DNA from: an uncultured Mycobacteriaceae bacterium
Lineage (GTDB): Bacteria; Pseudomonadota; Alphaproteobacteria; DSM-16000; Inquilinaceae
Direction of reading: 5' to 3'
DNA length: 64,000 nt
Assembly: GCA_964406375.1 (NCBI GenBank)
Contig: CAYORM010000006.1
Location: forward strand, 14,167-78,166
Shown here: positions 1 to 64,000 of the stretch, piece by piece
Position numbering within the stretch: position 1 is the first letter of the stretch
Layout: every line of letters starts with the position of its first letter
Notes under the pieces: generated by a model
What the model saw: the letters and a program-made list of their open reading frames with translations, nothing else
Told to the model about the DNA's origin: nothing
Database searches by the model: none
Made by a program: the position numbers and the translations under genes

Positions 1-987
1 GAGCGAGGTCACGACGCCGTCGCGCGTCGGCTTGCGCACGACGAACCCGTGGGCGAGCTGAGGGCTCCGGACATGCAGGTTGAAGCCGGGGTCGAGCACG
101 TTGAACCACTCGCCGATGGTCTTGAGGTTGACCACCGGCCCGGTGTGGATCTGGATGCAACCGGGATTGCCGACGAAGATCATGATCGGCAGCCCGCTGC
201 CGCTGGCGGCGGTGATGAGCCGCTCGAACGTCTCGGCGCCGACGGGCGTCGCGCGCCTTGCCGTGGCGAGGCGAAGCGCCTGCCGCCGGTTCCGGTCGAG
301 GCCGAAGCGGCGCAGCATGTCGTGGAACTCGTGCACGTCCTGCATCGCGTCCCAGGCCTCGTGGAAGCCCTGGACGTCGATCTCGGCATCGGGACGCGGT
401 GCCGGCGCGGGCGGTTCCGCTTCGATCACCGGGGTGAGCGGCCGCTCCGGATCGGTGAAGCCGGCAACGATGCGGGCGAAGGCCGCGCGGTCCGTGCCGT
501 CGACCACGAAGATCTTGTGGACCGCGGTGCCCTGCGCGTCGAAGAACTGCAGGCTGGGTCGTACATCGTCGCCGCCCGCAAGGCCGACCGCATAGCCGAA
601 GCACCAGCGGCTGTAGAACAGCCGCAGGTCGATGTCGGCGCCCAGCGTGATGCCGACCTTGGGGCCCCCCGAGACCTTCTCATAGACGCCCGTCTTCTCG
701 TGGACGATCGCCTCGTTGCGGGTGAGAGCCATCAGCGGCCCGGCCGGCTCGAGCGCGCCGATGATCGCGGGCCAGTCCGGGCGGAGCGCGACCACGTCGT
801 CGCCGATCGCGACGAGCTCCGCCTCCGAGACGCCCAGCGCCGCCGCCGCATCGCGCGCGCGCAGCCGCGGCTGGTCGGCCTTGAGCGCGTCATGGGCGGC
901 GCGCAGGGCGGCGCCGGCGAGGCGTCCGGCGGCGGCGGTGCTCGGGGTCACGGAGACCCCGGCGGCGGGAAGTGGCGTGTCTGCCAT
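1..987 (-). CDS. hmuS: heme utilisation/hemin-degrading protein, HemS/ChuS/HmuS family (partial; C-terminus lies beyond the window start)
   Basis: Absent from the ORF track because it runs off the window edge. Minus-strand ATG at 985-987, open to base 1 (329 codons). My translation is MADTPLPAAG..LTRNEAIVHEKTGVYEKV..DLRLFYSRWCFGYAV..SLQFFDAQGTAVHKIFV..IMIFVGNPGCIQIHTGPV..FVVRKPTRDGVVTSL. These blocks match what I recall from Yersinia HmuS/HemS. It lies 5 nt after the heme receptor stop. Confidence 0.85.
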   Translation of the reverse strand, partial: MADTPLPAAGVSVTPSTAAAGRLAGAALRAAHDALKADQPRLRARDAAAALGVSEAELVAIGDDVVALRPDWPAIIGALEPAGPLMALTRNEAIVHEKTGVYEKVSGGPKVGITLGADIDLRLFYSRWCFGYAVGLAGGDDVRPSLQFFDAQGTAVHKIFVVDGTDRAAFARIVAGFTDPERPLTPVIEAEPPAPAPRPDAEIDVQGFHEAWDAMQDVHEFHDMLRRFGLDRNRRQALRLATARRATPVGAETFERLITAASGSGLPIMIFVGNPGCIQIHTGPVVNLKTIGEWFNVLDPGFNLHVRSPQLAHGFVVRKPTRDGVVTSL

Positions 988-991
988 GTCG

Positions 992-3352
992 TCACCATCT
1001 CAGCGTGGCGGAGACCGCGAAGTTGCGGCCGGGCTGGGAATAAAGGTCGGGATTGGCCGCGACGTCGGAGCCGCCCCAGGCGACGTCCTGCGGGTTCCAG
1101 TAGAGCTCGTCGGTGATGTTGAAGACGCCCCCGGCGATCGTGAAATTGGGGGTCACGTCCCAGCTCGCCGTCAGGTCGAAGACGGTGCTCTCCGGCGCCA
1201 CGAAGGTGCCCTCGGTCACCCGGTCGTGTTCGGCCCGGTAGGTGCCGGTGAACTCGATGCCGAGCCCGAGCCCAGGATCGTCCCAGCGCAGCCCGGCGAC
1301 CAGTTTGAAGGGCTCGACCTCATTGACCGGCTCGCCCTGATCGTCCTCGCCGCGAGCGAAGGCAAAGGCGCCGAGAGCGGTGAAGCCGTGGCCGAGCGCG
1401 ATGGCGGCGGTGCCCTCGATGCCCCAGATCGTCACCTGGTCGAGGTTCACGTACTGGAACTGCTGGATGTAGCCTTCGGACAGCCCGTCGTCGCAGTTGC
1501 CGTCATCGTCCAGGCACTCGGCCGACAGGAAGTTCTCGTAGATCGAGTAGAAGGCCGAGAGGGTGAAGCTCGAGCCGTCGGCGAAGGAGCCGCGGAGGCC
1601 GATCTCAAAATTATCGCTCGTCTCAGGATCGAGATCGGTCGTCGGGACGATCTCGTAGAGGATGGAGGTGTTGGTGAAGCCGGCGCTGGCCTCGTAATAG
1701 GGCGGTGCGCGGAAGCCGCGCGCATACTGCCCGTAGATCGAGAGCTCGTCGGACAGATCGTAGACGAGCCCTAGCTTCGGCGACACGGCGAACCATTCCG
1801 CATCCTCGGCCTCGGCGTCCGCGCCATTGGCTAGGTAGAACTCATCATCCGGCTCGACGAAGAGTCCGTAATAGTCAAAGCGTACCGCCGGAAACAGTGT
1901 CAGGCCGGTGTCGCCGATCACGATCTCGTCTTGTACATAAAAGCCGATCTCGAGGGTGGTCGAATCCGGGAAGTATTTCCCGGGGTAGGTTTCACCGAGG
2001 ATCGTCTTGGTCTCGGTGCCGTCGAACATCTCGAAGCCGGCCGAGGCGTGGTAGATGCCGGTGCGGTCGCGCGGCTGCGCGCTCTCGGTCGCGCTGACGT
2101 CGATGCCGTAGGTCAGCCGGTTCTCGACGTCACCGAACAGCGTGAAGCTGGAATGGAACTGCGCTTCGGCCGACAGGATCGTCTGGGTGAAATCGTAGTC
2201 GCTGACGACCGTGCAATGTCCGGCGAAGACATTGATAGGCATTCCAAAGTCGCAATAGGTGAACGGGCCCGCCATGGTATGGACCCGGTACTGCTCCTGA
2301 TGGTCGTGGCGCTCGAGGTGCTGGACACCGACACGCCATAGGAAGCTGTCGATGAAGCCGATCGGCTCTGAATGCTCATGCTCGACCGAGAGGCGCCAGC
2401 GATTGAATTCGTCCTCGGAGGTGCTGGCGAGAACCGTACTGGACAGTGCCGTGTCGATCTCGGTGTCGAGCCGGCTGGTGCGGTACTCGCCGGTGATGCG
2501 GAAGACGTCGGCATCGTTCGGGTAGAAGACGAGCTTGCCGAGGAAGCTGGTCGCCGAGAAATCCTGCGGGTTGGGATCAGCATCGCCGTTCGGCTGCGTC
2601 TCGTGCCCGTCGCGGCGGGTGACCACCGCGAGCATCTCAACATTGCCCGCGTCGATCGCGACCGTGCCGGTTTCCGAGAAGGTCTCCGACGCGCTGTCGT
2701 AATTGACCTTGGTGCTGACGTAATAGTCCCGCCCGAACAGGCCCAGATAATCCGCCGGGTCCTTGGTGAAGTAGGAGACGACACCGCCCATGGCGTCGCT
2801 GCCGAACAGTGCCGAGCCGGGGCCGCGGATGATCTCGACCCGGCTGAGCGTGTCGACATCGACGATGTCACGGGCGTAAGTGTGGCCGAACTCCTCGAAA
2901 TCGGGCAGGCGAAGCCCGTCCGACATCAGCATTACGCGATTGCCGCCGATGCCGCGGATCACATAGCTCGTCGTGCCGGTCCGGGTCGGGTCGCCGCCGA
3001 CACCGACCCCCGGCTCGTAGCGCACCAGATCGCCGATCGTGGTGACCAGCCTGTCCTCGATCTGTCGCGCGGTGACGACCGACATGGTGGTCGGCGTGTC
3101 GATCAGCGAGATCGGGTTACGCGTCGCGCTGATGACGATCTCGTCGAGGGTGACGAAGGGCACGCTGTCGGCGGGCAGGATGAAGACGTCGCCGGCCGCG
3201 GCTTCCGGCGCCCCCATGGTGTCGCCCGTGGCGTCCCCGGCGGTCTCCCCCATCTCCGGCACCGTCTGCGCCAGGGCGCCTCCGCCCGGGACGAGTGGTG
3301 AAAGGGCGGTCGTCGCAAGGACGAGCCCGATCAGGCGGACGCGTGGAGACAT
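992..3352 (-). CDS. TonB-dependent heme/hemoglobin receptor
   Basis: Track ORF 992..3370. Signal peptide (..LVPGGGALAQ), plug region (DEIVISATR), FRAP (GFRAPPYYE) and NPDL (NPNL-like) heme-receptor motifs, and a C-terminal aromatic residue (..SATLRW). I prefer the ATG at 3352 because GAGGAGAG lies 8 nt upstream of it. The TTG at 3370 overlaps that Shine-Dalgarno sequence. Confidence 0.9.
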   Translation of the reverse strand: MSPRVRLIGLVLATTALSPLVPGGGALAQTVPEMGETAGDATGDTMGAPEAAAGDVFILPADSVPFVTLDEIVISATRNPISLIDTPTTMSVVTARQIEDRLVTTIGDLVRYEPGVGVGGDPTRTGTTSYVIRGIGGNRVMLMSDGLRLPDFEEFGHTYARDIVDVDTLSRVEIIRGPGSALFGSDAMGGVVSYFTKDPADYLGLFGRDYYVSTKVNYDSASETFSETGTVAIDAGNVEMLAVVTRRDGHETQPNGDADPNPQDFSATSFLGKLVFYPNDADVFRITGEYRTSRLDTEIDTALSSTVLASTSEDEFNRWRLSVEHEHSEPIGFIDSFLWRVGVQHLERHDHQEQYRVHTMAGPFTYCDFGMPINVFAGHCTVVSDYDFTQTILSAEAQFHSSFTLFGDVENRLTYGIDVSATESAQPRDRTGIYHASAGFEMFDGTETKTILGETYPGKYFPDSTTLEIGFYVQDEIVIGDTGLTLFPAVRFDYYGLFVEPDDEFYLANGADAEAEDAEWFAVSPKLGLVYDLSDELSIYGQYARGFRAPPYYEASAGFTNTSILYEIVPTTDLDPETSDNFEIGLRGSFADGSSFTLSAFYSIYENFLSAECLDDDGNCDDGLSEGYIQQFQYVNLDQVTIWGIEGTAAIALGHGFTALGAFAFARGEDDQGEPVNEVEPFKLVAGLRWDDPGLGLGIEFTGTYRAEHDRVTEGTFVAPESTVFDLTASWDVTPNFTIAGGVFNITDELYWNPQDVAWGGSDVAANPDLYSQPGRNFAVSATLRW

Positions 3353-3374
3353 GCGCAGTGCTCTCCTCAAAGCA

Positions 3375-3399
3375 CCGGCCTCGCCCCGAAGGGGGCCGG
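3375..3399 (-). other. stable GC hairpin with a cUUCGg loop in the hemP-receptor intercistronic RNA
   Basis: Plus strand reads CCGGCCTCGCCCCGAAGGGGGCCGG. On the minus-strand transcript this is CCGGCCCCCUUCGGGGCGAGGCCGG: outer stem CCGGCC/GGCCGG and inner stem CCC/GGG around UUCG. It is followed by UGCUUUGAGGAGAG, which contains the receptor Shine-Dalgarno sequence. Confidence 0.5.
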
Positions 3400-3532
3400 A
3401 CTGTGGCGGTCACCGATCCGGGCCCCGGTTGTGCGGGCGGATCGGCGGTGCGTGCGGACGATTGGGGGTCGTCGTGGCTGCGCGCCGCTCAGGAGGAGAC
3501 GGAAGCGACCGGCTGCGACTGGAGAAACGGAA

Positions 3533-3709
3533 CTATTTGGTCAGGATCAGTTTGTGGTTGCGCGTGATGCGCAGGCGGTAGAGGGCACCGTCATGATTGA
3601 TCATCAGCTCCCGCGCCTCGCCGAACAGATCGCGGGTGTCGATCGGGGCGGGGACGGTCGGGGCGCGCGTCGGCTGCGCCTCCGCGTCGGGCGTTGATGA
3701 ATCAGGCAT
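3533..3709 (-). CDS. hemP: hemin uptake protein HemP (58 aa)
   Basis: Below the track size cut-off. ATG at 3707-3709 (reverse strand), TAG stop at 3533-3535. Translation is MPDSSTPDAEAQPTRAPTVPAPIDTRDLFGEARELMINHDGALYRLRITRNHKLILTK. The C-terminal ..Y.LR.T...KLILTK signature is typical of HemP, and the gene sits first in the heme-uptake cluster. Confidence 0.85.
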   Translation of the reverse strand: MPDSSTPDAEAQPTRAPTVPAPIDTRDLFGEARELMINHDGALYRLRITRNHKLILTK

Positions 3710-3752
3710 GACATGCCTCCGTTCGGGGGCCGCTCACAGTTGCGAGTGACAC

Positions 3753-3767
3753 TGCGAGTCATTCGCA
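3753..3767. promoter_or_regulatory. candidate Fur-type iron box upstream of hemP
   Basis: TGCGAGTCATTCGCA, read on the hemP strand as TGCGAAT-G-ACTCGCA, a 7-1-7 inverted repeat with 6/7 arm matches. It lies 44 nt upstream of the hemP ATG. It resembles the alphaproteobacterial Fur motif as I recall it (TGAGAATcATTCTCA), with 11/15 identical. A direct copy, TGCGAGTGACA, sits just beside it at 3741-3751. Confidence 0.45.
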
Positions 3768-3884
3768 TTCCGCCCCCGTCGCGTCAAGCCCCTTCGCGCC
3801 GTCTCCGTAACGATTTGAGCCGCCCCAGGCTGGACGGTGCCGCCCCCCCATTGACGGGTGACAGTGGCCGGGTTAGCGGGGGTG

Positions 3885-4409
3885 ATGCGCATCTTCCGAC
3901 GCGGGCCGCGCCCGCCGCTCGCCGCCCCTGCCGCGATCATCCCCGCCCTCCTGGGCCTCGCGATCCTGCTCGCGGGTTGCCAGACGACGCCCGCCGCGCG
4001 GCCGATACCTCCCGGCATCGGTGGCGCGGTGACGCTGCAGCCGCTCGACTACCGGCCGCGCAGCGGACCGCCGCCCGCCGGATACGGGCGCGACGTGCCG
4101 GCGGCGATCGGCGCGGCGCTGGCGCAGGCCCTGCACGAGGCCGGCATCGGGCTGGACGGGCGGCACTGTCGGCTGTCGGGCACGGTGCGCGACTTCGCCG
4201 TGCAGGACGGGTTGTGGCGGGTGGATGTCCGCTACGTGCTGGCGGTCGGCGGGTCGGTGATGTTCGACCAGGCGATCGGCACTTGGTACGCGCCGGAAGG
4301 CGCCGGGCCGGCCACGGCCGAGGCCGCCATCGCCAAGAATCTCGCGGTGCTAGTCGCCGATGACTGGTTCCGCACCCTGGTCAGCCGCGACTGCCCCCGC
4401 CCGGCGTGA
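3885..4409 (+). CDS. hypothetical lipoprotein
   Basis: Track ORF 3858..4409. MRIFRRGPRPP..LLGLAILLAGC has a lipobox (LLAG|C). No family recognised. The start could also be the GTG at 3858. Confidence 0.6.
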   Translation: MRIFRRGPRPPLAAPAAIIPALLGLAILLAGCQTTPAARPIPPGIGGAVTLQPLDYRPRSGPPPAGYGRDVPAAIGAALAQALHEAGIGLDGRHCRLSGTVRDFAVQDGLWRVDVRYVLAVGGSVMFDQAIGTWYAPEGAGPATAEAAIAKNLAVLVADDWFRTLVSRDCPRPA

Positions 4410-4484
4410 GGTGACACGTCACTCGCGCCGGACGGGCAGCGGTCCGGCATTCCGGGCCCCGAGAGCAAAGGCGGGAGCGAAGGC

Positions 4485-4745
4485 TCAGCGGCACCACCAT
4501 TCATGGCAGCCGCGGCGCCGGCCGTCCCAATTGTCGTCCCACTCGCCGCCGCGACGCCAGCCGGCACGATCGCGGCCGCGGTGGTCGCCACGGTCCCAAT
4601 GGCTGTGCCGGCGACGCCGGTCATCATCATTGTCCCAGCGTTCATGCCAGGCATTCCAGCCCGGCGCCGGCCCGTGATGGTGATGTCGGGGCGGTACGCA
4701 GGCGACCAAGGTCAGCCCGAGAAGGATGATGGCTGCGCGCTTCAT
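4485..4745 (-). CDS. small Trp/His/Arg/Asp-rich lipoprotein (86 aa), function unknown
   Basis: MKRAAIILLGLTLVAC has a lipobox. GGAGAA lies 5 nt upstream of the ATG. The mature part contains HHHH and repeated W-x-(D/E/H) patches (WNAWHERWDNDDD, HSHWDRGDH, GEWDDNWDG, CHEWWC). Confidence 0.65.
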   Translation of the reverse strand: MKRAAIILLGLTLVACVPPRHHHHGPAPGWNAWHERWDNDDDRRRRHSHWDRGDHRGRDRAGWRRGGEWDDNWDGRRRGCHEWWCR

Positions 4746-4867
4746 GGCATTTCTCCACTAGCGCGGCCGCGGCGCGACGCAGGGCGCCGGCACGGCCGTG
4801 CGCGATCCGCCTTGCACGGATGACCACCGAAACTCCGTCGCCAGAAATCGAGGACGCGTCGCGACGC

Positions 4868-4896
4868 TTGGCAGCGTCGCGCACATGCGCTAGGGT
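4868..4896 (+). promoter_or_regulatory. candidate sigma70-type promoter for tRNA-Arg
   Basis: TTGGCA (4868-4873), a 17-nt spacer, then TAGGGT (4891-4896), about 35 nt upstream of the mature tRNA 5' end. The -35 element sits in the loop of a 7-bp inverted repeat, GCGACGC/GCGTCGC. Confidence 0.35.
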
Positions 4897-4931
4897 CCGC
4901 CCCGATCGGCCGCGGACATCCGCCGCCGCAC

Positions 4932-5008
4932 GCACTCGTAGCTCAGCCGGATAGAGCGTCGCCCTCCGGAGGCGAAGGTCACAGGTTCGAATCCTGTCGA
5001 GTGCGCCA
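4932..5008 (+). tRNA. tRNA-Arg (anticodon CCG)
   Basis: Hand-folded cloverleaf. Acceptor GCACTCG/CGAGTGC, D-arm GCTC..GAGC, anticodon stem TCGCC/GGCGA with loop CTCCGGA (anticodon CCG), T-arm ACAGG-TTCGAAT-CCTGT, discriminator G and an encoded CCA. Confidence 0.93.
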
Positions 5009-5070
5009 TTCCCCCCGCCCACATCGCGCCGTGACGGGTGACCCGCGCAACGAAGGGACGCCTGTTTCCC

Positions 5071-5265
5071 TCAGTTCGCGCCGATGGCGGGGTCAGGCAT
5101 CGGGACCACCGTGTCACCCTTCGCCTTGCGGGCGTGGTCTTCAGCCGCGATCTCGGCTTCGGCGGCGCGCCAGTTCTCGGCCGCGTCGCCGCCGCTGCGC
5201 TGCCAGATCTCGTAGGCGCGACGACGGATGCGCGCCTCGCGGCCGTCCGGATCCTCAAGCGGCAT
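5071..5265 (-). CDS. DUF2934-like small protein (64 aa)
   Basis: C-terminal part of track ORF 5071..5367. ATG at 5265 is preceded by GGAGG. The sequence REARIRRRAYEIWQRSGGDAAENWRAAEAEI matches the DUF2934 signature as I recall it. Confidence 0.6.
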   Translation of the reverse strand: MPLEDPDGREARIRRRAYEIWQRSGGDAAENWRAAEAEIAAEDHARKAKGDTVVPMPDPAIGAN

Positions 5266-5442
5266 CTGCGCCTCCCTCACGACCAGCCGCGCGGGATGCG
5301 CGGCCGCGGCACGGCGGCAACACCGGCCTGCGCCGGCGGTTCCCGGGCGGCAGACGATCGCACGCAACCGAGGCGGGCCTCGCGGGTTGATACTGTGTGG
5401 CGGGGAACGGACCCGCCGCCTGACAGCCGGGAGCTCTCATCC

Positions 5443-5646
5443 ATGACCGCGACGCTGACCATCCGCCCCGACGGCGGCCGCTATCGGGTCGAGGGGCTGG
5501 ACGGCACTTTCGGCGACGAGGAGGACGCGACGCGCGCCGCCTTCAGCGAGGGCGAGCGCATCTCACGGGGCGACGTGCCGGTCGTCATCCAGATCGAGGA
5601 TACCGACGGCCAGCACCGGGTGCTGCACCGGTTCGGCCCCCGATGA
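5443..5646 (+). CDS. small hypothetical protein, DUF2188-like (67 aa)
   Basis: In-frame ATG inside track ORF 5038..5646. Translation is MTATLTIRPDGGRYRVEGLDGTFGDEEDATRAAF..VVIQIEDTDGQHRVL. Its stop overlaps the next gene's start (ATGA). Confidence 0.5.
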   Translation: MTATLTIRPDGGRYRVEGLDGTFGDEEDATRAAFSEGERISRGDVPVVIQIEDTDGQHRVLHRFGPR

Positions 5647-5930
5647 CCGACGATCCGCCCACCGGCGAGGACGATGCAGCCCTGCGCCCCGCGATGCCGG
5701 CGATCTACACGATCCGGCACGACGAGGGCGGCTGGCGCATCCTGCACGGCGACGACGCCTCCGACCTGTTCGCCAGCCGCGAGGCGGCGACGGCGGCGGC
5801 GAGTGCCAGCGCCGAGGCCGATGGCCGCAACGGCCGCGTTGCCGTGGTCCGCCTGCAGGAGGAGAAGGGCCGGCTGCGGATCCTTGGGATCTTCGGACGG
5901 GGCGCCGACCCGCTACCGCTGCTGCGCTGA
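5643..5930 (+). CDS. small hypothetical protein, DUF2188-like (95 aa)
   Basis: Track ORF. The pattern ..IYTIRHDEGGWRILHGDDASDLFASREAATAAA..GRVAVVRL.. matches the previous gene, so the two look like tandem paralogues. They are translationally coupled. Confidence 0.5.
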   Translation: MTDDPPTGEDDAALRPAMPAIYTIRHDEGGWRILHGDDASDLFASREAATAAASASAEADGRNGRVAVVRLQEEKGRLRILGIFGRGADPLPLLR

Positions 5931-5937
5931 CCTCTCC

Positions 5938-7122
5938 TCAATCCCCCGCCCGCACCGCCGGCTGGAAGGCACCGGCACCGGTGAACTCGTCCGTCCATTC
6001 GCCGTCCCAGAGCGAGGGGAAGGACAGCGCCCGGTAGGGGTGGCGGGCGATGGCGTCGAAATCGAGCTCCACCCCGAGGCCGGGCGCGTCGGGCAGCACC
6101 ACCGCGCCGCCGCGATGGGGGTCCCAACCGGAGACGAGATCGGCGCGCCAGTCGACATCGAAGGCGCCGAACGATTCGAGCAGCGTCATGTTCGGCGTGC
6201 TCGCCGCGAAATGCAGCGCCGCGGCATAGGCGACCGGTCCGATCGAACAATGCGGCGAGACGGTCATGTCCTGCACCGCCGCGAAGGCGGCAATCTTCTT
6301 GGCCGCGGTGAGCCCGCCGCAATGGGCGATATCCATCTGCACGACATCGCAGGCGCGCAGCGTCGTCAACCGGTGGAAATCCGCCAGCGTGTAAAGACGC
6401 TCGCCCGCCGAGATCGGCAGCGGCGAGGCGGCCTTCACCTCGCGCAGCAGATCCAGCGCCTCGGGCACCACCGGCTCCTCGCACCACAGCACCGGATAGT
6501 CCGCCAGCCGGCGGATCACCCGGATCGCGTCCCCGGCGGCGAGCCGCCCGTGGATCTCGATGATCAGCCCGACCGAGGGGCCGACCGCCTCGGCCACCGC
6601 GGCGGTGATGGCGACGGCCAGCTCCTCCTCGGCCGCCGACAGCGTCTTCCACGCGGTGCCGAAGGGATCGAACTTCAGCGCCCGATAGCCCATGCGGGCC
6701 ACCTCGCGCGCCCGGGCGGCGAACTCCTCCGGCGTCCGGCAGGCACCGTACCAGCCATTCGCATAGGGCACGATCTCGCCGCCGACACGGCCACCGAGCA
6801 GCCGGTAGACCGGCTGGCCGCAGGCCTTGCCGATCAGATCCCACATCGCGATCTCGGCGCCGCTGATCGCGCTCATCACGGTCGAGCCGCCCTGATACTG
6901 GTCGCGGATCATGCCGCCGACCACTGCCTCGATGTCGAACGGATCGCGACCGATGATGCGCGAGGCGACCCATTCCTCGATCAGGGTCTGGACGGCGCGC
7001 TCCTGCCATTCCAGCGTCGCCTCGCCGATCCCGACGAGGCCGGTATCGGTCGTCAGCCGCAGGAACAGATAGTTGCGCAGCCCGGCATTGGCGAGGAAGG
7101 TCTCGACCGCGGTGATCTTCAT
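5938..7122 (-). CDS. enolase-superfamily acid-sugar dehydratase (mandelate racemase/muconate lactonizing family, D-galactonate dehydratase-like)
   Basis: MKITAVETFLA..GLVGIGEAT..SAISGAEIAMWDLIGKACGQPVYRLLGG..ISAGERLYT..DVVQMDIAHCGGLT..SPHCSIGPVA aligns well with my memory of DgoD. ATG at 7122 has a GAAGAGGA Shine-Dalgarno sequence. Confidence 0.85.
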   Translation of the reverse strand: MKITAVETFLANAGLRNYLFLRLTTDTGLVGIGEATLEWQERAVQTLIEEWVASRIIGRDPFDIEAVVGGMIRDQYQGGSTVMSAISGAEIAMWDLIGKACGQPVYRLLGGRVGGEIVPYANGWYGACRTPEEFAARAREVARMGYRALKFDPFGTAWKTLSAAEEELAVAITAAVAEAVGPSVGLIIEIHGRLAAGDAIRVIRRLADYPVLWCEEPVVPEALDLLREVKAASPLPISAGERLYTLADFHRLTTLRACDVVQMDIAHCGGLTAAKKIAAFAAVQDMTVSPHCSIGPVAYAAALHFAASTPNMTLLESFGAFDVDWRADLVSGWDPHRGGAVVLPDAPGLGVELDFDAIARHPYRALSFPSLWDGEWTDEFTGAGAFQPAVRAGD

Positions 7123-7136
7123 CTGTCCTCTTCCCG

Positions 7137-8321
7137 TCACGCGGCATGCGTGGGTTGCGGTTCGGTGGGTCCTGGCAGCGCCCGTCCCAGCGCCTCGTCG
7201 GCCGTAGCCGGATCGAGCGGCAGCGTGACCGGGCGGCCGAGACGGAGCGAGAGGCGGATCGCGGCGGCGAGCTCGAGGGCAGCGGCACCGGCGCGCGCCG
7301 GCGCCGCGAGCGGGGCGATGCCGCGCAGGGCGTCGAGCACATTCTCGAGCAGCCCCGCATAGCCGCCGAAGCTCTCATCGAAGAGCAGCGTGTTGGGGAT
7401 GGCCGGCCGCCAGCTCTTGGCCGGGCCGGTCTCCTCGTCCCAGAGGGTCAGCTCGAACTGGTCCTCGACGGTGAGCATCGCGCCCCGGCCGATGATCTCG
7501 ACCCGCTCCCAGGGCTTGAAGCTGAGCGCCTGCGCACTGGTCACGAGGCCGCCCGCGGCCCCCGAGGCGAAGGCAAGGGTGGCGGTCGCGGCTTCGATCG
7601 CCTCGCTGCCATCCGGGCGCCGGACGCGGCGACCCTCCGCATGCAGGCGGGTCACGGGGCCCATCAGCCACAGGGCGAGGTCGAGAAGATGGATCGTCCC
7701 CGCCTCGAGCAGGTCGACATAGGGGTAGCCGAGGGTGAACTTGCCCTGGAACAGCGTCGGCGGGCCCTTCAGCCAACCCTCTGCCACGAGGCGGCGGGCG
7801 AGCGCGTAGGGCGGCGAGAAGCGCTTGTTGGCGACGGAGGCGAAGACGAGACCGCGCCGTTCGGCCAGGTCGCACAGCTCCACGGCCTCTCGGAGCGAAT
7901 GGCAGACCGGCTTTTCGACCAGCACCGCGACGCCGGCCTCAAGGCACAGCCGCGAGACCGCGGCATGGGCATGGTCGGGACAGAGCACGAGGGCGAGATC
8001 GATGCCGCCGCCATCCCTCGCCGCCGCGATCAGCGCCTCGGCATCGGGCAGCGCCGGGACACTCCAGATCCGCCCGACTTTCTCGCGGGTTGCCGGATCG
8101 GGATCGGCGATGCCGGCGACGGTCACCGGCTCGCCCTCGGTACGCAGGCGCTGGATCGCCGGCAGCCATTTCGCCTGGGCGATGCCGCCCGCGCCGATAA
8201 GGCCGACGCGGAGCGGCCGCTTGGCGGCTCGCGCCGGGTCGGGCCGGACGGCATAGACGTCGCCCCGGTCGAAGGCGGCCTCGAACGGCGTATGGCCGAA
8301 GGGCAGATGCGGCAGCGTCAT
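7137..8321 (-). CDS. Gfo/Idh/MocA family oxidoreductase
   Basis: Rossmann motif VGLIGAGGIAQAKWLPA, then EKP (VLVEKPV), typical of the family. Its start overlaps the permease stop. Confidence 0.85.
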   Translation of the reverse strand: MTLPHLPFGHTPFEAAFDRGDVYAVRPDPARAAKRPLRVGLIGAGGIAQAKWLPAIQRLRTEGEPVTVAGIADPDPATREKVGRIWSVPALPDAEALIAAARDGGGIDLALVLCPDHAHAAVSRLCLEAGVAVLVEKPVCHSLREAVELCDLAERRGLVFASVANKRFSPPYALARRLVAEGWLKGPPTLFQGKFTLGYPYVDLLEAGTIHLLDLALWLMGPVTRLHAEGRRVRRPDGSEAIEAATATLAFASGAAGGLVTSAQALSFKPWERVEIIGRGAMLTVEDQFELTLWDEETGPAKSWRPAIPNTLLFDESFGGYAGLLENVLDALRGIAPLAAPARAGAAALELAAAIRLSLRLGRPVTLPLDPATADEALGRALPGPTEPQPTHAA

Positions 8322-10315
8322 GCCGGCACCGACCGGCGATCGAGATCGAGCCGGCGCACCGCCCCCTGCAGCGTCAGCGCGAGCAGGATCGCGCCGCCCT
8401 TGGCCAGGAAGAAGGTCGCATCCGTCATCTGCAGGCCCGACAGCCCGTTGTTGAGGATGGCGAGGAAGGCGACACCGAGCGCCGTGTCGCGCAGCCGCCC
8501 CTCGCCGCCGCGGAACGAGGCGCCGCCGATCACCACCGCGACGATCGCGTCGAGCTCGAGCCCGAATCCCGCGGTCGGTGCCGCGGCGCCCAGGCGGCCG
8601 AGCATCACCGGCATCGCGAGCGCGGTGAACAGACCCATCAGCAGCAGCGTGCGCAGCCGTGTCGTGCCGTCATCGACGCCCGACTGGCGCAGCATGCGCG
8701 GGTCGCCGCCGAGCGCGAAGATCCGTATGCCGATCGGCGTCCGGGCCAGGATCAGCCAGCCGAGCAGAAAGGCGGCCAGGACGAGCAGCACCGGCGGCGT
8801 CAGCCCGAAGAGAAGCGGCACATTCATCGCCGCCACGAAGCCCCCGTCGAAGGGCAGCGTCTGGGCGTCGGTCAGCGAGACGGCGAGGCCGCGCGCCCAG
8901 ATCCAGGCGGCCAGCGTGACGATCAGCGGATCGATGCCGAGCCGCCCGACGATCACGCCGTTGAGGGCATAGACGGCAAGGCACGCGGCAAGGCCGCAGG
9001 CGAGGGCCGGCACTGGGCCGATGCCGGCCTGCAGGGCCAGTGCCGCCACCACCGTGCCGAGTGCGACGACCGAGCCGGGTGCGATGTCGATGCAGCGCGA
9101 GACGATGCCGAGCATCGCGCCGATCGCGACGATCGCGAGCACCGCATTCTGCTCGATCAGCGCCACAAGATTGGCCAGGGTGGCGAAGCGCGGATTGACG
9201 ATCGCGAACAGGATCGCGAGCAGGATCGCCGCCACCGCCACCGCATGACGGGCCAGCGCCGCGGACCAGCCGCGTGCGGCCGCCCCCGCCTCGCCCTCGA
9301 AGCCGGCCTCGGCTTCCGCCCGCCCCTGCAGGAGCCGCCCGGCAATCACGGCAGCGAGCAGCAGGACGCCGGTCGCCGTCGTCTGCCAAGTGCCCGGGAC
9401 GCCGCGGATCGTCATGTAGTTGAAGACGGCCATCAGGATCAGCGCGCCGGTCATCGCCTGCCCGACCCGGACACGGCCCGCGGGCAACCCGCCGGCGCCG
9501 AGCGCCACGACGGCGATCGCGAAGAACTCGAGGCCGAGTCCGATCGACGGGCTGACGATGCCGGTCCGTGCCCCGGTCAGCAGCCCCGCCGCACCGGCGA
9601 AGGCGCCGCATCCGACATAGGCGACGCCGCGCACGCGGGCGACGGATACGCCGCACAGCCGCGCCGCGGCCGCATTGTCGCCGACCGCATGCAGCCTGCG
9701 GCCGAGTATCGTGCCGCGCAGCACGAGCCACAGCAGCGCCGCCAGCGCGAGGGTCAGGACGACCGAGAGCGGCAGGCTGAGCAGCGTCGCGCGGGTCAGC
9801 GTGTCGAAGGCCGGGTGGTCGATGGTGATCCAGGAGTTGAACCGCGCCAGCAGGACGAGCGCCAACCCGCGCACTGCGATCATCGTGCCGAGGGTCACGA
9901 TCACCGGGCTGATCCTCAGCCCCTCAATCAGCAGCGCGTTGACGAGACCCACCGCGGCGCCGATCGCGATGCCGCCGGCGATCGCCGCCACCGGGCCGGC
10001 CCCGACGGTGAGCAGCGCCCCTCCGACTGTCGCCGAGGCGAGCACCACCGAGCCGACCGACAGGTCGATCCCACCGACCAGCACCACCATCGCCATGCCG
10101 AGGCCGAGCAGTAGCACCGGCGCCGCCTGTTTCACGATGTTCTCGGCATTGCCGAGGCTGCCGAACGCATCGGCGGTGAGGGCGAAGGCGAGCAGTATAA
10201 CAACGGCCGCGATGATCATCGCATGGCGGCGCAGCAGCGGCAGGATCCAGCCCTCGCCGCCGGCCTCGGCGCCGATGCCGCGCGTGTGCGTCCCCCCTCC
10301 CGTCTCTGCGGTCAT
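8318..10315 (-). CDS. sugar ABC transporter permease, fused tandem (two RbsC-like domains, 665 aa)
   Basis: Two consecutive CUT2-type permease halves. Each has a multi-helix hydrophobic pattern and a GGIDLSVGS / CIDIAPGS-type motif. One uninterrupted ORF. Confidence 0.85.
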   Translation of the reverse strand: MTAETGGGTHTRGIGAEAGGEGWILPLLRRHAMIIAAVVILLAFALTADAFGSLGNAENIVKQAAPVLLLGLGMAMVVLVGGIDLSVGSVVLASATVGGALLTVGAGPVAAIAGGIAIGAAVGLVNALLIEGLRISPVIVTLGTMIAVRGLALVLLARFNSWITIDHPAFDTLTRATLLSLPLSVVLTLALAALLWLVLRGTILGRRLHAVGDNAAAARLCGVSVARVRGVAYVGCGAFAGAAGLLTGARTGIVSPSIGLGLEFFAIAVVALGAGGLPAGRVRVGQAMTGALILMAVFNYMTIRGVPGTWQTTATGVLLLAAVIAGRLLQGRAEAEAGFEGEAGAAARGWSAALARHAVAVAAILLAILFAIVNPRFATLANLVALIEQNAVLAIVAIGAMLGIVSRCIDIAPGSVVALGTVVAALALQAGIGPVPALACGLAACLAVYALNGVIVGRLGIDPLIVTLAAWIWARGLAVSLTDAQTLPFDGGFVAAMNVPLLFGLTPPVLLVLAAFLLGWLILARTPIGIRIFALGGDPRMLRQSGVDDGTTRLRTLLLMGLFTALAMPVMLGRLGAAAPTAGFGLELDAIVAVVIGGASFRGGEGRLRDTALGVAFLAILNNGLSGLQMTDATFFLAKGGAILLALTLQGAVRRLDLDRRSVPA

Positions 10316-11877
10316 GCCGCGCCCTCCGAAGCCGCCCGCCCCTGGACGAGGAGGTTGAGCGCCTCTTCGGTCAGCCCGGCGGCCGCGGTCTCCGCGGCGA
10401 TCCGGCCGTCGCGGATGACGAGGATGCGATGGGCGATCGCCAGGATCTCCGGCAGGTCGGAGGAGACGACGACGACCGCGCGCCCGGCGGCGGCCACCGC
10501 GTCGAGCTGGCGGTAGATCTCGGCGCGCGCGCCGACATCGACACCGCGCGTCGGCTCGATCAGCACCAGTACCGCCGCCTCGGCGAGGTGCCAGCGTGCG
10601 ATCAGCGCCTTCTGCTGGTTGCCGCCGCTCAGCGTGCGCATCGCCGTCCGCGGCGACCGGGCGACGACCGAGAAGCGGGCGAGGGCCGCAGCGACGGCGC
10701 CGCGCTCAGCCGCGCGATGGACGAGCCCGCCCGGCAGGCCCCGCCGCGTCAGCGAGGGGAGCCCGACATTCTCGGCGAGGCTGAGATTGGGGAAGATGCC
10801 CTCACCCTTGCGGTCGTCGGTCAGAAGGCAGATGCCCGCCTCGACCGCCTCGCGCGGCGAGGCCGGGGCGAGACGCCGCCCGCCGATCCGCAAGGCCCCG
10901 CGCTCGAGCGGCAGGGCGCCGCCGAGTAGCCGGGCGATCTCCGCCTGGCCGGCGCCGAGCAGGCCGGTGAGCCCGAGGATCTCACCGCGCGAGACGGCGA
11001 GATCGACACTGCGCACCCGCTCGCCCCAGCCGATCCCCTCGGCGACCAGTGCCGGTTCGGCGTCACGGGAGATGGCCGGCGCGACCGGCCGGGCGAACTG
11101 CTCGACCGCGCGGCCGACCATCGCCTCGGTCAGCCGGGCCTCGGTCCAGCCGGCGAGGTCGACGGTGGCAATCAGCCGGCCGTTGCGCAGGATCGTCGCC
11201 CGGTCGCACTGGTCGAGGATCTCGCGGAAGCGATGCGAAACGAACAGGATCGTCAGCCCCTCATCACGCAGGCGCCGGATGATCGCGAAGAGCGCATCCG
11301 CCTCGCGCGGGCCGAGCGGGGCCGTCGGCTCGTCGAGGATCAGCACCGAGGGGTCGCGTGACAGCGCCTTGGCGATCTCGACGAGCTGCCGTTCGGCGAC
11401 CGAGAGCGTCGCGACCCGGCGGTCGGGCGCGATCCTGGCACCGACCCGGGCCAGCGCCTCCTCCGCGCGGCGGCGCATCGCGACGGCATCGAGGAGCGGC
11501 CCGCGCCGCGGTTCACGTCCGAGCGCGATGTTCTGCTCGACGGAGAGGTTCGGCAGCAGGCTGAGCTCCTGGTAGACCGTCGCGATACCGAGCCGGATGG
11601 CATCGGCGGTCGAGGCGATCTCGACCGGCCGGCCCGCCACCCGGATCGTCCCGGCATCGGGCCGCAGCATGCCGGCGATCAGGTTGATCAGCGTCGACGT
11701 GCCGGCGCCGTTCTGGCCGACCAGCGCATGTACCTCGCCCGGACGGAACGCGACCGAGACGTCGTCGAGCGCGACCACGCCGGGGAAACGCCGGCTCAGC
11801 CCCACGGTCTCCAGGCTCGGCTGCGGGCGCCCGGGCGTGGTGGCGCCGGCAGCCGGGACGGAGGCGGCGTCCATCAT
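10312..11877 (-). CDS. sugar ABC transporter ATP-binding protein (double ATPase, RbsA-like)
   Basis: First Walker A is GQNGAGTST. Signature/Walker B regions are LSVAERQLVEIAKAL..LILDEPT in the first half and LSGGNQQKALIAR..LVLIEPTRGVD in the second. I prefer the ATG-ATG at 11877/11874 (MMDAASV..), because the longer track ORF would overlap the binding-protein gene. Confidence 0.88.
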   Translation of the reverse strand: MMDAASVPAAGATTPGRPQPSLETVGLSRRFPGVVALDDVSVAFRPGEVHALVGQNGAGTSTLINLIAGMLRPDAGTIRVAGRPVEIASTADAIRLGIATVYQELSLLPNLSVEQNIALGREPRRGPLLDAVAMRRRAEEALARVGARIAPDRRVATLSVAERQLVEIAKALSRDPSVLILDEPTAPLGPREADALFAIIRRLRDEGLTILFVSHRFREILDQCDRATILRNGRLIATVDLAGWTEARLTEAMVGRAVEQFARPVAPAISRDAEPALVAEGIGWGERVRSVDLAVSRGEILGLTGLLGAGQAEIARLLGGALPLERGALRIGGRRLAPASPREAVEAGICLLTDDRKGEGIFPNLSLAENVGLPSLTRRGLPGGLVHRAAERGAVAAALARFSVVARSPRTAMRTLSGGNQQKALIARWHLAEAAVLVLIEPTRGVDVGARAEIYRQLDAVAAAGRAVVVVSSDLPEILAIAHRILVIRDGRIAAETAAAGLTEEALNLLVQGRAASEGAA

Positions 11878-11959
11878 GCGGGAACGGTCGGTTCGGCCAT
11901 AGCGGGGCTCGCGGGTCGGGGTGCCGCGCACGGGCCGCGCACGGCACCCGCCCCTCGTG

Positions 11960-12973
11960 TCATTGCTGATAATCGGCGACGATGTCGGCCAGCGGCCGCT
12001 CGAAGGGGAAGGTCTCGATCGCCCCCGTCTGGTCGGCCGCGAGCTCGAGAACGGAGCCGACATTCTCACCTGTGACCAGCACACCCTGGATCAGGTGCTC
12101 GGTCTCCTCGGTCTGGCCGGTGGCGACCAGATAGGGGAAATAGGCCTTCCAGAAGCCGGAATATTGCGGCGCCAGCAGCACCGTGCTCTCGAGCGACCCG
12201 TCGGCTACAGCGGCCAGCCCGCCTTCGCTGCCGTCAACCGAGACCAGCAGGATCTGATCCTCCTTGCCGGCCCGCTCGACGACATTGGCCGCCGGGACGG
12301 TCAGGCTGTCACTGTTGCCGTAGATCAGGTCGAGATTCGGATAGGCGGTCAGCCAGTTCTCGGTGATCTGCACCGCCCGCGTCGGATCCCAATTGGTCGG
12401 CTCCTGCGCCACGACGGTCACATCGGGATACGCGGCGAGCACGTCGGTGAAGCCGCCCGAGCGGTCGGTGTTCAGCCCCTGGCCGAGCAGCCCCTGCAGG
12501 TTCGCGACCTCGCCGCGCACCTCGCCATATTTCGCGCGCAGCAGCTCGACCGCGTATTCGCCGACGATGCGGCCGGTGTAGCGCTCGTCGAAGCCGAGGA
12601 CCGCGGCGCAGCCGTCGATGCTGCTGTGCAGACAGACGATCGGGATGCCGGCCGCCTCGGCCTTCTGCATCGTCGGGCCGAAGGCGGCGGCGTCGATGAA
12701 GTTGACGGCGATGGCGTCGACACCCTCATTGATGAGGTTCTCGACGGCGAGGATCTGCTTGTTGACGTCGCCCTCGCCGCTGGTCACCACCAGCTCGAAG
12801 CCGTTGCGGCGGGCGGCCTCCTCGGCGCCTTCGACCTCACCGAGATGGAAAGGGTTGCTGAGGTCGATCTGGACCAGCCCGATTCTCGGCGTGTCCTGCG
12901 CCCCGGCGGCCGGCGCCACGAGCACCGATGCGAGCGCCGCCGCGGACACCGCGGCGTTCCTGATGCGCGACAT
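11960..12973 (-). CDS. sugar ABC transporter substrate-binding protein (periplasmic binding protein type I)
   Basis: Signal peptide ..VAPAAGAQ, then an RbsB-like fold pattern: IGLVQIDLSNPFH.., DAIAVNFID, IPIVCLHS. Confidence 0.85.
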   Translation of the reverse strand: MSRIRNAAVSAAALASVLVAPAAGAQDTPRIGLVQIDLSNPFHLGEVEGAEEAARRNGFELVVTSGEGDVNKQILAVENLINEGVDAIAVNFIDAAAFGPTMQKAEAAGIPIVCLHSSIDGCAAVLGFDERYTGRIVGEYAVELLRAKYGEVRGEVANLQGLLGQGLNTDRSGGFTDVLAAYPDVTVVAQEPTNWDPTRAVQITENWLTAYPNLDLIYGNSDSLTVPAANVVERAGKEDQILLVSVDGSEGGLAAVADGSLESTVLLAPQYSGFWKAYFPYLVATGQTEETEHLIQGVLVTGENVGSVLELAADQTGAIETFPFERPLADIVADYQQ

Positions 12974-13043
12974 GCGTGTCCTCCCTCTTCTCGTTGGGTC
13001 CGGCGGCCTGCGAGCACGCGGGCACCACCCCGGAAGCCGCTCG

Positions 13044-13058
13044 ATGTTACCGGTATCT
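13044..13058. promoter_or_regulatory. LacI-family operator, copy 1 (ATGTTACCGGTATCT)
   Basis: One of three copies sharing the 14-mer ATGTTACCGGTATC. It is a near-palindrome (TGTTACC/GGTATCA type). It lies 71 nt upstream of the binding-protein gene. Read on the minus strand, TTGACG-N18-TAACAT places the operator over a candidate -10. Confidence 0.65.
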
Positions 13059-13111
13059 TATTAGGAGCGTCAACGTGTTCCCTCCGTCCAGGCGACGGTT
13101 GATCGCAGCGG

Positions 13112-13126
13112 ATGGTACCGGTACCG
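13112..13126. promoter_or_regulatory. LacI-family operator variant (ATGGTACCGGTACCG)
   Basis: Contains the perfect palindrome GGTACCGGTACC with the same core as the three main copies. It lies 38 nt upstream of the DUF4432 gene start. Confidence 0.5.
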
Positions 13127-13163
13127 TCCAAGCGGACGGGATCGCAGGGCGGGGGAGGAAGCG

Positions 13164-14276
13164 ATGGTCGAGCTGTTCGGACGGGGCTGGACGCGGACCG
13201 AAATCGAGCGGCGGATCGGCCACCTCTCGCAGCTCGGCGGCATCCGGCTCGTCACATCGGACAACGGGCCGTCGCGCGGCGTGAGGCTGCTCGAGCTGCG
13301 GACGGGCACCGGGTTCGACTGCGACATCGCGCTCGAGCGCGGCATGGATGTCGGCCGCTGCACATATCGCGGTGCCTCGCTCGCCTGGATGCCGCCGACG
13401 CTCCTCGCCGGGCCCTGGCTGTTCGAGCAGCAGACCGAGTTCGGCTGGCTGCGCTCGGTGCTGGGCGGGCTCAACAACACCTGCGGCCTCGTCCATATCG
13501 GCAATCCCGAAACCGCCGACGTCACGCATTACAACTTCCCGGCCCGCCCCCGAGAGCGCTACGGCGTGCACGACCGCGCGGCGATGATCCCGGCCGAGCT
13601 CGTCTCCTTCGGCGAGCGCTGGGAGGGCGACCGATGTTTCATCGAGGCGGTCGGGCGGGTGACCCAGGCGCAGGCCTATGGGGAGACGCTGGTGCTGACC
13701 CGCACCTACCGGGCCGAGCTGGGCCGCTCCGGCTTCGAGATGGAGGACGTTGTCGCCAATCGAGGCTACCTGCCGGTCGAGCACATGCTGCTCTATCATT
13801 TCAACATCGGCTTTCCGTTCCTCGACGAGGGGGCGGAGCTTGTCGCACCCTTCGACGGCCGACCCGAGCTGTTGTTCGGCGAGGCCGATCTCGACGATCC
13901 GGCGAGCTGGTCGCGCTTCTCGGCCCCGCAGCGGGGTGCGGTGCAGCAAACCTTCGCCCACCGCATGCGTCCGGACGCCGCCGGACAGGTGACCGTCGCG
14001 CTGGTCAATCCGCGCCTCGGCCCCGGGGGCACGGCGGTGGCCCTGCGCTACGACCATGCGACGCTGCCGCGCTACATCGAGTGGCGGATGATGGGCGAGG
14101 GCCAGTACGCCGTCGGGATCGAGCCCTGCACCAACGGCTTCGGCCGCGAGGCGGTCCGCCGGGCGGGCGAGCTGATCACCCTCGCCCCCGGCGAGGAGCG
14201 GCGCTACCGCGTCGCGCTCGAGGTGGTCGAGGGTGAGGCGGCGATCGCCGCGCTGCGCGCCGCCGCGGCAGGCTGA
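13164..14276 (+). CDS. DUF4432 / aldose-1-epimerase-like protein
   Basis: Track ORF with a GGGGGAGGAAG Shine-Dalgarno sequence. Blocks such as GGLNNTCGL, HDRAAMIPAE and LLYHFNIGFPFL match the galactose-mutarotase-like DUF4432 family as I recall it. Confidence 0.7.
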   Translation: MVELFGRGWTRTEIERRIGHLSQLGGIRLVTSDNGPSRGVRLLELRTGTGFDCDIALERGMDVGRCTYRGASLAWMPPTLLAGPWLFEQQTEFGWLRSVLGGLNNTCGLVHIGNPETADVTHYNFPARPRERYGVHDRAAMIPAELVSFGERWEGDRCFIEAVGRVTQAQAYGETLVLTRTYRAELGRSGFEMEDVVANRGYLPVEHMLLYHFNIGFPFLDEGAELVAPFDGRPELLFGEADLDDPASWSRFSAPQRGAVQQTFAHRMRPDAAGQVTVALVNPRLGPGGTAVALRYDHATLPRYIEWRMMGEGQYAVGIEPCTNGFGREAVRRAGELITLAPGEERRYRVALEVVEGEAAIAALRAAAAG

Positions 14277-14282
14277 AGCCGC

Positions 14283-15302
14283 CTACCCGCCGGCCTGCGC
14301 CGCCGCCCTGAGGCTCTCCACCAGCCGCTCGACCGTCAAGCCGTAGCGGCCCTGCAGATAGGGCAGCGAGCCGCATTCGATGAAAGCGTCCGGCAGGCCG
14401 ATCCGGTCGAGCGGCACCGCGAGCCGCGCATCGACGAGGCATTCGGCGAGGATCGTGCCGAGCCCGCCACTGCGCACATGGTTCTCCACCGAGACGATCC
14501 GCCGGGCCCGTCCGGCCGCCTCGAGGAAGCCGTCGCGGTCGAAGGGCTTGAGCGTCGCCACATGCAGCACGCCGAGCGCGATCCCCTCCGCCTCGAGGAT
14601 TCGTGCCGCCTCGAGAACCCGGCCGGTCATCAGGCCGGTCGAGACGATCAGCGGGCCGTCGCCCTCGCGCAGCAGCGCCGCCCGCCCGATCTCGAACTGG
14701 TGTTGCGTCGGGTCGAAGACGACCGGCACGGCGGCGCGCTGCAGGCGCATATAGACCGGCCCGTCGACATCGACGATGGCGCGGGTCGCCTGCTCGATCT
14801 CGGTCGCATCGCAGGGATCGATAACCGTGAGGCCAGGGACGAGCCGCATCAGCCCGAGATCCTCGATCCCCTGATGCGTGCCGCCATAGCCGGTGGTCAG
14901 CCCCGGCAGGCCGGCGATGATGCGCACCGGCGCACGGCTGTGGGCGCAGGCGATGGCGATGAAGTCGTAGGCGCGCCGCGTGGCGAAGACGCCATAGGTC
15001 GTGCAGTAGGGGATGCGGCCCGCCTTGGCGAGGCCGGCCGCCACCGCGATGAGGTTCTGCTCGGCCATGCCGACATTCCAGAACCGGTCGGGAAAGGCAT
15101 CGCGGAAGGGCAGGATGTCGGTGTACTTGCCGAGATCCGCGGTCAGCCCGACGATCTCGGGCCGCTCGTGCCCCAGCGCCACCAGCGCCCGGCCGAACGG
15201 CGCGTCGACATGGGTGACGCCCGCGACGCGCTGGACCTCGCCCATGCCGGCGGTGCGGCCGCGCGCCGGTGCCCCCTGCCCCGCATCTACCCGCTCAACC
15301 AT
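14283..15302 (-). CDS. transketolase, C-terminal (pyrimidine-binding) subunit
   Basis: ..FGRALVALG..IVGLTADLGKYTD..FPDRFWNVGMAEQNLIAVAAGLA..GGTHQGIEDLGLMR.. The ATG at 15302 overlaps the upstream stop (ATGGTTGA). Confidence 0.88.
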   Translation of the reverse strand: MVERVDAGQGAPARGRTAGMGEVQRVAGVTHVDAPFGRALVALGHERPEIVGLTADLGKYTDILPFRDAFPDRFWNVGMAEQNLIAVAAGLAKAGRIPYCTTYGVFATRRAYDFIAIACAHSRAPVRIIAGLPGLTTGYGGTHQGIEDLGLMRLVPGLTVIDPCDATEIEQATRAIVDVDGPVYMRLQRAAVPVVFDPTQHQFEIGRAALLREGDGPLIVSTGLMTGRVLEAARILEAEGIALGVLHVATLKPFDRDGFLEAAGRARRIVSVENHVRSGGLGTILAECLVDARLAVPLDRIGLPDAFIECGSLPYLQGRYGLTVERLVESLRAAAQAGG

Positions 15303-16134
15303 GGGAGGCCTCCAGCTCCTCGGCGAGGCGCGCCCATTCATCCGCCTCGACCCTCACGAAGTGCGCCTTCTCGCGGGCCTCGAGCGTCGGCACACCGCGG
15401 CCGGGAAGGGTGCGCAGCACGATGACCTTCGGCCGGCCGTCCGCCGCCCGCGCATCGGCGAGTGCATCGGCGACCGCCTTCATGTCGTTGCCGTCGATCT
15501 CGGCGACCGACCAGCCGAAGGCCCGCCATTTGTCGGCCACCGGCTCGATCGGGATGACGATTGCGCCATCGGCCTGGATGCCGTTGCAGTCGACGAGCGC
15601 CACGAGATTATCGAGCCCGAAGGCCGGTGCGGCGAAGGCCGCCTCCCAGGTCGAGCCCTCCTGCAGTTCGCCGTCCGAAAGCTCGGCGAAGACCCGCGCG
15701 TCGCCATCGGCCTTGAGGGCGAGCGCCATGCCGATCGCCTGGCCCAACCCGTGGCCGAGCGAGCCGCCGATCACCTCGACGCCGGGGGTGGTGTCCAGCG
15801 TGCTCATCTCCAGCCGGCTCTCATCCAGCCCGTAGCTGTCGAGCTCGTCGATCGGCAGGATGCCGGCCTCCGCCAGCGCCGCCCACAGCGCGATCGAATA
15901 ATGCCCGGTGGACAGCACGAAACGGTCACGCCCCGGCCAGCGCGGATCGGCCGGGTCGTAGCGCATCTCGTGGAAGTAGAGCGCGGCGAGCAGGTCGGCG
16001 ATGCCGAGTCCCTGGGCGAGATAACCCTGCCCCTTGCCGCGCGCCATCCGCATCATGTGCCGCCGCAGGATCCACGCCTTGTGTCGCAGGGCGTCGAGAT
16101 CGGCAGGTCCGGCCGGGTGGTTGCGTCCGCTCAT
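15295..16134 (-). CDS. transketolase, N-terminal (TPP-binding) subunit
   Basis: ..GQGYLAQGLGIADLLAALYF..RDRFVLSTGHYSIALWA..GSLGHGLGQAIGMAL..LSDGELQEGSTWEA.. This is the typical split-transketolase A subunit. Confidence 0.88.
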   Translation of the reverse strand: MSGRNHPAGPADLDALRHKAWILRRHMMRMARGKGQGYLAQGLGIADLLAALYFHEMRYDPADPRWPGRDRFVLSTGHYSIALWAALAEAGILPIDELDSYGLDESRLEMSTLDTTPGVEVIGGSLGHGLGQAIGMALALKADGDARVFAELSDGELQEGSTWEAAFAAPAFGLDNLVALVDCNGIQADGAIVIPIEPVADKWRAFGWSVAEIDGNDMKAVADALADARAADGRPKVIVLRTLPGRGVPTLEAREKAHFVRVEADEWARLAEELEASHG

Positions 16135-16144
16135 CAGCCGTCTC

Positions 16145-16933
16145 TCAATCCCTGTCGAGCCCGCCGGAAAGGTTCAACCGCTCGGCCGTCAGATAGGCCG
16201 GCGCATCGCAGACGAGCCAGATGACGCCCTCGGCGATCTCCTCGCAGCCGGCGCGGTAGCCGAGCGGGATCCGGGCGGTACGCTCGGCGAGGAAGCGGTC
16301 GAAATCGCCGGTGCGGCCCTCGATCTCGGCGATCTGCCGCTCGGTCTTCTCCTGCAGCGCCGTGTCCATCATGCCGGGGGCGAGGCTGTTGACCTGGATG
16401 CCGAAGGGCGCGAGGGCGACCGCCGCGGCCCGCGTGATCGCATCGACCGCGGCCTTGCTGGCGGCATAGGCGAGATAGTTGGGCAGCGCCATGCGCGAGG
16501 CCGGCGAGGTGATGTTGACGATGCGGCCGCGCCGCTGCCCGGCCATCGCGCGCCCGGCCGCGGCGGTGGCCAGTGCCACCGCCCGGACATTGAGGTCGAG
16601 GGTGCGGTCCCAGGTCTCCGCGCGCATCTCGAGGAAGCGCTCGATCGTGCCGAACCCGGCATTGTTCACGAGGGCGTCGAGCCGGCCCTGGCGGGCCAGC
16701 ACCGCCTCGACCATGTGCGCCGGCGCATCGGCTTCGGAGAGATCGACCCGCTCGGCCCAGCCGCCGCATTCGGCGGCCGTGTCTGCCGCCCGCGCCGCAT
16801 CGATGTCGGCGACGCAGACGCGCCAGCCGCGCCGCCCGAGACCCAGCGCGATCGCCCGTCCCAGCCCCTGCGCACCGCCGGTGACGATGGCGACGGGCGT
16901 GCCCGCGCCACCCGCTTCCCCCGCCTCGCTCAT
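16145..16933 (-). CDS. SDR family oxidoreductase
   Basis: VAIVTGGAQGLGRAI (TGxxxGxG), NNAG, and YAASKAA (YxxxK). Confidence 0.88.
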   Translation of the reverse strand: MSEAGEAGGAGTPVAIVTGGAQGLGRAIALGLGRRGWRVCVADIDAARAADTAAECGGWAERVDLSEADAPAHMVEAVLARQGRLDALVNNAGFGTIERFLEMRAETWDRTLDLNVRAVALATAAAGRAMAGQRRGRIVNITSPASRMALPNYLAYAASKAAVDAITRAAAVALAPFGIQVNSLAPGMMDTALQEKTERQIAEIEGRTGDFDRFLAERTARIPLGYRAGCEEIAEGVIWLVCDAPAYLTAERLNLSGGLDRD

Positions 16934-16954
16934 CTCGGTTCGCTCCTCCAGATT

Positions 16955-16969
16955 ATGTTACCGGTATCA
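16955..16969. promoter_or_regulatory. LacI-family operator, copy 2 (ATGTTACCGGTATCA)
   Basis: Lies in the 94-bp divergent region between the SDR/transketolase operon (start 16933) and the LacI gene (start 17028). Read on the minus strand, the TAACAT half is a candidate -10. Confidence 0.65.
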
Positions 16970-17027
16970 CTAGCAGCGTCGCACGGAAGTGGCAAGGCCG
17001 CGGCGGGCGCCCTAACATCGTGGAATC

Positions 17028-18170
17028 GTGAGCGACACTTCGAGAAAACCCCGTCAGCGGGCGGGAAGCTGGATTCGCATGGATGACGTCGCGCGGCTCG
17101 CCGGCGTCGCCAAGATGACCGTCTCCCGCGCCCTCCGATCGCCCGACAAGGTGGCGGAAGAGACCCGTCGCCGGGTCGAGGACGCCATGCGCACGCTCGG
17201 CTATGTGCCGAACCGGATCGCCGGCAATCTGTCGGCGGCGCGCAGCACGCTCGTCGCCGTCATCGTGCCGACGATCCAGCACGCGATCTTCGCCGAGACG
17301 GTGCAGGGTCTGTCGGAGATCCTGCGCCCCGCCGGGCTGCAGCTGCTGGTCGCCGATACCGGCTATTCGATCGAACGCGAGGACGAGCTGGTCCTGTCGC
17401 TGCTCGGCCACCGTCCGTCCGCCGTGGTGCTGACCGGCACCACCCGGTCGGAGACCGGACGGCGGATGCTGGCGCGGCTGGACGTGCCGGTCGTCGAGAC
17501 CTGGGAGACGACCGATACGCCGGTCGACATGGCGGTGGGCTATTCCAACCGTGCCGCCGGCGAGCAGATGACGCGGGCGCTCATCGACTGCGGCTACCGC
17601 CGGATCGCCTTCGTCAACGGCCCGGTCGACCACAATGAGCGGGCGCTTCACCGCGAGGAGGGCTATGGCGCGGCGATCCGTGCGGCGGGGCTGGGCGAGC
17701 CGGTGATCCACCGCATCGCCGGCATCGACCGGATCCGCTACGACCAGGGACGGGAGGCGCTGGCGGCACTGCTCGACCGTCATGCGGATCTCGACGCCGT
17801 GTTCTTCACCAACGACGTTTTCGCGGTCGGCGGGGTGATGGAATGCCGTGCCCGCGGCATCCGGGTGCCCGACGAGATCGGCATCGCCGGCTTCCACGAC
17901 CTCGACGTCTCGCAGGTCTGCGAGCCGCCGGTGACGACCGTGCACGTCCCCGGCTATGAGATCGGCCGGCAGGCCGGCGATCTGATCGTCCGCCGGCTGG
18001 AGGGCGAACAGCTCGCCGGCACGCGGGTCGAGATCCCCTTCCGCCTCGTGATGCGGGCGAGCACCGCACGGACCGCCGCCGCCGGGCGAGCCGCGCCTCA
18101 GCGGGCCGCCGCCGGCAGGAAGAGGGCGAGGTCGGGGACGGCGAGCAGGAAGGCCAGCACCGCGAGCTGA
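17028..18170 (+). CDS. LacI family transcriptional regulator (GntR-of-E.-coli-like sugar-acid repressor type)
   Basis: GTG start. HTH region is MDDVARLAGVAKMTVSRALRSPDKVAEETRRRVEDAMRTLGYVPNRIAGNLS, followed by a periplasmic-binding-protein-like core. The 3' end overlaps dctM by 73 nt. Confidence 0.88.
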   Translation: MSDTSRKPRQRAGSWIRMDDVARLAGVAKMTVSRALRSPDKVAEETRRRVEDAMRTLGYVPNRIAGNLSAARSTLVAVIVPTIQHAIFAETVQGLSEILRPAGLQLLVADTGYSIEREDELVLSLLGHRPSAVVLTGTTRSETGRRMLARLDVPVVETWETTDTPVDMAVGYSNRAAGEQMTRALIDCGYRRIAFVNGPVDHNERALHREEGYGAAIRAAGLGEPVIHRIAGIDRIRYDQGREALAALLDRHADLDAVFFTNDVFAVGGVMECRARGIRVPDEIGIAGFHDLDVSQVCEPPVTTVHVPGYEIGRQAGDLIVRRLEGEQLAGTRVEIPFRLVMRASTARTAAAGRAAPQRAAAGRKRARSGTASRKASTAS

Positions 18171-19411
18171 AGCCCGATGAACGGGATCACCGAGCGGAAG
18201 ATCTCCGCCAGCGTCACATCGGGTGGTGCCACGCCCTTGAGGTAGAAGCAGGACGGACCGAAGGGCGGCGAGACATAGGCGATCTGCATCGCCACGCAGA
18301 AGACGATGCCGAACCAGACCGGATCATAGCCCAGGGTACGCACCACCGGCACGAAGACCGGCATCACCAGAAGGCAGATGCCGATCCAGTCCATGAAGCA
18401 GCCGAGCACCAAGAGGATCGCCACCATGACCAGGATGATGCCCATCGGCGGGAGGTCCATCCCGGCGAACAGCCCCTGCAGGTAATGCGTGCCGCCGAGC
18501 AGGTTGTAGGCGCCGATCAGCGCGGTCGCGCCGAAGGTCAGCCAGATCAGATTGCCGCAGGTGATCAGCGTCTGCGTCAGCGCGGCGCGCAGCTGCGCGA
18601 GGTCGAGCTCGCGGCGCGACAGGGCGATGGCGAGCGCGCCGAGGGCGCCGAGCCCCGCCGCCTCAGTCACCGTCGCGACGCCGCCATAGATCGTGCCGAG
18701 CACCAGCACCACCAGCAGCACCGGCAGCGCCACCGCCTTCGCCGCCGCCAGCTTCTCGGCGGCGCTCACGACATGGCCGGTATCGGCGGGCAGCGGCGCA
18801 CTCGCCGGATCGAGCTGGGCGCGCAGCACAACATAGCCGATATAGAGCAGCGCCATCACGATGCCGGGGCCGATCGCCGCGAGGAACAGGTCCCCGATCG
18901 AGGCGCCAGCCATCAGCCCGTAGAAGATCAGCACGACGCTGGGCGGGATCATCGCGCCGAGCGAGCCGCCGGCGCAGATGGCGCCCATGGCGAGCCGCCG
19001 GTCGTAACCCAGCTTCAGCATCTGAGGCAGCGCGACGAGGCCGAGGATGACGATCTCGCCGCCGGCGACCCCCATCATCGCCGCCATGATCACCGCGAGC
19101 AGCAATGTCTGCACCGCGACGCCGCCGCGCCATCGCCCCGACCACAGATGCAGCGCCTGGTAGAGATCGCGCGCCACGCCCGATCGTTCGAGGATCGAGG
19201 CCATCAGCACGAAGAAGGGAACGGCGACCAACGAGTATTCGAGTGACAGCGTGCCGATCCGGCTGGCCACGAGCCGCAGCCCCGCCGGTCCGGTCGTCAT
19301 CAGGACGAGGCCAATCGCGACCGTGAAGGTGACGATCGCGAGCGGCACCCGCATCAGCATGAGGATGACCATCGCGGCCACGAGGCCGGCGGTCACGAGC
19401 CCGAGATCCAT
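18098..19411 (-). CDS. dctM: TRAP transporter large permease subunit
   Basis: 437 aa, polytopic, DctM-like throughout. Confidence 0.88.
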   Translation of the reverse strand: MDLGLVTAGLVAAMVILMLMRVPLAIVTFTVAIGLVLMTTGPAGLRLVASRIGTLSLEYSLVAVPFFVLMASILERSGVARDLYQALHLWSGRWRGGVAVQTLLLAVIMAAMMGVAGGEIVILGLVALPQMLKLGYDRRLAMGAICAGGSLGAMIPPSVVLIFYGLMAGASIGDLFLAAIGPGIVMALLYIGYVVLRAQLDPASAPLPADTGHVVSAAEKLAAAKAVALPVLLVVLVLGTIYGGVATVTEAAGLGALGALAIALSRRELDLAQLRAALTQTLITCGNLIWLTFGATALIGAYNLLGGTHYLQGLFAGMDLPPMGIILVMVAILLVLGCFMDWIGICLLVMPVFVPVVRTLGYDPVWFGIVFCVAMQIAYVSPPFGPSCFYLKGVAPPDVTLAEIFRSVIPFIGLQLAVLAFLLAVPDLALFLPAAAR

Positions 19412-19414
19412 CGC

Positions 19415-19912
19415 TCAATCCCTCGCGGCGCCGGCCGCGAGGCGGCGGATGGCCTGGACCGTGACGCCGATCGCGTGGAGCAGCATCAGCACGAGGCCGA
19501 TCCAGATGGTGGGCAGCAGCAGCGCCGGGATCGGCGGATTCCAGGCACTGCCCGAGGTCTCCCAGCGCATCATCGTCACCCAGGCGGGCGAGGCCGTGGC
19601 ATAGGCCAGAATGGCGAAGCAGGCGGTGCCGACGACGCCGTTCACGATGTCCAGCCGCAGCCGCCAATGCCCCGGGAGGACGTCATAGAGGGAGGAGATG
19701 GCGATCTGCTGGCCCTTCCGGGCCGCGCAATACCCGCCGATCAGGAAGCCGATGGCGCAGAGGAAGGTCGTCGTCTCATGCGCCCACAGGGTCGGCGCAT
19801 CGAAGACGTAGCGGGCCACCACCTCATAGCCGGTGACCGCGATCCCGGCGAGGAAGCACCAGCAGACGATCGCGCCCAGCCATCCGGCCAGGCGGTCGAG
19901 CGCAGCTTCCAT
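19415..19912 (-). CDS. dctQ: TRAP transporter small permease subunit
   Basis: 165 aa with four hydrophobic helices, positioned between the DctP and DctM genes. Confidence 0.8.
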   Translation of the reverse strand: MEAALDRLAGWLGAIVCWCFLAGIAVTGYEVVARYVFDAPTLWAHETTTFLCAIGFLIGGYCAARKGQQIAISSLYDVLPGHWRLRLDIVNGVVGTACFAILAYATASPAWVTMMRWETSGSAWNPPIPALLLPTIWIGLVLMLLHAIGVTVQAIRRLAAGAARD

Positions 19913-19977
19913 CCCTCTCCCCTTTTATCCCCCAAGCCACGCGCGGGACGGCCAGCGGGGGCCGCCCCGTTTCGCGC

Positions 19978-21000
19978 TCAGTCGAGCAGGCCGATACGGG
20001 CCATGAAAGCCCGGTGCGCCTCGAGCACCCGCTGCGCCTCCGGACTGTCGGCTGCATAGGCCTCCCAGCCGCCCGCCGCGATCTCGCGGAAGCGGGCGCG
20101 GTCCTCGCTCGACCAGTCGATCACCTCGACGCCGCCGGCCTCGGCATCGGCCCGCAGCGCATCGGCGTCGGCGAGGTCGGAGCGCATCAGCAGCCGCAGC
20201 TGCAGTTCGTCCGACATCGCCAGCATGATCGCCTTCACATCCTCCGGCAGCGCGTCCCAGCGCGCTTTCGTCACCGTGATCTGGTGCAGCGGCATCGAAT
20301 GGATGCCGGGATAGATCGGGTAGGGCGCGATCGTGTGATAGCCGAGATCGTGGTTCAGCGCGTAGACGCCGGCATCGGCGGCGCTGATCACCCCCTGTTC
20401 GAGCGAGGTGTAGATCTCCGAGACGGGCAGGCCGACCGGGGTGGCGCCGGCGCGGCTCAGCACCTCGGAGGCGAGGCCGGCGGGCGCGCGGACCTTCACC
20501 CCGGCGAGATCGTCGAGGGTGCGGATCGGTACCGCCGAGACGAATGCCTCACGGCCGGTGACGACGCAGCCGATCGCCTGGACGTCATAGGGGTCGACCA
20601 GCTCCTGCAGCAGCTCCATCCCGCCGCCATAGCGGCAGAACTGGTAGACCTGCCAGGGGCTGTCATAACCGGCCGTGAGGTCGCCGAGCACGGCGAAGGC
20701 CTTGTCCTTGCCGGTCGAGACGTTGATGCCGGTGAACTCGCCGTCGAGGATCCCGTCGCCGACCGCCTCCATCACCTCGGTCAGCCCGACCACCGCGCCG
20801 ATCGGCAGCCATTCGATCTCGACCCGGCCACCCGTCGCGACGGCCACGTCATCGGCCCATTCCTCGAGCACCTGATAGATCAGATCGCCGGCGACCGTGG
20901 AGACCTGCATCCGCCAGACCTCTGCCTGGGCCGCCCCCGCCATGCCGGCCAGGAGCGCCGCCGCCCCGACGCCCAGCGCGAACCTCGTCGCATTCCTCAT
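19978..21000 (-). CDS. dctP: TRAP transporter substrate-binding protein (DctP family)
   Basis: MRNATRFALGVGAAALLAGMAGAAQA is a signal peptide. ATG at 21000 has a GGAGGA Shine-Dalgarno sequence. It is the first gene of the dctPQM order. Confidence 0.82.
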   Translation of the reverse strand: MRNATRFALGVGAAALLAGMAGAAQAEVWRMQVSTVAGDLIYQVLEEWADDVAVATGGRVEIEWLPIGAVVGLTEVMEAVGDGILDGEFTGINVSTGKDKAFAVLGDLTAGYDSPWQVYQFCRYGGGMELLQELVDPYDVQAIGCVVTGREAFVSAVPIRTLDDLAGVKVRAPAGLASEVLSRAGATPVGLPVSEIYTSLEQGVISAADAGVYALNHDLGYHTIAPYPIYPGIHSMPLHQITVTKARWDALPEDVKAIMLAMSDELQLRLLMRSDLADADALRADAEAGGVEVIDWSSEDRARFREIAAGGWEAYAADSPEAQRVLEAHRAFMARIGLLD

Positions 21001-21052
21001 CGCTTTCCTCCCACATAGGCACGCCGGCACGGCCCGACGCGTCGATCGCTGA

Positions 21053-21067
21053 ATGTTACCGGTATCA
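21053..21067. promoter_or_regulatory. LacI-family operator, copy 3 (ATGTTACCGGTATCA)
   Basis: Identical 15-mer to copy 2. It lies 53 nt upstream of the dctP start. Confidence 0.65.
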
Positions 21068-21143
21068 CATCATGGGCCGCAGCGACGGTCAAGGCGGATG
21101 CCGCGCTTGGGGATACGATTCGATACGGGGTGGAGCGGCGGGC

Positions 21144-21926
21144 CTAGCGCCCGCGCCAGACCGGGTCGCGCTTCTCTGCGAAGGCGCGGGCGCCCTCGCG
21201 CTGGTCCTCGCTGCCGTAGAGCCGGTCGACCGATGGCAGCCGGCGCCCTGTGACGAGCCCAAGCGCCTGTCGGAACGGCATCCCCTCGGTCTCCCGCGCC
21301 ACCTCCTTGATCGCCGCGAAGACGAGCGGCGGCCCGGCCGCGAGCCGGTCGGCGAGGGCCCGGGCCCGGTCGAGCAGCTCATCCGGTGCCAGGAGCTCCG
21401 AGACGAGGCCCCAGCGATGTGCCTCCTCGGCCTCCATGAAGCGGCCGGTGAACAGCAGGTCCATCGCGATGTGATAGGGGATGCGCCGGGGCAGACGGAT
21501 CGTCGCCGCATCGGCCAGCGTGCCGGCACGGATCTCCGGCAGGGCGAAACGTGCCCCGGTCGCGGCGAGGATCAGATCGCAGGACAGCGCCAGCTCGAAA
21601 CCGCCACCGACCGCCATGCCGTTCACCGCCGCGATCACCGGCTTGTCGAGACCCGGCAAGGCCTGGAGGCCGCCGAACCCGCCGACCCCGTAATCGCTGT
21701 CCGGCCGTTCGCCGGCGGCCGCGGCCTTCAGATCCCAGCCGGCCGAGAAGAACCGCCCCGTACCGGTCAGGATGGCGACGCGCAGCTCCGGGTCGTCGCG
21801 AAAGGCGGCGAACGCCTCGCCCATCCGCCGGCTGGTCGCCGCATCGATGGCATTCGCCTTGGGCCGGTCGAGCCTCACCTCGAGCACGGCACCGCGCCGC
21901 GTGAGGATGAGCGGGTCGGCGGTCAT
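21144..21926 (-). CDS. caiD: crotonobetainyl-CoA hydratase / carnitinyl-CoA dehydratase (CaiD-like crotonase)
   Basis: Near-colinear with E. coli CaiD as I recall it: LDRPKANAID, FFSAGWDLKAAA, LDKPVIAAVNG.A.GGGFELAL, and a C-terminus AFAEKRDPVWRGR (CaiD ends ..AFAEKRDPVWKGR). Confidence 0.85.
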   Translation of the reverse strand: MTADPLILTRRGAVLEVRLDRPKANAIDAATSRRMGEAFAAFRDDPELRVAILTGTGRFFSAGWDLKAAAAGERPDSDYGVGGFGGLQALPGLDKPVIAAVNGMAVGGGFELALSCDLILAATGARFALPEIRAGTLADAATIRLPRRIPYHIAMDLLFTGRFMEAEEAHRWGLVSELLAPDELLDRARALADRLAAGPPLVFAAIKEVARETEGMPFRQALGLVTGRRLPSVDRLYGSEDQREGARAFAEKRDPVWRGR

Positions 21927-24001
21927 GTCGGGTCCTTCATGTCAGATCCCTCCACCAGGGTGACGAGCGCATCGGCTACGACCGCGCCCCGGCCCTTCGG
22001 CAGCACGATCAGCGGGTTGATGTCGAGCTCGAGCAGCCGGTCGGCATGGGCGAGGGCGAAGCGGGCTAGCGCCATCACCGCATCGGCTGCGGCATCGAGA
22101 TCGGCGGGCGGTGCGCCGCGGAAACCGTCGAGAAGCGGCGCTATGCGCAGGGATCGGAGTGCCGCTGTGACCTCCGCGCGCGTCACCGGCAGCAGCAGGA
22201 TGCGGCTGTCCTGCAGCAGCTCGGTCAGCACCCCGCCGGCGCCGAGGACGAGATGCAGCCCCATGACCGGATCGCGGGCGACGCCGAGCAGCAGCTCGAC
22301 GCGCGCCATGCCGGCGCCTGCCATGCGTTCGACCAGCACCGCCTCCCCCAGCGGTGCGAGCGCCCGCCAGGCCTCGCGCAACGCCGCCTCATCGGCGAGA
22401 CCGACCCGCACGGCACCGCGTTCGGTCTTGTGAAGGAGGTCCGCGCCGGCGGCCTTCGCCACGACCGGCCAGCCGAGCCGCGCTGCCGCGGCGACGGCCT
22501 CGGCCTCCGACCGGCAGAGGGCGTGGTCGGGGATCGGGAGCCCCCAATCGGCGAGCAGAGCCTTGGCCGCGACCTCGGCCAGCACGATGCGGCGGCCGGC
22601 CGCCACCGGCGTCGGCGGCGCGATCGGCCGGGGGTCCGAGGCCCCCAGCAGCGCCGCCGCCTCCAGCGCCGCGAGGCCGTCCGCGATGCCGAAGAGCGGG
22701 ACGACCCCGCGCGCCGCCAGCGTCTCGGCCATGCCGGGCGGCATCGTCTCCGGGATGGTGGCGATCAGCGCCGTGCGGGTGCCGGTCGCTGCCGCCGCAT
22801 CGGCGAGTGCCAGGGCAGAGGCGTCCCACTCACCGACATCGCCCAACTCGGCACGTGGCCAGTCGAGCAGCAGCACCGTGGCGTCCTGGCCCGCCTCCAT
22901 CACCGCCGTGAAGGTGGCGGCGAGGCGCTGCCGGTCACCCCAGTCGAAAGTGTGGTAGTCGAAGGGGTTGGAGATGGTGACCAGCGGCTGGGTGGTGCGG
23001 GCGATCCGTGCCCTGTCCTCCTCGGTGAACGGCGGCAGCGTGAGCGACCGCCCTGCCACCGCATCCGCCATCAGCGCCGCCTCGCCGCCCGAGCATTGCA
23101 GGCTGACGATTCGCCGGCCGCGCAGCGGGCCGCCGACATGCAGCACCTTCAGCGTCTCGAGCAGCGCGGTGAGGCTGCCGACCTCGGCGACGCCGATCCG
23201 GGCGAAATAGGCACTGGCCACCGCCGCGCCGCCCGACAATGACGCCGTGTGCGACAGCGCGAGCGCGGCCCCGGCCTCCGAGCGGCCGCTCTTGAGGACG
23301 ACGGCGCGGATGCCGCGCGCGGCCGCTACCGCCACAGCCTCGGCCAGCCCGGCGGGATCGGCGATGCCCTCGACATGCAGGCCGATCGCGGTGATCCGCG
23401 GATCCTCGGCCAGGGCCGCGACCGTCTCGGCCAGGCCGATCGCCGCCTGATTGCCCAGCGCCACCACCATCGCCACGGGCAGGCCGCGCCGGCTCATCGT
23501 GAGGTTGATCGCGATGTTGCTCGACTGGGTGACGAGCGCAACGCCCCGTTCGACGGGCACCGCGCCATGCAGGTCGGGCCACAGCGCCGCCCGATCGAGA
23601 GCGTTGACGAAGCCGTAGCAGTTCGGGCCGAGGACGGGCATCGCGCCCGCCGCCGCGCACAGCGCGTCCTGCAGCGCCGCCCCTTCTGCGTCGGTTTCGC
23701 GGAAGCCGGCGGCGTAGCAGACGGCGCCGCCGGCGCCGACCGCCGCGAGCGCGCGCACGACCTCGACCGTCGCCACCCGATTGACGCCGATGAAGACCGC
23801 GTCGGGCGCCTCGGGCAGCGCGTCGATGCGCGGCACGCAGGGACGCCCCTCGACCATGCGGTGCTCGGGATGGACCGCCCAGATCGGACCGTCGAAGCCC
23901 AGCCGGTCGCATTGCCGGATGACGCGCGCTGCCGGGCGGCCGCCGACGACCGCGATGCTGCGCGGCCGGAGGAGGCGGGTGAGGCGTCCCTCGGCCGCCA
24001 T
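21923..24001 (-). CDS. ADP-forming acyl-CoA synthetase (CoA-binding plus ATP-grasp domains); candidate gamma-butyrobetainyl-CoA synthetase
   Basis: RPRSIAVVGG.., VFIGV.., ..VLGPNCYGF.. (succinyl-CoA-synthetase-like alpha part), then a C-terminal ATP-grasp part. ATG at 24001 follows GAGG. The longer track ORF overlaps the upstream gene. Confidence 0.8.
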   Translation of the reverse strand: MAAEGRLTRLLRPRSIAVVGGRPAARVIRQCDRLGFDGPIWAVHPEHRMVEGRPCVPRIDALPEAPDAVFIGVNRVATVEVVRALAAVGAGGAVCYAAGFRETDAEGAALQDALCAAAGAMPVLGPNCYGFVNALDRAALWPDLHGAVPVERGVALVTQSSNIAINLTMSRRGLPVAMVVALGNQAAIGLAETVAALAEDPRITAIGLHVEGIADPAGLAEAVAVAAARGIRAVVLKSGRSEAGAALALSHTASLSGGAAVASAYFARIGVAEVGSLTALLETLKVLHVGGPLRGRRIVSLQCSGGEAALMADAVAGRSLTLPPFTEEDRARIARTTQPLVTISNPFDYHTFDWGDRQRLAATFTAVMEAGQDATVLLLDWPRAELGDVGEWDASALALADAAAATGTRTALIATIPETMPPGMAETLAARGVVPLFGIADGLAALEAAALLGASDPRPIAPPTPVAAGRRIVLAEVAAKALLADWGLPIPDHALCRSEAEAVAAAARLGWPVVAKAAGADLLHKTERGAVRVGLADEAALREAWRALAPLGEAVLVERMAGAGMARVELLLGVARDPVMGLHLVLGAGGVLTELLQDSRILLLPVTRAEVTAALRSLRIAPLLDGFRGAPPADLDAAADAVMALARFALAHADRLLELDINPLIVLPKGRGAVVADALVTLVEGSDMKDPT

Positions 24002-24008
24002 CCTCGCC

Positions 24009-25169
24009 TCAGGCCCCCAGCGGACGCAGCAGGTCGCGGGCGATGATGTGGCGCTGGATCTCGCTGGTGCCGTCCCAGATCCGCTCGACCCGCGCATCGC
24101 GCCACAACCGTTCGAGCGGCAGATCGTCCATCAGCCCCATGCCGCCATGGATCTGGATCGCCGCATCGGTCACCCGCCCCAGCATCTCGCTGGCGTAGAG
24201 CTTGGCGCTCGCGATCTCGCGATCGGCCTTCAGGCCGCGATCCAGCCGCCAGGCGGCGGCGAGCGTCAGCCAGTCGGCGGCGTCGATCTCGGTCACCATG
24301 TCGGCGAGCTGGAAGCCTATGCCCTGGAACCGGCCGATCGGCTCGCCGAACTGCCGGCGGGTGGCGGCGTAGCGGAGGGCGAGGTCGAAGGCGCGTCGCG
24401 CCCGGCCGACGCAGGCGGCGGCGACGGTCAGCCGCGTCGCCGACAGCCAGCGATTCATCACCGCAAAGCCCTGATCGACCTCGCCGAGCACCTGCGCATC
24501 GGGCAGGCGGCAGCCATCGAAGACGAGGATGACATTGTGATAGCCGCGATGTGAGACCGAGCGGTAGCCGGGCCGGATGGTGAAGCCCTTCGTGCCCCGG
24601 TCGACGAGGAAGGCGGTGATGGTCTTCTTCGGCCCGCGCGGCGTCGTCTCCTCGCCGGTCGCCATGAACACGACGAAGAAATCGGCGATGTCGCCATGGC
24701 TGATGAAGTGCTTGGTGCCGTCGAGCACCCAGTCGCTGCCGTCGCGCCGGGCCGTCGCCTTCATGCCGCGGACGTCGGAGCCGGCCTCGGGCTCCGTCAT
24801 CGCCAGCGCGTCGATCCGCTCGCCGCGGATGGCAGGGAGGAGGTAGCGGTCGCGCTGATCCCCGGTGCAGGCGAGCAGGATGTTGGATGGCCGGCCCCAA
24901 TGCACGGTGAGTGCCATCGACGCCCGGCCCAGCTCCCGCTCGAGCAGGGTCAGCGTCACGGGGTCGAGCCCGCCGCCGCCCAGCTCGGCCGGCATGTTGG
25001 GGGCATAGAAGCCGAGATCGAGCACCTTGCGGCGGATTTCGGCGCCGATCGCGGGGTCGAGGCTGCCGCTGCGCTCCACCTCGGCCTCGAGCGGGTAGAG
25101 TTCCCGCTCGACGAAGGCGCGCACGGTCTCGACCACCATCTCCTGCTCCGGCGTCAGGCCGAATTCCAT
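24009..25169 (-). CDS. acyl-CoA dehydrogenase family protein; candidate gamma-butyrobetainyl-CoA dehydrogenase
   Basis: 386 aa. LAMTEPEAGSD, the ..QFG.PI..FQ.. region, and C-terminal IWDGTSEIQRHIIAR are typical ACAD motifs. Confidence 0.88.
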   Translation of the reverse strand: MEFGLTPEQEMVVETVRAFVERELYPLEAEVERSGSLDPAIGAEIRRKVLDLGFYAPNMPAELGGGGLDPVTLTLLERELGRASMALTVHWGRPSNILLACTGDQRDRYLLPAIRGERIDALAMTEPEAGSDVRGMKATARRDGSDWVLDGTKHFISHGDIADFFVVFMATGEETTPRGPKKTITAFLVDRGTKGFTIRPGYRSVSHRGYHNVILVFDGCRLPDAQVLGEVDQGFAVMNRWLSATRLTVAAACVGRARRAFDLALRYAATRRQFGEPIGRFQGIGFQLADMVTEIDAADWLTLAAAWRLDRGLKADREIASAKLYASEMLGRVTDAAIQIHGGMGLMDDLPLERLWRDARVERIWDGTSEIQRHIIARDLLRPLGA

Positions 25170-25182
25170 CGCGGCGCCCTCC

Positions 25183-26658
25183 TCAGCGCGTCTCCGGCAT
25201 GGCGATCCGCCGCCCCGCCCCTTCCGGCAGGCCGCCCCGGCGGTGCTGCTCCATCAGCGCGACGATGCGGGCCGCCACAGCGTCCTCCGCCGGGGCGGCG
25301 CGGCCGATGCGCCGGTCGACATGGATCAGCATCTGCTCCGCGGTCGCCAGCGTCGTGCCATCCGGTTGCCGCACCATCTCGTGGAAGATGTGCAGCCGCT
25401 TGGCGTCGGCGCCGAGGATGCGGGTCGTCACCTCGATCGCCTCGCCGGCCTTCGCCTCGGCGAGGTGCCGGAGATGCGTCTCGACGGTATAGGCGCTGCG
25501 GCCCGCCGCGATCGCGGCACTGTCGAGGCCCACCGTCTCGAGCAGCCGGTCCGTCGCCTGGCCGAAGGCGTCGAGGTAGCGGTGCTCGGTCATGTGTCCG
25601 TTGTGATCAAGCCATGCCTCGGGCACCCGGGCGGAGAAGCTCGTGATCCCCGTGCGCTCCGCCGGCGCCGCCTGCCGCAGCTGCGCGGCATGGGCCGCGA
25701 GATCCGCGCCGGCGCCATAGCGCTGCCCCTCCAGCGCCCTCAGCACCGCGACGAGGCAGTCGTCGCGCAGCCGTTCGAGGGCCCTCAGATCGGCGCCGAC
25801 CGGCTCCTTCGCCGCCTGGGCGTCCGATTGCGCCGCGAGCCGGTCGAGCAGCGCATCCGTCAGCTCCGGCACGTCGGTCAGCCGGGTCCATGGCCATTTC
25901 AGCGCCGGGCCGAACTGCGCCATGAAGTGGCGCATGCCCGCCTCGCCACCGGCGATGCGGTAGATCAGGAAGGTGCCCATGAAGGCCCAGCGCAGCCCCG
26001 GGCCGTAGCGCAGCGCGTCGTCGATCTCCTCGACCGTCGCCACCTCGTCATGGACGAGCCACAGCGCCTCGCGCCACAGCGCCTCCATCAGCCGGTCGGC
26101 GATGAAGCCGTCGACCTCGTGACGGACATGGAGCGGATGCATGCCGAGGGCACGATAGAGGTCGGCGGCCCGCTCGATCGTCGCCGGCGCGGTCGCCGCC
26201 CCGCCGCACAGCTCGACGAGCGGCATCAGATAGACGGGGTTGAAGGGATGGGCGACGGTGAAGCGTTCCGGCCCCGCCATCTCGGCCTGCAGCCGGCTGG
26301 GCAGAAGGCCCGAAGTCGAGGAGGCGATGATCGCGTCTTCCGGCGCGGCACGGGCGGCGCGGGCGAGCAGCGTCACCTTGAGATCCTCGCGCTCCGGCGC
26401 CGATTCCTGGACGAGATCGGCGCCTTCCGCCGCCTCTTCCGGGCTGCCGACGAAGCGGAGCCGGCCCTCCGCCGGCTTCGGTGCATCGATCAGCCGGGAC
26501 AGGGCGCGTCGCGCATTCGCGACCATCGCCTCGACCTTGCGCGGGGCCTCGGGATCGGGATCGTAGAGGGCGACGTCGACGCCGTTGAGAAGGAGACGCG
26601 CGGCCCAGCCGCCGCCGATCACCCCGGCCCCGACGAGGCCCGCCTTGCGCGGCCGCAT
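25183..26658 (-). CDS. lcdH: L-carnitine dehydrogenase fused to a C-terminal thioesterase domain
   Basis: Starts at [23 protein letters not shown].. (codon 170 of the track ORF; its ATG overlaps the BKACE stop by 1 nt). SSTSGLLPS, HPFNPVYLMPLVE and FIADRLMEALWREALWLV..GMRHFMAQFGPALKWPWT match Pseudomonas L-carnitine dehydrogenase as I recall it. The last 150 aa or so (..HNGHMTEHRYLDAF..) look like a hotdog-fold thioesterase. Confidence 0.85.
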   Translation of the reverse strand: MRPRKAGLVGAGVIGGGWAARLLLNGVDVALYDPDPEAPRKVEAMVANARRALSRLIDAPKPAEGRLRFVGSPEEAAEGADLVQESAPEREDLKVTLLARAARAAPEDAIIASSTSGLLPSRLQAEMAGPERFTVAHPFNPVYLMPLVELCGGAATAPATIERAADLYRALGMHPLHVRHEVDGFIADRLMEALWREALWLVHDEVATVEEIDDALRYGPGLRWAFMGTFLIYRIAGGEAGMRHFMAQFGPALKWPWTRLTDVPELTDALLDRLAAQSDAQAAKEPVGADLRALERLRDDCLVAVLRALEGQRYGAGADLAAHAAQLRQAAPAERTGITSFSARVPEAWLDHNGHMTEHRYLDAFGQATDRLLETVGLDSAAIAAGRSAYTVETHLRHLAEAKAGEAIEVTTRILGADAKRLHIFHEMVRQPDGTTLATAEQMLIHVDRRIGRAAPAEDAVAARIVALMEQHRRGGLPEGAGRRIAMPETR

Positions 26659-27554
26659 CACCCGGGGCTCCGCAGCTTGAGTTTCGTGCGGACCTCGGCG
26701 GGCGTCAGCAGCCGCACATTCATCGCCGAGAGGATGGTCACCGCACGCTCGACGAGCGCCCCGTTGGTCGCCAGACGGCCGCGGGAGAGGTAGAGATTGT
26801 CTTCCAGCCCGACTCGGACATTGCCGCCGGCGAGTACCGCCATCGCCACATAGGGAAGCTGCATCCGGCCGATCGAAAAGGCCGAGAAGACGGCGCCCGG
26901 CGGCAGGCGGTTGACCATGGCGAGCAGCGTGCCGGGGTCGTCCGGCGCGCCGTAGGGGATGCCCATGCAGAGCTGGATCAGAACCGGGTCGTCGATCAGC
27001 CCCTCGCGGATCAGATCCTTCACCATCACGAGATGGCCGGTATCGAAGACCTCGAGCTCCGGACGCACCCCCAGCGCCTGCACCCGGCGGGCCATGGCGC
27101 GCAGCATGTCGGGCGTGTTGGTCATCACATAATCGCCGCCGGCCGCGAAATTCATCGACCCGCAATCGAGGGTGCAGATCTCCGGCAGCAGCGCCTCGAC
27201 ATGGGAGAGCCGCTCGGTGGCACCCGCCATATCGGTCCCGGCGGGATCGAGCGGCAGCGGCGTCTCCGCTCCGCCCAGCACCAGATCGCCGCCCATGCCG
27301 GCGGTGAGATTGAGCACGACATCCGTTCCCGAGACGCGCACCCGGTCGACGACTTCGCGATAGAGGGCGGGATCGCGGGCCCCCTTTCCGGTCGCGGGGT
27401 CACGGACATGGATATGGGCGATGGCGGCGCCGGCCCGTGCCGCCTCCACGGCGGCCGCGGCGATCTCGGCGGGGGTGACCGGCACCTTGTCCGACTTGCC
27501 CGTCGTATCACCCGCTCCGGTCACCGCGCAGGTGATGAAGACCTCCCAGTTCAT
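26658..27554 (-). CDS. BKACE family (3-keto-5-aminohexanoate cleavage-like, DUF849) enzyme; candidate dehydrocarnitine cleavage enzyme
   Basis: ..[11 protein letters not shown]...[24 protein letters not shown].. and ..[22 protein letters not shown].. are hallmark BKACE blocks. Confidence 0.85.
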
Positions 27555-27572
27555 GCCCCCTTCCCCCGGCGC

Positions 27573-28769
27573 CTAGACATCCGCCGGCGGCGTCGCGGTC
27601 CGCCGGGGCAGCGTGACGAAGGGCCGCTCGACGATCCGGGCCCGCATCATCAGCTTGTGGTAGCGCAGCTCCTTCAGCGCGTAGATCTCGACCCAGAAAT
27701 CGTCGCGGATCCGCGTGCCATAGGGCGCATCGAGCGTGGCGAGCGCGATGTTGCGCTTGGCGGTCGGCGACCAGGCGGCGGAGGTGACGATGCCCGCCTC
27801 GCGTCGCCGCCGGTGATAGACGACCGCCTGCCCCGCCGGCACGTTGCCGTCGATCTCCAGCCCGACCAGCGCATGGCGCGCACCCGCCGCACCGCGCGCG
27901 AGCAATGCATGGCGGCCGTTGAAGGCGTCCTTCTGCGGATCGACCATCCAGCCCAGCCCGATCTCCCACGGCGTGCGGGCCCGGTCGGCGCGCAGCGCGC
28001 GTTCGGCGGTGACGAAATCGACATTGGCGACGATGAAGCCGGCCTCGAGCCGGGCGAGATCGAGCGCGGCATAGCCGATCGGTCGCAGCCCGCGCAGCCG
28101 CCCGGCGGCGACCAGCCGGTCCCAGAGTGCGAGGGCATTCTCGGCCGCGACGAACAGCTCATAGCCGAGATCGCCGGTGAAGCCGGTCCGCGAAACCGTC
28201 ACCGACGCGCCGTCGATGGACAGATCGCGGATGTCGAAGGGCCTCATCGTCTCGATGCCAGCGAAGCCCGCCTCGCGCAGCACCGCGCAGGCGGTCGGCC
28301 CCTGCAGGGCGAGCGCAGCGATCCGCTCCGTCTCCTCCTCGATCTCGACATCGAAGCCGCGCGCGCTGTCGAGCAGCCAGGGCAGATGCCGCTCCTGGCA
28401 GCACAGCCGGAAGGTGCCGCCCGGCAGGTGGAACAGCGTGCCGTCGTCGAGGACATGGCCCTCGCCGTCGCACCAGGCGGTGTAGTGCACCCGCCCCGGG
28501 CGCAGCTTCGCCACCGAGCGCAGCGTCAGCCGGTCGAGATAGGCGACGGCATCCGGCCCGGCGATCCGGTACTTCGTCATCGGCGACAGGTCGAACAGAC
28601 CGCAGCCATTGCGCAGGGCGAAGTATTCGAGCTCGCGATCCTCGATCACCGACGGCGCGGCGAAGCCGCTCCAGGAATACCAGGCGGTGGTGCGCATTGC
28701 CGCCGCGATCCGCGGATGGAACGGCGTCATGCGCTGCGGCGCACGGAAATGATCGCGGGCCGCGGTCAT
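27573..28769 (-). CDS. aminomethyltransferase (GcvT/DmdA-like, folate-binding) family protein
   Basis: ..EYFALRNGCGLFDLSPMTKYRIAGPDA..YLDRL.., ..SRTGFTGDLGYELF.., ..GYAALDLARLEAG.. are GcvT-family blocks. ATG at 28769 forms an ATGA overlap with the upstream stop. Confidence 0.85.
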   Translation of the reverse strand: MTAARDHFRAPQRMTPFHPRIAAAMRTTAWYSWSGFAAPSVIEDRELEYFALRNGCGLFDLSPMTKYRIAGPDAVAYLDRLTLRSVAKLRPGRVHYTAWCDGEGHVLDDGTLFHLPGGTFRLCCQERHLPWLLDSARGFDVEIEEETERIAALALQGPTACAVLREAGFAGIETMRPFDIRDLSIDGASVTVSRTGFTGDLGYELFVAAENALALWDRLVAAGRLRGLRPIGYAALDLARLEAGFIVANVDFVTAERALRADRARTPWEIGLGWMVDPQKDAFNGRHALLARGAAGARHALVGLEIDGNVPAGQAVVYHRRRREAGIVTSAAWSPTAKRNIALATLDAPYGTRIRDDFWVEIYALKELRYHKLMMRARIVERPFVTLPRRTATPPADV

Positions 28770-30331
28770 CGCCGCCCCTCCCGCTCGAGGATACGGCGGG
28801 CGGCATTCCAGCCCGGCACCCCCGAGACGCCACCGCCCGGATGCGAGCCGGCGCCGCACAGATAAAGCCCGCCGACCGGGGTGTCGTAGCGCTCGGCGCC
28901 GAAGACCGGGCGCAGCACGAACATCTGATCGACCGCGAGTTCGCCGTGGTGCCACTGGCCGCCGGGCATGCGCCAGCGCGCCTCCAGATCGTCCGGCGTG
29001 AGGAGTTCCGCCGCCCGCACCCGGGCGCCGATCCCCGGCGCATGCGCCTCGAGCACCGCCATCGCCGTCCGGAGGACGGCCGCGCGGTCGGCGCCCGGCG
29101 GGACATATTGGATGCAGGCCGACAGGACATGGCCGCCGGCCGGCGCCAGCGACGGATCGGTGACGGTGGGCAGCACGATCTCCATCGCCGGCGCGGGCGA
29201 GGCTTCGCCATACTTCACCGCATTGAAGGCGCGCTCGACATGATCGATGGAGGGGGCGACGAGCAGCCGGTCACCGAGCCGCTCCGGCGGGAGACCGATG
29301 AACGCAGGCGCCCCGTCGAGCGCCAGATGCAGCTTGGCAACGGTGCCCCTGATCCGGATCCCCTCGACCCGCCGCACGAAATCGGTGTCGAGCCGCGGTG
29401 CGCCGACGAGATCGAGGAAGGTCGTCCGCGGATTGACCGCCGAGACGATGACGGCGGCGGCGATCCGTTCGCCAGCCTCGGTCACGACCGCGACCACCCG
29501 GCCGCGCTCCACCTCGATCGCCGCGACCGGCGTGGCCGTCCGGATGGTGACGCCGGCCGCCCGCGCCGCCGCCTCGAGGGCCGCCGCGACGGACCCCATG
29601 CCGCCCACCGGCAGGGCGAGCGCCGCCTGCCGTCCGTCCACCGAGCCGGCGAGCCGGTAGAGCAGTGTCATCAGCGAGGTCGGCGAGCGCGGCCCGAGAC
29701 GCGTGCCGAGCACCGCGTCGAAGGCGACGGCCCCGGCCAGCTTCGGACAGGCGAGTTCCTCCTCGAGCGCGTCGGCGACGCTCATCAGCGCCATGCGCAG
29801 GAATTCCTGCCCCTCCGCGCGGCCGAGCCGCCGGATGGCGAGGCCCAGCCGGGCGAGCGGCAGTCGCTCGCGCCAATGACCGCCCGCCAGCGGTGGCGGG
29901 ATCTCGGTGAGGAAGGGTTGCAGCGTGCGGGCAAAGCGCAGCAGACGCGCGCGCAGAGCGGGCCAGCCCTCCGCCCCGCCCACACTGCCCTCGATGCGCT
30001 CTCCGAAGGGTCCCGCCAGACGCAGCGCCCGTCCGTCGGGGTCGAGCACCGTCGTCGCGACGTTGGATGCCGCCCAGCGCAGCCCGTGCCGGGCGAGGTC
30101 GAGCTCGCGGAGGATGGCGGGATGGAGGAGATGGGCGAAATGGGCGACCGCCGGCACCCGCCAGCCGGACAGGAACTCGATGGTGCGGGCCGCCCCGCCG
30201 GTCGCCTCGGCCGCTTCCAGGACCAGTACGCGACGGCCGGCACGGGCGAGCCGGGTGGCGGCGACCAAGCCGTTATGGCCGCCGCCCACCACCACGGCGT
30301 CCCAGGTGTCAGAGGACGGCATAGGCGTCAC
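28766..30331 (-). CDS. NAD(P)/FAD-dependent oxidoreductase, phytoene-desaturase-like (COG1233), paralogue 2
   Basis: WDAVVVGGGHNGLVAATRLARAG..VLVLE is the dinucleotide-binding fold. The C-terminus LYLCGAGSHPGGGVSG is typical of the CrtI-like family. It overlaps the upstream paralogue by 23 nt, or 14 nt if it starts at M4. Confidence 0.82.
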   Translation of the reverse strand: MTPMPSSDTWDAVVVGGGHNGLVAATRLARAGRRVLVLEAAEATGGAARTIEFLSGWRVPAVAHFAHLLHPAILRELDLARHGLRWAASNVATTVLDPDGRALRLAGPFGERIEGSVGGAEGWPALRARLLRFARTLQPFLTEIPPPLAGGHWRERLPLARLGLAIRRLGRAEGQEFLRMALMSVADALEEELACPKLAGAVAFDAVLGTRLGPRSPTSLMTLLYRLAGSVDGRQAALALPVGGMGSVAAALEAAARAAGVTIRTATPVAAIEVERGRVVAVVTEAGERIAAAVIVSAVNPRTTFLDLVGAPRLDTDFVRRVEGIRIRGTVAKLHLALDGAPAFIGLPPERLGDRLLVAPSIDHVERAFNAVKYGEASPAPAMEIVLPTVTDPSLAPAGGHVLSACIQYVPPGADRAAVLRTAMAVLEAHAPGIGARVRAAELLTPDDLEARWRMPGGQWHHGELAVDQMFVLRPVFGAERYDTPVGGLYLCGAGSHPGGGVSGVPGWNAARRILEREGRR

Positions 30332-31928
30332 TCAGATGGTCGGTGGGCCGCCGCAGATCGCGCAGGATCTCCTTCGCGGCGTTGCGTCCCGGGGCGCCCA
30401 TCACCCCGCCGCCCGGATGGGTGGACGAGCCGCACATGTAAAGGCCGCGGATCGGCGAGCGGTACTGCGCATAGCCGGGCACCGGTCGGTTGAACAGCAG
30501 CTGGTCGAAGGTCAGCTCACCTTGGAAGATGTTGCCCTCCGTCAGCCCGACCTCGGCCTCGAGCTCGCGCGGCGTGCGCACTTCCATGTGCAGGATCAAC
30601 TCACGGAAACCGGGGGCGTACTCGGCGATCTGATCGACCACGGTGCGGGCGAAGCCGTCGCGATCCGCATCCGTCCAGGGCCGACCCTCGACGAGCGGCG
30701 GGCAGTACTGGACGAAGCAGCTCATGAAATGCTTGCCCGGCGGCGTGAGCGTCGGGTCGGTCGCCGACGGGATCATCATGTCCAGGACCGGATCGGCCGA
30801 CCACCGCCCGGCCTTCCAGTCGTCATAGGCGCGCTCCATCCGCTCGATGCTGTCGGTGAAATGGAGATCGCCGCGGATGCAGGGCGAATCCTCCGGCAGT
30901 GCCGGGAAACGCGGCAGCGCGTCGAGCGCGATGTTCACCTTGCCGGAGGAGCCGCGGATCTTGAAGGTCCGCACCCGCTTCAGGAAGGATTCGGGCAGAT
31001 GGCGGGCCTCGACCATGCCGAGGAAGGTCCGCTTCACATCGGCATTGGAGACGACGAGCCGGCCGCGCAGCTCCTCGCCGCCCGCCAGCACCACGCCGGT
31101 CGCCCGCCCGCCTTCGACGAGCACATGCTCGACCGCGGCGCCGGTGCGGATCGTGCCGCCCGCCGCTTCGAAGGAGGCCGCGAGCGCCGCGGTGATCGCC
31201 CCCATGCCGCCGCGGGCATAGCCCCAGGCGCCGACCGAACCATCGACCTCGCCCATGTAATGGTGCAGCAGCACATAGGCGCTGCCCGGCGACATCGGCC
31301 CGAGCGCCGTGCCGATAATGCCGGAGATGGCGAGCGAGGCCTTGATCACCTCATTCTCGAAATAGCAGTCGAGGAATTCGGCGATCGACATCGTCCAGAA
31401 TCGGATCGTGTCGGCCATCTCGGCAGCGGTCAGGTCGTGAAAGCGGCGCCCGAGATGGAGCAGCTCGGCGACATCGCGCGGCCGGAAGCGCAGCGGGTCG
31501 GGCGCGGTGCGCAGCAGCAGCGGCTGGATGAAGCGGCATTGCCGCGTGACATCACGGGCGTAGCGCTCATAGGCCTCGGCATCACGCCGCGAGAAGCGCG
31601 CGAACTCCCGCCGATGGGCGTCGTGGTCGCGATAGGCGGCGAGATAGTCGCCACCTCGCGTCAGCACGGCGCCGCCGTCATAGGCGATGATCTGCAGCCC
31701 GTGGCGCGGCAGGTCGAGGTCGCGGATGATCTCGGGCCGCAGCAGGCTGCAGACATAGGAACAGTTGGAATAGACGAACCCCGGATGGAGCGACCGGCTG
31801 GTGGCCGCGCCGCCAACCCAGGGATTGCGCTCGACCACCAGCACATCGAGCCCGGCGCGCTGCAGGTAGCAGGCCGCCACCAGCCCATTATGCCCCGCGC
31901 CGATCACGACCGCATCGAAGGTCTTCAT
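30309..31928 (-). CDS. NAD(P)/FAD-dependent oxidoreductase, phytoene-desaturase-like (COG1233), paralogue 1
   Basis: MKTFDAVVIGAGHNGLVAACYLQRAG..VLVVE.., and C-terminal LYMCGSSTHPGGGVMG. First gene of the 8-gene operon. Confidence 0.82.
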   Translation of the reverse strand: MKTFDAVVIGAGHNGLVAACYLQRAGLDVLVVERNPWVGGAATSRSLHPGFVYSNCSYVCSLLRPEIIRDLDLPRHGLQIIAYDGGAVLTRGGDYLAAYRDHDAHRREFARFSRRDAEAYERYARDVTRQCRFIQPLLLRTAPDPLRFRPRDVAELLHLGRRFHDLTAAEMADTIRFWTMSIAEFLDCYFENEVIKASLAISGIIGTALGPMSPGSAYVLLHHYMGEVDGSVGAWGYARGGMGAITAALAASFEAAGGTIRTGAAVEHVLVEGGRATGVVLAGGEELRGRLVVSNADVKRTFLGMVEARHLPESFLKRVRTFKIRGSSGKVNIALDALPRFPALPEDSPCIRGDLHFTDSIERMERAYDDWKAGRWSADPVLDMMIPSATDPTLTPPGKHFMSCFVQYCPPLVEGRPWTDADRDGFARTVVDQIAEYAPGFRELILHMEVRTPRELEAEVGLTEGNIFQGELTFDQLLFNRPVPGYAQYRSPIRGLYMCGSSTHPGGGVMGAPGRNAAKEILRDLRRPTDHLSDAYAVL

Positions 31929-31986
31929 CCGCGCCCCCTCACCCGCCGATTCGATCGCATGTCCCGGCCTCGCCTGTCCAGCCGTA

Positions 31987-32002
31987 TTGAATGATCATTC
32001 AG
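31987..32002. promoter_or_regulatory. palindromic operator, copy A (TTGAATGATCATTCAG)
   Basis: Contains the perfect 14-bp palindrome TGAATGATCATTCA in an AT-rich pocket. It lies 59 nt upstream of the operon start (31928) and upstream of the divergent TetR gene. Confidence 0.6.
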
Positions 32003-32239
32003 CAAAAATCTTGTGATGGCGGCCGGGCCGGGCTAGGCTTGCCCAAACGGCGGAGGACGGAGTTCCGGTGCCGGACGAGCCAGGCACGGCGGAAGCGGGG
32101 ACGGGGCGGCAGCGGACCGCCGCCGGGAGCCCCGAGGCGCGCCGCCTCGACGCGCCGGCGCAGACCCCGGCACCGCGCCGCGCACGGGTCCGGAGATCGA
32201 CGCAGATCGGCCTTGATTCCGGCTCGCAGCGGCCTACGC

Positions 32240-33070
32240 ATGAGGCTGGACGGGCCACCCGCGAGCGGGGACCCGCGAGGCGCCCCGACCGAGGTTCCGT
32301 TGACCCGCGCATCATCGGCTTCCAAGACCCCGACCTCGTCCGCCAGCCCCCCGGGCGGCCCCTCAGCCGCACCGGCAACCGCCCGGACGGCGCGGGCGCA
32401 ACGGGAGGAGGGCACCAAGGGCCGCAAGGCATCCAAGGCGGTGCGCCGCCAGCAGCTCATCGAGGCGACGATCGATTCGCTCGCCACGCGCGGCTTCTCC
32501 GGCACCACGATGGCCGATGTGACCGACGGCGCCGGCCTGTCCCGCGGCATCGTCAATTTCCATTTCGACAGCAAGGAGACCCTGCTGGTCGAGACGCTGC
32601 GCTCGCTGGCCGACGAGTACAGCGCGCATTGGCGCAATGCGCTGGCGCGGGCACGGCCCGATCCGGCCTCGCGGCTGTGGGCGCTGGTCGCCGCGGATTT
32701 CGACCGCCAGATCTGCAATCGTCGCAAGCTGGCCGCCTGGTGCGCCTTCTGGGGCGAGGCCAAGTCGCGACCGACCTACAAGGCGCTGTGTTCCGCACGC
32801 GACGCCATCTATCAGGACACGATCATCGAGCTCTGTCAGGCGCTGGTGGACGAGGGGGGCTACGCGCTCGACCCGAAATCCGTCGCGGTCGGACTCGACG
32901 CGATGCTCGAAGGGTTGTGGCTGCGGCTGCTGCTCGACGGCCGCGGCATGGGGCGCGAACAGGGCCATGCCACTGTCATCCAGTATCTCGTCGCGCTGTT
33001 CCCGGCGCATTTTACCGCCGCGGGACCGGTCCCCCGGACCGCCGCGACCGCGCCGCCATCGCGGGGATGA
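32240..33070 (+). CDS. TetR family transcriptional regulator, BetI-like
   Basis: HTH region is RRQQLIEATIDSLATRGFSGTTMADVTDGAGLSRGIVNFHFDSKETLL. ..KLAAWCAFWGEA.. and ..LEGLWLRLLLDG resemble E. coli BetI blocks (KAWLAFWA.., GLWLRAAL). The start is uncertain: ATG 32240, TTG 32213 or GTG 32441. The N-terminal 65 aa or so look disordered. Confidence 0.78.
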   Translation: MRLDGPPASGDPRGAPTEVPLTRASSASKTPTSSASPPGGPSAAPATARTARAQREEGTKGRKASKAVRRQQLIEATIDSLATRGFSGTTMADVTDGAGLSRGIVNFHFDSKETLLVETLRSLADEYSAHWRNALARARPDPASRLWALVAADFDRQICNRRKLAAWCAFWGEAKSRPTYKALCSARDAIYQDTIIELCQALVDEGGYALDPKSVAVGLDAMLEGLWLRLLLDGRGMGREQGHATVIQYLVALFPAHFTAAGPVPRTAATAPPSRG

Positions 33071-33195
33071 CGGCGTGAGCGGTCGCGCGGATCGCCCCGA
33101 CCGGGACCGGGGCGGGCGGGGCCTCGGCAGGGCGACGGAAAGACACCCGCGGGCGGGCGGCCGCTGCGGTTCGGCGCACAAGTGAGGAGGGGGAG

Positions 33196-34287
33196 ATGAC
33201 GACACATACCCGGCGGCGATACGTGACGGGCGCCGCGAGCATCACCTGCGCATTGGCCGCGGTGGCCTGGCTCGCGCCCGCCCCGGCCTCGGCGGACGAT
33301 CCCGCCCTGACCGTCTTCGACTGGGCGGGCTATGAGGACCCGTCCTTCCACCCGGCCTATGTCGAGGCGCATGGCGCCTCGCCGACCTTCGCCTTCTTCG
33401 GCGATGAGGAAGAGGCGTTCCAGAAGATCCGTGCCGGCTTCCGCGCCGATCTCGCGCATCCCTGCTCCCAGAGCGTGGTGAAATGGCGCGATGCGGGGCT
33501 TCTGCGGCCGATCGACACCGGCCGCATCGAGGCCTGGGACGACATCATCCCCGGATTGCGCGACCTGGAAGGCTTCGCGTCCGAAGGCGAGCAGTGGTTC
33601 GTGCCCTTCGAATGGGGCAATACAGGCCTCATCTACCGCACCGATGTGGTCGATGCGGCGGCCCTCTCCTCGCTGCGGGTGCTGGCCGATCCCGCCTATG
33701 CCGGCCGCGTCTCGTTGCCCGACAATGTCGACGATGCCTTTGCGCTCGGCGCCCTCGTCGTCGGGGTGCGTGACTGGACGCAGATGACGGATGCCGAATT
33801 CCAGGCCGCCGCCGCCTTCCTGCGCGAGGTGGCGCCGAATGTGCGGATGTACTGGACTGACAACACCGAGCTGGCGCAGGCGATGGCGACCGGCGAGATC
33901 GTGCTGGCCTGGGGCTGGAACGAGACCCCGACCCATCTGCAGGCGGACGGCTATCCCGTCGCGATGCACAAGAACACCGAGGAGGGCATCTTCACCTGGG
34001 TGTGCGGCTATGTCCTGCTCGCCGGCGGGGCAGGGTCCGAGGACCGGGCCTATGACTATCTCAACGCCGTGCTCGCGGTGGAGTCGGGCCACTTCCTCCT
34101 GGACGCGTGGGGCTATGGCCACGCCAATGCGGAGGCGATCGCCACCGCCGACCCGACGGTCGTCGAGGCCAGCGGCTTCGCCGATTTCGAGCAGTTCACC
34201 GACCGCACCCTGTTCGCGGCGCCGCTGCCGGAGGCGCTGCGTCAGCGGATGATCAGCGAGTTCGAACGGATCAAGGCGGGGTTCTGA
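33196..34287 (+). CDS. ABC transporter substrate-binding protein, PotD/PotF (polyamine/amine) family
   Basis: RR-containing signal peptide (MTTHTRRRYVTGAA..APASA), then ..LTVFDWAGYEDP.., ..WGNTGLIYR.. This is a PotD-like pattern. Confidence 0.78.
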   Translation: MTTHTRRRYVTGAASITCALAAVAWLAPAPASADDPALTVFDWAGYEDPSFHPAYVEAHGASPTFAFFGDEEEAFQKIRAGFRADLAHPCSQSVVKWRDAGLLRPIDTGRIEAWDDIIPGLRDLEGFASEGEQWFVPFEWGNTGLIYRTDVVDAAALSSLRVLADPAYAGRVSLPDNVDDAFALGALVVGVRDWTQMTDAEFQAAAAFLREVAPNVRMYWTDNTELAQAMATGEIVLAWGWNETPTHLQADGYPVAMHKNTEEGIFTWVCGYVLLAGGAGSEDRAYDYLNAVLAVESGHFLLDAWGYGHANAEAIATADPTVVEASGFADFEQFTDRTLFAAPLPEALRQRMISEFERIKAGF

Positions 34288-34297
34288 ACCCGGCGGC

Positions 34298-35386
34298 TCA
34301 GACCAGCGGGATCAGCGCATCGACGTCCCAGCCGATGCGCACGCCCGCCCCCGGGGCGAAGGCCGGCCGGCCGGTATTGGTGACCGCGACCGTCAGCCGC
34401 TCCTCCTGTCCCGGGATTCTGACCTCGTAATGGGTGACCTCGCCGAAATAGGTCGCCTCCTCGATCGCGCCCTGCATCGCCGGTTCCGGCCCCGGGCCGT
34501 CTGCCTCATCCCCGAACAGCCGCAGCCGCTCCGGCCGGACGCCGAGCACGATCTCGCGCGCGCCACCGAAACCGGCCGGCAGCGGGGTCTCGATCCGACC
34601 GATCCCGGCGGCGTCGAGCTCGAGCGTCGCAGCGGCGGTCCGAAGGACCCGGGCCCGAATGAAGTTCATGCCGCCTATGAAATGCGCGACGCGGCGGCTC
34701 GCCGGCCGCTCATAGATCTCGCGCGGCGTCGCCACCTGCTCGATCAGCCCGTCGAACATCACCGCCATGCGGTCCGACATGGCGAGCGCCTCGTACTGGT
34801 CGTGGGTGACGAGGATGAAGGTGATGCCGACCGCCCGCTGCAGGCGCCGCAGCTCGCCCTGCATCTGCTCACGCAGCTTCTTGTCGAGTGCCGAGAGCGG
34901 CTCGTCGAGCAGCAGCACCTTGGGTCGCAGCACCAGGGCGCGGGCGAGCGCCACCCGCTGCCGCTGCCCGCCCGAGAGCTCATGCGGCCGCCGTCGTCCG
35001 AGGCCCGACAGCCCGACCATCGCCAGCGCCTCCTCCACCCGTGCCCGTCGGCTGGCGGCATCGAGCTTCAGCCGGCGCAGCCCGTAGGCGACGTTCTGCG
35101 CGACGTCGAGATGCGGGAAGATCGCATAGTTCTGGAAGACCATATTGGTCGGCCGGCGGTTGGCCGGCACGCCGCGCATCGAGACGCCGTCAATGCGGAT
35201 ATCGCCCTCCGAGGGCTCGTCGAACCCGGCGATCAGCCGCAGCAGCGTGGTCTTGCCGCAGCCAGACGGGCCGAGCAGTGAGAAGAACTCTCCGGTCCTG
35301 ATCGCGAGATCGACGCCGCCGAGGGCGACGAAGCCAGCATAGCGCCTGGTGACGCCGCAGGCCTCGATGATCGGTCGGTCGGTCAC
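34298..35386 (-). CDS. ABC transporter ATP-binding protein (PotA-like)
   Basis: GPSGCGKTT (Walker A), LSGGQRQRVALARAL, LLLDEPLSALD. GTG at 35386 is preceded by GGAGG at 6 nt. The longer track ORF overlaps the upstream permease. Confidence 0.88.
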   Translation of the reverse strand: MTDRPIIEACGVTRRYAGFVALGGVDLAIRTGEFFSLLGPSGCGKTTLLRLIAGFDEPSEGDIRIDGVSMRGVPANRRPTNMVFQNYAIFPHLDVAQNVAYGLRRLKLDAASRRARVEEALAMVGLSGLGRRRPHELSGGQRQRVALARALVLRPKVLLLDEPLSALDKKLREQMQGELRRLQRAVGITFILVTHDQYEALAMSDRMAVMFDGLIEQVATPREIYERPASRRVAHFIGGMNFIRARVLRTAAATLELDAAGIGRIETPLPAGFGGAREIVLGVRPERLRLFGDEADGPGPEPAMQGAIEEATYFGEVTHYEVRIPGQEERLTVAVTNTGRPAFAPGAGVRIGWDVDALIPLV

Positions 35387-35399
35387 GACGGGCCTCCGC

Positions 35400-36245
35400 T
35401 CACAGGATGTCGTCCGAAGGTGTCCGCCGGCGGCCGAGACGCCGCAGCGCCTGCGCGGCCGCGAGCAACAGGAAGGAAGCGGCGAGCAAGATCGTGCCCA
35501 GCGCCAGCACATTGGGGAGCTGCGCCGCGAAGCGGAGCTGGCCCCAGATGTAGATCGGGATCGTCGGCTCGGTGCCGGTCAGGAAGAAGGCGACGATGAA
35601 CTCGTCGAGCGAGATCGTGAAGGTGACGAGCAGGCTGGCCGCGAGGCCGGGCGCTACGATCGGCAGCGTCACCCGGAAGAAGGTGCCGAGCGGCGATTCG
35701 CCGAGATCGGCCGATGCCTCCTCGAGGCTGCGATCGAAGCCCTCGAAGCTCGACATCATGATCGCCATGGCGAAGGGGATGCACAGCAGGACGTGCCCGA
35801 CCACCACGCTCGACAATGACAGATTGAGCCCGAGCTGGATCAGCGCGACGAGCAGCCCGACCGCGACGACGATGTCGGGCAGGACCAGCGGCACCATCAC
35901 GAAGCCGGTGGCGAGACGGCGGCCGGGGAAGCGGTAGCGGGTGACCGCGCGCGCGCCGAGTGTCCCGAGGATCGTGCTGATCACGGCGGTGGCGAGGCCG
36001 ACCTCGAGGCTGTTCCACACCGCCTGATGCAGCGCATCCACCCCGGCCAGCCGCTCGTACCAGCGGGTTGTGAAGCCCTGCAGCGGGAAGGCGACGACCG
36101 AGCTGTCGTTGAAGGAGAACAGCGGCAGCAGGAACACCGGCAGGTAGAGGAAGCCGATGTAAAGGAGCGTGTAAAGGGTGAGGCCGAGCGGCAGGCCGCG
36201 GCGACGGCCGCTCCCCTTTCGCGCCGGCTGCGGCGCGACCGTCAC
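35400..36245 (-). CDS. ABC transporter permease (PotC-like)
   Basis: 281 aa, six hydrophobic segments, EAA-type loop (..SLEEASADLGESP..). Confidence 0.85.
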   Translation of the reverse strand: MTVAPQPARKGSGRRRGLPLGLTLYTLLYIGFLYLPVFLLPLFSFNDSSVVAFPLQGFTTRWYERLAGVDALHQAVWNSLEVGLATAVISTILGTLGARAVTRYRFPGRRLATGFVMVPLVLPDIVVAVGLLVALIQLGLNLSLSSVVVGHVLLCIPFAMAIMMSSFEGFDRSLEEASADLGESPLGTFFRVTLPIVAPGLAASLLVTFTISLDEFIVAFFLTGTEPTIPIYIWGQLRFAAQLPNVLALGTILLAASFLLLAAAQALRRLGRRRTPSDDIL

Positions 36246-37192
36246 CGGACGAGCCTCGCGCCGAGCCGCAGCACGCCGATCAGCAGCAGGGTCGCTGCCG
36301 AGACGATGGCCACCGCCGATACGGCGAGCGCCGCGCCCGAGGGCCAGTCATTGCCGCGGCCGAACTGCACCTGGATCATGTTCGCGATCATCGCCCCGTC
36401 CGGCCCGCCGACCAGCTTCGGCGTGATGTAGTCGCCGACGGTCGGGATGAAGATGACAACCGCGGCGCCGATCACCCCCGGCAGCGAGAGCGGCAGCGTC
36501 ACCCGGAGGAACCGCCGGACCGGCCCGTCGCCGAGATCGGTCGCCGCCTCGAGCAGCGAACCGTCGATCTTCCGGAGCGACACGTAGATCGGGAGGATCG
36601 CGAAGGCGGCCCAGGCATGGGTCAGCGTCAGTACCACCGCATTGACGTTGTAGAGCAGGAAGTCCAGCGGCGCCGCGATGAGGCCGAGGGCGAGGAGGCC
36701 GGAGTTCAGCACGCCCTCATAGCCGAGGATCACCTTCCAGGCGAAGACGCGCAGCAGATAGCTGGTCCAGAACGGGATCGTCACCAGGAACAGCCAGAGG
36801 CCGCGGCGCTGCCCGCCATGGAAGGCGATGTAATAGGCGATGGGATAGGCCATCGCCACGGTCAGCACCGTCGTCACCGCCGAGACCGCCAGCGACCGCA
36901 GCATCAGCGTGCGATAGAGCGGATCGGTCCACACCTCGACGTAGCGGTCGAGGGTGAAGCGCGTGTCGATGTCGAGGTAGTTCTGGGTCCAGAAGGAGTG
37001 CGCCAGGACCGACAGCAGCGGCACCGCGAGCAGTGCCACCGTGAACAGGAAGGTCGGCGCGAGAAGCAGTATGCCGGTCCGCGCCGACCGGCCGGATCGT
37101 GCGCCATCCGCCGCTGGACGCGCCGCGCGGGCTCCGCCCTGCGCCGCTATCGTTGCCATCCTCGTCCCCGGCACGGGCGCCTGCCGCAGCAC
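36242..37192 (-). CDS. ABC transporter permease (PotB-like)
   Basis: EAA loop (..LLEAATDLGDGPVRRF..). The start may be the ATG at 37159 (MATIAAQ..). Confidence 0.85.
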   Translation of the reverse strand: MLRQAPVPGTRMATIAAQGGARAARPAADGARSGRSARTGILLLAPTFLFTVALLAVPLLSVLAHSFWTQNYLDIDTRFTLDRYVEVWTDPLYRTLMLRSLAVSAVTTVLTVAMAYPIAYYIAFHGGQRRGLWLFLVTIPFWTSYLLRVFAWKVILGYEGVLNSGLLALGLIAAPLDFLLYNVNAVVLTLTHAWAAFAILPIYVSLRKIDGSLLEAATDLGDGPVRRFLRVTLPLSLPGVIGAAVVIFIPTVGDYITPKLVGGPDGAMIANMIQVQFGRGNDWPSGAALAVSAVAIVSAATLLLIGVLRLGARLVR

Positions 37193-37380
37193 GCGCTCCC
37201 CCGCCCTCCCCCGCTCGCAGGCATTGGCCCTCCGCCACCGTCACCGCACCCCGCCATCGATCCAGCACCAGGCACCGCCCGAAAGCAATACCGATCGTGC
37301 CGGATCGTGTTCTGGCATACTCCCGCCGAGGAGTAGGCGATATCATTCTGTTTTCAAGTGGTTTTCGTAGATATTGCTGA

Positions 37381-37396
37381 TTGAACGTGCATTCAG
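37381..37396. promoter_or_regulatory. palindromic operator, copy B (TTGAACGTGCATTCAG)
   Basis: Same TTGAAYG-NN-CATTCAR architecture. It sits in the AT-rich divergent region between the permease operon and the aminotransferase (start 37450). Confidence 0.5.
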
Positions 37397-37449
37397 TAGA
37401 GTTTGCGCGTTCTGCGTGTGCATCACCGGGCGGCCGACGGAGAAGACGG

Positions 37450-38901
37450 ATGACGCGACCTCTCGAAACCCCGCGCGGCCCGGATTACGGCGCGGCCCAG
37501 CCCGCAGGGCCGGCAACGGCCGGTCTGAACACGCCCGACATTGCCACGATGGCGCGCCGGCACCTCATCCAGCCCTGGCCCTCGACGGACGAGATCGGCG
37601 ACGATCTGCGCACGATCATGACCGCCGCGGACGGCATCTACGTCTATGACGAGGCCGGCAACCGGCTGATCGACGGCCCGGCCGGCATGTGGTGCGTCAA
37701 TATCGGCCATCGGCGGCGCGAGATGGCGGACGCCATCGCCGAGCAGATCACCAGCCTGACTTATTGTTCGCCCTGGTATTCGACATCGGGGCCGGCGGCC
37801 TTGCTCGCCGCCCGCATCGCAGCGGCGGCCCCGGGCGATCTCGACCACGTCTTCTTCACCACCGGCGGGTCGACCGCTGTCGAAACGGCGGTGCGCTTCA
37901 CCCAGTTCTACAACAACGTCCTCGGCCGGCCCGGCAAGAAGCTGATCCTCAGCCGGCGCGACGCCTATCACGGCAGCACGCTGGTGACGGCGGCGCTGGG
38001 CGGAAGGCCGCGCTCGGGCGACTGGTCTGATCCGATGCCCGGCCTCGTCTCGATGCTCTCCTCGCCCAAGCCGTTCGGGCGGGCGAAAGGGCTGTCGCTG
38101 GAGGCGTTCTGCGACGCGCTGGTCGCCGAGTTCGAGACCCGCGTCGCCACCATCGGTGCCGACCGCATTGCCGCCTTCATCGCCGAGCCGGTGATGGCCT
38201 CGGGCGGCGTGATCGTCCCGCCGGAGGGCTATCTGCCCCGCATCCGCGCGCTGTGCCGGCAGCACGACATCCTGTTCATCGCCGATGAGGTGGTGACCGC
38301 CTTCGGCCGGCTCGGCCACATCTTCGCCTCCGAGGCCGTCTTCGGCGTGGTGCCCGACATCCTGTGCTTCGCCAAGGGCGTCACCTCCGGCTATGTGCCG
38401 CTCGGCGGCGCGGTCTTCTCCGCCGCGCTGTTCGACCGGCTGAAGGCGGAGGGACGGGCGGCCATGTTCGCCCATGGCTTCACCTGCTCGAGCCATCCGG
38501 TCGCCTGTGCCGCGGCGCTGTGCAATTGGGATATCCTCGAGCGCGAGGGGATCCTCGACCACGTCCGGGCGCTCGCCCCCTATTTCCTCGACCGGTTGCG
38601 GGAACTGGAAGCACTGCCGCTGGTCGGCGAGGTGCGCGGTGCGGGGCTGATGGCCTGCGTCGAATGCGTCGCCGACACGCAGCGGCCGGGCTCCTACGAC
38701 GTCGATCTCGACATCGGCCGCCGCATCGACCGGCACGCCCAGCGCCTCGGCCTGCTGGTGCGCCCCTTGATCAACATGTGCGTGATCTCGCCGCCGCTCA
38801 TCATCGGCCGCGAGGATGTCGATCGCATCGTGGACATCCTCGGCCAGGCGATCCGCCTGACCCAGGAGGAGCTGCGGCACGAGGGCGTCTGGAACGGCTG
38901 A
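37450..38901 (+). CDS. class-III (omega) aminotransferase
   Basis: ..LIDGPAGMWCVNIGH.., ..FFTTGGSTAVETA.., ..ILFIADEVVTAFGRLG.., ..FAKGVTSGYVPLG.. (the PLP lysine is in KGVTSG). ATG at 37450 has a GGAGAA Shine-Dalgarno sequence. Confidence 0.88.
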   Translation: MTRPLETPRGPDYGAAQPAGPATAGLNTPDIATMARRHLIQPWPSTDEIGDDLRTIMTAADGIYVYDEAGNRLIDGPAGMWCVNIGHRRREMADAIAEQITSLTYCSPWYSTSGPAALLAARIAAAAPGDLDHVFFTTGGSTAVETAVRFTQFYNNVLGRPGKKLILSRRDAYHGSTLVTAALGGRPRSGDWSDPMPGLVSMLSSPKPFGRAKGLSLEAFCDALVAEFETRVATIGADRIAAFIAEPVMASGGVIVPPEGYLPRIRALCRQHDILFIADEVVTAFGRLGHIFASEAVFGVVPDILCFAKGVTSGYVPLGGAVFSAALFDRLKAEGRAAMFAHGFTCSSHPVACAAALCNWDILEREGILDHVRALAPYFLDRLRELEALPLVGEVRGAGLMACVECVADTQRPGSYDVDLDIGRRIDRHAQRLGLLVRPLINMCVISPPLIIGREDVDRIVDILGQAIRLTQEELRHEGVWNG

Positions 38902-38910
38902 GCCGCCGCC

Positions 38911-40140
38911 TCAGACGAAGGGAGGACCGTCGGCGCGCCGTGCCTGCTCCAGCAGCGTGCGGAAGGTCGCCTCGCCGGGTTCCTCCGCTTGGTTCAGCAC
39001 CGGCATCAGCCCGCGCAGCGCGTCGTGATAGCGGCGCACGCCATGCTCCAGATCGGAGAGGATGATGCCCTCGAAGCCGCTCGAGGCCGGGGCCTCCGAC
39101 GACCAGATGGTGAGCTGGACGTCCTCACGTACCGTCTCGCGCTCGATGCGCGCCGAGAGATAGCGCGCAAGGCGCCGCTCCCGTGTCTCGCCGGGCCAGG
39201 CATAGACCGCACCGCGCTGCAAGGTCAGGCCCGGTGCCAGCGGCACCTCCTGATAGAAGGCGACCGACTCCGGGTAGAGCGAGAAGACCGTGTTCGGGAA
39301 CAGGCCGATATAGATCCAGCATCGCCGGTGCGAGGGGGGCAGATGCGCCGCATCGGGCAGGATCTTCTTGTAGTGGCGGACGCTCCACAGCCGGCCGGGG
39401 CCGTCGTTGAACGGGCCGATCGAGCGCGAGGTTCCGTCCTCGAGCGGCTCGTCGACATAGCCGCGGCCGTAGAGATCGTGCAGCGCCGGATGCGCCATCG
39501 CCACGTGGTAGCCCTCATTGTCGACGTCGCGGACCGCCTTCCAGTTGACCGCCGTCGTCTCGGTCCAGAACGGCGCCGTCGGCTGCAGCGTCTCGAGCGC
39601 GTAAGGGGCGATTTCCGCCTCGTGCCGGGCCATCAGCGTCGCCACCGATGGCTGCGGCCCCGGCTTGAAGCGGATGAAGACAAAGCCGTGCCAGACCTCA
39701 CAGTCGATCGGCTTCAGCCCGTGCCGTACCGGGTCGAGCGCCGGGAAGGTCCGTGGCCGGGCGGCACCGCGCAGCGTGCCGTCGAGATTGTAGCTCCAGC
39801 CATGGAAGGGGCAGACCATCACGCCGGGGCAGCGTCCCTGCTCCCCCGTCACCACCCGCGAGCCGCGATGGCGGCAGACATTGTGGAAGGCGCGCACCGC
39901 GCCTTCCCCGTCCCGCAGCACCAGCGCCCGCTCGCCCACCGCATCGAAGGTGACATAGCTGCCGGGCTGGGGAAGATCAGAGAGGTGGCAGACCAGCTGC
40001 CAATGGCGCCGGAACAGCACCTCCTTCTCCAACGCGAGCAGCCCCGGGCTCGAATAGGACCAGCCGGGCAGGCCGCTGCGGTCCCAGTCATTGGGCAGAC
40101 CGCCGCCGGAAACGCCTGTCCGCGCCGCCTCCGCGCCCAT
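38911..40140 (-). CDS. Rieske [2Fe-2S] non-heme-iron oxygenase alpha subunit (GbcA/choline-monooxygenase-like)
   Basis: Rieske motif CRHRGSRV..(17)..CPFHGWSY, and a catalytic-domain motif ..NEGYHVAMAHP.. I prefer the ATG at 40140, with GGAG 6 nt upstream. The track begins at the TTG at 40152. Confidence 0.85.
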   Translation of the reverse strand: MGAEAARTGVSGGGLPNDWDRSGLPGWSYSSPGLLALEKEVLFRRHWQLVCHLSDLPQPGSYVTFDAVGERALVLRDGEGAVRAFHNVCRHRGSRVVTGEQGRCPGVMVCPFHGWSYNLDGTLRGAARPRTFPALDPVRHGLKPIDCEVWHGFVFIRFKPGPQPSVATLMARHEAEIAPYALETLQPTAPFWTETTAVNWKAVRDVDNEGYHVAMAHPALHDLYGRGYVDEPLEDGTSRSIGPFNDGPGRLWSVRHYKKILPDAAHLPPSHRRCWIYIGLFPNTVFSLYPESVAFYQEVPLAPGLTLQRGAVYAWPGETRERRLARYLSARIERETVREDVQLTIWSSEAPASSGFEGIILSDLEHGVRRYHDALRGLMPVLNQAEEPGEATFRTLLEQARRADGPPFV

Positions 40141-40159
40141 CGGTGTCTCCAATCCCTTG

Positions 40160-40175
40160 TTGAATGTTCATTCAA
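40160..40175. promoter_or_regulatory. palindromic operator, copy C (TTGAATGTTCATTCAA)
   Basis: Perfect 7-2-7 inverted repeat, TTGAATG/CATTCAA, 20 nt upstream of the Rieske oxygenase start. Confidence 0.6.
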
Positions 40176-40309
40176 TATACTGCCGCCGGGTCATCGCGCG
40201 CAAGGCGGCCGGCGGTCGGGGAGCTGGTGGCTTCGCGGCGCGGCCGGCCGGGAACGACGCAGGCGCCCGCCGGTTGACCGGTCCGGGCACTGCCGGACGG
40301 GAGCCAGCC

Positions 40310-40780
40310 ATGACCCTGCGTGACATGATCGCCACCCATCCCGACGTCGCGGGACCGGTGAACGAGGCGCTGCTGCGGGCCGCCGAGGCCTGCCTCGATT
40401 GCGGCGCGACTTGCATGGCCTGCGCCGATGCCTGCCTTGCCGAACCCGCGGTCGAGCGGCTGCGGCACTGCATCCGCCTCGATCTCGACTGCGCCGAGAT
40501 CTGCCGGACCACCGCGGTCCTGGCGCTGCGTCGGACGGCATCGGACGCCGCGCTGATCCGCATGGCGCTCGTGCTCTGCGCCGACATCTGTCGGGCCTGC
40601 GGCGAGGAATGCGCCCACCATGCCGACCGGCATGCGCATTGCCGGATCTGCTCCGAGACATGCCGCGCCTGCGAGACCGCCTGCCGCGCCGCCGCCGAGC
40701 GTGACGCCGGGCTGATGGCGGGCGTCAGCCCCCGTCGGCCGCGGCGGGTGGCCGGTAGTCCGGCGCCACGCCGAACATGA
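40310..40780 (+). CDS. Cys-rich four-helix-bundle copper-binding protein (DUF326-like)
   Basis: MTLRDMIATHPD.., with repeated CxxxC/CxxC spacing (CLDCGATCMACADAC, CIRLDLDCAEIC, CADICRACGEEC, CRICSETCRACETAC). It is the in-frame distal part of track ORF 40091..40780. Confidence 0.7.
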   Translation: MTLRDMIATHPDVAGPVNEALLRAAEACLDCGATCMACADACLAEPAVERLRHCIRLDLDCAEICRTTAVLALRRTASDAALIRMALVLCADICRACGEECAHHADRHAHCRICSETCRACETACRAAAERDAGLMAGVSPRRPRRVAGSPAPRRT

Positions 40781-41603
40781 AGGCGGCCGGCGCGCCCGTC
40801 ATGTTGTAGTAGCGGTGCTCCACCCCCGCCGGCAGGTAGAAGCCGTCCCCGGGTTCGAGCTCGAACCAGGAGCGACCCTCGGCATCGGGTTCCGACAGCC
40901 GGACATTCACCACGCCATCACGGACATAGAGGCTCTCCGCCCCGGCATGGCGCTCGGCCGCGCTCGCTTGTCCAGGCAGCAGCTCGGTCCGTCCCACCGT
41001 CAGATGCTCGGTCGAGGCATAAAGGCCGGTCAGCACCGGTCGCTCTGCGTCATCGAGCCGCCACAGGAGGTCGGCATCGCGCAGCACCCGGATCGTCGCC
41101 TGCCCGCTTGCCTCGGCCGCCGCCATCGGCCAGCGGCCGAGAAGCGCGCTGCGCTCGTAACGTGCCGTCTCGAGATAGGGCTGCGTCCGCGCATAAGCGC
41201 CGGAGGTGCCCTTGGCCGGCGGCGGCGAGAAGAACTCCAGCACGCGCAGCGGTTCGGTACCATGGGCGAAGGCGTGATGCCAGGTGTCGCGCCGGAAGAA
41301 GGCGGCCTCGCCCTTCTCGACACGATGCACCTCGCCCGTCTCCGGATTGGCGATGATCATCGTGCCGGAGAGGACGTAGAGCACCTCATCCGCGGCAAAA
41401 ACGGTGCGGTACGCCTCGGAATGGCGGAAGGCGCCGCCGGGGGCGAGACCGAAGACGAGCTGATGGATCTCCTCGCTCGACACATAGATCCAGTCGGCCA
41501 CCTCCCCGGCCTCCGCATCGCCCCAGAGATGCCGGGTGACGGAGCGGTAGGGGATCGCGGCGGGGCCGTCGAAGCGCGGGCGGGGGGAGGCTTTGTAGCT
41601 CAT
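40725..41603 (-). CDS. bicupin (two cupin domains), function unknown
   Basis: Starts at MSYKASPRPRF.. (codon 87 of the track ORF). The two cupin-like halves show ..EVLYVLSGTMIIANPETGE..GEAAFFRRDTWHH.. and ..ESLYVRDGVVNVRL..GDGFYLPAGVEHRYYN. Confidence 0.72.
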   Translation of the reverse strand: MSYKASPRPRFDGPAAIPYRSVTRHLWGDAEAGEVADWIYVSSEEIHQLVFGLAPGGAFRHSEAYRTVFAADEVLYVLSGTMIIANPETGEVHRVEKGEAAFFRRDTWHHAFAHGTEPLRVLEFFSPPPAKGTSGAYARTQPYLETARYERSALLGRWPMAAAEASGQATIRVLRDADLLWRLDDAERPVLTGLYASTEHLTVGRTELLPGQASAAERHAGAESLYVRDGVVNVRLSEPDAEGRSWFELEPGDGFYLPAGVEHRYYNMTGAPAAFMFGVAPDYRPPAAADGG

Positions 41604-41757
41604 CGACCTGTCCGTCGAAATGGCGCCGGCGGTGCGGCGGCGCAGGAGGTGGCGCGCCGGATGGTAGGGCCTCGGCACCCTCCGAAGCCATAGGAAGCGG
41701 CGCGCGCTCGGGCTAGTCTCGGCGGACAGTCTGCGGAGAAGGAGGGCCCTGTCCGGC

Positions 41758-42468
41758 ATGAACAGCCCCGGCGTCGCCGCCGTCGACCGCGCCCTGCGGA
41801 TCCTCGCCGCGTTCACCGAGGACCGGCCGATCCTGACGCTCGCCGAGCTCGCGCGCGCCACCGGCTTCTACAAGAGCACCATCCTCCGGCTCTGCGTCTC
41901 GCTGCTCGATGGCGGCCACCTCGTCCGGCTGCGCGACGGCGCCTTCTGCCTCGGGCCGGAAGCGCTGCGGCTCGGCATGGTCTACAAGAAGTCCTTCCGA
42001 ATGGCCGAGGTGGTGATCGAGAAGCTGGAGGGGCTGGTGGCCGCGTTCGGCGAGACCGCCTCCTACCATGTGCGCGACGGCGCCGAACGGATCTGCGTCA
42101 ACCGCATCGAGAGCCCGCTGCCCGTCGCCGACACGATGCGTGAAGGCATGCGCCGTCCCCTCACCCAGGGCGCCTCGGGCCATGTCTTCCTGGCCTTTTC
42201 CGGCGAGGACGGCGAGCGCTTCGCCCGCATCCGTCGCTCCCTCGTCGCCGTGACGCGCGGTGAGGATGACGGCGAGACGGCCGAGGTCGCCTCGCCCGTC
42301 TTCGCCCCCCTCCTGCCGGAGGCGATCGGCGCCATCGCCGTCTCCGGCCCCGCCAACCGGTTCAGCGAGGCGCGCGTCGCCGCGATGACCGTCGCCGTCC
42401 GGCGGGCGGCGAAGGATCTGACCCGCGCCCTCGGCGGCTCGGCGCGGCCGTTCGACCCGGCGCCCTGA
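41758..42468 (+). CDS. IclR family transcriptional regulator
   Basis: VAAVDRALRILAAF....LTLAELARATGFYKSTILRLCVSLLDGGHL is an IclR-type winged HTH. A C-terminal effector domain follows. Confidence 0.88.
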   Translation: MNSPGVAAVDRALRILAAFTEDRPILTLAELARATGFYKSTILRLCVSLLDGGHLVRLRDGAFCLGPEALRLGMVYKKSFRMAEVVIEKLEGLVAAFGETASYHVRDGAERICVNRIESPLPVADTMREGMRRPLTQGASGHVFLAFSGEDGERFARIRRSLVAVTRGEDDGETAEVASPVFAPLLPEAIGAIAVSGPANRFSEARVAAMTVAVRRAAKDLTRALGGSARPFDPAP

Positions 42469-42722
42469 TCGCCAGAGAGTTCTGCGCCGCGGAACACTGT
42501 TCCCATACTGCTCGTTGATAACGATCGGGGGCCATCGTCAGATGATCCGCCCCGGAGCGGCGGGTGTTGCGCCCGCGGGATGAACGGCGCCACGGCGGCT
42601 GGGCCGCCCGGTACCCTGTCGGCCCGGGAGGGGCCGGCGCGAGCGGACGAGCACTGCCGTTCGCCGGCGGGACGGCGGCGGGGCGCGGGCCCATCGAGGA
42701 ACGAGACGAGGAGGGATCGGGG

Positions 42723-44291
42723 ATGAACTGGCGCATCTTTCGCGGCGTGATGATGGCCGCCGCGGCGACCATCGCTCTCGCCACCGCCCAGGCGACCGCT
42801 CAGACGCCCCCGGGCGTTCTGGTCGTGGGCCAGGTCGCGGAGCCGAAATCGCTCGACCCGCATGCCGTCACCAGCGTCAACGATTTCCGGATCCTGGTGA
42901 ACGTCTATGACGGGCTGGTGCGCTTCCGCGACGGCTCGCTCGACGTCGAGCCGGCGCTGGCCGAGAGCTGGGAGATCAGCGAGGACGGGCTGATCTACAC
43001 CTTCCATCTGCGTGATGGCGTGACCTTCCATGACGGCACGCCGCTCGACGCCGAGGCGGTGAAGTTCAACTTCGACCGCATGCTCGACGAGACGCATCCG
43101 TTCCACGCGACGGGTCCCTTCCCGCTCGCCTTCTTCTTCTCGTCGATCGTCGAGACGACGGTGGTCGACGAGGAGACGGTGCAGTTCCGGCTGGAAGAGC
43201 CCTACGCGCCGCTGCTCTCGAACCTCGCCTATCCGACGGGCCTGATCGTCTCGCCGGCGGCGGTCGAGGAGCATGGTGCCGATTTCGGCCGCCACCCGGT
43301 CGGCACCGGCGCGTTCCGCTTCGTCGAATGGGCCTCGAACGAGCGCGTCGTGGTCGAGGCGAATCCCGATTACTGGGATGGCGCACCCGGGCTCGAGGCG
43401 GTGGTGTTCCGGCCGATCACCGACGCCAATACCCGCACGACCGAGATGCTGGCCGGCGGCATCGACCTGATGGCCGAGGTGCCGCCCGACATGTTCCGCA
43501 GCTTCGCCGCGGACGACGCCTTCAAGACCTATGAGCAGGCCGGTCCCCATCTGTGGTTCCTGATCCTCAATACGCGCGAGGGTCCGTTCGCCGATGTCCG
43601 GATGCGCCAGGCGATCAACTACGCCATCGACAAGGAGGCGATCGTCGAGGATGTGCTGCAGGGCACCGCGACCGTCGCCGACAGCCCGATCCCGGAGGCG
43701 TTCTCCTGGGCACACAATGAGGAGCTCGAGCCCTATCCGCACGATCCGGACCGGGCGCGGGAGCTGATCGCCGAGGCCGGCTTCGAAGGAGCCGAACTGA
43801 CCTTCCTCGTCACCGAGGGCGGCTCGGGCATGCTCGACCCGGTGGCCATGGCGACGGCGATCCAGGCCGATCTCGCCGAGGTCGGGCTTCGGGTGACGAT
43901 CGAGACCTATGAGTGGAACACCTTCCTCGGGCTGGTGAATCCCGGCCTCGAGGGTAAGGGCGACATGGCCGAGATGGCTTGGATGACCAACGATCCGGAT
44001 ACGCTGCCCTTCCTGACGCTGCGCAGCGCGGCCTGGCCGGAGCACCAGGGCTTCAACTCCGGCTACTACGCCAATGAGGAGGTCGACCGGCTGCTCGAGG
44101 AGGCGCGCCGCGCCACCGACCAGGACGAGCGCGCCGCCCTCTACAAGGAGATGCAGGCGATCGTCTGGGAGGATGCACCCTGGGCCTTCATCGCCAATTG
44201 GAAGCAGAACGCGGTGTCCACCGCCGCGGTCGAGGGGTTCAGCCTGCAGCCCTCCTTCCTGATGCTGCTGCACGACGTCACCAAGCAGTGA
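42723..44291 (+). CDS. ABC transporter substrate-binding protein, family 5 (peptide/nickel type)
   Basis: MNWRIFRGVMMAAAATIALATAQA is a signal peptide. ..LVVGQVAEPKSLDPH.. and ..DGTPLDAEAVKFNFDR.. are DppA/OppA-like blocks. GAGGAGGG Shine-Dalgarno sequence. Confidence 0.88.
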   Translation: MNWRIFRGVMMAAAATIALATAQATAQTPPGVLVVGQVAEPKSLDPHAVTSVNDFRILVNVYDGLVRFRDGSLDVEPALAESWEISEDGLIYTFHLRDGVTFHDGTPLDAEAVKFNFDRMLDETHPFHATGPFPLAFFFSSIVETTVVDEETVQFRLEEPYAPLLSNLAYPTGLIVSPAAVEEHGADFGRHPVGTGAFRFVEWASNERVVVEANPDYWDGAPGLEAVVFRPITDANTRTTEMLAGGIDLMAEVPPDMFRSFAADDAFKTYEQAGPHLWFLILNTREGPFADVRMRQAINYAIDKEAIVEDVLQGTATVADSPIPEAFSWAHNEELEPYPHDPDRARELIAEAGFEGAELTFLVTEGGSGMLDPVAMATAIQADLAEVGLRVTIETYEWNTFLGLVNPGLEGKGDMAEMAWMTNDPDTLPFLTLRSAAWPEHQGFNSGYYANEEVDRLLEEARRATDQDERAALYKEMQAIVWEDAPWAFIANWKQNAVSTAAVEGFSLQPSFLMLLHDVTKQ

Positions 44292-44364
44292 TGATGGCGG
44301 GCGGGCGCTTCCGGTGCCCGCCCTTCATCTGCCGCCTGCCCGTTCCAGCCTCCCGACCGGCCGC

Positions 44365-45312
44365 ATGCTGCGCTACGCCGCAAGACGCCTCCTGATGATC
44401 GTGCCCGTGCTGTTCGGGATCTCGGTGATCGTGTTCCTGATCATGGCGATGATCCCCGGCGACCCGGCGCTCGCGATCCTCGGCGCCTTCGCCACGCCGG
44501 ACAACCTCGCCTCGCTGCGCGCCGATCTCGGACTCGACCGGCCGCTGATCGAGCGCTACCTGATCTGGCTGGGCAATCTACTGACCGGCGATTTCGGCCG
44601 CTCCTACAATCTGAACCGGCCGGTGATCGACGAAGTATTCGACCGGCTGGGGCCGAGCCTGATCCTCGCCGCCGCCGCGCTGTTCCTGTGCACGCTGCTG
44701 GGCGTTACCGCCGGGGTCGTGGCCGCGGTCCGCCAGTATGGCTGGCCCGACCGGGTGCTGACGCTTCTCGCGCTGGTCGGTATCTCCACGCCGTCCTTCT
44801 GGCTGGGGCTGATCTTCACGCTGCTCTTCTCGGTGGCGCTGGGCTGGTTCCCGGTCTCGGGGATGTATGCGATCTATGGCGGCGGCGATCTTCTCGACCT
44901 CGCCCATCATCTCGTCCTGCCCGCCCTCACCCTGGCGATCGTCGCGACCGGCGTGCTCGCCCGCGTCACCCGTTCCTCGATGCTCGAGGTGCTGCGGCAG
45001 GATCATGTGCGGACCGCCCGGGCGAAGGGGCTGCGCGAGCCTGCCGTCATCCGGCGCCACGCGCTGCGCAATGCGCTGGTCACCGTGATCCCGATGATCG
45101 GCCTGCAGGCAGGCTTCGTGCTCGGCGGGGCCGTCTATGTCGAGACGGTGTTCCAATGGCCGGGGCTCGGCCGGATGCTCGTCACCGCGATCTCAACCCG
45201 CGACGTGCTGCTGGTGCAGGGCGGCGTGCTGGTCGTCGCGACCGTCTATGTGCTGGTCAATCTGCTGACGGACATGGCACAGCACGCCATCGATCCGCGG
45301 ATCGCGACGTGA
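44365..45312 (+). CDS. ABC transporter permease (DppB-like)
   Basis: MLRYAARRLLMIVPVLFGISVIVFL.. is the canonical DppB N-terminus. ..VRTARAKGL.. is the EAA loop. Confidence 0.9.
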   Translation: MLRYAARRLLMIVPVLFGISVIVFLIMAMIPGDPALAILGAFATPDNLASLRADLGLDRPLIERYLIWLGNLLTGDFGRSYNLNRPVIDEVFDRLGPSLILAAAALFLCTLLGVTAGVVAAVRQYGWPDRVLTLLALVGISTPSFWLGLIFTLLFSVALGWFPVSGMYAIYGGGDLLDLAHHLVLPALTLAIVATGVLARVTRSSMLEVLRQDHVRTARAKGLREPAVIRRHALRNALVTVIPMIGLQAGFVLGGAVYVETVFQWPGLGRMLVTAISTRDVLLVQGGVLVVATVYVLVNLLTDMAQHAIDPRIAT

Positions 45313-47273
45313 GCGGCGTCGCCGTCTCGCCGGGCGAGGCGCCGCCGGAGGCCCGGCCGGTCGAGGGCCGGCCCTCCGCCTGGGCGCGGCTGCGGCGCAA
45401 CCGGCTCGCCTGGGGCGGGCTCTGGATCATCGTCGCGGTACTGGCGACCGCGCTCGCGGCGCCGATCCTGCCGCTGCCCGACCCGGACGTGACGGTGCCG
45501 TCGGACCGGCTGATGCCGCCCTTCTCGGCCGGCCACTTCCTCGGCACCGACCATCTCGGCCGCGACATGCTCGCACGCATCATCTGGGGAACGCGCGTCA
45601 GCCTCGCCGTCGGTCTCGCGGCAACGGCGGTCGCGGCTCTGGTTGGCTCGACGATCGGGCTCGTCGCCGGCTATCGCGGCGGCCGCACCGACAGCCTGCT
45701 GATGCGCGGCATCGACATGCTGATGGCCTTCCCCTACCTGCTGCTCGCCCTGGCGATCGTGGCGGCCCTCGGGCCGGGCCTGCTCAACGCCCTCTTCGCG
45801 ATCTCGATCGTCAACATCCCGTTCTTCGCCCGGGCGGTGCGCGGCGCGGTGCTGGCGACGGCGCGCGCCGATTACGTCGACGCCGCACGCATGGCCGGGA
45901 AGAGCGATGGTGCGATCCTTCTGGGCGAGATCCTGCCCAATGTCGCGCCGGTCATCGTCGTCACCGTCTCGACGACGATCGGCTGGATGATCCTCGAGAC
46001 CGCCGGCCTCTCCTTCCTCGGCCTCGGTGCCCAGCCGCCCCAGGCCGATCTCGGCTCGATGCTCGGTGACGGGCGGCGGATCCTCGTCAATGCCCCGCAT
46101 GTCGCCACCATCCCGGGCCTCGTCATCCTGGTGATCGTCGTCGCGGTGAACCTGCTGGGCGACGGTCTGCGCGACGTGCTCGACCCGCGGCTCAAGTCCG
46201 GGGCGATGCTGCGCCCGGCGGCACGCACCGCGACCGATCGCGACGCCGCGGCGAAGGCCGCCGCCACGGCGGAGGCGACACCGGTGACGGACGAGGCACC
46301 GCCGCCGCTTCTCACGGTGACGGGCCTCGACACGCGCTTTGAGATCGGCCGCAGCACCCACCGCGCGGTGCGCGACGTCGCGCTCCATGTCGGCCCCGGC
46401 GAGTGCCTGGGCATCGTCGGCGAGAGCGGCTCGGGCAAATCCGTCACCGCCATGTCGATCGCCGGGCTCGTGCCGACGCCGCCCGGCCGAATCGCCGCCG
46501 GCTCGATCCGCTTCGCCGGCGAGGAGCTGACGGCCGTGTCGCTCCACCGGCTGCAGGATCTGCGCGGCAATCGCATCGCCTATGTGTTCCAGGACCCGCT
46601 CACCACGCTGAACCCGCTGATCCCGGTCGGCGAACAGATCGCCGAGGCGATCCGCCGGCACCGCGACGTCAGCCGGGCGGAGGCGGCGCGCGCGGCCATC
46701 GCGGCGATGGAGAGCGTGCGCATCCCCGACCCCGCCCGCCGCGCCACCGCCTATCCGCACGCGCTGTCGGGCGGCATGCGCCGGCGCAGCGGCATCGCCA
46801 TGGCGCTCGCCAATGATCCCGATCTCGTGATCGCCGACGAGCCGACGACGGCGCTCGACGTGACCACCCAGGCGGAGATCCTGCGCCTCCTCAACCGGCT
46901 GCGACGCGAGCGCGGCATGGCGCTCATCTTCATCACCCATGATCTCGGCGTCGTCGCCGAGCTCTGCGACCGGGTGGTGGTGATGTATGCCGGCGAGATC
47001 GCCGAGACCGGTCCCGTCGCCGAGATCCTGGCGCGGCCGCGCCACCCCTATACCAGCCGGCTGCTCGCCTGCGTTCCGCGGTTGGGCTCGGCGGGCCGGA
47101 GCGTTGAGCCGATCCCGGGCCTGCCGCCGGCGGCCGACCGGCTGCCGCGCGGCTGCGCCTTCGCGCCGCGCTGCCATCTGGCGATCGAGGCCTGCCGCGG
47201 CGGCCCGATCCCCCTCGAGCCGGTGGCGCCCGGCCATGCGGCGCGCTGCATCCGTTGGGCCGAGCTGGCATGA
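45309..47273 (+). CDS. fused ABC permease (DppC-like) and ATP-binding protein (DppD-like), 654 aa
   Basis: GTG at 45309 forms a GTGA overlap with the DppB stop. The permease part runs to ..[13 protein letters not shown], followed by a 45-aa Ala/Thr linker. The ATPase part has [16 protein letters not shown] and [11 protein letters not shown]. There is no stop between the domains. The first 207 codons of track ORF 44688..47273 are out-of-frame shadow over dppB. Confidence 0.8.
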
Positions 47274-48283
47274 CGGACGCCCCCCCGCTCCTGTCGGCCG
47301 AGGGCGTCGTGCGGCGCTTCACCCTCGGCGGCGGGCTTTTCGGCCGGCGCGGCACGATTCAGGCGGTGCGCGGTGTCGATCTCGCCCTCGCGCGGGGCGA
47401 GACGCTCGGCATCGTCGGCGAGTCGGGCTGCGGGAAATCGACGCTGGCCCGCATGCTCGCCGGGCTCGACCATCCGACCGAAGGCACGATCCGGCTCGAC
47501 GGCACGCCGCTCGACGCGCTGCTGCGGCGCGACCGACGGGCCCTGCGCCGCCGTATCCAGTTCGTCTTCCAGGATCCGCTCGCCTCGCTCAACCCGCGCA
47601 AGACGGTCCGGCAGATCCTCGAGGCTCCGCTGCGGCACCTGCTGCGGATGCCCCGCGCCCAAAGGCGCGAGCGTGTCGCCGAGCTGATGGAGCTGGTCAG
47701 CCTTCGTCCCGAATTCGCCGACCGCTACCCGCATGAATTCTCCGGCGGGCAGAGCCAGCGGATCGGCATCGCTCGGGCGCTGGCCGTCGACCCCGACATC
47801 ATCGTGCTGGACGAGCCGGTCTCCGCCCTCGACGTCTCGATCCAGGCCCAGGTCATCCGCCTGCTCGACGAGCTCAAGCAGCGGCTCGATCTGACCTATG
47901 TCTTCATCAGTCACGACCTCGCGGTGGTCGAGACGCTCGCCGACCGCGTCGCCGTCATGTATCTCGGCCGGGTGGTCGAGGAGGCGCCGCGCGCCACGCT
48001 CTATGCGGCGCCGCGTCATCCTTACACCCGCGTGCTGCTCTCCTCCGTCCCGGTGCCGGAGGCCGCCGATCATCGTGCGATCCGGCTGACCGGTGATCCG
48101 CCGAGCCCGGCGGCGCCACCGCCCGGCTGCGCCTTCGCCGCACGCTGCTACCGCGCCGAAGCCTGCTGCCACACCGACGACCCGCCGCTGCGGCCGGTGA
48201 CCGATGCCGCCGGAACCCGCCACGCCGCCTGCCATTTCGCCGAAGACAGCGCCCCCCGCGCAGGCGACCTCGTCGCCGCCTGA
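47270..48283 (+). CDS. ABC transporter ATP-binding protein (DppF-like)
   Basis: GESGCGKST, FSGGQSQRIGIARAL, IVLDEPVSALD. ATGA overlap with the upstream stop. Confidence 0.9.
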   Translation: MTDAPPLLSAEGVVRRFTLGGGLFGRRGTIQAVRGVDLALARGETLGIVGESGCGKSTLARMLAGLDHPTEGTIRLDGTPLDALLRRDRRALRRRIQFVFQDPLASLNPRKTVRQILEAPLRHLLRMPRAQRRERVAELMELVSLRPEFADRYPHEFSGGQSQRIGIARALAVDPDIIVLDEPVSALDVSIQAQVIRLLDELKQRLDLTYVFISHDLAVVETLADRVAVMYLGRVVEEAPRATLYAAPRHPYTRVLLSSVPVPEAADHRAIRLTGDPPSPAAPPPGCAFAARCYRAEACCHTDDPPLRPVTDAAGTRHAACHFAEDSAPRAGDLVAA

Positions 48284-48303
48284 CCCCAGCCGCGAGACCT
48301 CCC

Positions 48304-49353
48304 ATGGGTCCCCTCGACATCGACCGCGACTATCTGCTCGACCTCCTGCGCCGCCTCATCGCAGTGCCGAGCCCGAGCGGCATGACCGACGCCGCGATCG
48401 AGCTGGTCGAGGCCGAGCTGGCCGAGATCGGCGTTTCCGGGACGCGAACCCGCCGCGGCGCCCTGCGGGCGCGCCTGGGTGGCGGCGCGGCACGCCGGGC
48501 GGTGGCGACCCATGTCGACACGCTCGGCGCCATGGTGCGGGCGATCAAGCCCTGCGGCCGGCTAGCGCTGCGTCCGATCGGGCACTGGTCGAGCCGGGCT
48601 GCCGAATACTCCCGCGCGACCGTCATCGGCGACACGGTGCGGCTGCGGGGCACGATCCTGCCGCTCAAGGCATCGGGCCACACCTTCAACGAGGAGGTCG
48701 ACCACCAGCCGGTCAGCTGGGATCAGATCGAGCTGCGCCTCGACACCGAGGCGACGGACGAGGCGGCGATGCGCGCGCTTGGCGTGGATGTCGGCGATTT
48801 CGTCGCGATCGATCCCGGCTTGGAGGTGATGCCGTCCGGGCACATCGTCAGCCGGCATCTCGACGACAAGGCCGGGGTCGCGGCGCTGATCGCCGCGGTA
48901 CGCGCGATCAGCACTGCGGGCGCCACCCCGGAGCCGGGCGTCGATCTGGTCTTCACCGTCACCGAGGAGATCGGCCATGGCGGATCGGGCGTCATCGGGC
49001 CGGAGATCGAGGAGATGGTGGCGATCGACAATGGCACGGTCGCGCCCGGCCAGCGCTCGGCCGAGACCGGCGTGACCATCGCCATGGCCGACACACAGGG
49101 GCCTTTCGACTACCGGCTGACCCGCCGCCTCGCCGGGCTGTGCCGCGACCACGGCATCCCCCATCAGCGCGACGTCTTTCGCTTCTACCGCTCGGACCTC
49201 GCCGCCGCCGTCGAGGCCGGGGCCGATGTCCGGACGGCGCTGGTCTGTTTCGGGGTCGATGCCTCGCACGGCTATGAGCGCACCCATATCGGCGCGCTCG
49301 AGGCGGTGGCCCGGCTGATGACGCTCTATATCCGCGGCGCCGAGGCCGGCTGA
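48304..49353 (+). CDS. M42 family metallopeptidase (glutamyl aminopeptidase/FrvX-like)
   Basis: ..SPSGMTDAAIE.., ..ATHVDTLGAMV.., ..HLDDKAGVAALI.., ..TVTEEIGHGG.. are M42 metal-ligand blocks. Confidence 0.82.
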   Translation: MGPLDIDRDYLLDLLRRLIAVPSPSGMTDAAIELVEAELAEIGVSGTRTRRGALRARLGGGAARRAVATHVDTLGAMVRAIKPCGRLALRPIGHWSSRAAEYSRATVIGDTVRLRGTILPLKASGHTFNEEVDHQPVSWDQIELRLDTEATDEAAMRALGVDVGDFVAIDPGLEVMPSGHIVSRHLDDKAGVAALIAAVRAISTAGATPEPGVDLVFTVTEEIGHGGSGVIGPEIEEMVAIDNGTVAPGQRSAETGVTIAMADTQGPFDYRLTRRLAGLCRDHGIPHQRDVFRFYRSDLAAAVEAGADVRTALVCFGVDASHGYERTHIGALEAVARLMTLYIRGAEAG

Positions 49354-49811
49354 CGGCCGCGGCCGGCCCGCCGCCCGGGCGGCGGCCGCGAGGCCGGCGT
49401 GACCGGCGGCGCCGGCGGGTGGGCGGGCGCTGCGAGATCCTCGATGATCGGGCAATCCGGCCGGTCGTCGCCATGGCAGTGGGCGGCGAGATGGGCGAGC
49501 GTGTCGACCATGCCTTCGAGCTCGGCGATCCGCCGCCGCAGCGCCGCGATCTGTTCCAGCGCCATCGCCTTGACGTCGGCACTGGCGCGGCTGCGGTCGC
49601 GCCACAGTGCGAGCAACGCCTGCATCTGCTCGACGGAGAAGCCGAGATCGCGGGCCCGCCGGATGAAGCGCAGCGTGTGCAGCTCCGTCTCGCCATAGAG
49701 ACGGTAGTTCCCGTCGCTGCGCCCCGCGGGCGCGATCAGCCCGACCGATTCGTAATAGCGGATCATCTTGGCCGAGATGCCGGTGGCCGCCGCCGCCTCG
49801 CCGATCGTCAT
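49326..49811 (-). CDS. cueR: MerR family Cu(I)-responsive regulator (CueR/HmrR-like)
   Basis: MTIGEAAAATGISAKMIRYYESVGLI.., with C-terminal metal loop CHGDDRPDC (CX7C). It has an unusually long Pro/Arg tail. It overlaps the upstream hydrolase gene by 4 nt. Confidence 0.8.
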   Translation of the reverse strand: MTIGEAAAATGISAKMIRYYESVGLIAPAGRSDGNYRLYGETELHTLRFIRRARDLGFSVEQMQALLALWRDRSRASADVKAMALEQIAALRRRIAELEGMVDTLAHLAAHCHGDDRPDCPIIEDLAAPAHPPAPPVTPASRPPPGRRAGRGRQPASAPRI

Positions 49812-50863
49812 GTGGTCTGCTCCTCTCGCGCCGCCCGCCGTCGCGCCGCACCGCGCCGGTCGGCCCCGGAAGGCAGGGCCGCACCGGGGGCGAGGATGAA
49901 GGTCGCGATGTCACGCTGCGGCGTGCGGCGGCCGAGATCGCGCAGCAGCAGGTGCCAGCCGCGGCTGTAGGAGGCGACGACGATCCCTTCGCGCGCCGCG
50001 GCCGGATGGTCGGTCATGGCTGCCGGCAGCGCCGCCAGAACCGCCTCCACCGAAGCCGGCGACAACACCTCCTCATGCTCGCCGAACAGGACCAGCGTCC
50101 GCAGCGCGAGGCGCGGGATCCGGTCATGGGCGACGGTCATCAGATCGACCAGCCCCGCGATGGTGTCGCCGCGCGTCTCGGCGATGTAGAGCGGGTCACG
50201 GCCCAGCGCGACCAGCATCGGGATGTTGTCGCTGGCCTGGATGTCGAGCCCCTCGCCCGTGAAGGTCATTGCCGGGAAGAAGGTGGAGACGAGCCACAGC
50301 GCCGCCTCCTCGGCCGGTCCCATCGCCTGCCGTCCCCAGGCGGCGGGCGCGACGAGGATCAGCCCGTCGGGCAGCGGCGCCCCCGGCTCGGTCGCCGCCA
50401 CCACCGCGACGGCGCCGCCCATGCTCTCGCCGAGCAGGAAGACCGGCACGCCGGGATGGCGGGCGCGGACCAGAGCAAGTGCCGCATGCGCATCGGCAAC
50501 CAGCGTCTCGGTGCCCGGCCAGATGCCGCGCCGCGCCGTCGCCCCGAAGCCGCGCTGGTCATAGGCGATCGTCGCGATCCCCAGCGCCGACCAAAAGGCG
50601 GCGGCATCGGCGAAACCGACGGCCCTGTCATTGGCACCGTGCAGCGCCAGCACCACCGCCCGCGGCCGCTCGAATCGCGGCGCGGCAGGCCAGACATGGA
50701 CCGGCAGGCGATAGCCGTCGGCGGTCAGGATCGCCGCGTCGTCCATCGCGGGATCGCGGATCGCCGGTCCCATCGGCTGGAGCGCGGCGCCGCAGCCCGC
50801 AACGGCGCCGCCCGCGAGCCCGCCGCCGAGAAGCGCCAGCAGCCGACGCCGCGCCAGGAGCAT
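49808..50863 (-). CDS. alpha/beta hydrolase (lysophospholipase/monoglyceride-lipase-like), probable lipoprotein
   Basis: N-terminus has RRR followed by ..AVAGC (lipobox). HG oxyanion motif (LALHGAND) and nucleophile elbow GESMGG. Confidence 0.8.
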   Translation of the reverse strand: MLLARRRLLALLGGGLAGGAVAGCGAALQPMGPAIRDPAMDDAAILTADGYRLPVHVWPAAPRFERPRAVVLALHGANDRAVGFADAAAFWSALGIATIAYDQRGFGATARRGIWPGTETLVADAHAALALVRARHPGVPVFLLGESMGGAVAVVAATEPGAPLPDGLILVAPAAWGRQAMGPAEEAALWLVSTFFPAMTFTGEGLDIQASDNIPMLVALGRDPLYIAETRGDTIAGLVDLMTVAHDRIPRLALRTLVLFGEHEEVLSPASVEAVLAALPAAMTDHPAAAREGIVVASYSRGWHLLLRDLGRRTPQRDIATFILAPGAALPSGADRRGAARRRAAREEQTT

Positions 50864-50871
50864 CCGGTGCC

Positions 50872-51864
50872 TCAGGCGGCTCGCGCCGCGCGCGAACCCG
50901 TGAGCTGCAGGAACACGTCCTCGAGATCGGTCTCGACGGTGGTGACGTCGGCGACGCCGATGCCGGCCGCCTCGAGCGCGCCGAGCACGTCACCGATGCG
51001 CGTCTCGCTCGGCCGGTAGCGCAGCTCGAGACGGAGCGGCGTCACGAGCTCCATCCCGCGCCGGCTGAGCGCCGGCGGCAGCGCCGCCACCGGCGCCGCC
51101 GGCGTGATGATCAGCGTCTTGGCGTCGACCGAACGCAGCAGGTTTTCGGTCGTGTCGAGGGCGGCGATGCGACCCTTGTCGATGATCGCGATCCGGTCGC
51201 AGAGCTCCTGCGCCTCCTCGAGGTAATGCGTGGTCAGCATCACCGTCGTGCCGGAGCGATTGAGCTGCCGGACATGCTGCCACAGGCTCTGCCGCAGCTC
51301 GATGTCGACACCGGCCGTCGGCTCGTCGAGCACCAGCACCGGCGGGGAGTGGACCATCGCCTTGGCCACCATCAGCCGCCGCTTCATGCCGCCGGACAGG
51401 GTGCGGGCATAGGCGTCGGCCTTGTCGCTCAGCCCGACCGCGGCGAGCAGCTCATCGGTGATGCGCGCGCTGCGCGGCACGCCGTAGAGGCCCGCCTGCA
51501 GGTCGAGAAGCTCCCGCGGCGTGAAGAAGGGGTCCATGTTGAGTTCCTGCGGCACGACACCGATCGAGCGCCGCGCCTGCCGCGCGTTCCGCTCGATCTC
51601 ATGGCCCCAGATCCACGCCTCGCCGCCGGATTTCACGACGAGGCCGGCCAGGATGTTGATCAGCGTCGACTTGCCGGCACCGTTCGGGCCGAGCAGCCCG
51701 AAGATCGAGCCGACCGGGATGTCGAGGTCGATCGGGTGGAGCGCCACCTTCTCCGGCTGCCGGGCGGAGGCGGCATAGGTCTTCGTCAGGCCGCGCAGGC
51801 GGACGGCGCTCTCGGGAGCGGAGGTTTCGGCGGAGGGATGCGGGTCGGCGGCCATGGAATGCAC
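50872..51864 (-). CDS. ABC transporter ATP-binding protein (ABC-2/DrrA-like), no cognate permease nearby
   Basis: GPNGAGKST, LSGGMKRRLMVAKAM, LVLDEPTAGVD. Confidence 0.88.
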   Translation of the reverse strand: MHSMAADPHPSAETSAPESAVRLRGLTKTYAASARQPEKVALHPIDLDIPVGSIFGLLGPNGAGKSTLINILAGLVVKSGGEAWIWGHEIERNARQARRSIGVVPQELNMDPFFTPRELLDLQAGLYGVPRSARITDELLAAVGLSDKADAYARTLSGGMKRRLMVAKAMVHSPPVLVLDEPTAGVDIELRQSLWQHVRQLNRSGTTVMLTTHYLEEAQELCDRIAIIDKGRIAALDTTENLLRSVDAKTLIITPAAPVAALPPALSRRGMELVTPLRLELRYRPSETRIGDVLGALEAAGIGVADVTTVETDLEDVFLQLTGSRAARAA

Positions 51865-52020
51865 CGGAAGGATCGCGCGGCAAACGCGCCGGAACGGGGT
51901 GTCGAAGCGACAACGGGACCTGGCTCTGCGCCAGGGGTCTAATGGCCAGGGTTGAACGGATCGGCGGCATGGGTATCATCCGGGCGCCGACAACGCCAGA
52001 CCAGGACCCGGTCACCAGCC

Positions 52021-52239
52021 ATGCCGCCCGACGCCACGAAGCCTGCCACCGGCCAGACCATCCCCGGTGGTGCACAGGACGTGGTCACGGTCACGCCCGA
52101 TGTCGAGACCGTCTCCTGCGATGGCGGGGGCGGTGCGCTCGGCCACCCCTTGACCTACTACACCTTCGGCGGCAGCGACGTGGTGATGTGCGGCTATTGC
52201 GGCCGCCGCTTCGTCAAGGCGGAGGGTGGACGGCACTGA
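52021..52239 (+). CDS. zinc-finger domain protein (COG4391-like, 72 aa)
   Basis: ..VSCDGGGGALGHPLTYYTF..VMCGYCGRRF.. The start is uncertain; the track uses the TTG at 51952. Confidence 0.6.
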   Translation: MPPDATKPATGQTIPGGAQDVVTVTPDVETVSCDGGGGALGHPLTYYTFGGSDVVMCGYCGRRFVKAEGGRH

Positions 52240-52281
52240 CCCGCGCGCGGGGCGGGCCCCGAGGGCGGACCGGAGGGAACC

Positions 52282-52779
52282 ATGTACCAGTCCTGGCGCG
52301 GATCGGCGCATGCCGCGTCGCCGGCCGAGATCGTCGAGACGGCGGTTCCCGAGGATGAGCGCGTCTGGGTGCCCCAGGCCGAAGGCGTCTGGTTCCGGCC
52401 GCTGCTGCTGAACACGCGTCAGGGGCAGTGGTGCAATCTCCTGCGCGTCCGCCGTGCCGGCGTGCTGAGCCGGCACGTCCATCCGAGCCCCGTCCATGGT
52501 TTCGTCGTCAAGGGCGCCTGGCACTATCGTGAGCACGATTGGGTGGCGCGCGAGGGAACCTATGTCTTCGAGCCGCCGGGCGAGATCCATACCCTCGTCG
52601 TTCCGGACGACGTGCCGGAGATGATCACCTTCTTCAACATCTCGGGCTGCATGGTCTATCTCGACCAGGACAATCGCCAGACCGGCTACGAGGACGTCTT
52701 CACCAAGATTGACATGTGCCGCCGGCATTACGAGGCGGTCGGTCTCGGCGGCGCGTTCGTCGAGCGCTTCATTCGCTGA
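52282..52779 (+). CDS. cupin, 2,4'-dihydroxyacetophenone dioxygenase family
   Basis: ..WVPQAEGVWFRPLLLNTRQGQWCNLLRV...LSRHVHPSPVHGFVVKGAWHY.EHDW.A..G.YVFEPPGE.HTL matches the DAD-family pattern as I recall it. Confidence 0.7.
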   Translation: MYQSWRGSAHAASPAEIVETAVPEDERVWVPQAEGVWFRPLLLNTRQGQWCNLLRVRRAGVLSRHVHPSPVHGFVVKGAWHYREHDWVAREGTYVFEPPGEIHTLVVPDDVPEMITFFNISGCMVYLDQDNRQTGYEDVFTKIDMCRRHYEAVGLGGAFVERFIR

Positions 52780-52783
52780 GCAC

Positions 52784-53560
52784 ATGGGTGCCCCAGCGCA
52801 GCCGGCGGTGACGGCGGCGATAACGACCTTCGCACCGGACCTGTTCCAGGGCCGCCATGCGGTGGTGACGGGCGGGACGAGCGGCATCGGGCGCGGCATC
52901 GCCCTGGCCTTCGCGGCGCTGGGCGCCGATGTCACGGCCTGCGCCGCCGATCCGGCCGAGATCGCCGCGGCCGCCGCCGATCCGGCGATGGGCAGCATCC
53001 GCTGTGCGGTGCTGGACGTGACCGACGAGGCAGCGGTCAGCGGCTGGTTCGGCGCGATGGACGGCCTCGACATGCTGGTCTGTGCCGCCGGGATCATCCG
53101 CCGTGGGGACGAGCATGATCCGGCCGTCTTCGCCCGGGTGCTCGACGTCAACCTGACGGGCACGATGCGCTGCGCCGCCGCCGCCCGGCCCGCCCTCGCC
53201 GCGCGCCGCGGGGCGGTGCTGGCACTCGCCTCCGTCCTCACCTTCCGCGGTGGCGGCCTCGTGCCTGGCTATGCCGCGAGCAAGGGCGGCATCGGCCAGC
53301 TCGTCAAATCGCTGGCGATCGCCTGGGCGCCCGAGGGCATCCGCGTCAACGCGATCGCACCGGGCTGGATCGCCACCCCGCTGACCGCCGCGCTGCGCGC
53401 GGATCCGGCGCGCGAGCGTCCGATCCTCGACCGGACGCCGCTCGGACGCTGGGGCACGCCGGGCGATCTGGCCGGGGCGGCGGTGTTCCTGTGCTCGCCG
53501 GCCGCGGCCTTCATTACCGGCACGATGCTGGCGGTCGACGGCGGTTATCTGGCGACCTGA
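52784..53560 (+). CDS. SDR family oxidoreductase
   Basis: AVVTGGTSGIGRGIA, YAASKGG (YxxxK). Internal ATG of track ORF 52709..53560. Confidence 0.85.
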   Translation: MGAPAQPAVTAAITTFAPDLFQGRHAVVTGGTSGIGRGIALAFAALGADVTACAADPAEIAAAAADPAMGSIRCAVLDVTDEAAVSGWFGAMDGLDMLVCAAGIIRRGDEHDPAVFARVLDVNLTGTMRCAAAARPALAARRGAVLALASVLTFRGGGLVPGYAASKGGIGQLVKSLAIAWAPEGIRVNAIAPGWIATPLTAALRADPARERPILDRTPLGRWGTPGDLAGAAVFLCSPAAAFITGTMLAVDGGYLAT

Positions 53561-53576
53561 CGGGCGTCCGACCGCC

Positions 53577-54569
53577 TCATCCCCACAAGGCCCGTTCGGG
53601 CGGCATCATCCGGGACCCCTCGAAGACGATTGGCGGCGTCTCGTCTGTCGCCAGCCACAGCGGACCGTCGAGATCGACGATCTCGGCACCTTGCGCGACC
53701 AGCACCGCCGGTGCCATCGCCAGCGATGAGGCCATCATGCAGCCGACCATGACACCGAGCCCGCGGCGGCGCGCCTCGGCGCGCAGCGCCAGCGCCTCGG
53801 TCAGCCCGCCCGTCTTGTCCAGCTTGATGTTGATGTAGCGGTACCGGCCGGCGCAGCGGTCGAGGGAGTGGCGGTCGTGGCAGCTCTCATCCGCGCAGAG
53901 CGGCACCGGCCAGTCGCGTCCCTCGAGCACGGCATCGGCATCGGCGGGCAGCGGCTGCTCGACCATGGCGACGCCGAGCGCGGCGAAGGCCGGCAGGAAA
54001 CGATCGAGCTGGGCGGCGACCCAGCCCTCATTGGCATCGACGATCAGCCGGGCCGCCGGCGCCCCCTCGCGCACCGCCTGGACACGCTCGATATCGCCTT
54101 CGCCGGTCAGCTTCAGCTTCAGGAGCGGCCGGCTGGCATGGCTGCGCGCCGCCTCGGCCATACGCTCGGGTGTGTCGAGGCTGAGCGTGTAGGCGGTGAC
54201 GAGCGGCGCCGGTGGCGCCATGCCGGCGAGCTGCCACACCGGCCGTCCGGTCAGTTTGGCCTCGAGATCCCACAGCGCGCAGTCGATCGCATTGCGCGCC
54301 GCGCCGGCCGGCAGCCGCTCCGCCAGCTCATCCCGGCCGATGCCAGCGGCGATCGCCGGCGCCTGCGCCACGATGGCAGCCGAGACGCCGTCGATCGTCT
54401 CGCCATAGCGGGCATAGGGCGTGCATTCCCCGCGGCCGACGACGCCATCGACGGCGATCTCCGCCACCAGTGTCTCCACGGAGGTCCGGCTGCCGCGGGC
54501 GATGGTGAAGACGCCCCGCGTCGGCCGGACGACCCGGCGGACCTTAAGGCGTCGCGTTCCGGCGGTCAT
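53577..54569 (-). CDS. enolase-superfamily dipeptide/N-acyl-amino-acid epimerase (DgcA-like)
   Basis: Starts at MTAGTRRLKV.. (ATGA overlap with the upstream stop). ..GRGECTPYARYGE.., ..RLIVDANEGW.., ..MVEQPLP.., ..LCADES.., ..INIKLDKTGGLTEA.. match L-Ala-D/L-Glu epimerase-type motifs. Confidence 0.8.
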   Translation of the reverse strand: MTAGTRRLKVRRVVRPTRGVFTIARGSRTSVETLVAEIAVDGVVGRGECTPYARYGETIDGVSAAIVAQAPAIAAGIGRDELAERLPAGAARNAIDCALWDLEAKLTGRPVWQLAGMAPPAPLVTAYTLSLDTPERMAEAARSHASRPLLKLKLTGEGDIERVQAVREGAPAARLIVDANEGWVAAQLDRFLPAFAALGVAMVEQPLPADADAVLEGRDWPVPLCADESCHDRHSLDRCAGRYRYINIKLDKTGGLTEALALRAEARRRGLGVMVGCMMASSLAMAPAVLVAQGAEIVDLDGPLWLATDETPPIVFEGSRMMPPERALWG

Positions 54570-55567
54570 CCGTCGAGGCGGTCGACGATCGGACCGACGC
54601 CGGTCCGGACCGGATCGACGGCCGGCAGCCCGAACCGGTCCGCCGTCTCCTTCAGCACCCGGTCGGCCGCCGCCGCATCGAGGCCGGAGGTGTTGAAGGC
54701 GAAGCCCACCACCTTGGCCTTCGGGTTGGTCAGCCGGGCGCAGCGCTCGTTGAGGGCGACGCATTCGGCGAGATCCGGCAGCGAAAAGCCGGGCAGGCCG
54801 CGCATATGCGGCCGCCCCGGCTCGTGGCACATCACCAGTGCCTCGGCCTGCGCCCCGTGCAGCAGGCCGAGCGACACGCCGGCATAGGAGGCGTGGAAGA
54901 GCGAGCCCTGCCCCTCGACAAGATCCCAATGATCCTCGTCATTGGCAGGCGTCAGCCATTCGGTCGCGCCGGCGATGAAATCAGCGATCACGGCATCGAT
55001 CGAGACACCGCCGCCGGCGATCAGGATCCCGGTCTGCCCGGTCGCCCGGAAATCGGCCTTGCGGCCACGGCGCCGCAGCTCCGCCTCGAGCGCCAGCGCG
55101 GTGAACATCTTGCCGACCGAGCAATCGGTGCCGACGGTGAGCAGCCGGCGTCCGGAACGCGGCTTGCCGGTGGCGACGTCGAAATCGCGGTCGGGGTGGC
55201 GCACATCGAACAGCGACCGGCCCGTCTCACGCGCCTTTGCCGCGACGGCGGGGATGTCGACGACCTTGTTGTGCAGCCCCGAGGCGATGTCCATGCCGAG
55301 ATCGAGCGCCCGCAGCATCGTCGCCTGCCAGCTCTCGGCGAATCGGCCGCCGCGATTGGCGACGCCGATCACCAGCGTCTTGGCGCCCTTGGCAGCCGCT
55401 TCCTCCAGCGTCAGATCCGGCAGATCGCAGCTCGCCCGGCAACCCTCCAGCCGAAGCTGGCCGACGCACCATTCCCGTCGCCACTGGGCGACGCCATAGG
55501 CGGTCTTCGCCGCGAGCTCATCGGGCGCGTCGCCGAGGAACAGCAGGTAGGGATGACGGATGTCCAC
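54566..55567 (-). CDS. DUF1611 family protein (DgcN-like N-acetyltransferase candidate)
   Basis: GTG at 55567 with AGGAGA 7 nt upstream. ..YLLFLGDA.D...AKTA.G...W.., ..LLTVGTDCSVGKM.TAL.LE.. and ..IIAGGG..IDAV..DF.AGA.E.. are typical DUF1611 blocks. Confidence 0.7.
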   Translation of the reverse strand: MDIRHPYLLFLGDAPDELAAKTAYGVAQWRREWCVGQLRLEGCRASCDLPDLTLEEAAAKGAKTLVIGVANRGGRFAESWQATMLRALDLGMDIASGLHNKVVDIPAVAAKARETGRSLFDVRHPDRDFDVATGKPRSGRRLLTVGTDCSVGKMFTALALEAELRRRGRKADFRATGQTGILIAGGGVSIDAVIADFIAGATEWLTPANDEDHWDLVEGQGSLFHASYAGVSLGLLHGAQAEALVMCHEPGRPHMRGLPGFSLPDLAECVALNERCARLTNPKAKVVGFAFNTSGLDAAAADRVLKETADRFGLPAVDPVRTGVGPIVDRLDG

Positions 55568-55671
55568 TTCGGTGTCTCCTGCGGAAGATCGGCCCGACTC
55601 TAGGCAACCACCGGGCCGAGTGCCAGAGCCCGGCCGATGCCCGCGGGGACAGCGAGGCCGGCCGGAAACGC

Positions 55672-55698
55672 GAAGGCCCGGCGCGCAGCCGGGCCTTC
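55672..55698 (-). terminator. candidate intrinsic terminator after the F0 atp operon
   Basis: GAAGGCCCGGC-GCGCA-GCCGGGCCTTC gives an 11-bp perfect stem. It lies 61 nt downstream of the atpF stop. On the minus-strand RNA it is followed by GCGUUUCC, a weak U-tract. Confidence 0.5.
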
Positions 55699-55758
55699 CA
55701 TTCTCGCTCGATCCCGCCGTTCCCGCGGGACCGAAAGACACGCCGACCCGGTGTCGGG

Positions 55759-56481
55759 TCAGTTGATGGTCGGTCCGCCCTCGGGTGACAGCGCCTGAGG
55801 CAGCGCTGCGATCGCCGCGTCGACCATCGCCGCACGCCGGGCCGGATCGGCCTCGAGCCGCTCGGCGATGATGCTGCGGGCGGCCGCCACCGCGGCATCC
55901 GCCGCCAGGGCGCGGATCTCGCCGATCGCCTGGGCCTCGGCCTGGGCGATGCGGCCCATGGCCATGGCCTCGCGCCGGGCGGTCGCCGCCTCGAGATCGG
56001 CGGCTGCCTTCTGGCGCATCCGCTCCGCCTCCTCGCGCGCGGCGGTGACGATCGCCTCGGCGCGGCTGCTCGCCTCCTGCTGGCGGGCACGCGCCTCGGC
56101 CAATGCGGCTTCGGCTTCCTCGCGCAGCGCCCGGGCCTCGGCCAGATCGGCGCGGATCCGCTCGATGCGCTTGTCGAGCATGCCGATGATGGCGGCCCGG
56201 CCCTTCCAGGCGATGACGAGGATGACGATGATCAGCGCGGCGGCGAGCACCAGCTCGACCGCCCCGTGATCGTCGGCATGGGCGACATCGTGTTCGATCT
56301 CACCGGCCGCCGGTTCGACCATCGCCTCGATGTCGGCCTCGGGCGCGATCGGACCGCCTTCGACGCCCTGTTCGACCTCACCTTCCACGGCGTCCTGGGC
56401 CACGGCGTCCTGGGCATAGGCCGGCGCGCCGACCAGCACCTCAAGGAAGGTCGCGATCGCGGTCGTGCTCGTCTCGGTCAT
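55759..56481 (-). CDS. atpF: F0F1 ATP synthase subunit b
   Basis: ATG at 56481 (ATGA overlap with the b' stop). An acidic N-terminal extension is followed by a TM helix (LVLAAALIIVILVIAW) and a long Ala/Arg/Glu coiled coil (..RIERIRADLAEARALREEAE..). Confidence 0.85.
   Translation of the reverse strand: MTETSTTAIATFLEVLVGAPAYAQDAVAQDAVEGEVEQGVEGGPIAPEADIEAMVEPAAGEIEHDVAHADDHGAVELVLAAALIIVILVIAWKGRAAIIGMLDKRIERIRADLAEARALREEAEAALAEARARQQEASSRAEAIVTAAREEAERMRQKAAADLEAATARREAMAMGRIAQAEAQAIGEIRALAADAAVAAARSIIAERLEADPARRAAMVDAAIAALPQALSPEGGPTIN
56386..56415. repeat. perfect 15-bp tandem duplication inside atpF
   Basis: CACGGCGTCCTGGGC occurs twice back to back. It encodes AQDAV-AQDAV in the N-terminal extension of subunit b. 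Confidence 0.9.
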
Positions 56482-56984
56482 CGCGCATCTCCGGCGGAGC
56501 TGCCGGCCGTGGCGCGGTCGACCGCCGCCGCCACCGCCCCCTGATCGGGCGCCTCTCCGGTCAGCTTGGCGACCAGCGCCCCGGCCGTCTCGGCGGCGAT
56601 CGTCCGCACGTCCTGGCGCAGCCCCGCGCGCAGCGCGGCGATGCGCGCCTCGGCTTCGGCGGTGCGCCGGGCGAGCTGATCGGCGACCTCGGCCTGACGG
56701 CGCGCACTCTCGGCGGCGATCGCCTGATTGGCCGCGGCCACCACGGCCGCCGCTTCGGCCCGCGCCTTGGCAAGGGCGTCCTCGAAGCTCCGTGTGGTCG
56801 TCTCGGCCTCGGCCCGGGCCCGTTCGGCGGCCTTCAGGTCGCCCTCGATCTGCGCCGTGCGGCGGTCGATCGTCGCCGACATCCGCGGCAGGATGGCCCG
56901 GGTCAGGATCCAGTAGAGGGCGCCGAATGTGATCGCGAGCCAGAAGATCTGGGTCGCGAACCACGTCGGATCGAACTGCGGCAT
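56478..56984 (-). CDS. F0F1 ATP synthase subunit b'
   Basis: MPQFDPTWFATQIFWLAITFGALYWIL..LPR.. is the typical alphaproteobacterial b' N-terminus. A coiled coil follows. Confidence 0.88.
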   Translation of the reverse strand: MPQFDPTWFATQIFWLAITFGALYWILTRAILPRMSATIDRRTAQIEGDLKAAERARAEAETTTRSFEDALAKARAEAAAVVAAANQAIAAESARRQAEVADQLARRTAEAEARIAALRAGLRQDVRTIAAETAGALVAKLTGEAPDQGAVAAAVDRATAGSSAGDAR

Positions 56985-57111
56985 CGCGGTCTCCGGTGAG
57001 CGGTCGTCCGGGCGCGGGGCCGGACGTGCGGACGGTCAGACGGCGGCGGGCCGGCGGGCCGCAGCAGAACCGCCGCGTGCCCGACCGACGCGCCGCCGTC
57101 GGTCCTCCGCG

Positions 57112-57336
57112 TCAGCCGAACAGGGCGATCAGCGCGACGATCAGCGCGAACAGCGCGATGGCTTCGGTGACGGCGAAGCCGATCCAGATGCTGGCGCCGA
57201 TCTCGTCCTTGGCCGCCGGGTTGCGGGCGAGCGCACCGATGTAGCTGGCCCAGACATTGCCCACGCCGATGCCGGCGCCGATCATGCCGATCGCGGCGAG
57301 GCCGGCACCGACGAACTTGGCAGCTTCGAGTTCCAT
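57112..57336 (-). CDS. atpE: F0F1 ATP synthase subunit c
   Basis: 74 aa. ..GAGIGVGNV..ARNP......FAVTEAIALFALIVALI.. includes the proton-carrying Glu. Confidence 0.95.
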   Translation of the reverse strand: MELEAAKFVGAGLAAIGMIGAGIGVGNVWASYIGALARNPAAKDEIGASIWIGFAVTEAIALFALIVALIALFG

Positions 57337-57409
57337 GAGAGTCGTCCCTTGTCTGACGGTCGTTGTGTTGCGGGTTGAAGCCGTGGTGACTGGTGCAGGC
57401 CTGCGCCGC

Positions 57410-58132
57410 TCAGTGCAGATGCAGCGCGTCGTGCAGATAGACGCAGGTCAGGATCGTGAAGATGTAGGCCTGCAGGACCGCGATGAAGATCTCGAGCAGC
57501 GTCAGCGGCACCAGGAACAGGAAGGGCACGATGCCCGCGGCGCCGAGCGCGATGACGAAACCGCCGATCACCTTCAGCAGCACGTGGCCGACCGTCATGT
57601 TGGCGAAGAGACGGACGGAGAGGCTGATCGGCCGCGACAGGTAGGAGATGAGCTCGACCGGCACCAGGATGACCGCCGTCCACAGCGGCGCCCCATGCGG
57701 GAAGAACATCCGCAGATAGTGCAGCCCGTGCCGCGCGAAGCCCAGGATCGTCACGCAGACGAAGATGAACAGCGCGAGGCCGAAGGTGACGACGATGTGG
57801 CTGGTGAAGGTGAACGATCCCGGGATCATCCCGATCACGTTCCCGATCAGCAGGAACATGAACAGCGCGAAGATGCCGGGGAAGTACTTCATTCCCTCGC
57901 GCCCGGCATTGTCGCGGATCATCCCGGCGACGATGTCGTAGAGCATCTCGGCGAAGGACTGCATGCGGCCCGGCACCATCGCCGCACGGCGGCTGCCGAG
58001 CCACAGCAGACCCGTCCCCACCGCCACCGCCGCGACCATGTAGAGCGACGAATTGGTGAAGGACAGATCGAGGCCGCCGACATTGATCGGCAGGATCGGC
58101 TTGATCTCGAACTGTTCGATCGGCGACGCCAC
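57410..58132 (-). CDS. atpB: F0F1 ATP synthase subunit a
   Basis: 240 aa. ..ISLSVRLFANMTVGH.. carries the essential Arg motif. Confidence 0.93.
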   Translation of the reverse strand: MASPIEQFEIKPILPINVGGLDLSFTNSSLYMVAAVAVGTGLLWLGSRRAAMVPGRMQSFAEMLYDIVAGMIRDNAGREGMKYFPGIFALFMFLLIGNVIGMIPGSFTFTSHIVVTFGLALFIFVCVTILGFARHGLHYLRMFFPHGAPLWTAVILVPVELISYLSRPISLSVRLFANMTVGHVLLKVIGGFVIALGAAGIVPFLFLVPLTLLEIFIAVLQAYIFTILTCVYLHDALHLH

Positions 58133-58135
58133 GAC

Positions 58136-58531
58136 CTACTCCCGATCCGTTGACCTTCCGACACCGGCATCCGGCCGTGCGGTCTCCCGCTTCTCGGCCT
58201 CACGCCTCGCCTTCGCCGCCCGGTCCAACTCCTGCGCCGTCCGGTAGACGTTCAGTACGCCGGCGGCCGCACCCAGCAGGATGAAGACCACCAGCAGCCA
58301 GGGGCGCGTCCCGAGCCAGCCATCGAGCAGCCAGCCCATCACCGCGCCGACGACGAGCGCCGCCACCAGCTCGACCGCGATACGCAGGCCGGCCGCCATA
58401 CCGGCCCGGTCCTGCGCCCGCGAGGCCTCTCTTCCCCTCCGCTCCGCCCCCGGCAGGCGCCCGCGGATCTCCGCGAGACGCCGGTCGAAATCCGGCGACG
58501 GCTGCGGGCGGTTTCGATCCTCTTCGGTCAC
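58136..58531 (-). CDS. atpI: ATP synthase protein I (AtpI-like)
   Basis: Two hydrophobic helices (..IAVELVAALVVGAVMGWLLD..PWLLVVFILLGAAAGVLNVY) immediately upstream of atpB. The start is uncertain: GTG at 58531, or the track start at 58624. Confidence 0.65.
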   Translation of the reverse strand: MTEEDRNRPQPSPDFDRRLAEIRGRLPGAERRGREASRAQDRAGMAAGLRIAVELVAALVVGAVMGWLLDGWLGTRPWLLVVFILLGAAAGVLNVYRTAQELDRAAKARREAEKRETARPDAGVGRSTDRE

Positions 58532-58777
58532 GACGAACCCCGTTCGGGCGACGGCTGCCCACCCCGAGCGGCGCGCACCATAGTGATGCGTCCCCGACCC
58601 GTCAACAATCCGCGCCGTCGGCACGAACGGCCCCTATGGTCGCACCCCGCCACGACGGCGGGCAACGGCGGGCGCGGGCCCGCCGACCGGCGCGGGGGTG
58701 GCCGAGCGGGCGCCGCGCCGCTAGCTTCGGCGGCGCTCGTCGCCTCTTCCTGATCGTTGGACGGATCCTGCTGCCCC

Positions 58778-59572
58778 ATGCGTATCGCCACCTGGAACAT
58801 CAACTCCGTCCGGCTGAGGCAGGCGCTGGTGCTGCGGCTGATCGACGAGGCGGCGCCCGACATCCTCTGCCTGCAGGAGACGAAGTCGCCCGACGCGCTC
58901 TTTCCGCGCGATGCCTTCGTCGAGGCCGGCTATCGGCACATCGCGATGCACGGGATGAAGGGGTACAACGGCGTTGCCATCCTCTCCCGCCATCCCTTCA
59001 CCGACGTCACCACCTTCGACCGCTGCGGCCGGCAGGATTGCCGCCACATGGCGGTGCGCCTGGCCGACGGGACCGAGGTGCACAACATCTACGTGCCCGC
59101 CGGCGGCGACCTGCCCGATCCGGCGCTCAACACCAAATTCGCCCATAAGCTCGACTTCCTCGACGAGCTCGCCGCCTGGTGGAGTGCCGAGCGCCGGGCC
59201 GACCAGCGCATCATCGCCGTCGGCGACTTCAACATCGCGCCGCTCGAGCACGACGTCTGGTCGCACCGCCAGCTCATCGATGTGGTCAGCCACACGCCGG
59301 TGGAGGTCGAGAAGCTCGGCCGGGTCCGCGACTCGCTCGGCTGGATCGATGTCGCCCGCCATTTCGTTCCGCCGACGGAGAAGCTCTACACGTGGTGGAG
59401 CTACCGCGCGGCGGATTGGGCCGCCTCCGATCGCGGCCGGCGTCTCGACCATGTCTGGGTCACCGGCCCGCTCGCGCCGGCGCTGCGGCGACATGAGACG
59501 CTCCGTGCAGCCCGCGGCTGGGAGCCCAAGCCCAGCGACCACGTTCCCGTGCTGGTGGATCTCGAATGGTGA
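58778..59572 (+). CDS. xthA: exodeoxyribonuclease III
   Basis: MRIATWNINSVR.....DILCLQETK.., ..GYNGVAILSR.., ..GDFNIAP.., ..SDHVPVLVDL. Confidence 0.92.
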   Translation: MRIATWNINSVRLRQALVLRLIDEAAPDILCLQETKSPDALFPRDAFVEAGYRHIAMHGMKGYNGVAILSRHPFTDVTTFDRCGRQDCRHMAVRLADGTEVHNIYVPAGGDLPDPALNTKFAHKLDFLDELAAWWSAERRADQRIIAVGDFNIAPLEHDVWSHRQLIDVVSHTPVEVEKLGRVRDSLGWIDVARHFVPPTEKLYTWWSYRAADWAASDRGRRLDHVWVTGPLAPALRRHETLRAARGWEPKPSDHVPVLVDLEW

Positions 59573-60183
59573 TGGCCCCTCATCCCGCGGACGGTCCCGC
59601 TGTCGGCCGGGCGACCCTGCGCTATGCGACGGCGACGCTGGTCGGCGACTACATCCGCGGCTGCATCGGCCTTCTGCTGACGCTGGTGCCGCTCGTCATC
59701 CTGCCGATGCATGTCGCGGTGGCCGTCGCCTTCGCCGCGGCCGCCCTGCTCTTCTTCGTGTTCCTGCTGCGCACCGTCGAACGGCATCGCACCGTCTTCC
59801 ATCTCGACGCAGACGGGTTGTCGGCGGCGGGGCCGCTCGGCACCCGGCGGATCGACTGGGCGACGCTGTCCGTGTTGCGGCTGCGCTACTTCGCCACCCG
59901 CCGTGACCGCAAGAATGGCTGGATGCAGCTCAACCTCGCCTCGGCAGCCGGCCGGCTCGCGATCGAATCGACTTTGGACGGTTTCGAGACGGTGGCGGCG
60001 GCGGCCGAGAAGGCCGCCCGACGGCGCGGCCTTACGCTCGACGACGCGACCGAGACCAATCTGCTGTCGGTCGGCACCGCCCGCCCCGCGACGGGCCTCG
60101 CCGAGCGCTGGGGCGTCGCCCCGCCCCGCGACGACTCGACCGCTCCAGACGATACGGACCGCCCGGGCCCGGGCGGTCACTGA
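59566..60183 (+). CDS. membrane protein with a probable bacterial PH-like (bPH) domain, function unknown
   Basis: Two N-terminal TM helices, then ..RRIDWATLSVLRLRYF....WMQLNL.. The start is ambiguous (ATG-GTG-ATG at 59566-59574). Confidence 0.55.
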   Translation: MVMAPHPADGPAVGRATLRYATATLVGDYIRGCIGLLLTLVPLVILPMHVAVAVAFAAAALLFFVFLLRTVERHRTVFHLDADGLSAAGPLGTRRIDWATLSVLRLRYFATRRDRKNGWMQLNLASAAGRLAIESTLDGFETVAAAAEKAARRRGLTLDDATETNLLSVGTARPATGLAERWGVAPPRDDSTAPDDTDRPGPGGH

Positions 60184-60192
60184 CCCCGCGGC

Positions 60193-61140
60193 TCACAGCG
60201 CGGCGAGGGGCGGCCCGACCTTCTCGATCCACAGGCTCGATTCGATCGCCTCGTCGGGCAGCGGCAGCTCGGCCGCGACGCTGTGCGCCAGCCGGTCTGC
60301 CATCCGGGTGGCGACCCACCGGCTGGAGAAGACCGGCCGGAAGGCCCCGCCAGCCAGCATCGCGGCGATCACCTGCTGCTCGTTGAACCCGTCCTCGTCC
60401 CACTCGGAGGGATAGGGATCGGGCAGGATGATGCCGTTCAGATGCACCAGCACGCCTGGCGGCAGGCAGGGCAGGATGCGGTTCACGAGGAAATCCACAT
60501 CGGTGCCGGGCATCACGACGTGGCTCGTCTCGATGAACAGGATGTCCCCCTCGCCGAGGGGGCGGTACGGCTCGACCCCCGCCGCCTGGACCGGCCGGTC
60601 GATCACCGTGATGCCCATCTCGGCGAGATCGAGCTCCGGCTCGGGGTCGATCGCCGTGTAGTCGATCGGCAGATAGCCGTCGATCGCCGCCCGCACCATG
60701 AACGAGGTCGGAAAGCCCGAGCCGATCTCGACCACCCGCTGCGGCGCCCGGGCCCGGACGAGCGAATAGGCCGCGGCCGCGTCCAGCCGGGCGAACCAGT
60801 CCTGCTGCCAGCGCGGATGGGGCGGCGGGCTCTCCTCCGCGGTCACGCCGATCGCCTTGAGGGGCTCGGCATGGCTGTCGATGACGTCGAGCACCGCCTC
60901 GAAGGTCGGGCGCGCCGCGCCGAACAGCGCCTCCATCGGGGCATAGGGCGGGTGCGTCTCCGGCACCTCGCCGATGATCTCATAAGGAATGAAGAAGCCG
61001 TCGCGCCGGCGGGCCGAGCGGTGGCGCGGCGGCGGCAGGGCGCCCGCGATCTTCGGCTTGTCGGTCGGCGACAGGACGCGGCCGAGCCCGCGGCTCCATC
61101 GTTCGATCCATCCGCGGGCGGTAGAGAGGGCGTCTGTCAC
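60193..61140 (-). CDS. class I SAM-dependent methyltransferase (putative)
   Basis: Motif I-like VVEIGSGFPTS, with an acidic residue after beta-2 (..AIDPEPE..). No closer family recognised. Confidence 0.55.
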   Translation of the reverse strand: MTDALSTARGWIERWSRGLGRVLSPTDKPKIAGALPPPRHRSARRRDGFFIPYEIIGEVPETHPPYAPMEALFGAARPTFEAVLDVIDSHAEPLKAIGVTAEESPPPHPRWQQDWFARLDAAAAYSLVRARAPQRVVEIGSGFPTSFMVRAAIDGYLPIDYTAIDPEPELDLAEMGITVIDRPVQAAGVEPYRPLGEGDILFIETSHVVMPGTDVDFLVNRILPCLPPGVLVHLNGIILPDPYPSEWDEDGFNEQQVIAAMLAGGAFRPVFSSRWVATRMADRLAHSVAAELPLPDEAIESSLWIEKVGPPLAAL

Positions 61141-61309
61141 GGCTCGTCTCGTCGGCGGGGCTGGTCCGTGGGAGGGCGGAAGGGCGGCGCGGCCGGGGCC
61201 CGACCGTCGGGGCGCCGCAGGACATAGCCATTATAATGTGGAACGGCAAATGGCGTCGCCATGCGTGCCGGCGCATCCCGGGCCGGCACGGTCACCCTGG
61301 CGGTCACCG

Positions 61310-61987
61310 TCACCGCACCGCATCGGGGTCGAGACGCCAGCCGCCGGCCACCGTCGCGATCGTCGGCACTTCGCCGGCCGCCGCCGCCAGTTTGCGGCGC
61401 AGCCGGTAGACATGGGTCTCGACGGTGTGGGTCGCGACCCCTTCGGCATAGCCCCACACCTCGTCGAGCAGCAGGCCGCGCGAGACCACGCCCCCGCCGG
61501 CCGCGACCAGCCGATCGAGGATCTCCGCCTCTTTCGCGGTGAGCCGCACCACGCGCGTGCCCGCCGCGTCGACCAGCCTGCGGCCGCCCGCATCGAAGCG
61601 CCACCGGCCGAAGCTCTGCAGCGCCCGGCCGCCGCGGGCGCGCAGCCCGTCCCGCAGCAGCGCCAGGAGCGAGGGCAGATGCAAGGGCCGCGCCATCTGC
61701 GCATCGACGCCGGGCGGCGCGTCGGTGTCGCTGCCGATGCGCACGATCGTGCCTTCGACACCGGCGGCGCGCAGACGCGGTGCCAGCGGACCGCCCTCGC
61801 GGTCGATCGCATCGTCGAGGACGGCGGCGGCGATGGGACGGGCGGCGGCGGTCAGCGCGCTGGCGGCGTCGCCCGCCTCGACCACCGGTGGCAGCGTCTC
61901 CTCTGCCGCATCGCCGATCTGCTCGACCAGCAGCGCGCGCAGCACGGGATGCGCGATCGCGAGAAGGATGCACGGCTGTGGCGTCAT
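61310..61987 (-). CDS. OmpR/PhoB-type winged-helix regulator with a degenerate receiver domain
   Basis: Starts at MTPQPCILLAIAHP.. The C-terminal wHTH is ..LTAKEAEILDRLV...G.VVSRGLLLDEVWGY......HTVETHVYRLRRKL.. The receiver lacks the acidic DD pair (ILLAIAHP) and the conserved Lys-Pro (RPLHLP). Confidence 0.7.
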   Translation of the reverse strand: MTPQPCILLAIAHPVLRALLVEQIGDAAEETLPPVVEAGDAASALTAAARPIAAAVLDDAIDREGGPLAPRLRAAGVEGTIVRIGSDTDAPPGVDAQMARPLHLPSLLALLRDGLRARGGRALQSFGRWRFDAGGRRLVDAAGTRVVRLTAKEAEILDRLVAAGGGVVSRGLLLDEVWGYAEGVATHTVETHVYRLRRKLAAAAGEVPTIATVAGGWRLDPDAVR

Positions 61988-62030
61988 GGGGCATATGTAG
62001 CACGATGCTCGGGAGCTCGGGGAAAAGCGC

Positions 62031-62540
62031 GTGATCATCGCCGTGACACCGACGGGCGACGGCCGGACCGGCCTCGCCGATTGGGGCCGCGGCGCGCGGC
62101 GTTGTGCCCTCGGCCGTGGCGGCGTGCGGGTCGACAAACGCGAAGGCGATGGCGCCACGCCGGTCGGCCGGTTTCCGCTGCGACGGCTGTACTACCGGGC
62201 CGACCGCCTGCCACCGCCGCCGACCCTGTTGCCGCGGACAGCGATCGGTCCCGGTCTCGGTTGGTGCGACGATCCCGGCGATCCGGCCTACAACCGGCCG
62301 ATCACCCTGCCCCATTCCGCCCACCACGAGCGGATGTGGCGTGAGGACGCGCTCTACGATCTCGTCGTCGTCATCGGCCACAATGACAACCCGCCGGTGC
62401 CGGGGGCAGGCAGCGCCATCTTCCTGCACCTCGCCCGCCCCGGCTATGCGCCGACCGAAGGATGCATCGCCTTCTCGCGCGAGGACATGCTCGCGCTGCT
62501 CGCCGCCGCCAGTCCGGGCGACCTTGTCGCGATCGGCTGA
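62031..62540 (+). CDS. L,D-transpeptidase (YkuD) family protein
   Basis: ..GSAIFLHLARPGYAPTEGCIAF.. holds the catalytic His and Cys. GTG start. Confidence 0.78.
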   Translation: MIIAVTPTGDGRTGLADWGRGARRCALGRGGVRVDKREGDGATPVGRFPLRRLYYRADRLPPPPTLLPRTAIGPGLGWCDDPGDPAYNRPITLPHSAHHERMWREDALYDLVVVIGHNDNPPVPGAGSAIFLHLARPGYAPTEGCIAFSREDMLALLAAASPGDLVAIG

Positions 62541-62674
62541 GCCCGCCTGCGCCCGGCTTTCGGCGTCCGTCTTTGCACATCCCGCCCCGGCGAGCGCACC
62601 CTGATCGACGGGTCGGCCCGATTCGACCGCCGCCGGTGTGTGCGTTGGGTCCGCCCTTGGACAGGGGGATATCG

Positions 62675-63433
62675 ATGATCAGACGGCACATCCTGCGCCT
62701 GGCCGCAGGCATCGGTGCTGCGGCTTTTCCACTTCATTGCGCCTTCGCTGACAGCAATGCCGCGTCATGGAGCTATGGCGGAGCCGACGGCCCCGACGCT
62801 TGGCACGAGCTGCATCCGGACTTTGCCGCCTGCGCCGCCGAGGGGCAGTCGCCGATCGACCTTGGCGGCGCCCATACTGTCGAACTGCCCCAGCTCGCCA
62901 TCGAGTTCCCCGCGCTCGAGGTGACCGCGGTGCATGCTGGCACCACCCTCCGTGTGGATGCGCCGCCGGGCCAGACGTTGCGCATCGGCGATCGCACCCT
63001 CGCGCTCGAGCAGATCCATCTGCATGCGCCCAGCGAGCATCTGCTGCAGGGCCAGGCCTTCCCGATGGAGGTCCACTTCGTTCATCGCGACGGCGAAGGA
63101 CTCTTCGTCATCGGGGTCCTGGTGGAGGCGGGGGCACCCCACCCCGGCTACACGCCGCTCTTCGACGCGCTCGCCGCCGGACTCGACCGGGACGGCGCGA
63201 CGGCCACCGTCGGGATCGACCTCGAGGCGCTGCTGCCGGAGCAGCTGGACCAGTACTACTGGTACTGGGGGTCGCTGACCACACCGCCCTGCACCCTCGG
63301 AGTCGGCTGGATCGTCCTCGCGACCCCGATCGCCCTGTCACCCCGGCAGATCGGGCAGTTCACGGATGCGTTCTCGCCGAATGCGCGACCGGTGCAGCCG
63401 AGCGGCGCTCACACCGTCCACCGCTCATTCTAG
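62675..63433 (+). CDS. alpha-class carbonic anhydrase, secreted
   Basis: MIRRHILRLAAGIGAAAF.. is a signal peptide. ..WSYGG.DGPD.W.., QSPIDL, ..IHLHAPSEH.., ..EVHFVH.., ..YWYWGSLTTPPC.. are hallmark alpha-CA motifs. Confidence 0.9.
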   Translation: MIRRHILRLAAGIGAAAFPLHCAFADSNAASWSYGGADGPDAWHELHPDFAACAAEGQSPIDLGGAHTVELPQLAIEFPALEVTAVHAGTTLRVDAPPGQTLRIGDRTLALEQIHLHAPSEHLLQGQAFPMEVHFVHRDGEGLFVIGVLVEAGAPHPGYTPLFDALAAGLDRDGATATVGIDLEALLPEQLDQYYWYWGSLTTPPCTLGVGWIVLATPIALSPRQIGQFTDAFSPNARPVQPSGAHTVHRSF

Positions 63434-64000
63434 GCTTCGACCCGCGGTGGCCGTGCCCCTCTCTGCCGCCGGCGTCTGCGCCGGCCGCGGGCCGAACAGG
63501 GCGCTGCCGACGCGGACATGCGTCGCGCCGTAGCGGATCGCCGTCTCGAAATCCTCGCTCATGCCCATGCTGAGCACGGGCAGACCATGGCGGCGGGCGA
63601 TATCGGCGAGCAGGGCGAAATGCAGCGCCGGCGGCTCATCGACCGGCGGAATGCACATGAACCCCCGAACCGGCAGGCCGCATGCCTCGACCGCGTGCCG
63701 CACCATCGCGTCGACGGCGTTCGGCGCGACCCCGGCCTTCTGTGGCTCCTCGCCGGTGTTGACCTGGATCAGGCAGTCCGGCCGGCGACCGGTCTTCACC
63801 ATCGCATCGGCCAGCGCATCGGCGAGGCGCGGCCGGTCGAGCGTTTCGATCACATCGAACAGCGCCACCGCGTCGCGCGCCTTGTTGGTCTGCAGCGGCC
63901 CGATGAGGCGCAGCGACAGGCCCGCAACGGTCTCGAGCCGTGGCCCCGGCCGGCCGGGTGCGGGGTCGGCCCAACGCCGCCGCGCCTCCTGCACCCGATT
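63425..64000 (-). CDS. YggS family pyridoxal-phosphate homeostasis protein (partial; N-terminus lies beyond the window end)
   Basis: ..VQEA..KW.., ..LIGPLQTNKA.., ..LIQVNTGEEPQKAGV.., ..GFMCIPP.., ..LSMGMSEDFETAI..GAT.VRVGSALFG. The reading frame stays open to the window edge. Confidence 0.85.
   Translation of the reverse strand, partial: NRVQEARRRWADPAPGRPGPRLETVAGLSLRLIGPLQTNKARDAVALFDVIETLDRPRLADALADAMVKTGRRPDCLIQVNTGEEPQKAGVAPNAVDAMVRHAVEACGLPVRGFMCIPPVDEPPALHFALLADIARRHGLPVLSMGMSEDFETAIRYGATHVRVGSALFGPRPAQTPAAERGTATAGRSLE

Follow-up and report, generated by a model that had tools for sequence, protein, structure and literature searches.

A conserved gene trio of two CrtI-like flavoproteins and a GcvT-like protein, candidate folate-linked N-demethylase in a quaternary amine context

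The DNA analysed here (the window, 64,000 nucleotides) carries on its minus strand an eight-gene operon headed by three genes with generic database names: "phytoene desaturase" for the first two and "aminomethyltransferase" for the third. The first (30309-31928, minus strand) encodes FlavA, a CrtI-like (COG1233) FAD flavoprotein of 539 aa with the motifs DAVVIGAGHNGLVAA and LYMCGSSTHPGGGVMG. The second (28766-30331, minus strand) encodes its paralogue FlavB (521 aa, about 35% identity), with the motifs DAVVVGGGHNGLVAA and LYLCGAGSHPGGGVSG, and the third (27573-28769, minus strand) a stand-alone GcvT-family folate-binding protein of 398 aa, the GcvT-like protein. The FlavA/FlavB overlap depends on the start codon of FlavB: it is 23 nt with GTG 30331 and 14 nt with the in-frame ATG 30322. 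FlavB and the GcvT-like gene share ATGA (4 nt). An 18-nt gap containing the ribosome-binding-like run GGGGGAAGGGGG leads to the fourth gene, which overlaps the fifth by 1 nt (TGATG), and no terminator-like site above chance was seen within the eight genes. When coordinates and junctions were re-read from the sequence, the reading frames, overlaps and motifs were as described in the first-pass annotation, which had also held that the trio has no assigned function. Searches indeed found no characterised orthologue and no paper on the trio.

The five genes that follow on the minus strand had been read as the set leading from gamma-butyrobetaine and carnitine to glycine betaine, and the family models agree. 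They encode a beta-keto acid cleavage enzyme of the dehydrocarnitine-cleavage type (BKACE, 26658-27554; PF05853, 331.7 bits), an L-carnitine 3-dehydrogenase with a fused thioesterase domain (LcdH, 25183-26658; NF005716, 671.8 bits for a cut-off of 592; domains 3HCDH_N, 3HCDH and 4HBT_2), an acyl-CoA dehydrogenase of the gamma-butyrobetainyl-CoA dehydrogenase type (24009-25169; Acyl-CoA_dh N, M and C domains), an ADP-forming acyl-CoA ligase of the butyrobetaine/crotonobetaine activation type (21923-24001; CoA_binding_2, Succ_CoA_lig and ATP-grasp_5; start 24001 inferred from the position of MAAEGRL... in the ORF) and a crotonobetainyl-CoA-hydratase-like enoyl-CoA hydratase (21144-21926; ECH_1, 208 bits; NF002936, 319 bits, below the cut-off of 500). 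A TRAP transporter lies 3' of the operon on the same strand (18098-21030; DctP 19978-21030, DctQ 19415-19912, DctM 18098-19411), its genes being taken from the ORF list with a GC3 filter; DctP matches PF03480 at 123.6 bits.

On the other side of FlavA, and divergent from the trio, lies the gene of a BetI-type TetR repressor (32240-33070, plus strand, start at 32240 or 32300) with the domains TetR_N and TetR_C_6, the latter being the BetI-type C-terminal domain. It scores 119.3 bits with PRK00767 (BetI, cut-off 118) and 123 bits with TIGR03384 (cut-off 201). Then comes, also divergent, a periplasmic binding protein of the PotD/PotF family (33196-34287, plus strand; SBP_bac_8), whose top PDB matches are PotD/PotF (about 72 bits) and which is 58% identical to its orthologue in survey locus L021. 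PotA/PotC/PotB-type ABC transporter genes were located by tblastn against the locus clusters at 34298-37192 (minus strand): an ATPase ORF (34298-35512; start codon uncertain, homology stopping at 35380) and two permease genes (35400-36245 and 36242-37192). The importer is of the polyamine/opine/phosphonate (POPT) type, not of the betaine type. A class-III omega-aminotransferase follows (37450-38901, plus strand; Aminotran_3, 270.7 bits), matching PDB 3I5T at 499 bits and putrescine and polyamine:pyruvate transaminases at about 320-350 bits; its cluster representative reaches 706 bits with NF005447 (cut-off 618). The last gene of this region encodes the alpha subunit of a group-V-type Rieske non-haem-iron oxygenase (38911-40140, minus strand; Rieske and Ring_hydroxyl_A domains), near which the window has no reductase gene. 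Its top PDB matches are the carnitine monooxygenase CntA (113 bits) and the stachydrine demethylase Stc2 (99 bits). It is not a GbcA orthologue, the cluster representative scoring 136 bits with the GbcA model for a cut-off of 670.

A BetI-box-like palindrome, TGAATGWWCRTTCA, lies 5' of the trio operon, of the potB/aminotransferase pair and of the Rieske gene, and is found in other genera too. The first site (TGAATGATCATTCA, 31988-32001) lies between the FlavA and BetI genes, 60 nt 5' of the start of FlavA, and sites at the equal position 5' of FlavA occur in other genera. The second (TGAACGTGCATTCA, 37382-37395) is in the divergent promoter region of potB and the aminotransferase gene, with equivalents between these genes in L003, L005, L024, L025, L029 and L049. 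The third (TGAATGTTCATTCA, 40161-40174) is 21 nt 5' of the Rieske start codon, with equivalents in L006, L019, L021, L025, L028, L031 and L055. In the window the palindrome gives 7 strand matches for 0.47 expected (0 of 100 shuffles), and across genera 40 sites are found versus 1-3 in shuffles; it resembles a 14-mer of the E. coli betI-betT intergenic region. With this palindrome in common, the three transcription units form one regulon.

The conservation of the trio and of its partners was surveyed in 80 genome loci of Alpha-, Gamma- and Betaproteobacteria, 57 of them with full flanks. FlavB directly follows FlavA in every case, and the order FlavA-FlavB-GcvT is kept in 70 of the 71 loci that have enough downstream sequence. 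The trio is thus a real functional unit, not a chance juxtaposition. It is a conserved and unstudied module that sits behind generic annotations in hundreds of proteobacterial species; species-representative genomes give at least 594 matches. The full-flank loci contain the BetI-type repressor in 55 cases out of 57, the class-III omega-aminotransferase and the polyamine-type ABC importer in 53 each, and the group-V Rieske oxygenase in 41, while carnitine-type genes are present within 10 kb of the trio in only 18. The trio does lead the carnitine operon in the window, as the first-pass annotation had it, but this is not its defining context: it is not carnitine-specific, and its lead position is a lineage-specific arrangement. 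The TRAP transporter adjoins the trio in none of the 80 loci. Some lineages add an aldehyde dehydrogenase (ALDH) resembling BADH or PuuC, carnitine genes or a TmpA-like gene. These genes, the BetI-type repressor and the CntA/Stc2-like Rieske oxygenase place the trio in a setting of quaternary or N-methyl amine catabolism. The constant partners all lie within the window, yet outside the interval of the first-pass annotation, where they were missed.

Both flavoproteins match PF01593 Amino_oxidase (FlavA 62.6 bits, FlavB 74.7 bits), and their match to DAO is confined to the N-terminal FAD fold. FlavA is 65-80% identical across the alpha-, gamma- and betaproteobacterial loci and invariant at 206 of 539 positions, versus 53 of 521 for FlavB, which retains the FAD motifs. 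Constraint on FlavA is therefore far above that on FlavB. The AF2 model of FlavA (pLDDT 86) has as nearest folds the carotenoid desaturases 4REP/CrtI (TM 0.75/0.82 on 4REP), then flavin amine oxidases and dehydrogenases (NicA2, putrescine oxidase, 6-hydroxynicotine oxidase and MAO). Its top PDB sequence match is CrtI (73 bits), sequence identity is 17-19% to CrtI-family carotenoid enzymes, and structural-alignment identity is 12-15% to amine oxidases such as NicA2. As modelled, FlavA has a CrtI-like fold within the amine-oxidase superfamily.

Could the annotation then be correct, these proteins being carotenoid, isoprenoid or lipid desaturases that lie next to amine genes by chance? The name "phytoene desaturase family protein", the best NCBIfam match (CrtO) and the nearest fold (4REP) would agree with this, and FlavA shares fold and FAD-binding motifs with the CrtI family (CrtI 4DGK, gamma-carotene desaturase 4REP, CrtO). 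We nevertheless consider it highly improbable. Every carotenoid model stays well under its cut-off (CrtO 301 bits versus 1000; crtI_fam 135 versus 238), the neighbour families conserved across the 80 loci showed no crt, hpn or isoprenoid gene, and the neighbours are fixed, amine-related and have an operator in common with the trio. Unlike that of the CrtI family, the context of the trio is one of small polar amines, and its substrate is presumably water-soluble. Its setting is quaternary/N-methyl amine catabolism, not carotenoids.

The GcvT-like protein matches GCV_T (197.7 bits) and GCV_T_C (44.4 bits). Its top relatives are T-proteins and the C-terminal half of the TMAO demethylase Tdm (NF053776, 252 bits for a cut-off of 1100, covering model positions 384-754 only; PDB 9Q5A, 181 bits, residues 408-750). 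The C-terminal folate domain of Tdm, which captures formaldehyde, is the nearest known relative, and the N-terminal metal-dependent catalytic domain of Tdm is absent. D108-D109 and SRTGFTGDLGYE are invariant in 48 orthologues; DDGT and SRTGFTGDLGYE align with the catalytic Asp of T-proteins and with the folate domain of TMAO demethylase. The folate domains of DMGO, DMGDH and Sox align at 83-98 bits.

The first-pass annotation had proposed a split, THF-linked N-demethylase built on a non-DAO flavoprotein. The GcvT motifs and the PF01593 matches make this the best reading, and we hold with middling confidence that the trio would be a folate-linked oxidative N-demethylase of new composition, acting after the Rieske oxygenase; the N-demethylase chemistry, the subunit roles and the substrate are what we infer. 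The module belongs to the BetI-box regulon, and the POPT-type ABC system would import its substrate. The group-V Rieske oxygenase would take the first methyl or alkyl group off a quaternary ammonium, a step impossible for a flavin: the nitrogen of a quaternary ammonium has no lone pair and is closed to oxidation by flavin amine oxidases, so that the Rieske step logically comes before the flavoprotein steps. The N-methyl C-N bond of a tertiary and/or secondary amine would then be oxidised by a CrtI-like flavoprotein of the amine-oxidase superfamily. The catalytic, amine-oxidising subunit is probably FlavA, FlavB possibly being a second-step enzyme or a partner (accessory) subunit. The FlavA/FlavB heterodimer envisaged in the first-pass annotation is putative: constraint is much stronger on FlavA, and related clusters have FlavA-like proteins that do without FlavB. 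The GcvT-like protein would trap the iminium or formaldehyde on tetrahydrofolate as 5,10-methylene-THF, and the omega-aminotransferase would dispose of the final primary amine. If so, the trio strips methyl groups from nitrogen compounds of carnitine and betaine breakdown and passes their carbon to folate.

This chemistry has parallels. DMGO (1PJ5), DMGDH (4PAA) and SoxABDG (2GAG) combine flavin N-methyl oxidation with a GcvT-fold folate site to form methylene-THF; in them a DAO-family flavoprotein is fused to the folate domain or forms a tight complex with it, whereas the trio has two CrtI-like COG1233 paralogues and a separate folate gene. The SoxA model gives only 148 bits for a cut-off of 1164. 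LSD1 and NicA2 show that enzymes of the PF01593 fold are able to oxidise N-methyl or tertiary amines, releasing formaldehyde or iminium, and that their acceptor need not be O2. The top structural matches of the FlavA model include NicA2 and related amine oxidases, although these are distant in sequence. We know of no enzyme of the LSD1/NicA2 type that works with a separate GcvT protein. It also counts against the proposal that we know of no COG1233 member that oxidises a C-N bond. The proposed order of steps follows that of Pseudomonas GbcAB, DgcAB and SoxBDAG, in which a Rieske oxygenase takes the first methyl or alkyl group and flavoproteins the rest. CntA and Stc2, both group-V Rieske enzymes, are the nearest to the window's Rieske protein. 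Unlike the Pseudomonas and CntA systems, the trio loci have no GbcB- or CntB-type reductase gene and no DgcAB-type proteins, and the aminotransferase and polyamine-type importer are integral to the trio regulon.

In the window this regulon is fused to the genes leading from gamma-butyrobetaine through L-carnitine to glycine betaine, so that the most economical flux would be from glycine betaine to dimethylglycine (Rieske), then to sarcosine and glycine (trio). As an equal alternative, another trimethylammonium compound (gamma-butyrobetaine, carnitine, choline or a methylated diamine) could lose its methyl groups one by one, leaving an omega-amine that the aminotransferase would convert to the aldehyde. 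The near-universal aminotransferase would have no evident task in a pathway ending at glycine, and its presence argues that a primary omega-amine may be formed, either instead of glycine or in addition to it. A substrate outside the glycine-betaine series altogether is a less probable form of the same demethylase chemistry. An imported methylated or quaternary omega-amine (gamma-butyrobetaine, carnitine, choline, beta-alanine betaine, or a methylated di- or polyamine) would be converted by the Rieske oxygenase and the trio to a primary amine (GABA, 4-amino-3-hydroxybutyrate, ethanolamine, beta-alanine or a diamine), then oxidised by the aminotransferase and an aminoaldehyde-type ALDH. The aminotransferase (53/57), regarded here as the most constant of the neighbours, falls in the amine/polyamine:pyruvate transaminase group (PDB 3I5T, 6GWI, 9J4Z). 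In 18 loci its gene directly precedes FlavA on the same strand, and in several lineages it is translationally coupled to FlavA (4-nt overlap in 6 loci, 8 nt in L081). The importer is of the PotD/PotF family, which also speaks against the main reading, and the ALDH is nearest to PuuC, BADH and aminobutyraldehyde dehydrogenases rather than to succinate-semialdehyde dehydrogenase. Nor is the Rieske protein that of the glycine betaine pathway (GbcA), and no DMGDH- or SoxA-like gene was found linked to the trio. On the other hand, the window trio is co-transcribed with enzymes ending at glycine betaine, beside which a second route, competing for the same betaines inside a single regulon, is less economical; the lineage-specific modules (carnitine genes, BADH-like ALDH, TmpA-like gene) appear to converge on glycine betaine; and a natural methylated diamine substrate is not established.

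No gene for an electron acceptor of the flavoproteins (ETF, cytochrome) is encoded nearby, which with the non-GbcA Rieske protein counts against the N-demethylase reading. It leaves room for another explanation, unlikely in our view, in which FlavA and FlavB, rather than being demethylases, are the redox partners of the reductase-less Rieske oxygenase, or oxidise a downstream intermediate and pass the electrons to it, the GcvT-like protein only scavenging the formaldehyde set free by Rieske N-demethylation. Rieske genes are indeed present in 49-51 of the 80 loci, reductase/ferredoxin-type genes in only 3. Related flavoproteins (FlavC), FlavA-like and occurring without FlavB, are encoded next to Rieske genes (4-nt overlap in Acidiphilium, 8-nt gap in Inquilinus), usually with no other reductase. 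Yet the CrtI/amine-oxidase fold has a single FAD site and lacks both an NAD(P)H-binding domain and an Fe-S motif through which a pair of electrons could be passed on one at a time. Moreover, the FlavC cluster of Methyloraptor has a normal GR-type reductase beside the flavoprotein, and flavoprotein-GcvT pairs exist without any Rieske gene.

Most FlavC clusters have a Rieske oxygenase partner but no GcvT, and C1 release is therefore not universal in the wider family. This is a further point against the main reading, as is the fact that the nearest fold and sequence relatives of FlavA are carotenoid C-C desaturases and ketolases (4REP, CrtI, CrtO) and not proven amine oxidases. Both fit a non-demethylating oxidation of the carbon skeleton, by polyamine-oxidase-like in-chain C-N cleavage or CrtI-like C-C desaturation of a betaine or its CoA ester. 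In that case the GcvT-like protein would act in another step, taking up Rieske formaldehyde or moving a methyl from quaternary ammonium to THF in the manner of DmdA, a GcvT fold capable of methyl transfer. The PuuR-like (HTH and cupin) regulator and polyamine-type importer of most FlavC clusters agree with this, as does a carnitine-type operon of Shinella sumterensis that has a FlavA-like gene and no acyl-CoA dehydrogenase. The window operon, however, already has an acyl-CoA dehydrogenase, and the GcvT-like protein, which keeps the T-protein Asp, resembles T-proteins and Tdm far more than it does DmdA (model match 114 bits). The trio being inseparable in 70/71 loci and translationally coupled also argues for one reaction system. 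We thus judge skeleton oxidation to be improbable.

In the wider family a single FlavA-like flavoprotein (40% identity) adjoins or overlaps a GcvT gene in two cases, the Shinella sumterensis operon and a Mesorhizobium MAG; other FlavC-family members adjoin Fae, GFA or MTHFR genes. A separate GcvT-domain protein co-transcribed with an N-demethylating oxidoreductase, as proposed for the trio, is also found in DmmDABC, a haem-dependent DMA monooxygenase, although its oxidising components DmmABC are unrelated to the CrtI-like flavoproteins. Ruegeria pomeroyi requires DmmD to grow on methylamines, and in the proposal of the study's authors this protein conjugates formaldehyde to H4F (PMC5520151). 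One Pararhizobium locus has a dmmDABC-like cluster directly 3' of the trio.

The window has a base composition of about 71% G+C and carries eight tightly packed genes on the minus strand. The first three, hereafter the trio, code for the paralogous flavoproteins FlavA (30309-31928, 539 aa) and FlavB (28766-30331, 521 aa) and for a stand-alone GcvT-like protein (27573-28769, 398 aa). They are followed by genes for a beta-keto acid cleavage enzyme (BKACE, 26658-27554), a carnitine 3-dehydrogenase plus thioesterase (LcdH, 25183-26658; NF005716 at 671.8 bits for a cut-off of 592), an acyl-CoA dehydrogenase (24009-25169), an ADP-forming CoA ligase (21923-24001) and a crotonobetainyl-CoA-hydratase-like enoyl-CoA hydratase (ECH, 21144-21926); a TRAP transporter lies downstream of the operon. 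Read from the sequence, the ORFs, coordinates and junctions of the trio are those of the first-pass annotation. FlavA and FlavB overlap by 23 nt (14 nt if the in-frame ATG at 30322 is the FlavB start), ATGA is common to the FlavB/GcvT junction and TGATG to the BKACE/LcdH junction, and the 18-nt gap between the GcvT-like and BKACE genes contains a G-rich run resembling a ribosome-binding site. A scan for promoters and terminators gave nothing exceeding chance, including for terminator-like sites inside the operon. The five downstream genes had been proposed to lead from gamma-butyrobetaine through L-carnitine to glycine betaine. All five are indeed present together, LcdH being identified by NF005716 and the other four at the Pfam family level; the step-by-step assignment of these genes reportedly comes from published work on S. 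meliloti.

Both flavoproteins carry the FAD motifs first described for them, and their families were confirmed by Pfam and NCBIfam. The flavin-containing amine oxidoreductase family PF01593 (gathering threshold 19.8) matches FlavA with 62.6 bits (residues 15-522) and FlavB with 74.7 bits (residues 21-515), i.e. over the whole protein, FAD and substrate domains included. Matches to the DAO family (PF01266) are driven by the N-terminal FAD-binding fold, the best stretch being residues 5-170 of FlavA; for FlavB the DAO score (47.6 bits) is below that of PF01593. The scores against carotenoid enzymes are all below the cut-offs: 135.4 (FlavA) and 115.4 (FlavB) for 238.1 bits with TIGR02734 (CrtI), and 301.2 and 180.6 for 1000 bits with NF045689 (CrtO). 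Sequence comparison with solved structures brings up only CrtI (73 bits) and a gamma-carotene desaturase as relatives. The AlphaFold2 model of FlavA (pLDDT 86, pTM 0.89) has the three-domain FAD-dependent CrtI-like fold. Its closest structural match is the carotenoid desaturase 4REP (TM 0.75/0.82), followed by 3KA7 and CrtI (4DGK, TM 0.55/0.71) and then by many amine oxidases and dehydrogenases of the flavin type (NicA2, putrescine oxidase, 6-hydroxynicotine oxidase, cyclohexylamine oxidase, MAO); this fold search with the FlavA model did not separate amine oxidation from C-C desaturation. Family scores and fold matches together indicate that FlavA and FlavB are, by prediction, CrtI-like members of the amine-oxidase superfamily that fall in no characterised family. 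A carotenoid role is rejected on the sub-cut-off scores and the genomic context, no carotenoid or isoprenoid biosynthesis family being found among the conserved neighbours of the 80 loci analysed below. The trio is not a carotenoid enzyme.

One apparent natural FlavA-FlavB fusion (protein P0002, 890 aa, from a Paracoccaceae MAG) joins FlavA to the C-terminal two-thirds of FlavB. The FAD-binding N-terminus of FlavB (the first ~175 residues) is missing, and the fusion is most likely an assembly or deletion artefact of the MAG.

The GcvT-like protein possesses both GcvT-fold domains above threshold (PF01571, 197.7 bits; PF08669, 44.4 bits). It stays below the T-protein cut-offs (TIGR00528, 173.3 for 235.85 bits; PRK00389, 217.2 for 300 bits) and fails the equivalog models for GcvT, SoxA, DmdA and Tdm, with for example 148 bits against the SoxA model for a cut-off of 1164. 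The match to the Tdm model NF053776 (252 bits, cut-off 1100) is limited to model positions 384-754: whereas Tdm is a full-length two-domain protein, the 398 residues of the GcvT-like protein cover its folate-domain part only, without the N-terminal catalytic domain. Its closest relatives are this C-terminal folate domain of Tdm (PDB 9Q5A, residues 408-750, 181 bits) and bacterial T-proteins. The motifs DDGT (D108-D109) and SRTGFTGDLGYE are invariant across 48 orthologues; in alignments they coincide with the region of the catalytic Asp in T-proteins and Tdm, DDGT falling on IIDD of T. maritima GcvT and on MVDD of Tdm. No gcvH or gcvP gene occurs in the conserved neighbourhood of the trio at the 80 loci. 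The domains, the nearest relatives and the invariant Asp motif make folate-dependent C1 capture a well supported role at the sequence level.

When FlavA was searched against a single genome for each species, at least 594 matches were confirmed, and of these the 80 best loci were analysed. These belong to Alphaproteobacteria (Hyphomicrobiales, with Mesorhizobium, Rhizobium, Shinella, Phyllobacterium and others; Rhodobacterales; Puniceispirillales; Kiloniellaceae), to Gammaproteobacteria (Steroidobacteraceae and Woeseiaceae) and to Burkholderiaceae. Downstream sequence is sufficient in 71 loci; 70 of them keep the order FlavA-FlavB-GcvT on a single strand, and the other is a long-read MAG with an apparent frameshift. 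FlavA, with 65-80% identity between classes and 206 of its 539 positions invariant (43 sequences), is extraordinarily constrained. Invariant positions number 53 of 521 in FlavB, which keeps its FAD motifs, and 77 of 398 in the GcvT-like protein. The database names of homologues of FlavA, of the GcvT-like protein and of FlavC, a related single flavoprotein, are all generic. In the literature, for which coverage of subscription journals was incomplete and where a prior description is possible, we found no paper and no characterised orthologue for the trio. CrtI-like proteins of the “phytoene desaturase family” carry a carotenoid annotation in thousands of genomes; the FlavA/FlavB/FlavC clade instead belongs to regulons for amine catabolism, in Proteobacteria of soil and sea (Mesorhizobium, Rhizobium, Shinella, Rhodobacterales, SAR116-like Puniceispirillales, Steroidobacteraceae and Woeseiaceae).

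To describe the neighbours of the trio, all ORFs of the 80 loci were clustered and the clusters labelled by NCBIfam and Pfam; the counts are those of the 57 loci with full 10-kb flanks. The most frequent partners are a BetI-type TetR repressor (55/57), a class-III omega-aminotransferase (53/57) and a PotABC-type ABC transporter with a PotD- or PotF-like binding protein (53/57). A group-V-type Rieske oxygenase, often as two paralogues, is present in 41 loci, a count that is too low, since in Mesorhizobium this gene falls on the border of the flank. Aminotransferase, transporter and Rieske oxygenase occur all together in 37 of the 57. A PuuC/BADH-like aldehyde dehydrogenase (ALDH) is found in 18, and so are carnitine-type genes (LcdH, BKACE, CoA ligase, ECH). 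The trio had been presented as leading a carnitine operon, with a conserved place beside lcdH and BKACE genes as the point to check. This holds in the window but not as a general context: the carnitine genes (18/57) are one of several lineage-specific arrangements, and the repressor, aminotransferase, importer and Rieske oxygenase are far commoner.

The core partners, which the first-pass annotation had not linked to the trio, are all in the window, just upstream of the interval first annotated: the BetI-type repressor (about 32240-33070, plus strand), the binding protein (33196-34287, plus), potA/C/B (34298-37192, minus), the omega-aminotransferase (37450-38901, plus) and the Rieske oxygenase (38911-40140, minus). 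The Rieske protein has both the Rieske and the catalytic domains; its best PDB matches are CntA and Stc2, and it is not a GbcA orthologue. The aminotransferase is of the amine/polyamine:pyruvate type, and for the binding protein only distant PotD/PotF relatives were matched. Elsewhere their order differs from lineage to lineage. Several Alphaproteobacteria have the single operon aminotransferase-FlavA-FlavB-GcvT-Rieske-Rieske-PotFGHI, an annotated example with overlapping stop and start codons being that of the Fuscovulum ytuae plasmid NZ_CP124537 (QF092_RS19760-19805). The Steroidobacteraceae operon reads aminotransferase-trio-PotA-(phosphodiesterase-like)-LcdH-TetR-ACAD, and that of Kiloniella and some Gammaproteobacteria aminotransferase-trio-CoA ligase-ALDH(-ECH). 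In 18 loci FlavA is immediately preceded on its own strand by the aminotransferase gene, and in six of these the two overlap by 4 nt.

The regions between these genes share an AT-rich palindrome. In the window, the intergenic region between FlavA and the repressor contains TGAATGATCATTCA, 60 nt ahead of the FlavA start; TGAATGTTCATTCA precedes the Rieske start by 21 nt, and TGAACGTGCATTCA is in the divergent region between potB and the aminotransferase. The window contains seven strand matches to TGAATGWWCRTTCA with at most two mismatches, for 0.47 expected, and none of 100 shuffles reached seven. Over the 80 loci the motif occurs 40 times versus 1-3 in shuffles. Nearly all sites precede FlavA, the aminotransferase/potB pair, the Rieske gene or the repressor/methyltransferase genes, and they do so in eight or more genera as well as a few gammaproteobacterial MAGs. 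The betI-betT intergenic region of E. coli contains a 14-mer, TGATTGGACGTTCA, two mismatches from the TGAATGWWCRTTCA consensus. The repressor itself marginally passes one BetI model (PRK00767, 119.3 bits, cut-off 118) and fails the other (TIGR03384, 123 bits, cut-off 201). The palindrome sites in the window and across the 80 loci constitute strong computational evidence that a BetI-like repressor would co-regulate the trio operon (here with the carnitine genes), the importer, the aminotransferase and the Rieske oxygenase. The predicted functional unit is thus a BetI-box regulon larger than the trio; the shared operator, the orphan Rieske and the obligatory aminotransferase would delimit a compact regulon of about 12 genes.

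In 19 loci (L002, L005, L009 and other Mesorhizobium-type loci, at about 8950-9760, and also L042 and L043) a 270-aa SAM-dependent methyltransferase is encoded between the BetI-type repressor and FlavA, beside the operator. It has a weak likeness to sarcosine/dimethylglycine N-methyltransferase (74 bits).

Flavin amine oxidases are unable to attack a quaternary ammonium, which is done by non-haem-iron oxygenases such as GbcA, CntA and Stc2. Oxidation of the tertiary and secondary amines then falls to flavoproteins, and the C1 unit is caught by GcvT-fold domains, examples being dimethylglycine dehydrogenase (DMGDH), sarcosine oxidase and Tdm. A stand-alone GcvT-domain protein is exemplified by DmmD of the dimethylamine monooxygenase, which is needed in vivo (PMC5520151). 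The best hypothesis for the trio is still the one first put forward, a folate-linked oxidative N-demethylase, the link to carnitine being lineage-specific; taken as a general mechanism with no fixed substrate, we consider it an even call. The gene set fits this chemistry step for step: the substrate would be imported, the Rieske oxygenase would take off the first methyl, FlavA (with FlavB) and the GcvT-like protein would take off the remaining methyls, forming methylene-THF, and the aminotransferase would take off the primary amino group. Such an enzyme would represent a third flavoprotein scaffold in N-methyl oxidation. The methyls of carnitine, butyrobetaine, betaine or related osmolytes would then enter the folate C1 pool by a widespread route instead of being released as trimethylamine (TMA) or free formaldehyde, with consequences for the cycling of methylated amines in sea and soil and for quaternary-amine degradation that yields no TMA.

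As to the substrate, the trio is in the window co-transcribed with enzymes ending at glycine betaine, and several lineage modules (carnitine genes, BADH-like ALDH, a TmpA-like dioxygenase in Steroidobacteraceae) appear to converge there. This favours the series glycine betaine to dimethylglycine, sarcosine and glycine. The dioxygenase, of the BBOX family of Fe/2OG enzymes, is encoded beside a PotF-like gene in the Steroidobacteraceae loci L047, L051, L061 and others (about 1300-3200; clusters c39 and c18). It scores higher with TmpA (PDB 6NPB, 203 bits) than with human BBOX (142 bits), and next to it is a 196-aa HD-domain protein with a weak likeness to PhnZ/TmpB. The two could convert trimethyl-aminoethylphosphonate into glycine betaine, or the dioxygenase could be a butyrobetaine hydroxylase. 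Other features point instead to a methylated omega-amine, ending as GABA, ethanolamine, beta-alanine or a diamine: the nearly constant aminotransferase of amine/polyamine:pyruvate type, the importer from a polyamine family, the aminoaldehyde character of the ALDH, a Rieske protein outside the GbcA orthologues, and the lack of any DMGDH- or SoxA-like gene linked to the trio in a search of its vicinity. We give this omega-amine variant a rather low probability, and either series may supply the substrate.

Rieske oxygenases normally require a reductase. The 80 loci were searched for one by a Fer2/FNR motif scan and by tblastn with FNR-type, GR-type and Rieske-ferredoxin queries. Reductase or ferredoxin genes were found within 10 kb of the trio in only three loci (none in the other 77), versus a Rieske gene in 49-51 of the 80. 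Nor is any ETF or cytochrome partner for the flavoproteins conserved at the trio loci. These two absences motivate a reading in which FlavA/FlavB would be an amine dehydrogenase acting on the di- and mono-methyl intermediates and passing the electrons taken from these substrates directly to the reductase-less group-V Rieske oxygenase or oxygenases. The latter would use two electrons to strip the first methyl off the quaternary ammonium, while the GcvT-like protein would collect every C1 on folate. Such electron sharing seems to us quite improbable. It would, if true, account for the missing oxygenase reductase and the missing flavoprotein acceptor together, and would make a self-powered, NAD(P)H-independent cascade of quaternary-amine demethylation built on a CrtI-like flavoprotein.

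The proposed N-demethylase would work like DMGDH, sarcosine oxidase and DmmDABC, by oxidative N-demethylation with folate capture, and the overall logic resembles that of the GbcAB-DgcAB-Sox cascade. The trio system nevertheless is a member of none of these families. DMGDH and sarcosine oxidase have a whole-domain DAO flavoprotein fused to or in complex with a GcvT domain, which the trio flavoproteins do not match; their scaffold is CrtI-like, and neither DAO-type nor OYE-type. The trio has a free-standing folate protein and two flavoprotein paralogues, its associated oxygenase is without reductase, and an aminotransferase is integral to the system.

The paralogous FlavC clade, 40% identical to FlavA and 32% to FlavB, is widespread and strongly conserved, FlavC being the single flavoprotein at its loci. 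Of the two trio flavoproteins, FlavA more closely resembles the self-sufficient FlavC. On a Shinella sumterensis plasmid, FlavC belongs to a second carnitine-type operon (ECH-CoA ligase-LcdH-like dehydrogenase-FlavC-GcvT) with BKACE nearby and acyl-CoA dehydrogenase absent; in a Mesorhizobium MAG it overlaps a GcvT gene. In Ancylobacter, Inquilinus, Acidiphilium and Methyloraptor it adjoins a Rieske oxygenase gene (4-nt overlap in Acidiphilium), with a PuuR-like HTH-cupin regulator and a polyamine-type ABC importer adjacent. C1-handling genes (Fae, GFA or MTHFR) are near FlavC in two cases. In these contexts a COG1233 flavoprotein is thus repeatedly associated with a Rieske oxygenase, a GcvT protein or both, and with a POPT importer, a theme that is uncharacterised. 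The FlavC loci L085, L087, L089 and L090, where the flavoprotein gene adjoins those for a Rieske oxygenase, a PuuR-like regulator and a polyamine-type importer and often one for a class II aldolase, represent a second uncharacterised type of amine-catabolic cluster.

Past the Rieske gene, the window codes between 40091 and 44291 for a DUF326 Cys-rich protein, a bicupin (378 aa), an IclR regulator and a family-5 (peptide/nickel-type) binding protein, which are not conserved with the trio. At 13164-18170, a DUF4432 protein, a transketolase split into N- and C-terminal-half genes, an SDR and a LacI regulator look like a sugar/polyol cluster unrelated to the trio. In F. ytuae (L081, 22647-25608) the 10-gene operon runs on into a cupin of the DMSP-lyase family (PF16867, 65.8 bits), an amidohydrolase and a methyltransferase. 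On plasmid pW43C of Parasedimentitalea marina (L082) the trio is surrounded by two extra Rieske oxygenases, BKACE, a further aminotransferase, an OYE-type FMN/FAD amine-dehydrogenase-like protein (679 aa), a GNAT acetyltransferase and a histone-deacetylase-family (acetylpolyamine amidohydrolase-like) protein, a polyamine-flavoured context. Finally, in Pararhizobium sp. PWRC1-1 (L021, 15307-20637) a dmmDABC-like cluster directly downstream of the trio codes for a second GcvT-domain protein, a small Cys-rich protein, an FNR/2Fe-2S reductase and a DUF3445-like subunit. It is followed by a flavin-monooxygenase (Tmm-like) gene, so that the trio is there physically linked to TMA/DMA oxidation genes.

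Follow-up and report, generated by a model that had tools for sequence, protein, structure and literature searches.

Three copies of a 16-bp palindrome, TTGAAYG-NN-CATTCAR, mark the control regions of a local gene cluster, and the BetI-like TetR repressor encoded among them very probably binds there. As judged from sequence comparison, they very probably tie a set of amine-demethylation, transport and transaminase genes, here together with carnitine genes, into one switch. We put the probability of the whole model, in which a TetR paralogue of BetI would bind the three operators as a local switch, at roughly 0.8. Coordinates (Table 1) refer to the window, the whole 64,000-nt stretch of DNA that was analysed.

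Table 1. Operators, genes and putative promoter elements of the cluster
Feature	Coordinates	Strand	Remarks
Operator A	31987..32002		TTGAATGATCATTCAG; between 8-gene operon (minus) and tetR-SBP unit (plus)
Operator B	37381..37396		TTGAACGTGCATTCAG; between permease operon (minus) and class-III aminotransferase gene (plus)
Operator C	40160..40175		TTGAATGTTCATTCAA; perfect palindrome 5′ of Rieske oxygenase gene
BetI-like TetR-family regulator gene (tetR)	32300..33070	plus	predicted binder; PF00440 + PF13977
PotD-like substrate-binding protein (SBP)	33196..34287	plus	tetR-SBP order conserved
Flavoprotein 1 (CrtI/amine-oxidase-like)	30309..31928	minus	first gene of operon downstream of operator A
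Flavoprotein 2 (CrtI/amine-oxidase-like)	28766..30331	minus
GcvT-like folate aminomethyltransferase	27573..28769	minus	ATG 28769 overlaps flavoprotein 2 stop
BKACE (beta-keto acid cleavage enzyme)	26658..27554	minus	first gene of lineage-specific carnitine block
Carnitine 3-dehydrogenase-thioesterase fusion	25183..26658	minus	NF005716, 670 bits (cut-off 592)
Acyl-CoA dehydrogenase	24009..25169	minus
ADP-forming acyl-CoA synthetase	21923..24001	minus
Enoyl-CoA hydratase	21144..21926	minus	final gene of 8-gene operon
ABC importer operon	34298..37192	minus	permease 1 36242-37192, permease 2 35400-36245, ATPase 34298-35512
Class-III (omega) aminotransferase	37450..38901	plus	PF00202; NF005447, 676 bits
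Rieske non-haem-iron oxygenase, CntA/Stc2/GbcA clade	38911..40140	minus
CTGGACA box	31975..31981	minus	5 nt from operator A, flavoprotein side
Putative tetR-side promoter	32011..32039	plus	TTGTGA (32011-32016), 17-nt spacer, TAGGCT (32034-32039)
Putative aminotransferase -10 box AGATAT	37369..37374	plus	6 nt before operator B
Putative Rieske promoter	40175..40204	minus	-35-like CTTGCG (40204-40199), -10-like GTATAT (40180-40175)

The palindrome occurs three times in the genome

The pattern has three copies in the window, each with the sequence and at the position that the earlier note had assigned to it. That note had also placed the sites in rare AT-rich pockets; the window contains eight 40-bp pockets with a GC content of 0.45 or less, and three of the eight are operator sites. 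The degenerate pattern gave no match in 100 dinucleotide-preserving shuffles of the window, and a search allowing up to three mismatches to a perfect palindrome recovered the same three sites alone from the window, with 0.31 expected. In the whole assembly (3,405,566 bp, 69.8% GC) it occurs exactly three times, as compared with ∼0.07 copies calculated from base composition. All three copies are intergenic and fall within 8.2 kb, in one locus beside the regulator gene.

The motif is likewise infrequent by a genome-wide matrix scan. With an independent matrix of 173 foreign sites (training range 22.8–33.1 bits), operators C (33.1 bits), A (29.6 bits) and B (23.8 bits) were the top three sites of the window genome, while the next best genomic site scored 16.9 bits; operator B, the lowest of the three, falls near the bottom of that training range. 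Positions 2–5 and 12–15 (TGAA...TTCA) are invariant across the 173 sites.

Operator placement and proposed mechanism

Measured against the mapped gene starts, the operators lie at the gene junctions originally described. Operator A stands upstream of tetR and 58 nt 5′ of the first flavoprotein gene, which starts at 31928; operator C is 19 nt 5′ of the Rieske ATG (40140). Operator B precedes the aminotransferase ATG (37450) by 53 nt; the permease start (37192) is 188 nt away, a distance that makes its control over the importer operon uncertain. Instead of the three promoters originally described, the three operators would serve up to five transcription units, the permease operon being an uncertain member.

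None of the three sites gave a promoter in a scan for a strict sigma-70 consensus, so the promoter geometry proposed here is drawn from conservation alone. Conserved -10-like boxes stand directly 5′ of operators B and C. The putative Rieske promoter, whose -10 box ends on the first base of operator C, coincides with the blocks TTGCAT-N17-TTATAT conserved in 39 orthologous loci, and the AGATAT at 37369 aligns with a CAATAT block conserved in 57. The CTGGACA box beside operator A, which the window retains and which is near-invariant across 76 orthologous loci, is possibly the -35 element of the catabolic operon. For the putative tetR-side promoter, the TAGGCTTTGCC block is kept in the orthologues at an equal distance from operator A.

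The type of mechanism is that of an ordinary local TetR repressor. A TetR homodimer would bind each 16-bp site; the half-site tetrads (TGAA-N6-TTCA) have their centres 10 bp, or one helical turn, apart, which would place the two HTH heads in successive major grooves. Operators B and C begin 0–6 nt after a conserved -10-like hexamer and would cover the predicted transcription starts of the aminotransferase and Rieske genes, suggesting repression by occlusion. Operator A sits between two back-to-back -35-like boxes, where bound protein would silence two units. One is the 8-gene operon, with its two flavoproteins, GcvT-like protein and, here, five carnitine/gamma-butyrobetaine genes; the other is the tetR-SBP transcript, and its silencing would amount to autoregulation. 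The PotD-like SBP gene is probably co-transcribed with tetR. The inducer would be either a small cationic amine taken up by the cell, probably an N-methylated or quaternary one, or an intermediate of the pathway, and its binding to the BetI-type C-terminal domain would cause the protein to leave the DNA.

Operator A is upstream of both putative -35 boxes and centred near -50, which is not the classic position for a repressor. At ∼50 nt 5′ of both predicted starts it occupies a position typical of activators, so the adjacent TetR might bind and act there as an activator or in a dual role. Alternatively, an effector might shift TetR between neighbouring sites; a precedent is BetI2 of Ruegeria pomeroyi, with its effector-tuned choice between two overlapping boxes (PMC12442346). 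Two tandem palindromes, 27 bp apart and 5′ of tetR, are present in the family relatives G008 and G023. We nevertheless consider both variants rather unlikely. Sites B and C fall on predicted starts, the classic repressor position; the promoter assignment at site A is itself putative; and proteins of the TetR family are overwhelmingly repressors. Simple repression from all three operators is the reading that we prefer.

Conservation of the operators

The comparison set comprised 80 fetched genomes with TetR orthologues (60–69% identity), mostly Mesorhizobium and Rhizobiaceae. These keep the order GcvT-FAD2-FAD1 (A) tetR-SBP / ATPase-permease-permease (B) aminotransferase / Rieske (C), including the order of the importer genes beside site B, and flavoprotein 1 is 77–81% identical in the orthologous loci. 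Comparative footprinting, which the earlier note had put forward as a check, returned the same palindrome at the same three junctions: operator A in 76 of 76 loci, B in 58 of 61 and C in 39 of 39. Orthologous site B always lies 32–57 nt 5′ of the aminotransferase start, and no off-target palindrome with two or fewer mismatches was found at the 80 loci. In each of five complete genomes (6.1–8.7 Mb), YTGAAYRNNYRTTCAR has exactly three matches, all of which adjoin the TetR orthologue, even across insertions of 12–26 kb between the units. Both these genomes and the three copies in the window genome support the proposal of a local regulon whose control regions share one palindrome.

The association extends beyond the conserved gene order. 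In two genomes of the window's own family the context is rearranged, and the palindrome is doubled directly upstream of a 59–61% identical TetR. Of 22 loci that encode TetR homologues of 41–55% identity in other families, 9 carry a copy with two or fewer mismatches within 3.5 kb, as compared with a calculated expectation of ∼0.25.

These data bear on whether the sites, although regulatory, are read by a different factor encoded elsewhere, the neighbouring TetR having another target. Palindromes of the form TTGAAYAGCTRTTCAR are scattered in relatives that lack this TetR, so other proteins may read related sequences. Nevertheless, the motif accompanies the TetR gene in at least 80 genomes, follows it into the rearranged contexts and to the more distant homologues, and in 38 relatives without the gene is either missing or not clustered; furthermore, among the compared loci the cluster has no second conserved regulator gene. 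A different factor is therefore improbable, and the neighbouring TetR is very probably the protein that binds.

The regulator is a paralogue of BetI

The regulator has a TetR-type HTH (PF00440, E = 3.4e-11, residues 156–201 of the long ORF) and a BetI-type C-terminal ligand/dimerisation domain (PF13977, TetR_C_6, E = 9e-20), and among solved structures its best relative is the TetR-type regulator 3e7q. Its start is ambiguous: a TTG at 32300 follows GAGG, with an ATG at 32240 and a GTG at 32441 as alternatives. The orthologues are 219–249 aa long, with a similar N-terminal extension. A palindromic operator near the protein's own gene, a trait of the TetR family, is found in the window as at all 76 orthologous loci noted above. 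A literature search found no paper on this regulator.

BetI of Escherichia coli, Sinorhizobium meliloti and R. pomeroyi (BetI1) is a choline-responsive TetR-family repressor of bet genes. BetI and the protein studied here have the same two domains and, as regulators of local genes, a palindromic operator sited at divergent promoters; both control genes of quaternary-amine metabolism, and their operators have the outer TTGA...TCAA bases in common. They differ in the recognition helix (SRGIVNFHF here versus SxALAHHYF or STGIISHYF in BetI), in the operator (TGAAYR-N2-YRTTCA, 16 bp, versus ATTGAC-N2-GTCAAT) and in their targets (flavoprotein/GcvT, importer, aminotransferase and Rieske genes versus betA, betB and betT).

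Were the regulator BetI itself, the sites would be BetI boxes and the cluster a choline-to-glycine-betaine regulon induced by choline. The protein marginally passes the NF001978 model 'transcriptional regulator BetI' (119.3 bits, cut-off 118), its orthologues are named BetI in some databases, and the E. coli site TTGATTGGACGTTCAA is similar in the outer TTGA...TCAA. However, it scores only 123.1–124.9 bits with TIGR03384, for which the equivalog cut-off is 201.3 bits, and is 25–30% identical to true BetIs. Five complete genomes hold both a true BetI (240–258 bits) and an orthologue of this protein (116–129 bits), and the two coexist in Mesorhizobium and Shinella. In the window genome this TetR is the only BetI-like protein encoded. 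The true boxes, read in E. coli and also in Mesorhizobium (TTGATTGACCCGTCAAT) and Shinella (TTGATTGATCGCTCAAT), are ATTGAC-N2-GTCAAT-like and differ in spacing from the window sites; the box of R. pomeroyi is ATTGACG*CGTCAAT (PMC12442346). There is no betA, betB, betT or betC in the window cluster or the 80 orthologous loci. Equivalog score, gene neighbours, operator and single-orthologue tests thus all contradict identity with BetI, which we regard as very improbable. By sequence, the regulator is a paralogue of BetI: the original label 'BetI-like TetR' is to be read in this sense, as the protein falls below the BetI equivalog cut-off and has a different operator.

Chance likeness among AT-rich promoter regions, where A/T-rich words are indeed likeliest, is refuted by the shuffles, the genome count, the conserved positions across 80 genomes, the complete genomes and the foreign-site matrix.

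By its description, one parallel to this BetI paralogue is BetI2 of R. pomeroyi DSS-3, a second BetI-type TetR in an alphaproteobacterium, whose boxes contain TTGAAC and miss the BetI consensus, and which acts at a divergent promoter pair including its own gene (PMC12442346). BetI2 adjoins betT and betA, responds to choline and has two overlapping boxes (PMC12442346), whereas the present cluster lacks bet genes and has single operators at three separate places. The system also resembles TetR/tetO in having a (predicted) homodimer on a ∼15–16 bp palindrome overlapping promoters, divergent regulated and repressor genes, and (as proposed) induction by ligand-driven release. It differs in serving a multi-operon catabolic/transport cluster from three operators rather than a single efflux gene, and the position of operator A between -35 boxes is atypical. 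In Pseudomonas, glycine-betaine and carnitine catabolism is controlled by the AraC-type activators GbdR and CdhR, which respond to quaternary amines and act on carnitine dehydrogenase/BKACE and Rieske-type betaine demethylation genes; these belong to another protein family and work by activation, in contrast to the TetR-type switch proposed here.

Carnitine genes and a possible pathway under control

No carnitine/gamma-butyrobetaine genes were found in the 80 other loci or the two family relatives, and by this comparison they were added to the first operon in a single lineage, which appears to have recruited them into the regulon. The earlier note had argued that the unassigned genes act on the same class of substrate as the carnitine enzymes. 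The carnitine genes do stand in the first operon here, but since they do so in this genome alone, the argument is weak.

It is possible, and we put it forward tentatively, that the regulon makes up an entire, as yet uncharacterised pathway acting on an N-methylated amine (choline-like or quaternary), with the TetR paralogue as its specific substrate sensor. Its parts would then be a PotD-type importer, an omega-aminotransferase, a CntA/Stc2-like Rieske oxygenase (closest solved structures: carnitine monooxygenase CntA and stachydrine demethylase Stc2) and a folate-linked demethylase of two flavoproteins and GcvT. That the pathway is joined here to gamma-butyrobetaine/carnitine degradation hints at a compound metabolically adjacent to carnitine or glycine betaine. 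A phosphoethanolamine-N-methyltransferase-like enzyme is also present in 70 of the 80 other genomes.

The operator delimits which genes form one set. In public data, across more than 80 alphaproteobacterial species and over 1,400 protein clusters that represent the regulator, these genes carry only generic labels, typically 'phytoene desaturase', 'aminomethyltransferase', 'aromatic ring-hydroxylating dioxygenase' and 'BetI'. The distinction of the regulator from BetI corrects a recurrent mis-annotation. The regulator/operator pair would serve as a reporter for the inducer, and hence the substrate, of a conserved amine-demethylation module, giving a handle on a widespread and uncharacterised set of N-methyl-amine genes. 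As a separate observation, an operator-like 14-mer of a different sequence, at 21053, belongs to the TRAP DctP gene that follows the 8-gene operon.

A palindrome confined to three sites in the genome

The degenerate pattern TTGAAYGNNCATTCAR occurs at positions 31987, 37381 and 40160 of the window, as the earlier note had observed (operators A, B and C), and gave zero matches in 100 dinucleotide-preserving shuffles of the window. When up to three mismatches to the perfect palindrome were allowed, the 64-kb window contained no further copies, against 0.31 expected. The AT-rich pockets described for these sites are real: just eight 40-bp stretches in the window have a GC content of 0.45 or less, and three of them are operators A, B and C. 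Across the whole assembly (3,405,566 bp in 161 contigs, 69.8% GC, 91.6% complete; the window is C6:14167-78166) the three window sites are the sole matches to the pattern, chance matches from base composition being ∼0.07 per genome.

A log-odds matrix was built from 173 foreign sites alone (training range 22.8–33.1 bits) and used to scan the window genome. The genome-wide scan that the earlier note had proposed was clean: the operators rank first, with 33.1, 29.6 and 23.8 bits, inside the training range, and the next position scores 16.9. This fourth-best match, ATGAATGGGCGTTCAA (C9:23703-23718; L001:6004-6019 in the fetched locus), is also the one additional site in the assembly with two mismatches or fewer, and has a TTGAATG half-site 24 nt downstream. 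It lies between the genes for an XRE-cupin regulator and a sugar-type ABC binding protein, an unrelated context, and scores less than any training site; it was therefore rejected as a regulon member and is probably the site of another regulator. ACGAATGATCATTCGA (C1:60844-60859) was set aside likewise, since it lies just 5' of a DeoR-like regulator gene and differs in its outer half-site; we read it as the putative operator of the DeoR-like protein itself. A second copy, GTCAATGATCATTCGA, is present inside this DeoR-HTH/periplasmic-binding-domain gene (locus L002; C1:61513-61528), 670 bp from ACGAATGATCATTCGA. A fourth operator, or a true betI, may sit on sequence missing from the 91.6%-complete assembly.

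Gene content of the predicted regulon

Genes were called from Pfam and NCBIfam scans together with start-codon inspection. Several genes of the eight-gene operon have 4-nt overlaps, and a terminator scan over 20.9–40.3 kb found hairpins at the chance rate only, without excess. The left end of the predicted regulon is placed at 21144; the gene that follows, for TRAP DctP, comes with an operator-like 14-mer at 21053 that differs from the palindrome.

Features of the predicted regulon (window coordinates)
Feature	Position	Strand	Remark
Enoyl-CoA hydratase	21144-21926	-	last gene of operon
ADP-forming acyl-CoA synthetase	21923-24001	-	seventh gene of operon
Acyl-CoA dehydrogenase	24009-25169	-	sixth gene of operon
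Carnitine 3-dehydrogenase-thioesterase fusion	25183-26658	-	670 bits, cut-off 592
BKACE	26658-27554	-	fourth gene of operon
GcvT-like protein	27573-28769	-	third gene of operon
Flavoprotein 2 (FAD2)	28766-30331	-	second gene of operon
Flavoprotein 1 (FAD1)	30309-31928	-	first gene of packed operon
Operator A	31987-32002		between eight-gene operon and tetR
TetR (BetI-like)	32300-33070	+	predicted binder of operators A, B and C
PotD-like binding protein (SBP)	33196-34287	+	after tetR, both divergent from eight-gene operon
ABC ATPase and two permeases	34298-37192	-	next unit beyond PotD-like gene
Operator B	37381-37396		between permeases and aminotransferase
Class-III aminotransferase	37450-38901	+	beyond permease unit
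Rieske oxygenase	38911-40140	-	beyond aminotransferase
Operator C	40160-40175		19 nt 5' of Rieske ATG

Among solved structures, those nearest to the Rieske oxygenase are of carnitine monooxygenase CntA and stachydrine demethylase Stc2. The window has neither a reductase nor a ferredoxin gene next to the oxygenase, and with no additional operator in the matrix scan of the genome, the electron-transfer partner is expected outside the predicted regulon. The flanks of orthologous loci L078 and L080 were inspected and showed no reductase gene either.

The palindrome marks the same three junctions in orthologous loci

One genome per species was scanned for relatives, of which 527 were found; the best 80 loci, with 64–69% identity to the window TetR, were fetched with 10-kb flanks. 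They come mainly from Mesorhizobium, Rhizobium, Pararhizobium, Shinella, Mycoplana, Pseudaminobacter, Aquibium and Oricola. Searching them by tblastn with the window proteins revealed a conserved order of units, GcvT-FAD2-FAD1, tetR-SBP, ATPase-permease-permease, aminotransferase and Rieske. Within the 1.5 Mb of these loci, all palindrome copies with two mismatches or fewer fall on the three junctions. When a single best site was kept for each junction (three mismatches or fewer for A), the comparative footprinting suggested earlier gave the orthologous site of operator A in 76/76 loci, that of B in 58/61, 32–57 nt 5' of the aminotransferase start every time, and that of C in 39/39, directly 5' of the Rieske start. 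The consensus of the 173 sites is YTGAAYR-NN-YRTTCAR, and no site deviates at positions 2–5 (TGAA) or 12–15 (TTCA). Five complete genomes of 6.1–8.7 Mb contain exactly three copies of this consensus each, all adjoining the TetR orthologue despite 12–26 kb of other DNA between the units.

Predicted promoter geometry and regulatory switch

The mechanism we propose is a standard local TetR switch, in which site binding, the sign of regulation, the transcription starts and the inducer are all predicted from sequence. A strict sigma-70 scan with an E. coli-type consensus, around the three sites and over 20.9–40.3 kb, found no promoter, which is unsurprising in a host of 70% GC; promoter positions were therefore taken solely from blocks conserved in anchored alignments of the orthologous junctions.

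The rhizobial housekeeping promoter has the form CTTGAC-N17-CTATAT. Close to it is the block ATTGAA-N17-CAATAT found directly 5' of the operator in site B orthologues, of which the window keeps AGATAT (37369-37374), 6 nt 5' of operator B. Site C orthologues have TTGCAT-N17-TTATAT, the final T being the first operator base, and the window has CTTGCG-N18-GTATAT (40204-40175). Operators B and C would therefore lie over the transcription start, as is classic for TetR proteins. Operator B may also control the permease operon, on whose side a CTTGAT box is conserved ∼25 nt beyond the operator in orthologous loci. A second conserved element in Mesorhizobium and Rhizobiaceae, the quasi-palindrome TTGAAATCAAG, lies ∼25–35 nt 5' of operator B. 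Either two divergent −35 boxes (TTGAAA, CTTGAT) that overlap or a further binding site may account for it; in the window it is poorly kept, as the degraded TTTTCAAG (37352-37362).

Operator A is flanked by CTGGACA on the flavoprotein side and by the pair TTGCnT-N16/17-TAGGCT on the tetR side. In the window, CTGGACA (31975-31981) lies 5 nt from the operator, and the tetR-side pair reads TTGTGA (32011-32016) and TAGGCT (32034-39). The CTGGACA box is near-invariant in 76 orthologous loci and may serve as a −35 element or bind a second factor; CCGTGCCA, ∼20 nt past it, is likewise near-invariant in these loci. If the blocks are −35/−10 elements, operator A would be centred near −50 of both promoters. 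Because this position is less typical for repression, we keep the alternative that TetR has a dual function at operator A beside the simple local switch. The conserved TGGCACG close to operator A was also considered as a sigma-54 element and rejected, as TTGC is missing at the required N5 spacing.

The regulator is distinct from BetI

PF00440 and the BetI-type PF13977 match the long ORF 31991-33070 from residue 156 onward only, the preceding region being Arg/Pro-rich read-through. The start of tetR is likely the TTG at 32300, after a GAGG, with ATG 32240 and GTG 32441 as alternatives; orthologues are 219–249 aa long, with a similar N-terminal extension. TetR is the best BetI-like protein of its genome, where none reaches the cut-off of the BetI equivalog TIGR03384 (123–125 bits for TetR against 201.3). 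It is 25–30% identical to true BetIs, which are 38–58% identical among themselves, and its recognition helix, SRGIVNFHF, differs from theirs. In the Mesorhizobium and Shinella genomes examined above, a true BetI (240–258 bits) coexists with the TetR paralogue, and TTGATTGACCCGTCAAT and TTGATTGATCGCTCAAT, respectively, lie 5' of betI; the E. coli betI-betT spacer contains TTGATTGGACGTTCAA. The footprinted box of Ruegeria pomeroyi BetI1 is ATTGACG*CGTCAAT (PMC12442346). BetI boxes thus have a TTGA-N4-TCAA core, and the operators here TGAA-N6-TTCA. Despite related half-site words, the two types are unlike in spacing and inner bases, in keeping with the difference in recognition helix. A canonical BetI regulon was accordingly rejected: the score is under the TIGR03384 cut-off, the box differs, and true BetI coexists in Mesorhizobium and Shinella. 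Databases give the orthologues generic or incorrect names ('TetR family ... C-terminal domain-containing protein', 'AcrR family', 'transcriptional regulator BetI'), and a literature search on this regulator or cluster found only work on canonical BetI and BetI2.

Likely substrate class of the conserved core

The earlier note had joined the carnitine genes and the unassigned genes in one regulon acting on one class of substrate. The first part very probably stands in the window genome: the 18-nt gap after GcvT leaves no promoter room outside coding sequence, which would put the carnitine/gamma-butyrobetaine block under operator A. The second part is weaker, since BKACE, carnitine dehydrogenase, acyl-CoA dehydrogenase, synthetase and hydratase are found beside GcvT in 0/80 loci and in neither of two family relatives. 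The block thus extends the first operon in this lineage alone, and the substrate of the core genes cannot be named from it. The BetI-type ligand domain, the Rieske oxygenase of the CntA/Stc2/GbcA clade, the GcvT-type C1 acceptor and the PotD-type importer suggest the general class of N-methylated or quaternary amines, not carnitine specifically.

A gene for a 264-aa SAM methyltransferase (for example L076:9116-9910, Mesorhizobium amorphae) separates operator A from tetR in 70 of the 80 loci; the solved structures nearest to this enzyme are those of plant phosphoethanolamine and phosphomethylethanolamine N-methyltransferases (E = 4e-37). This gene is missing from the window, which has a leader of ∼250 nt before tetR. 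A weak match of 19 residues to the methyltransferase C-terminus (32197-32253; E = 0.006 in a search of a very small database) is suggestive, not proof, of a relic.

The motif tracks the regulator beyond the conserved clusters

Among 40 relatives of the window genome, TetR occurs in one other genus only, with 59–61% identity. The context there is rearranged, tetR being followed by an acyl-CoA dehydrogenase and then a different ABC system; these same family relatives have the palindrome directly 5' of tetR, in two copies 27 bp apart. Relatives without tetR have no clustered copies. Four relatives that lack this TetR (G002, G005, G016 and G020) carry scattered TTGAAYAGCTRTTCAR-type sites, probably the operator of another regulator that resembles the present one in its outer half-site.

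An even sample of 400 genomes from the class yielded 17, not counting that of the window, with a homologue of 41–55% identity. Among 22 loci fetched from homologue carriers, nine have a copy with two mismatches or fewer within 3.5 kb, against ∼0.25 expected. The two family relatives (G023:C80 29308-31138 and G008:C556; L110-L113) have a second BetI-like TetR, 36–38% identical, with a 39% identical Rieske oxygenase directly after it, and in G023 a related palindrome, TCGAATGGCCATTCGG, lies 5' of this second regulator. This suggests a wider family of TetR and Rieske pairs with GAATG-NN-CATTC cores.
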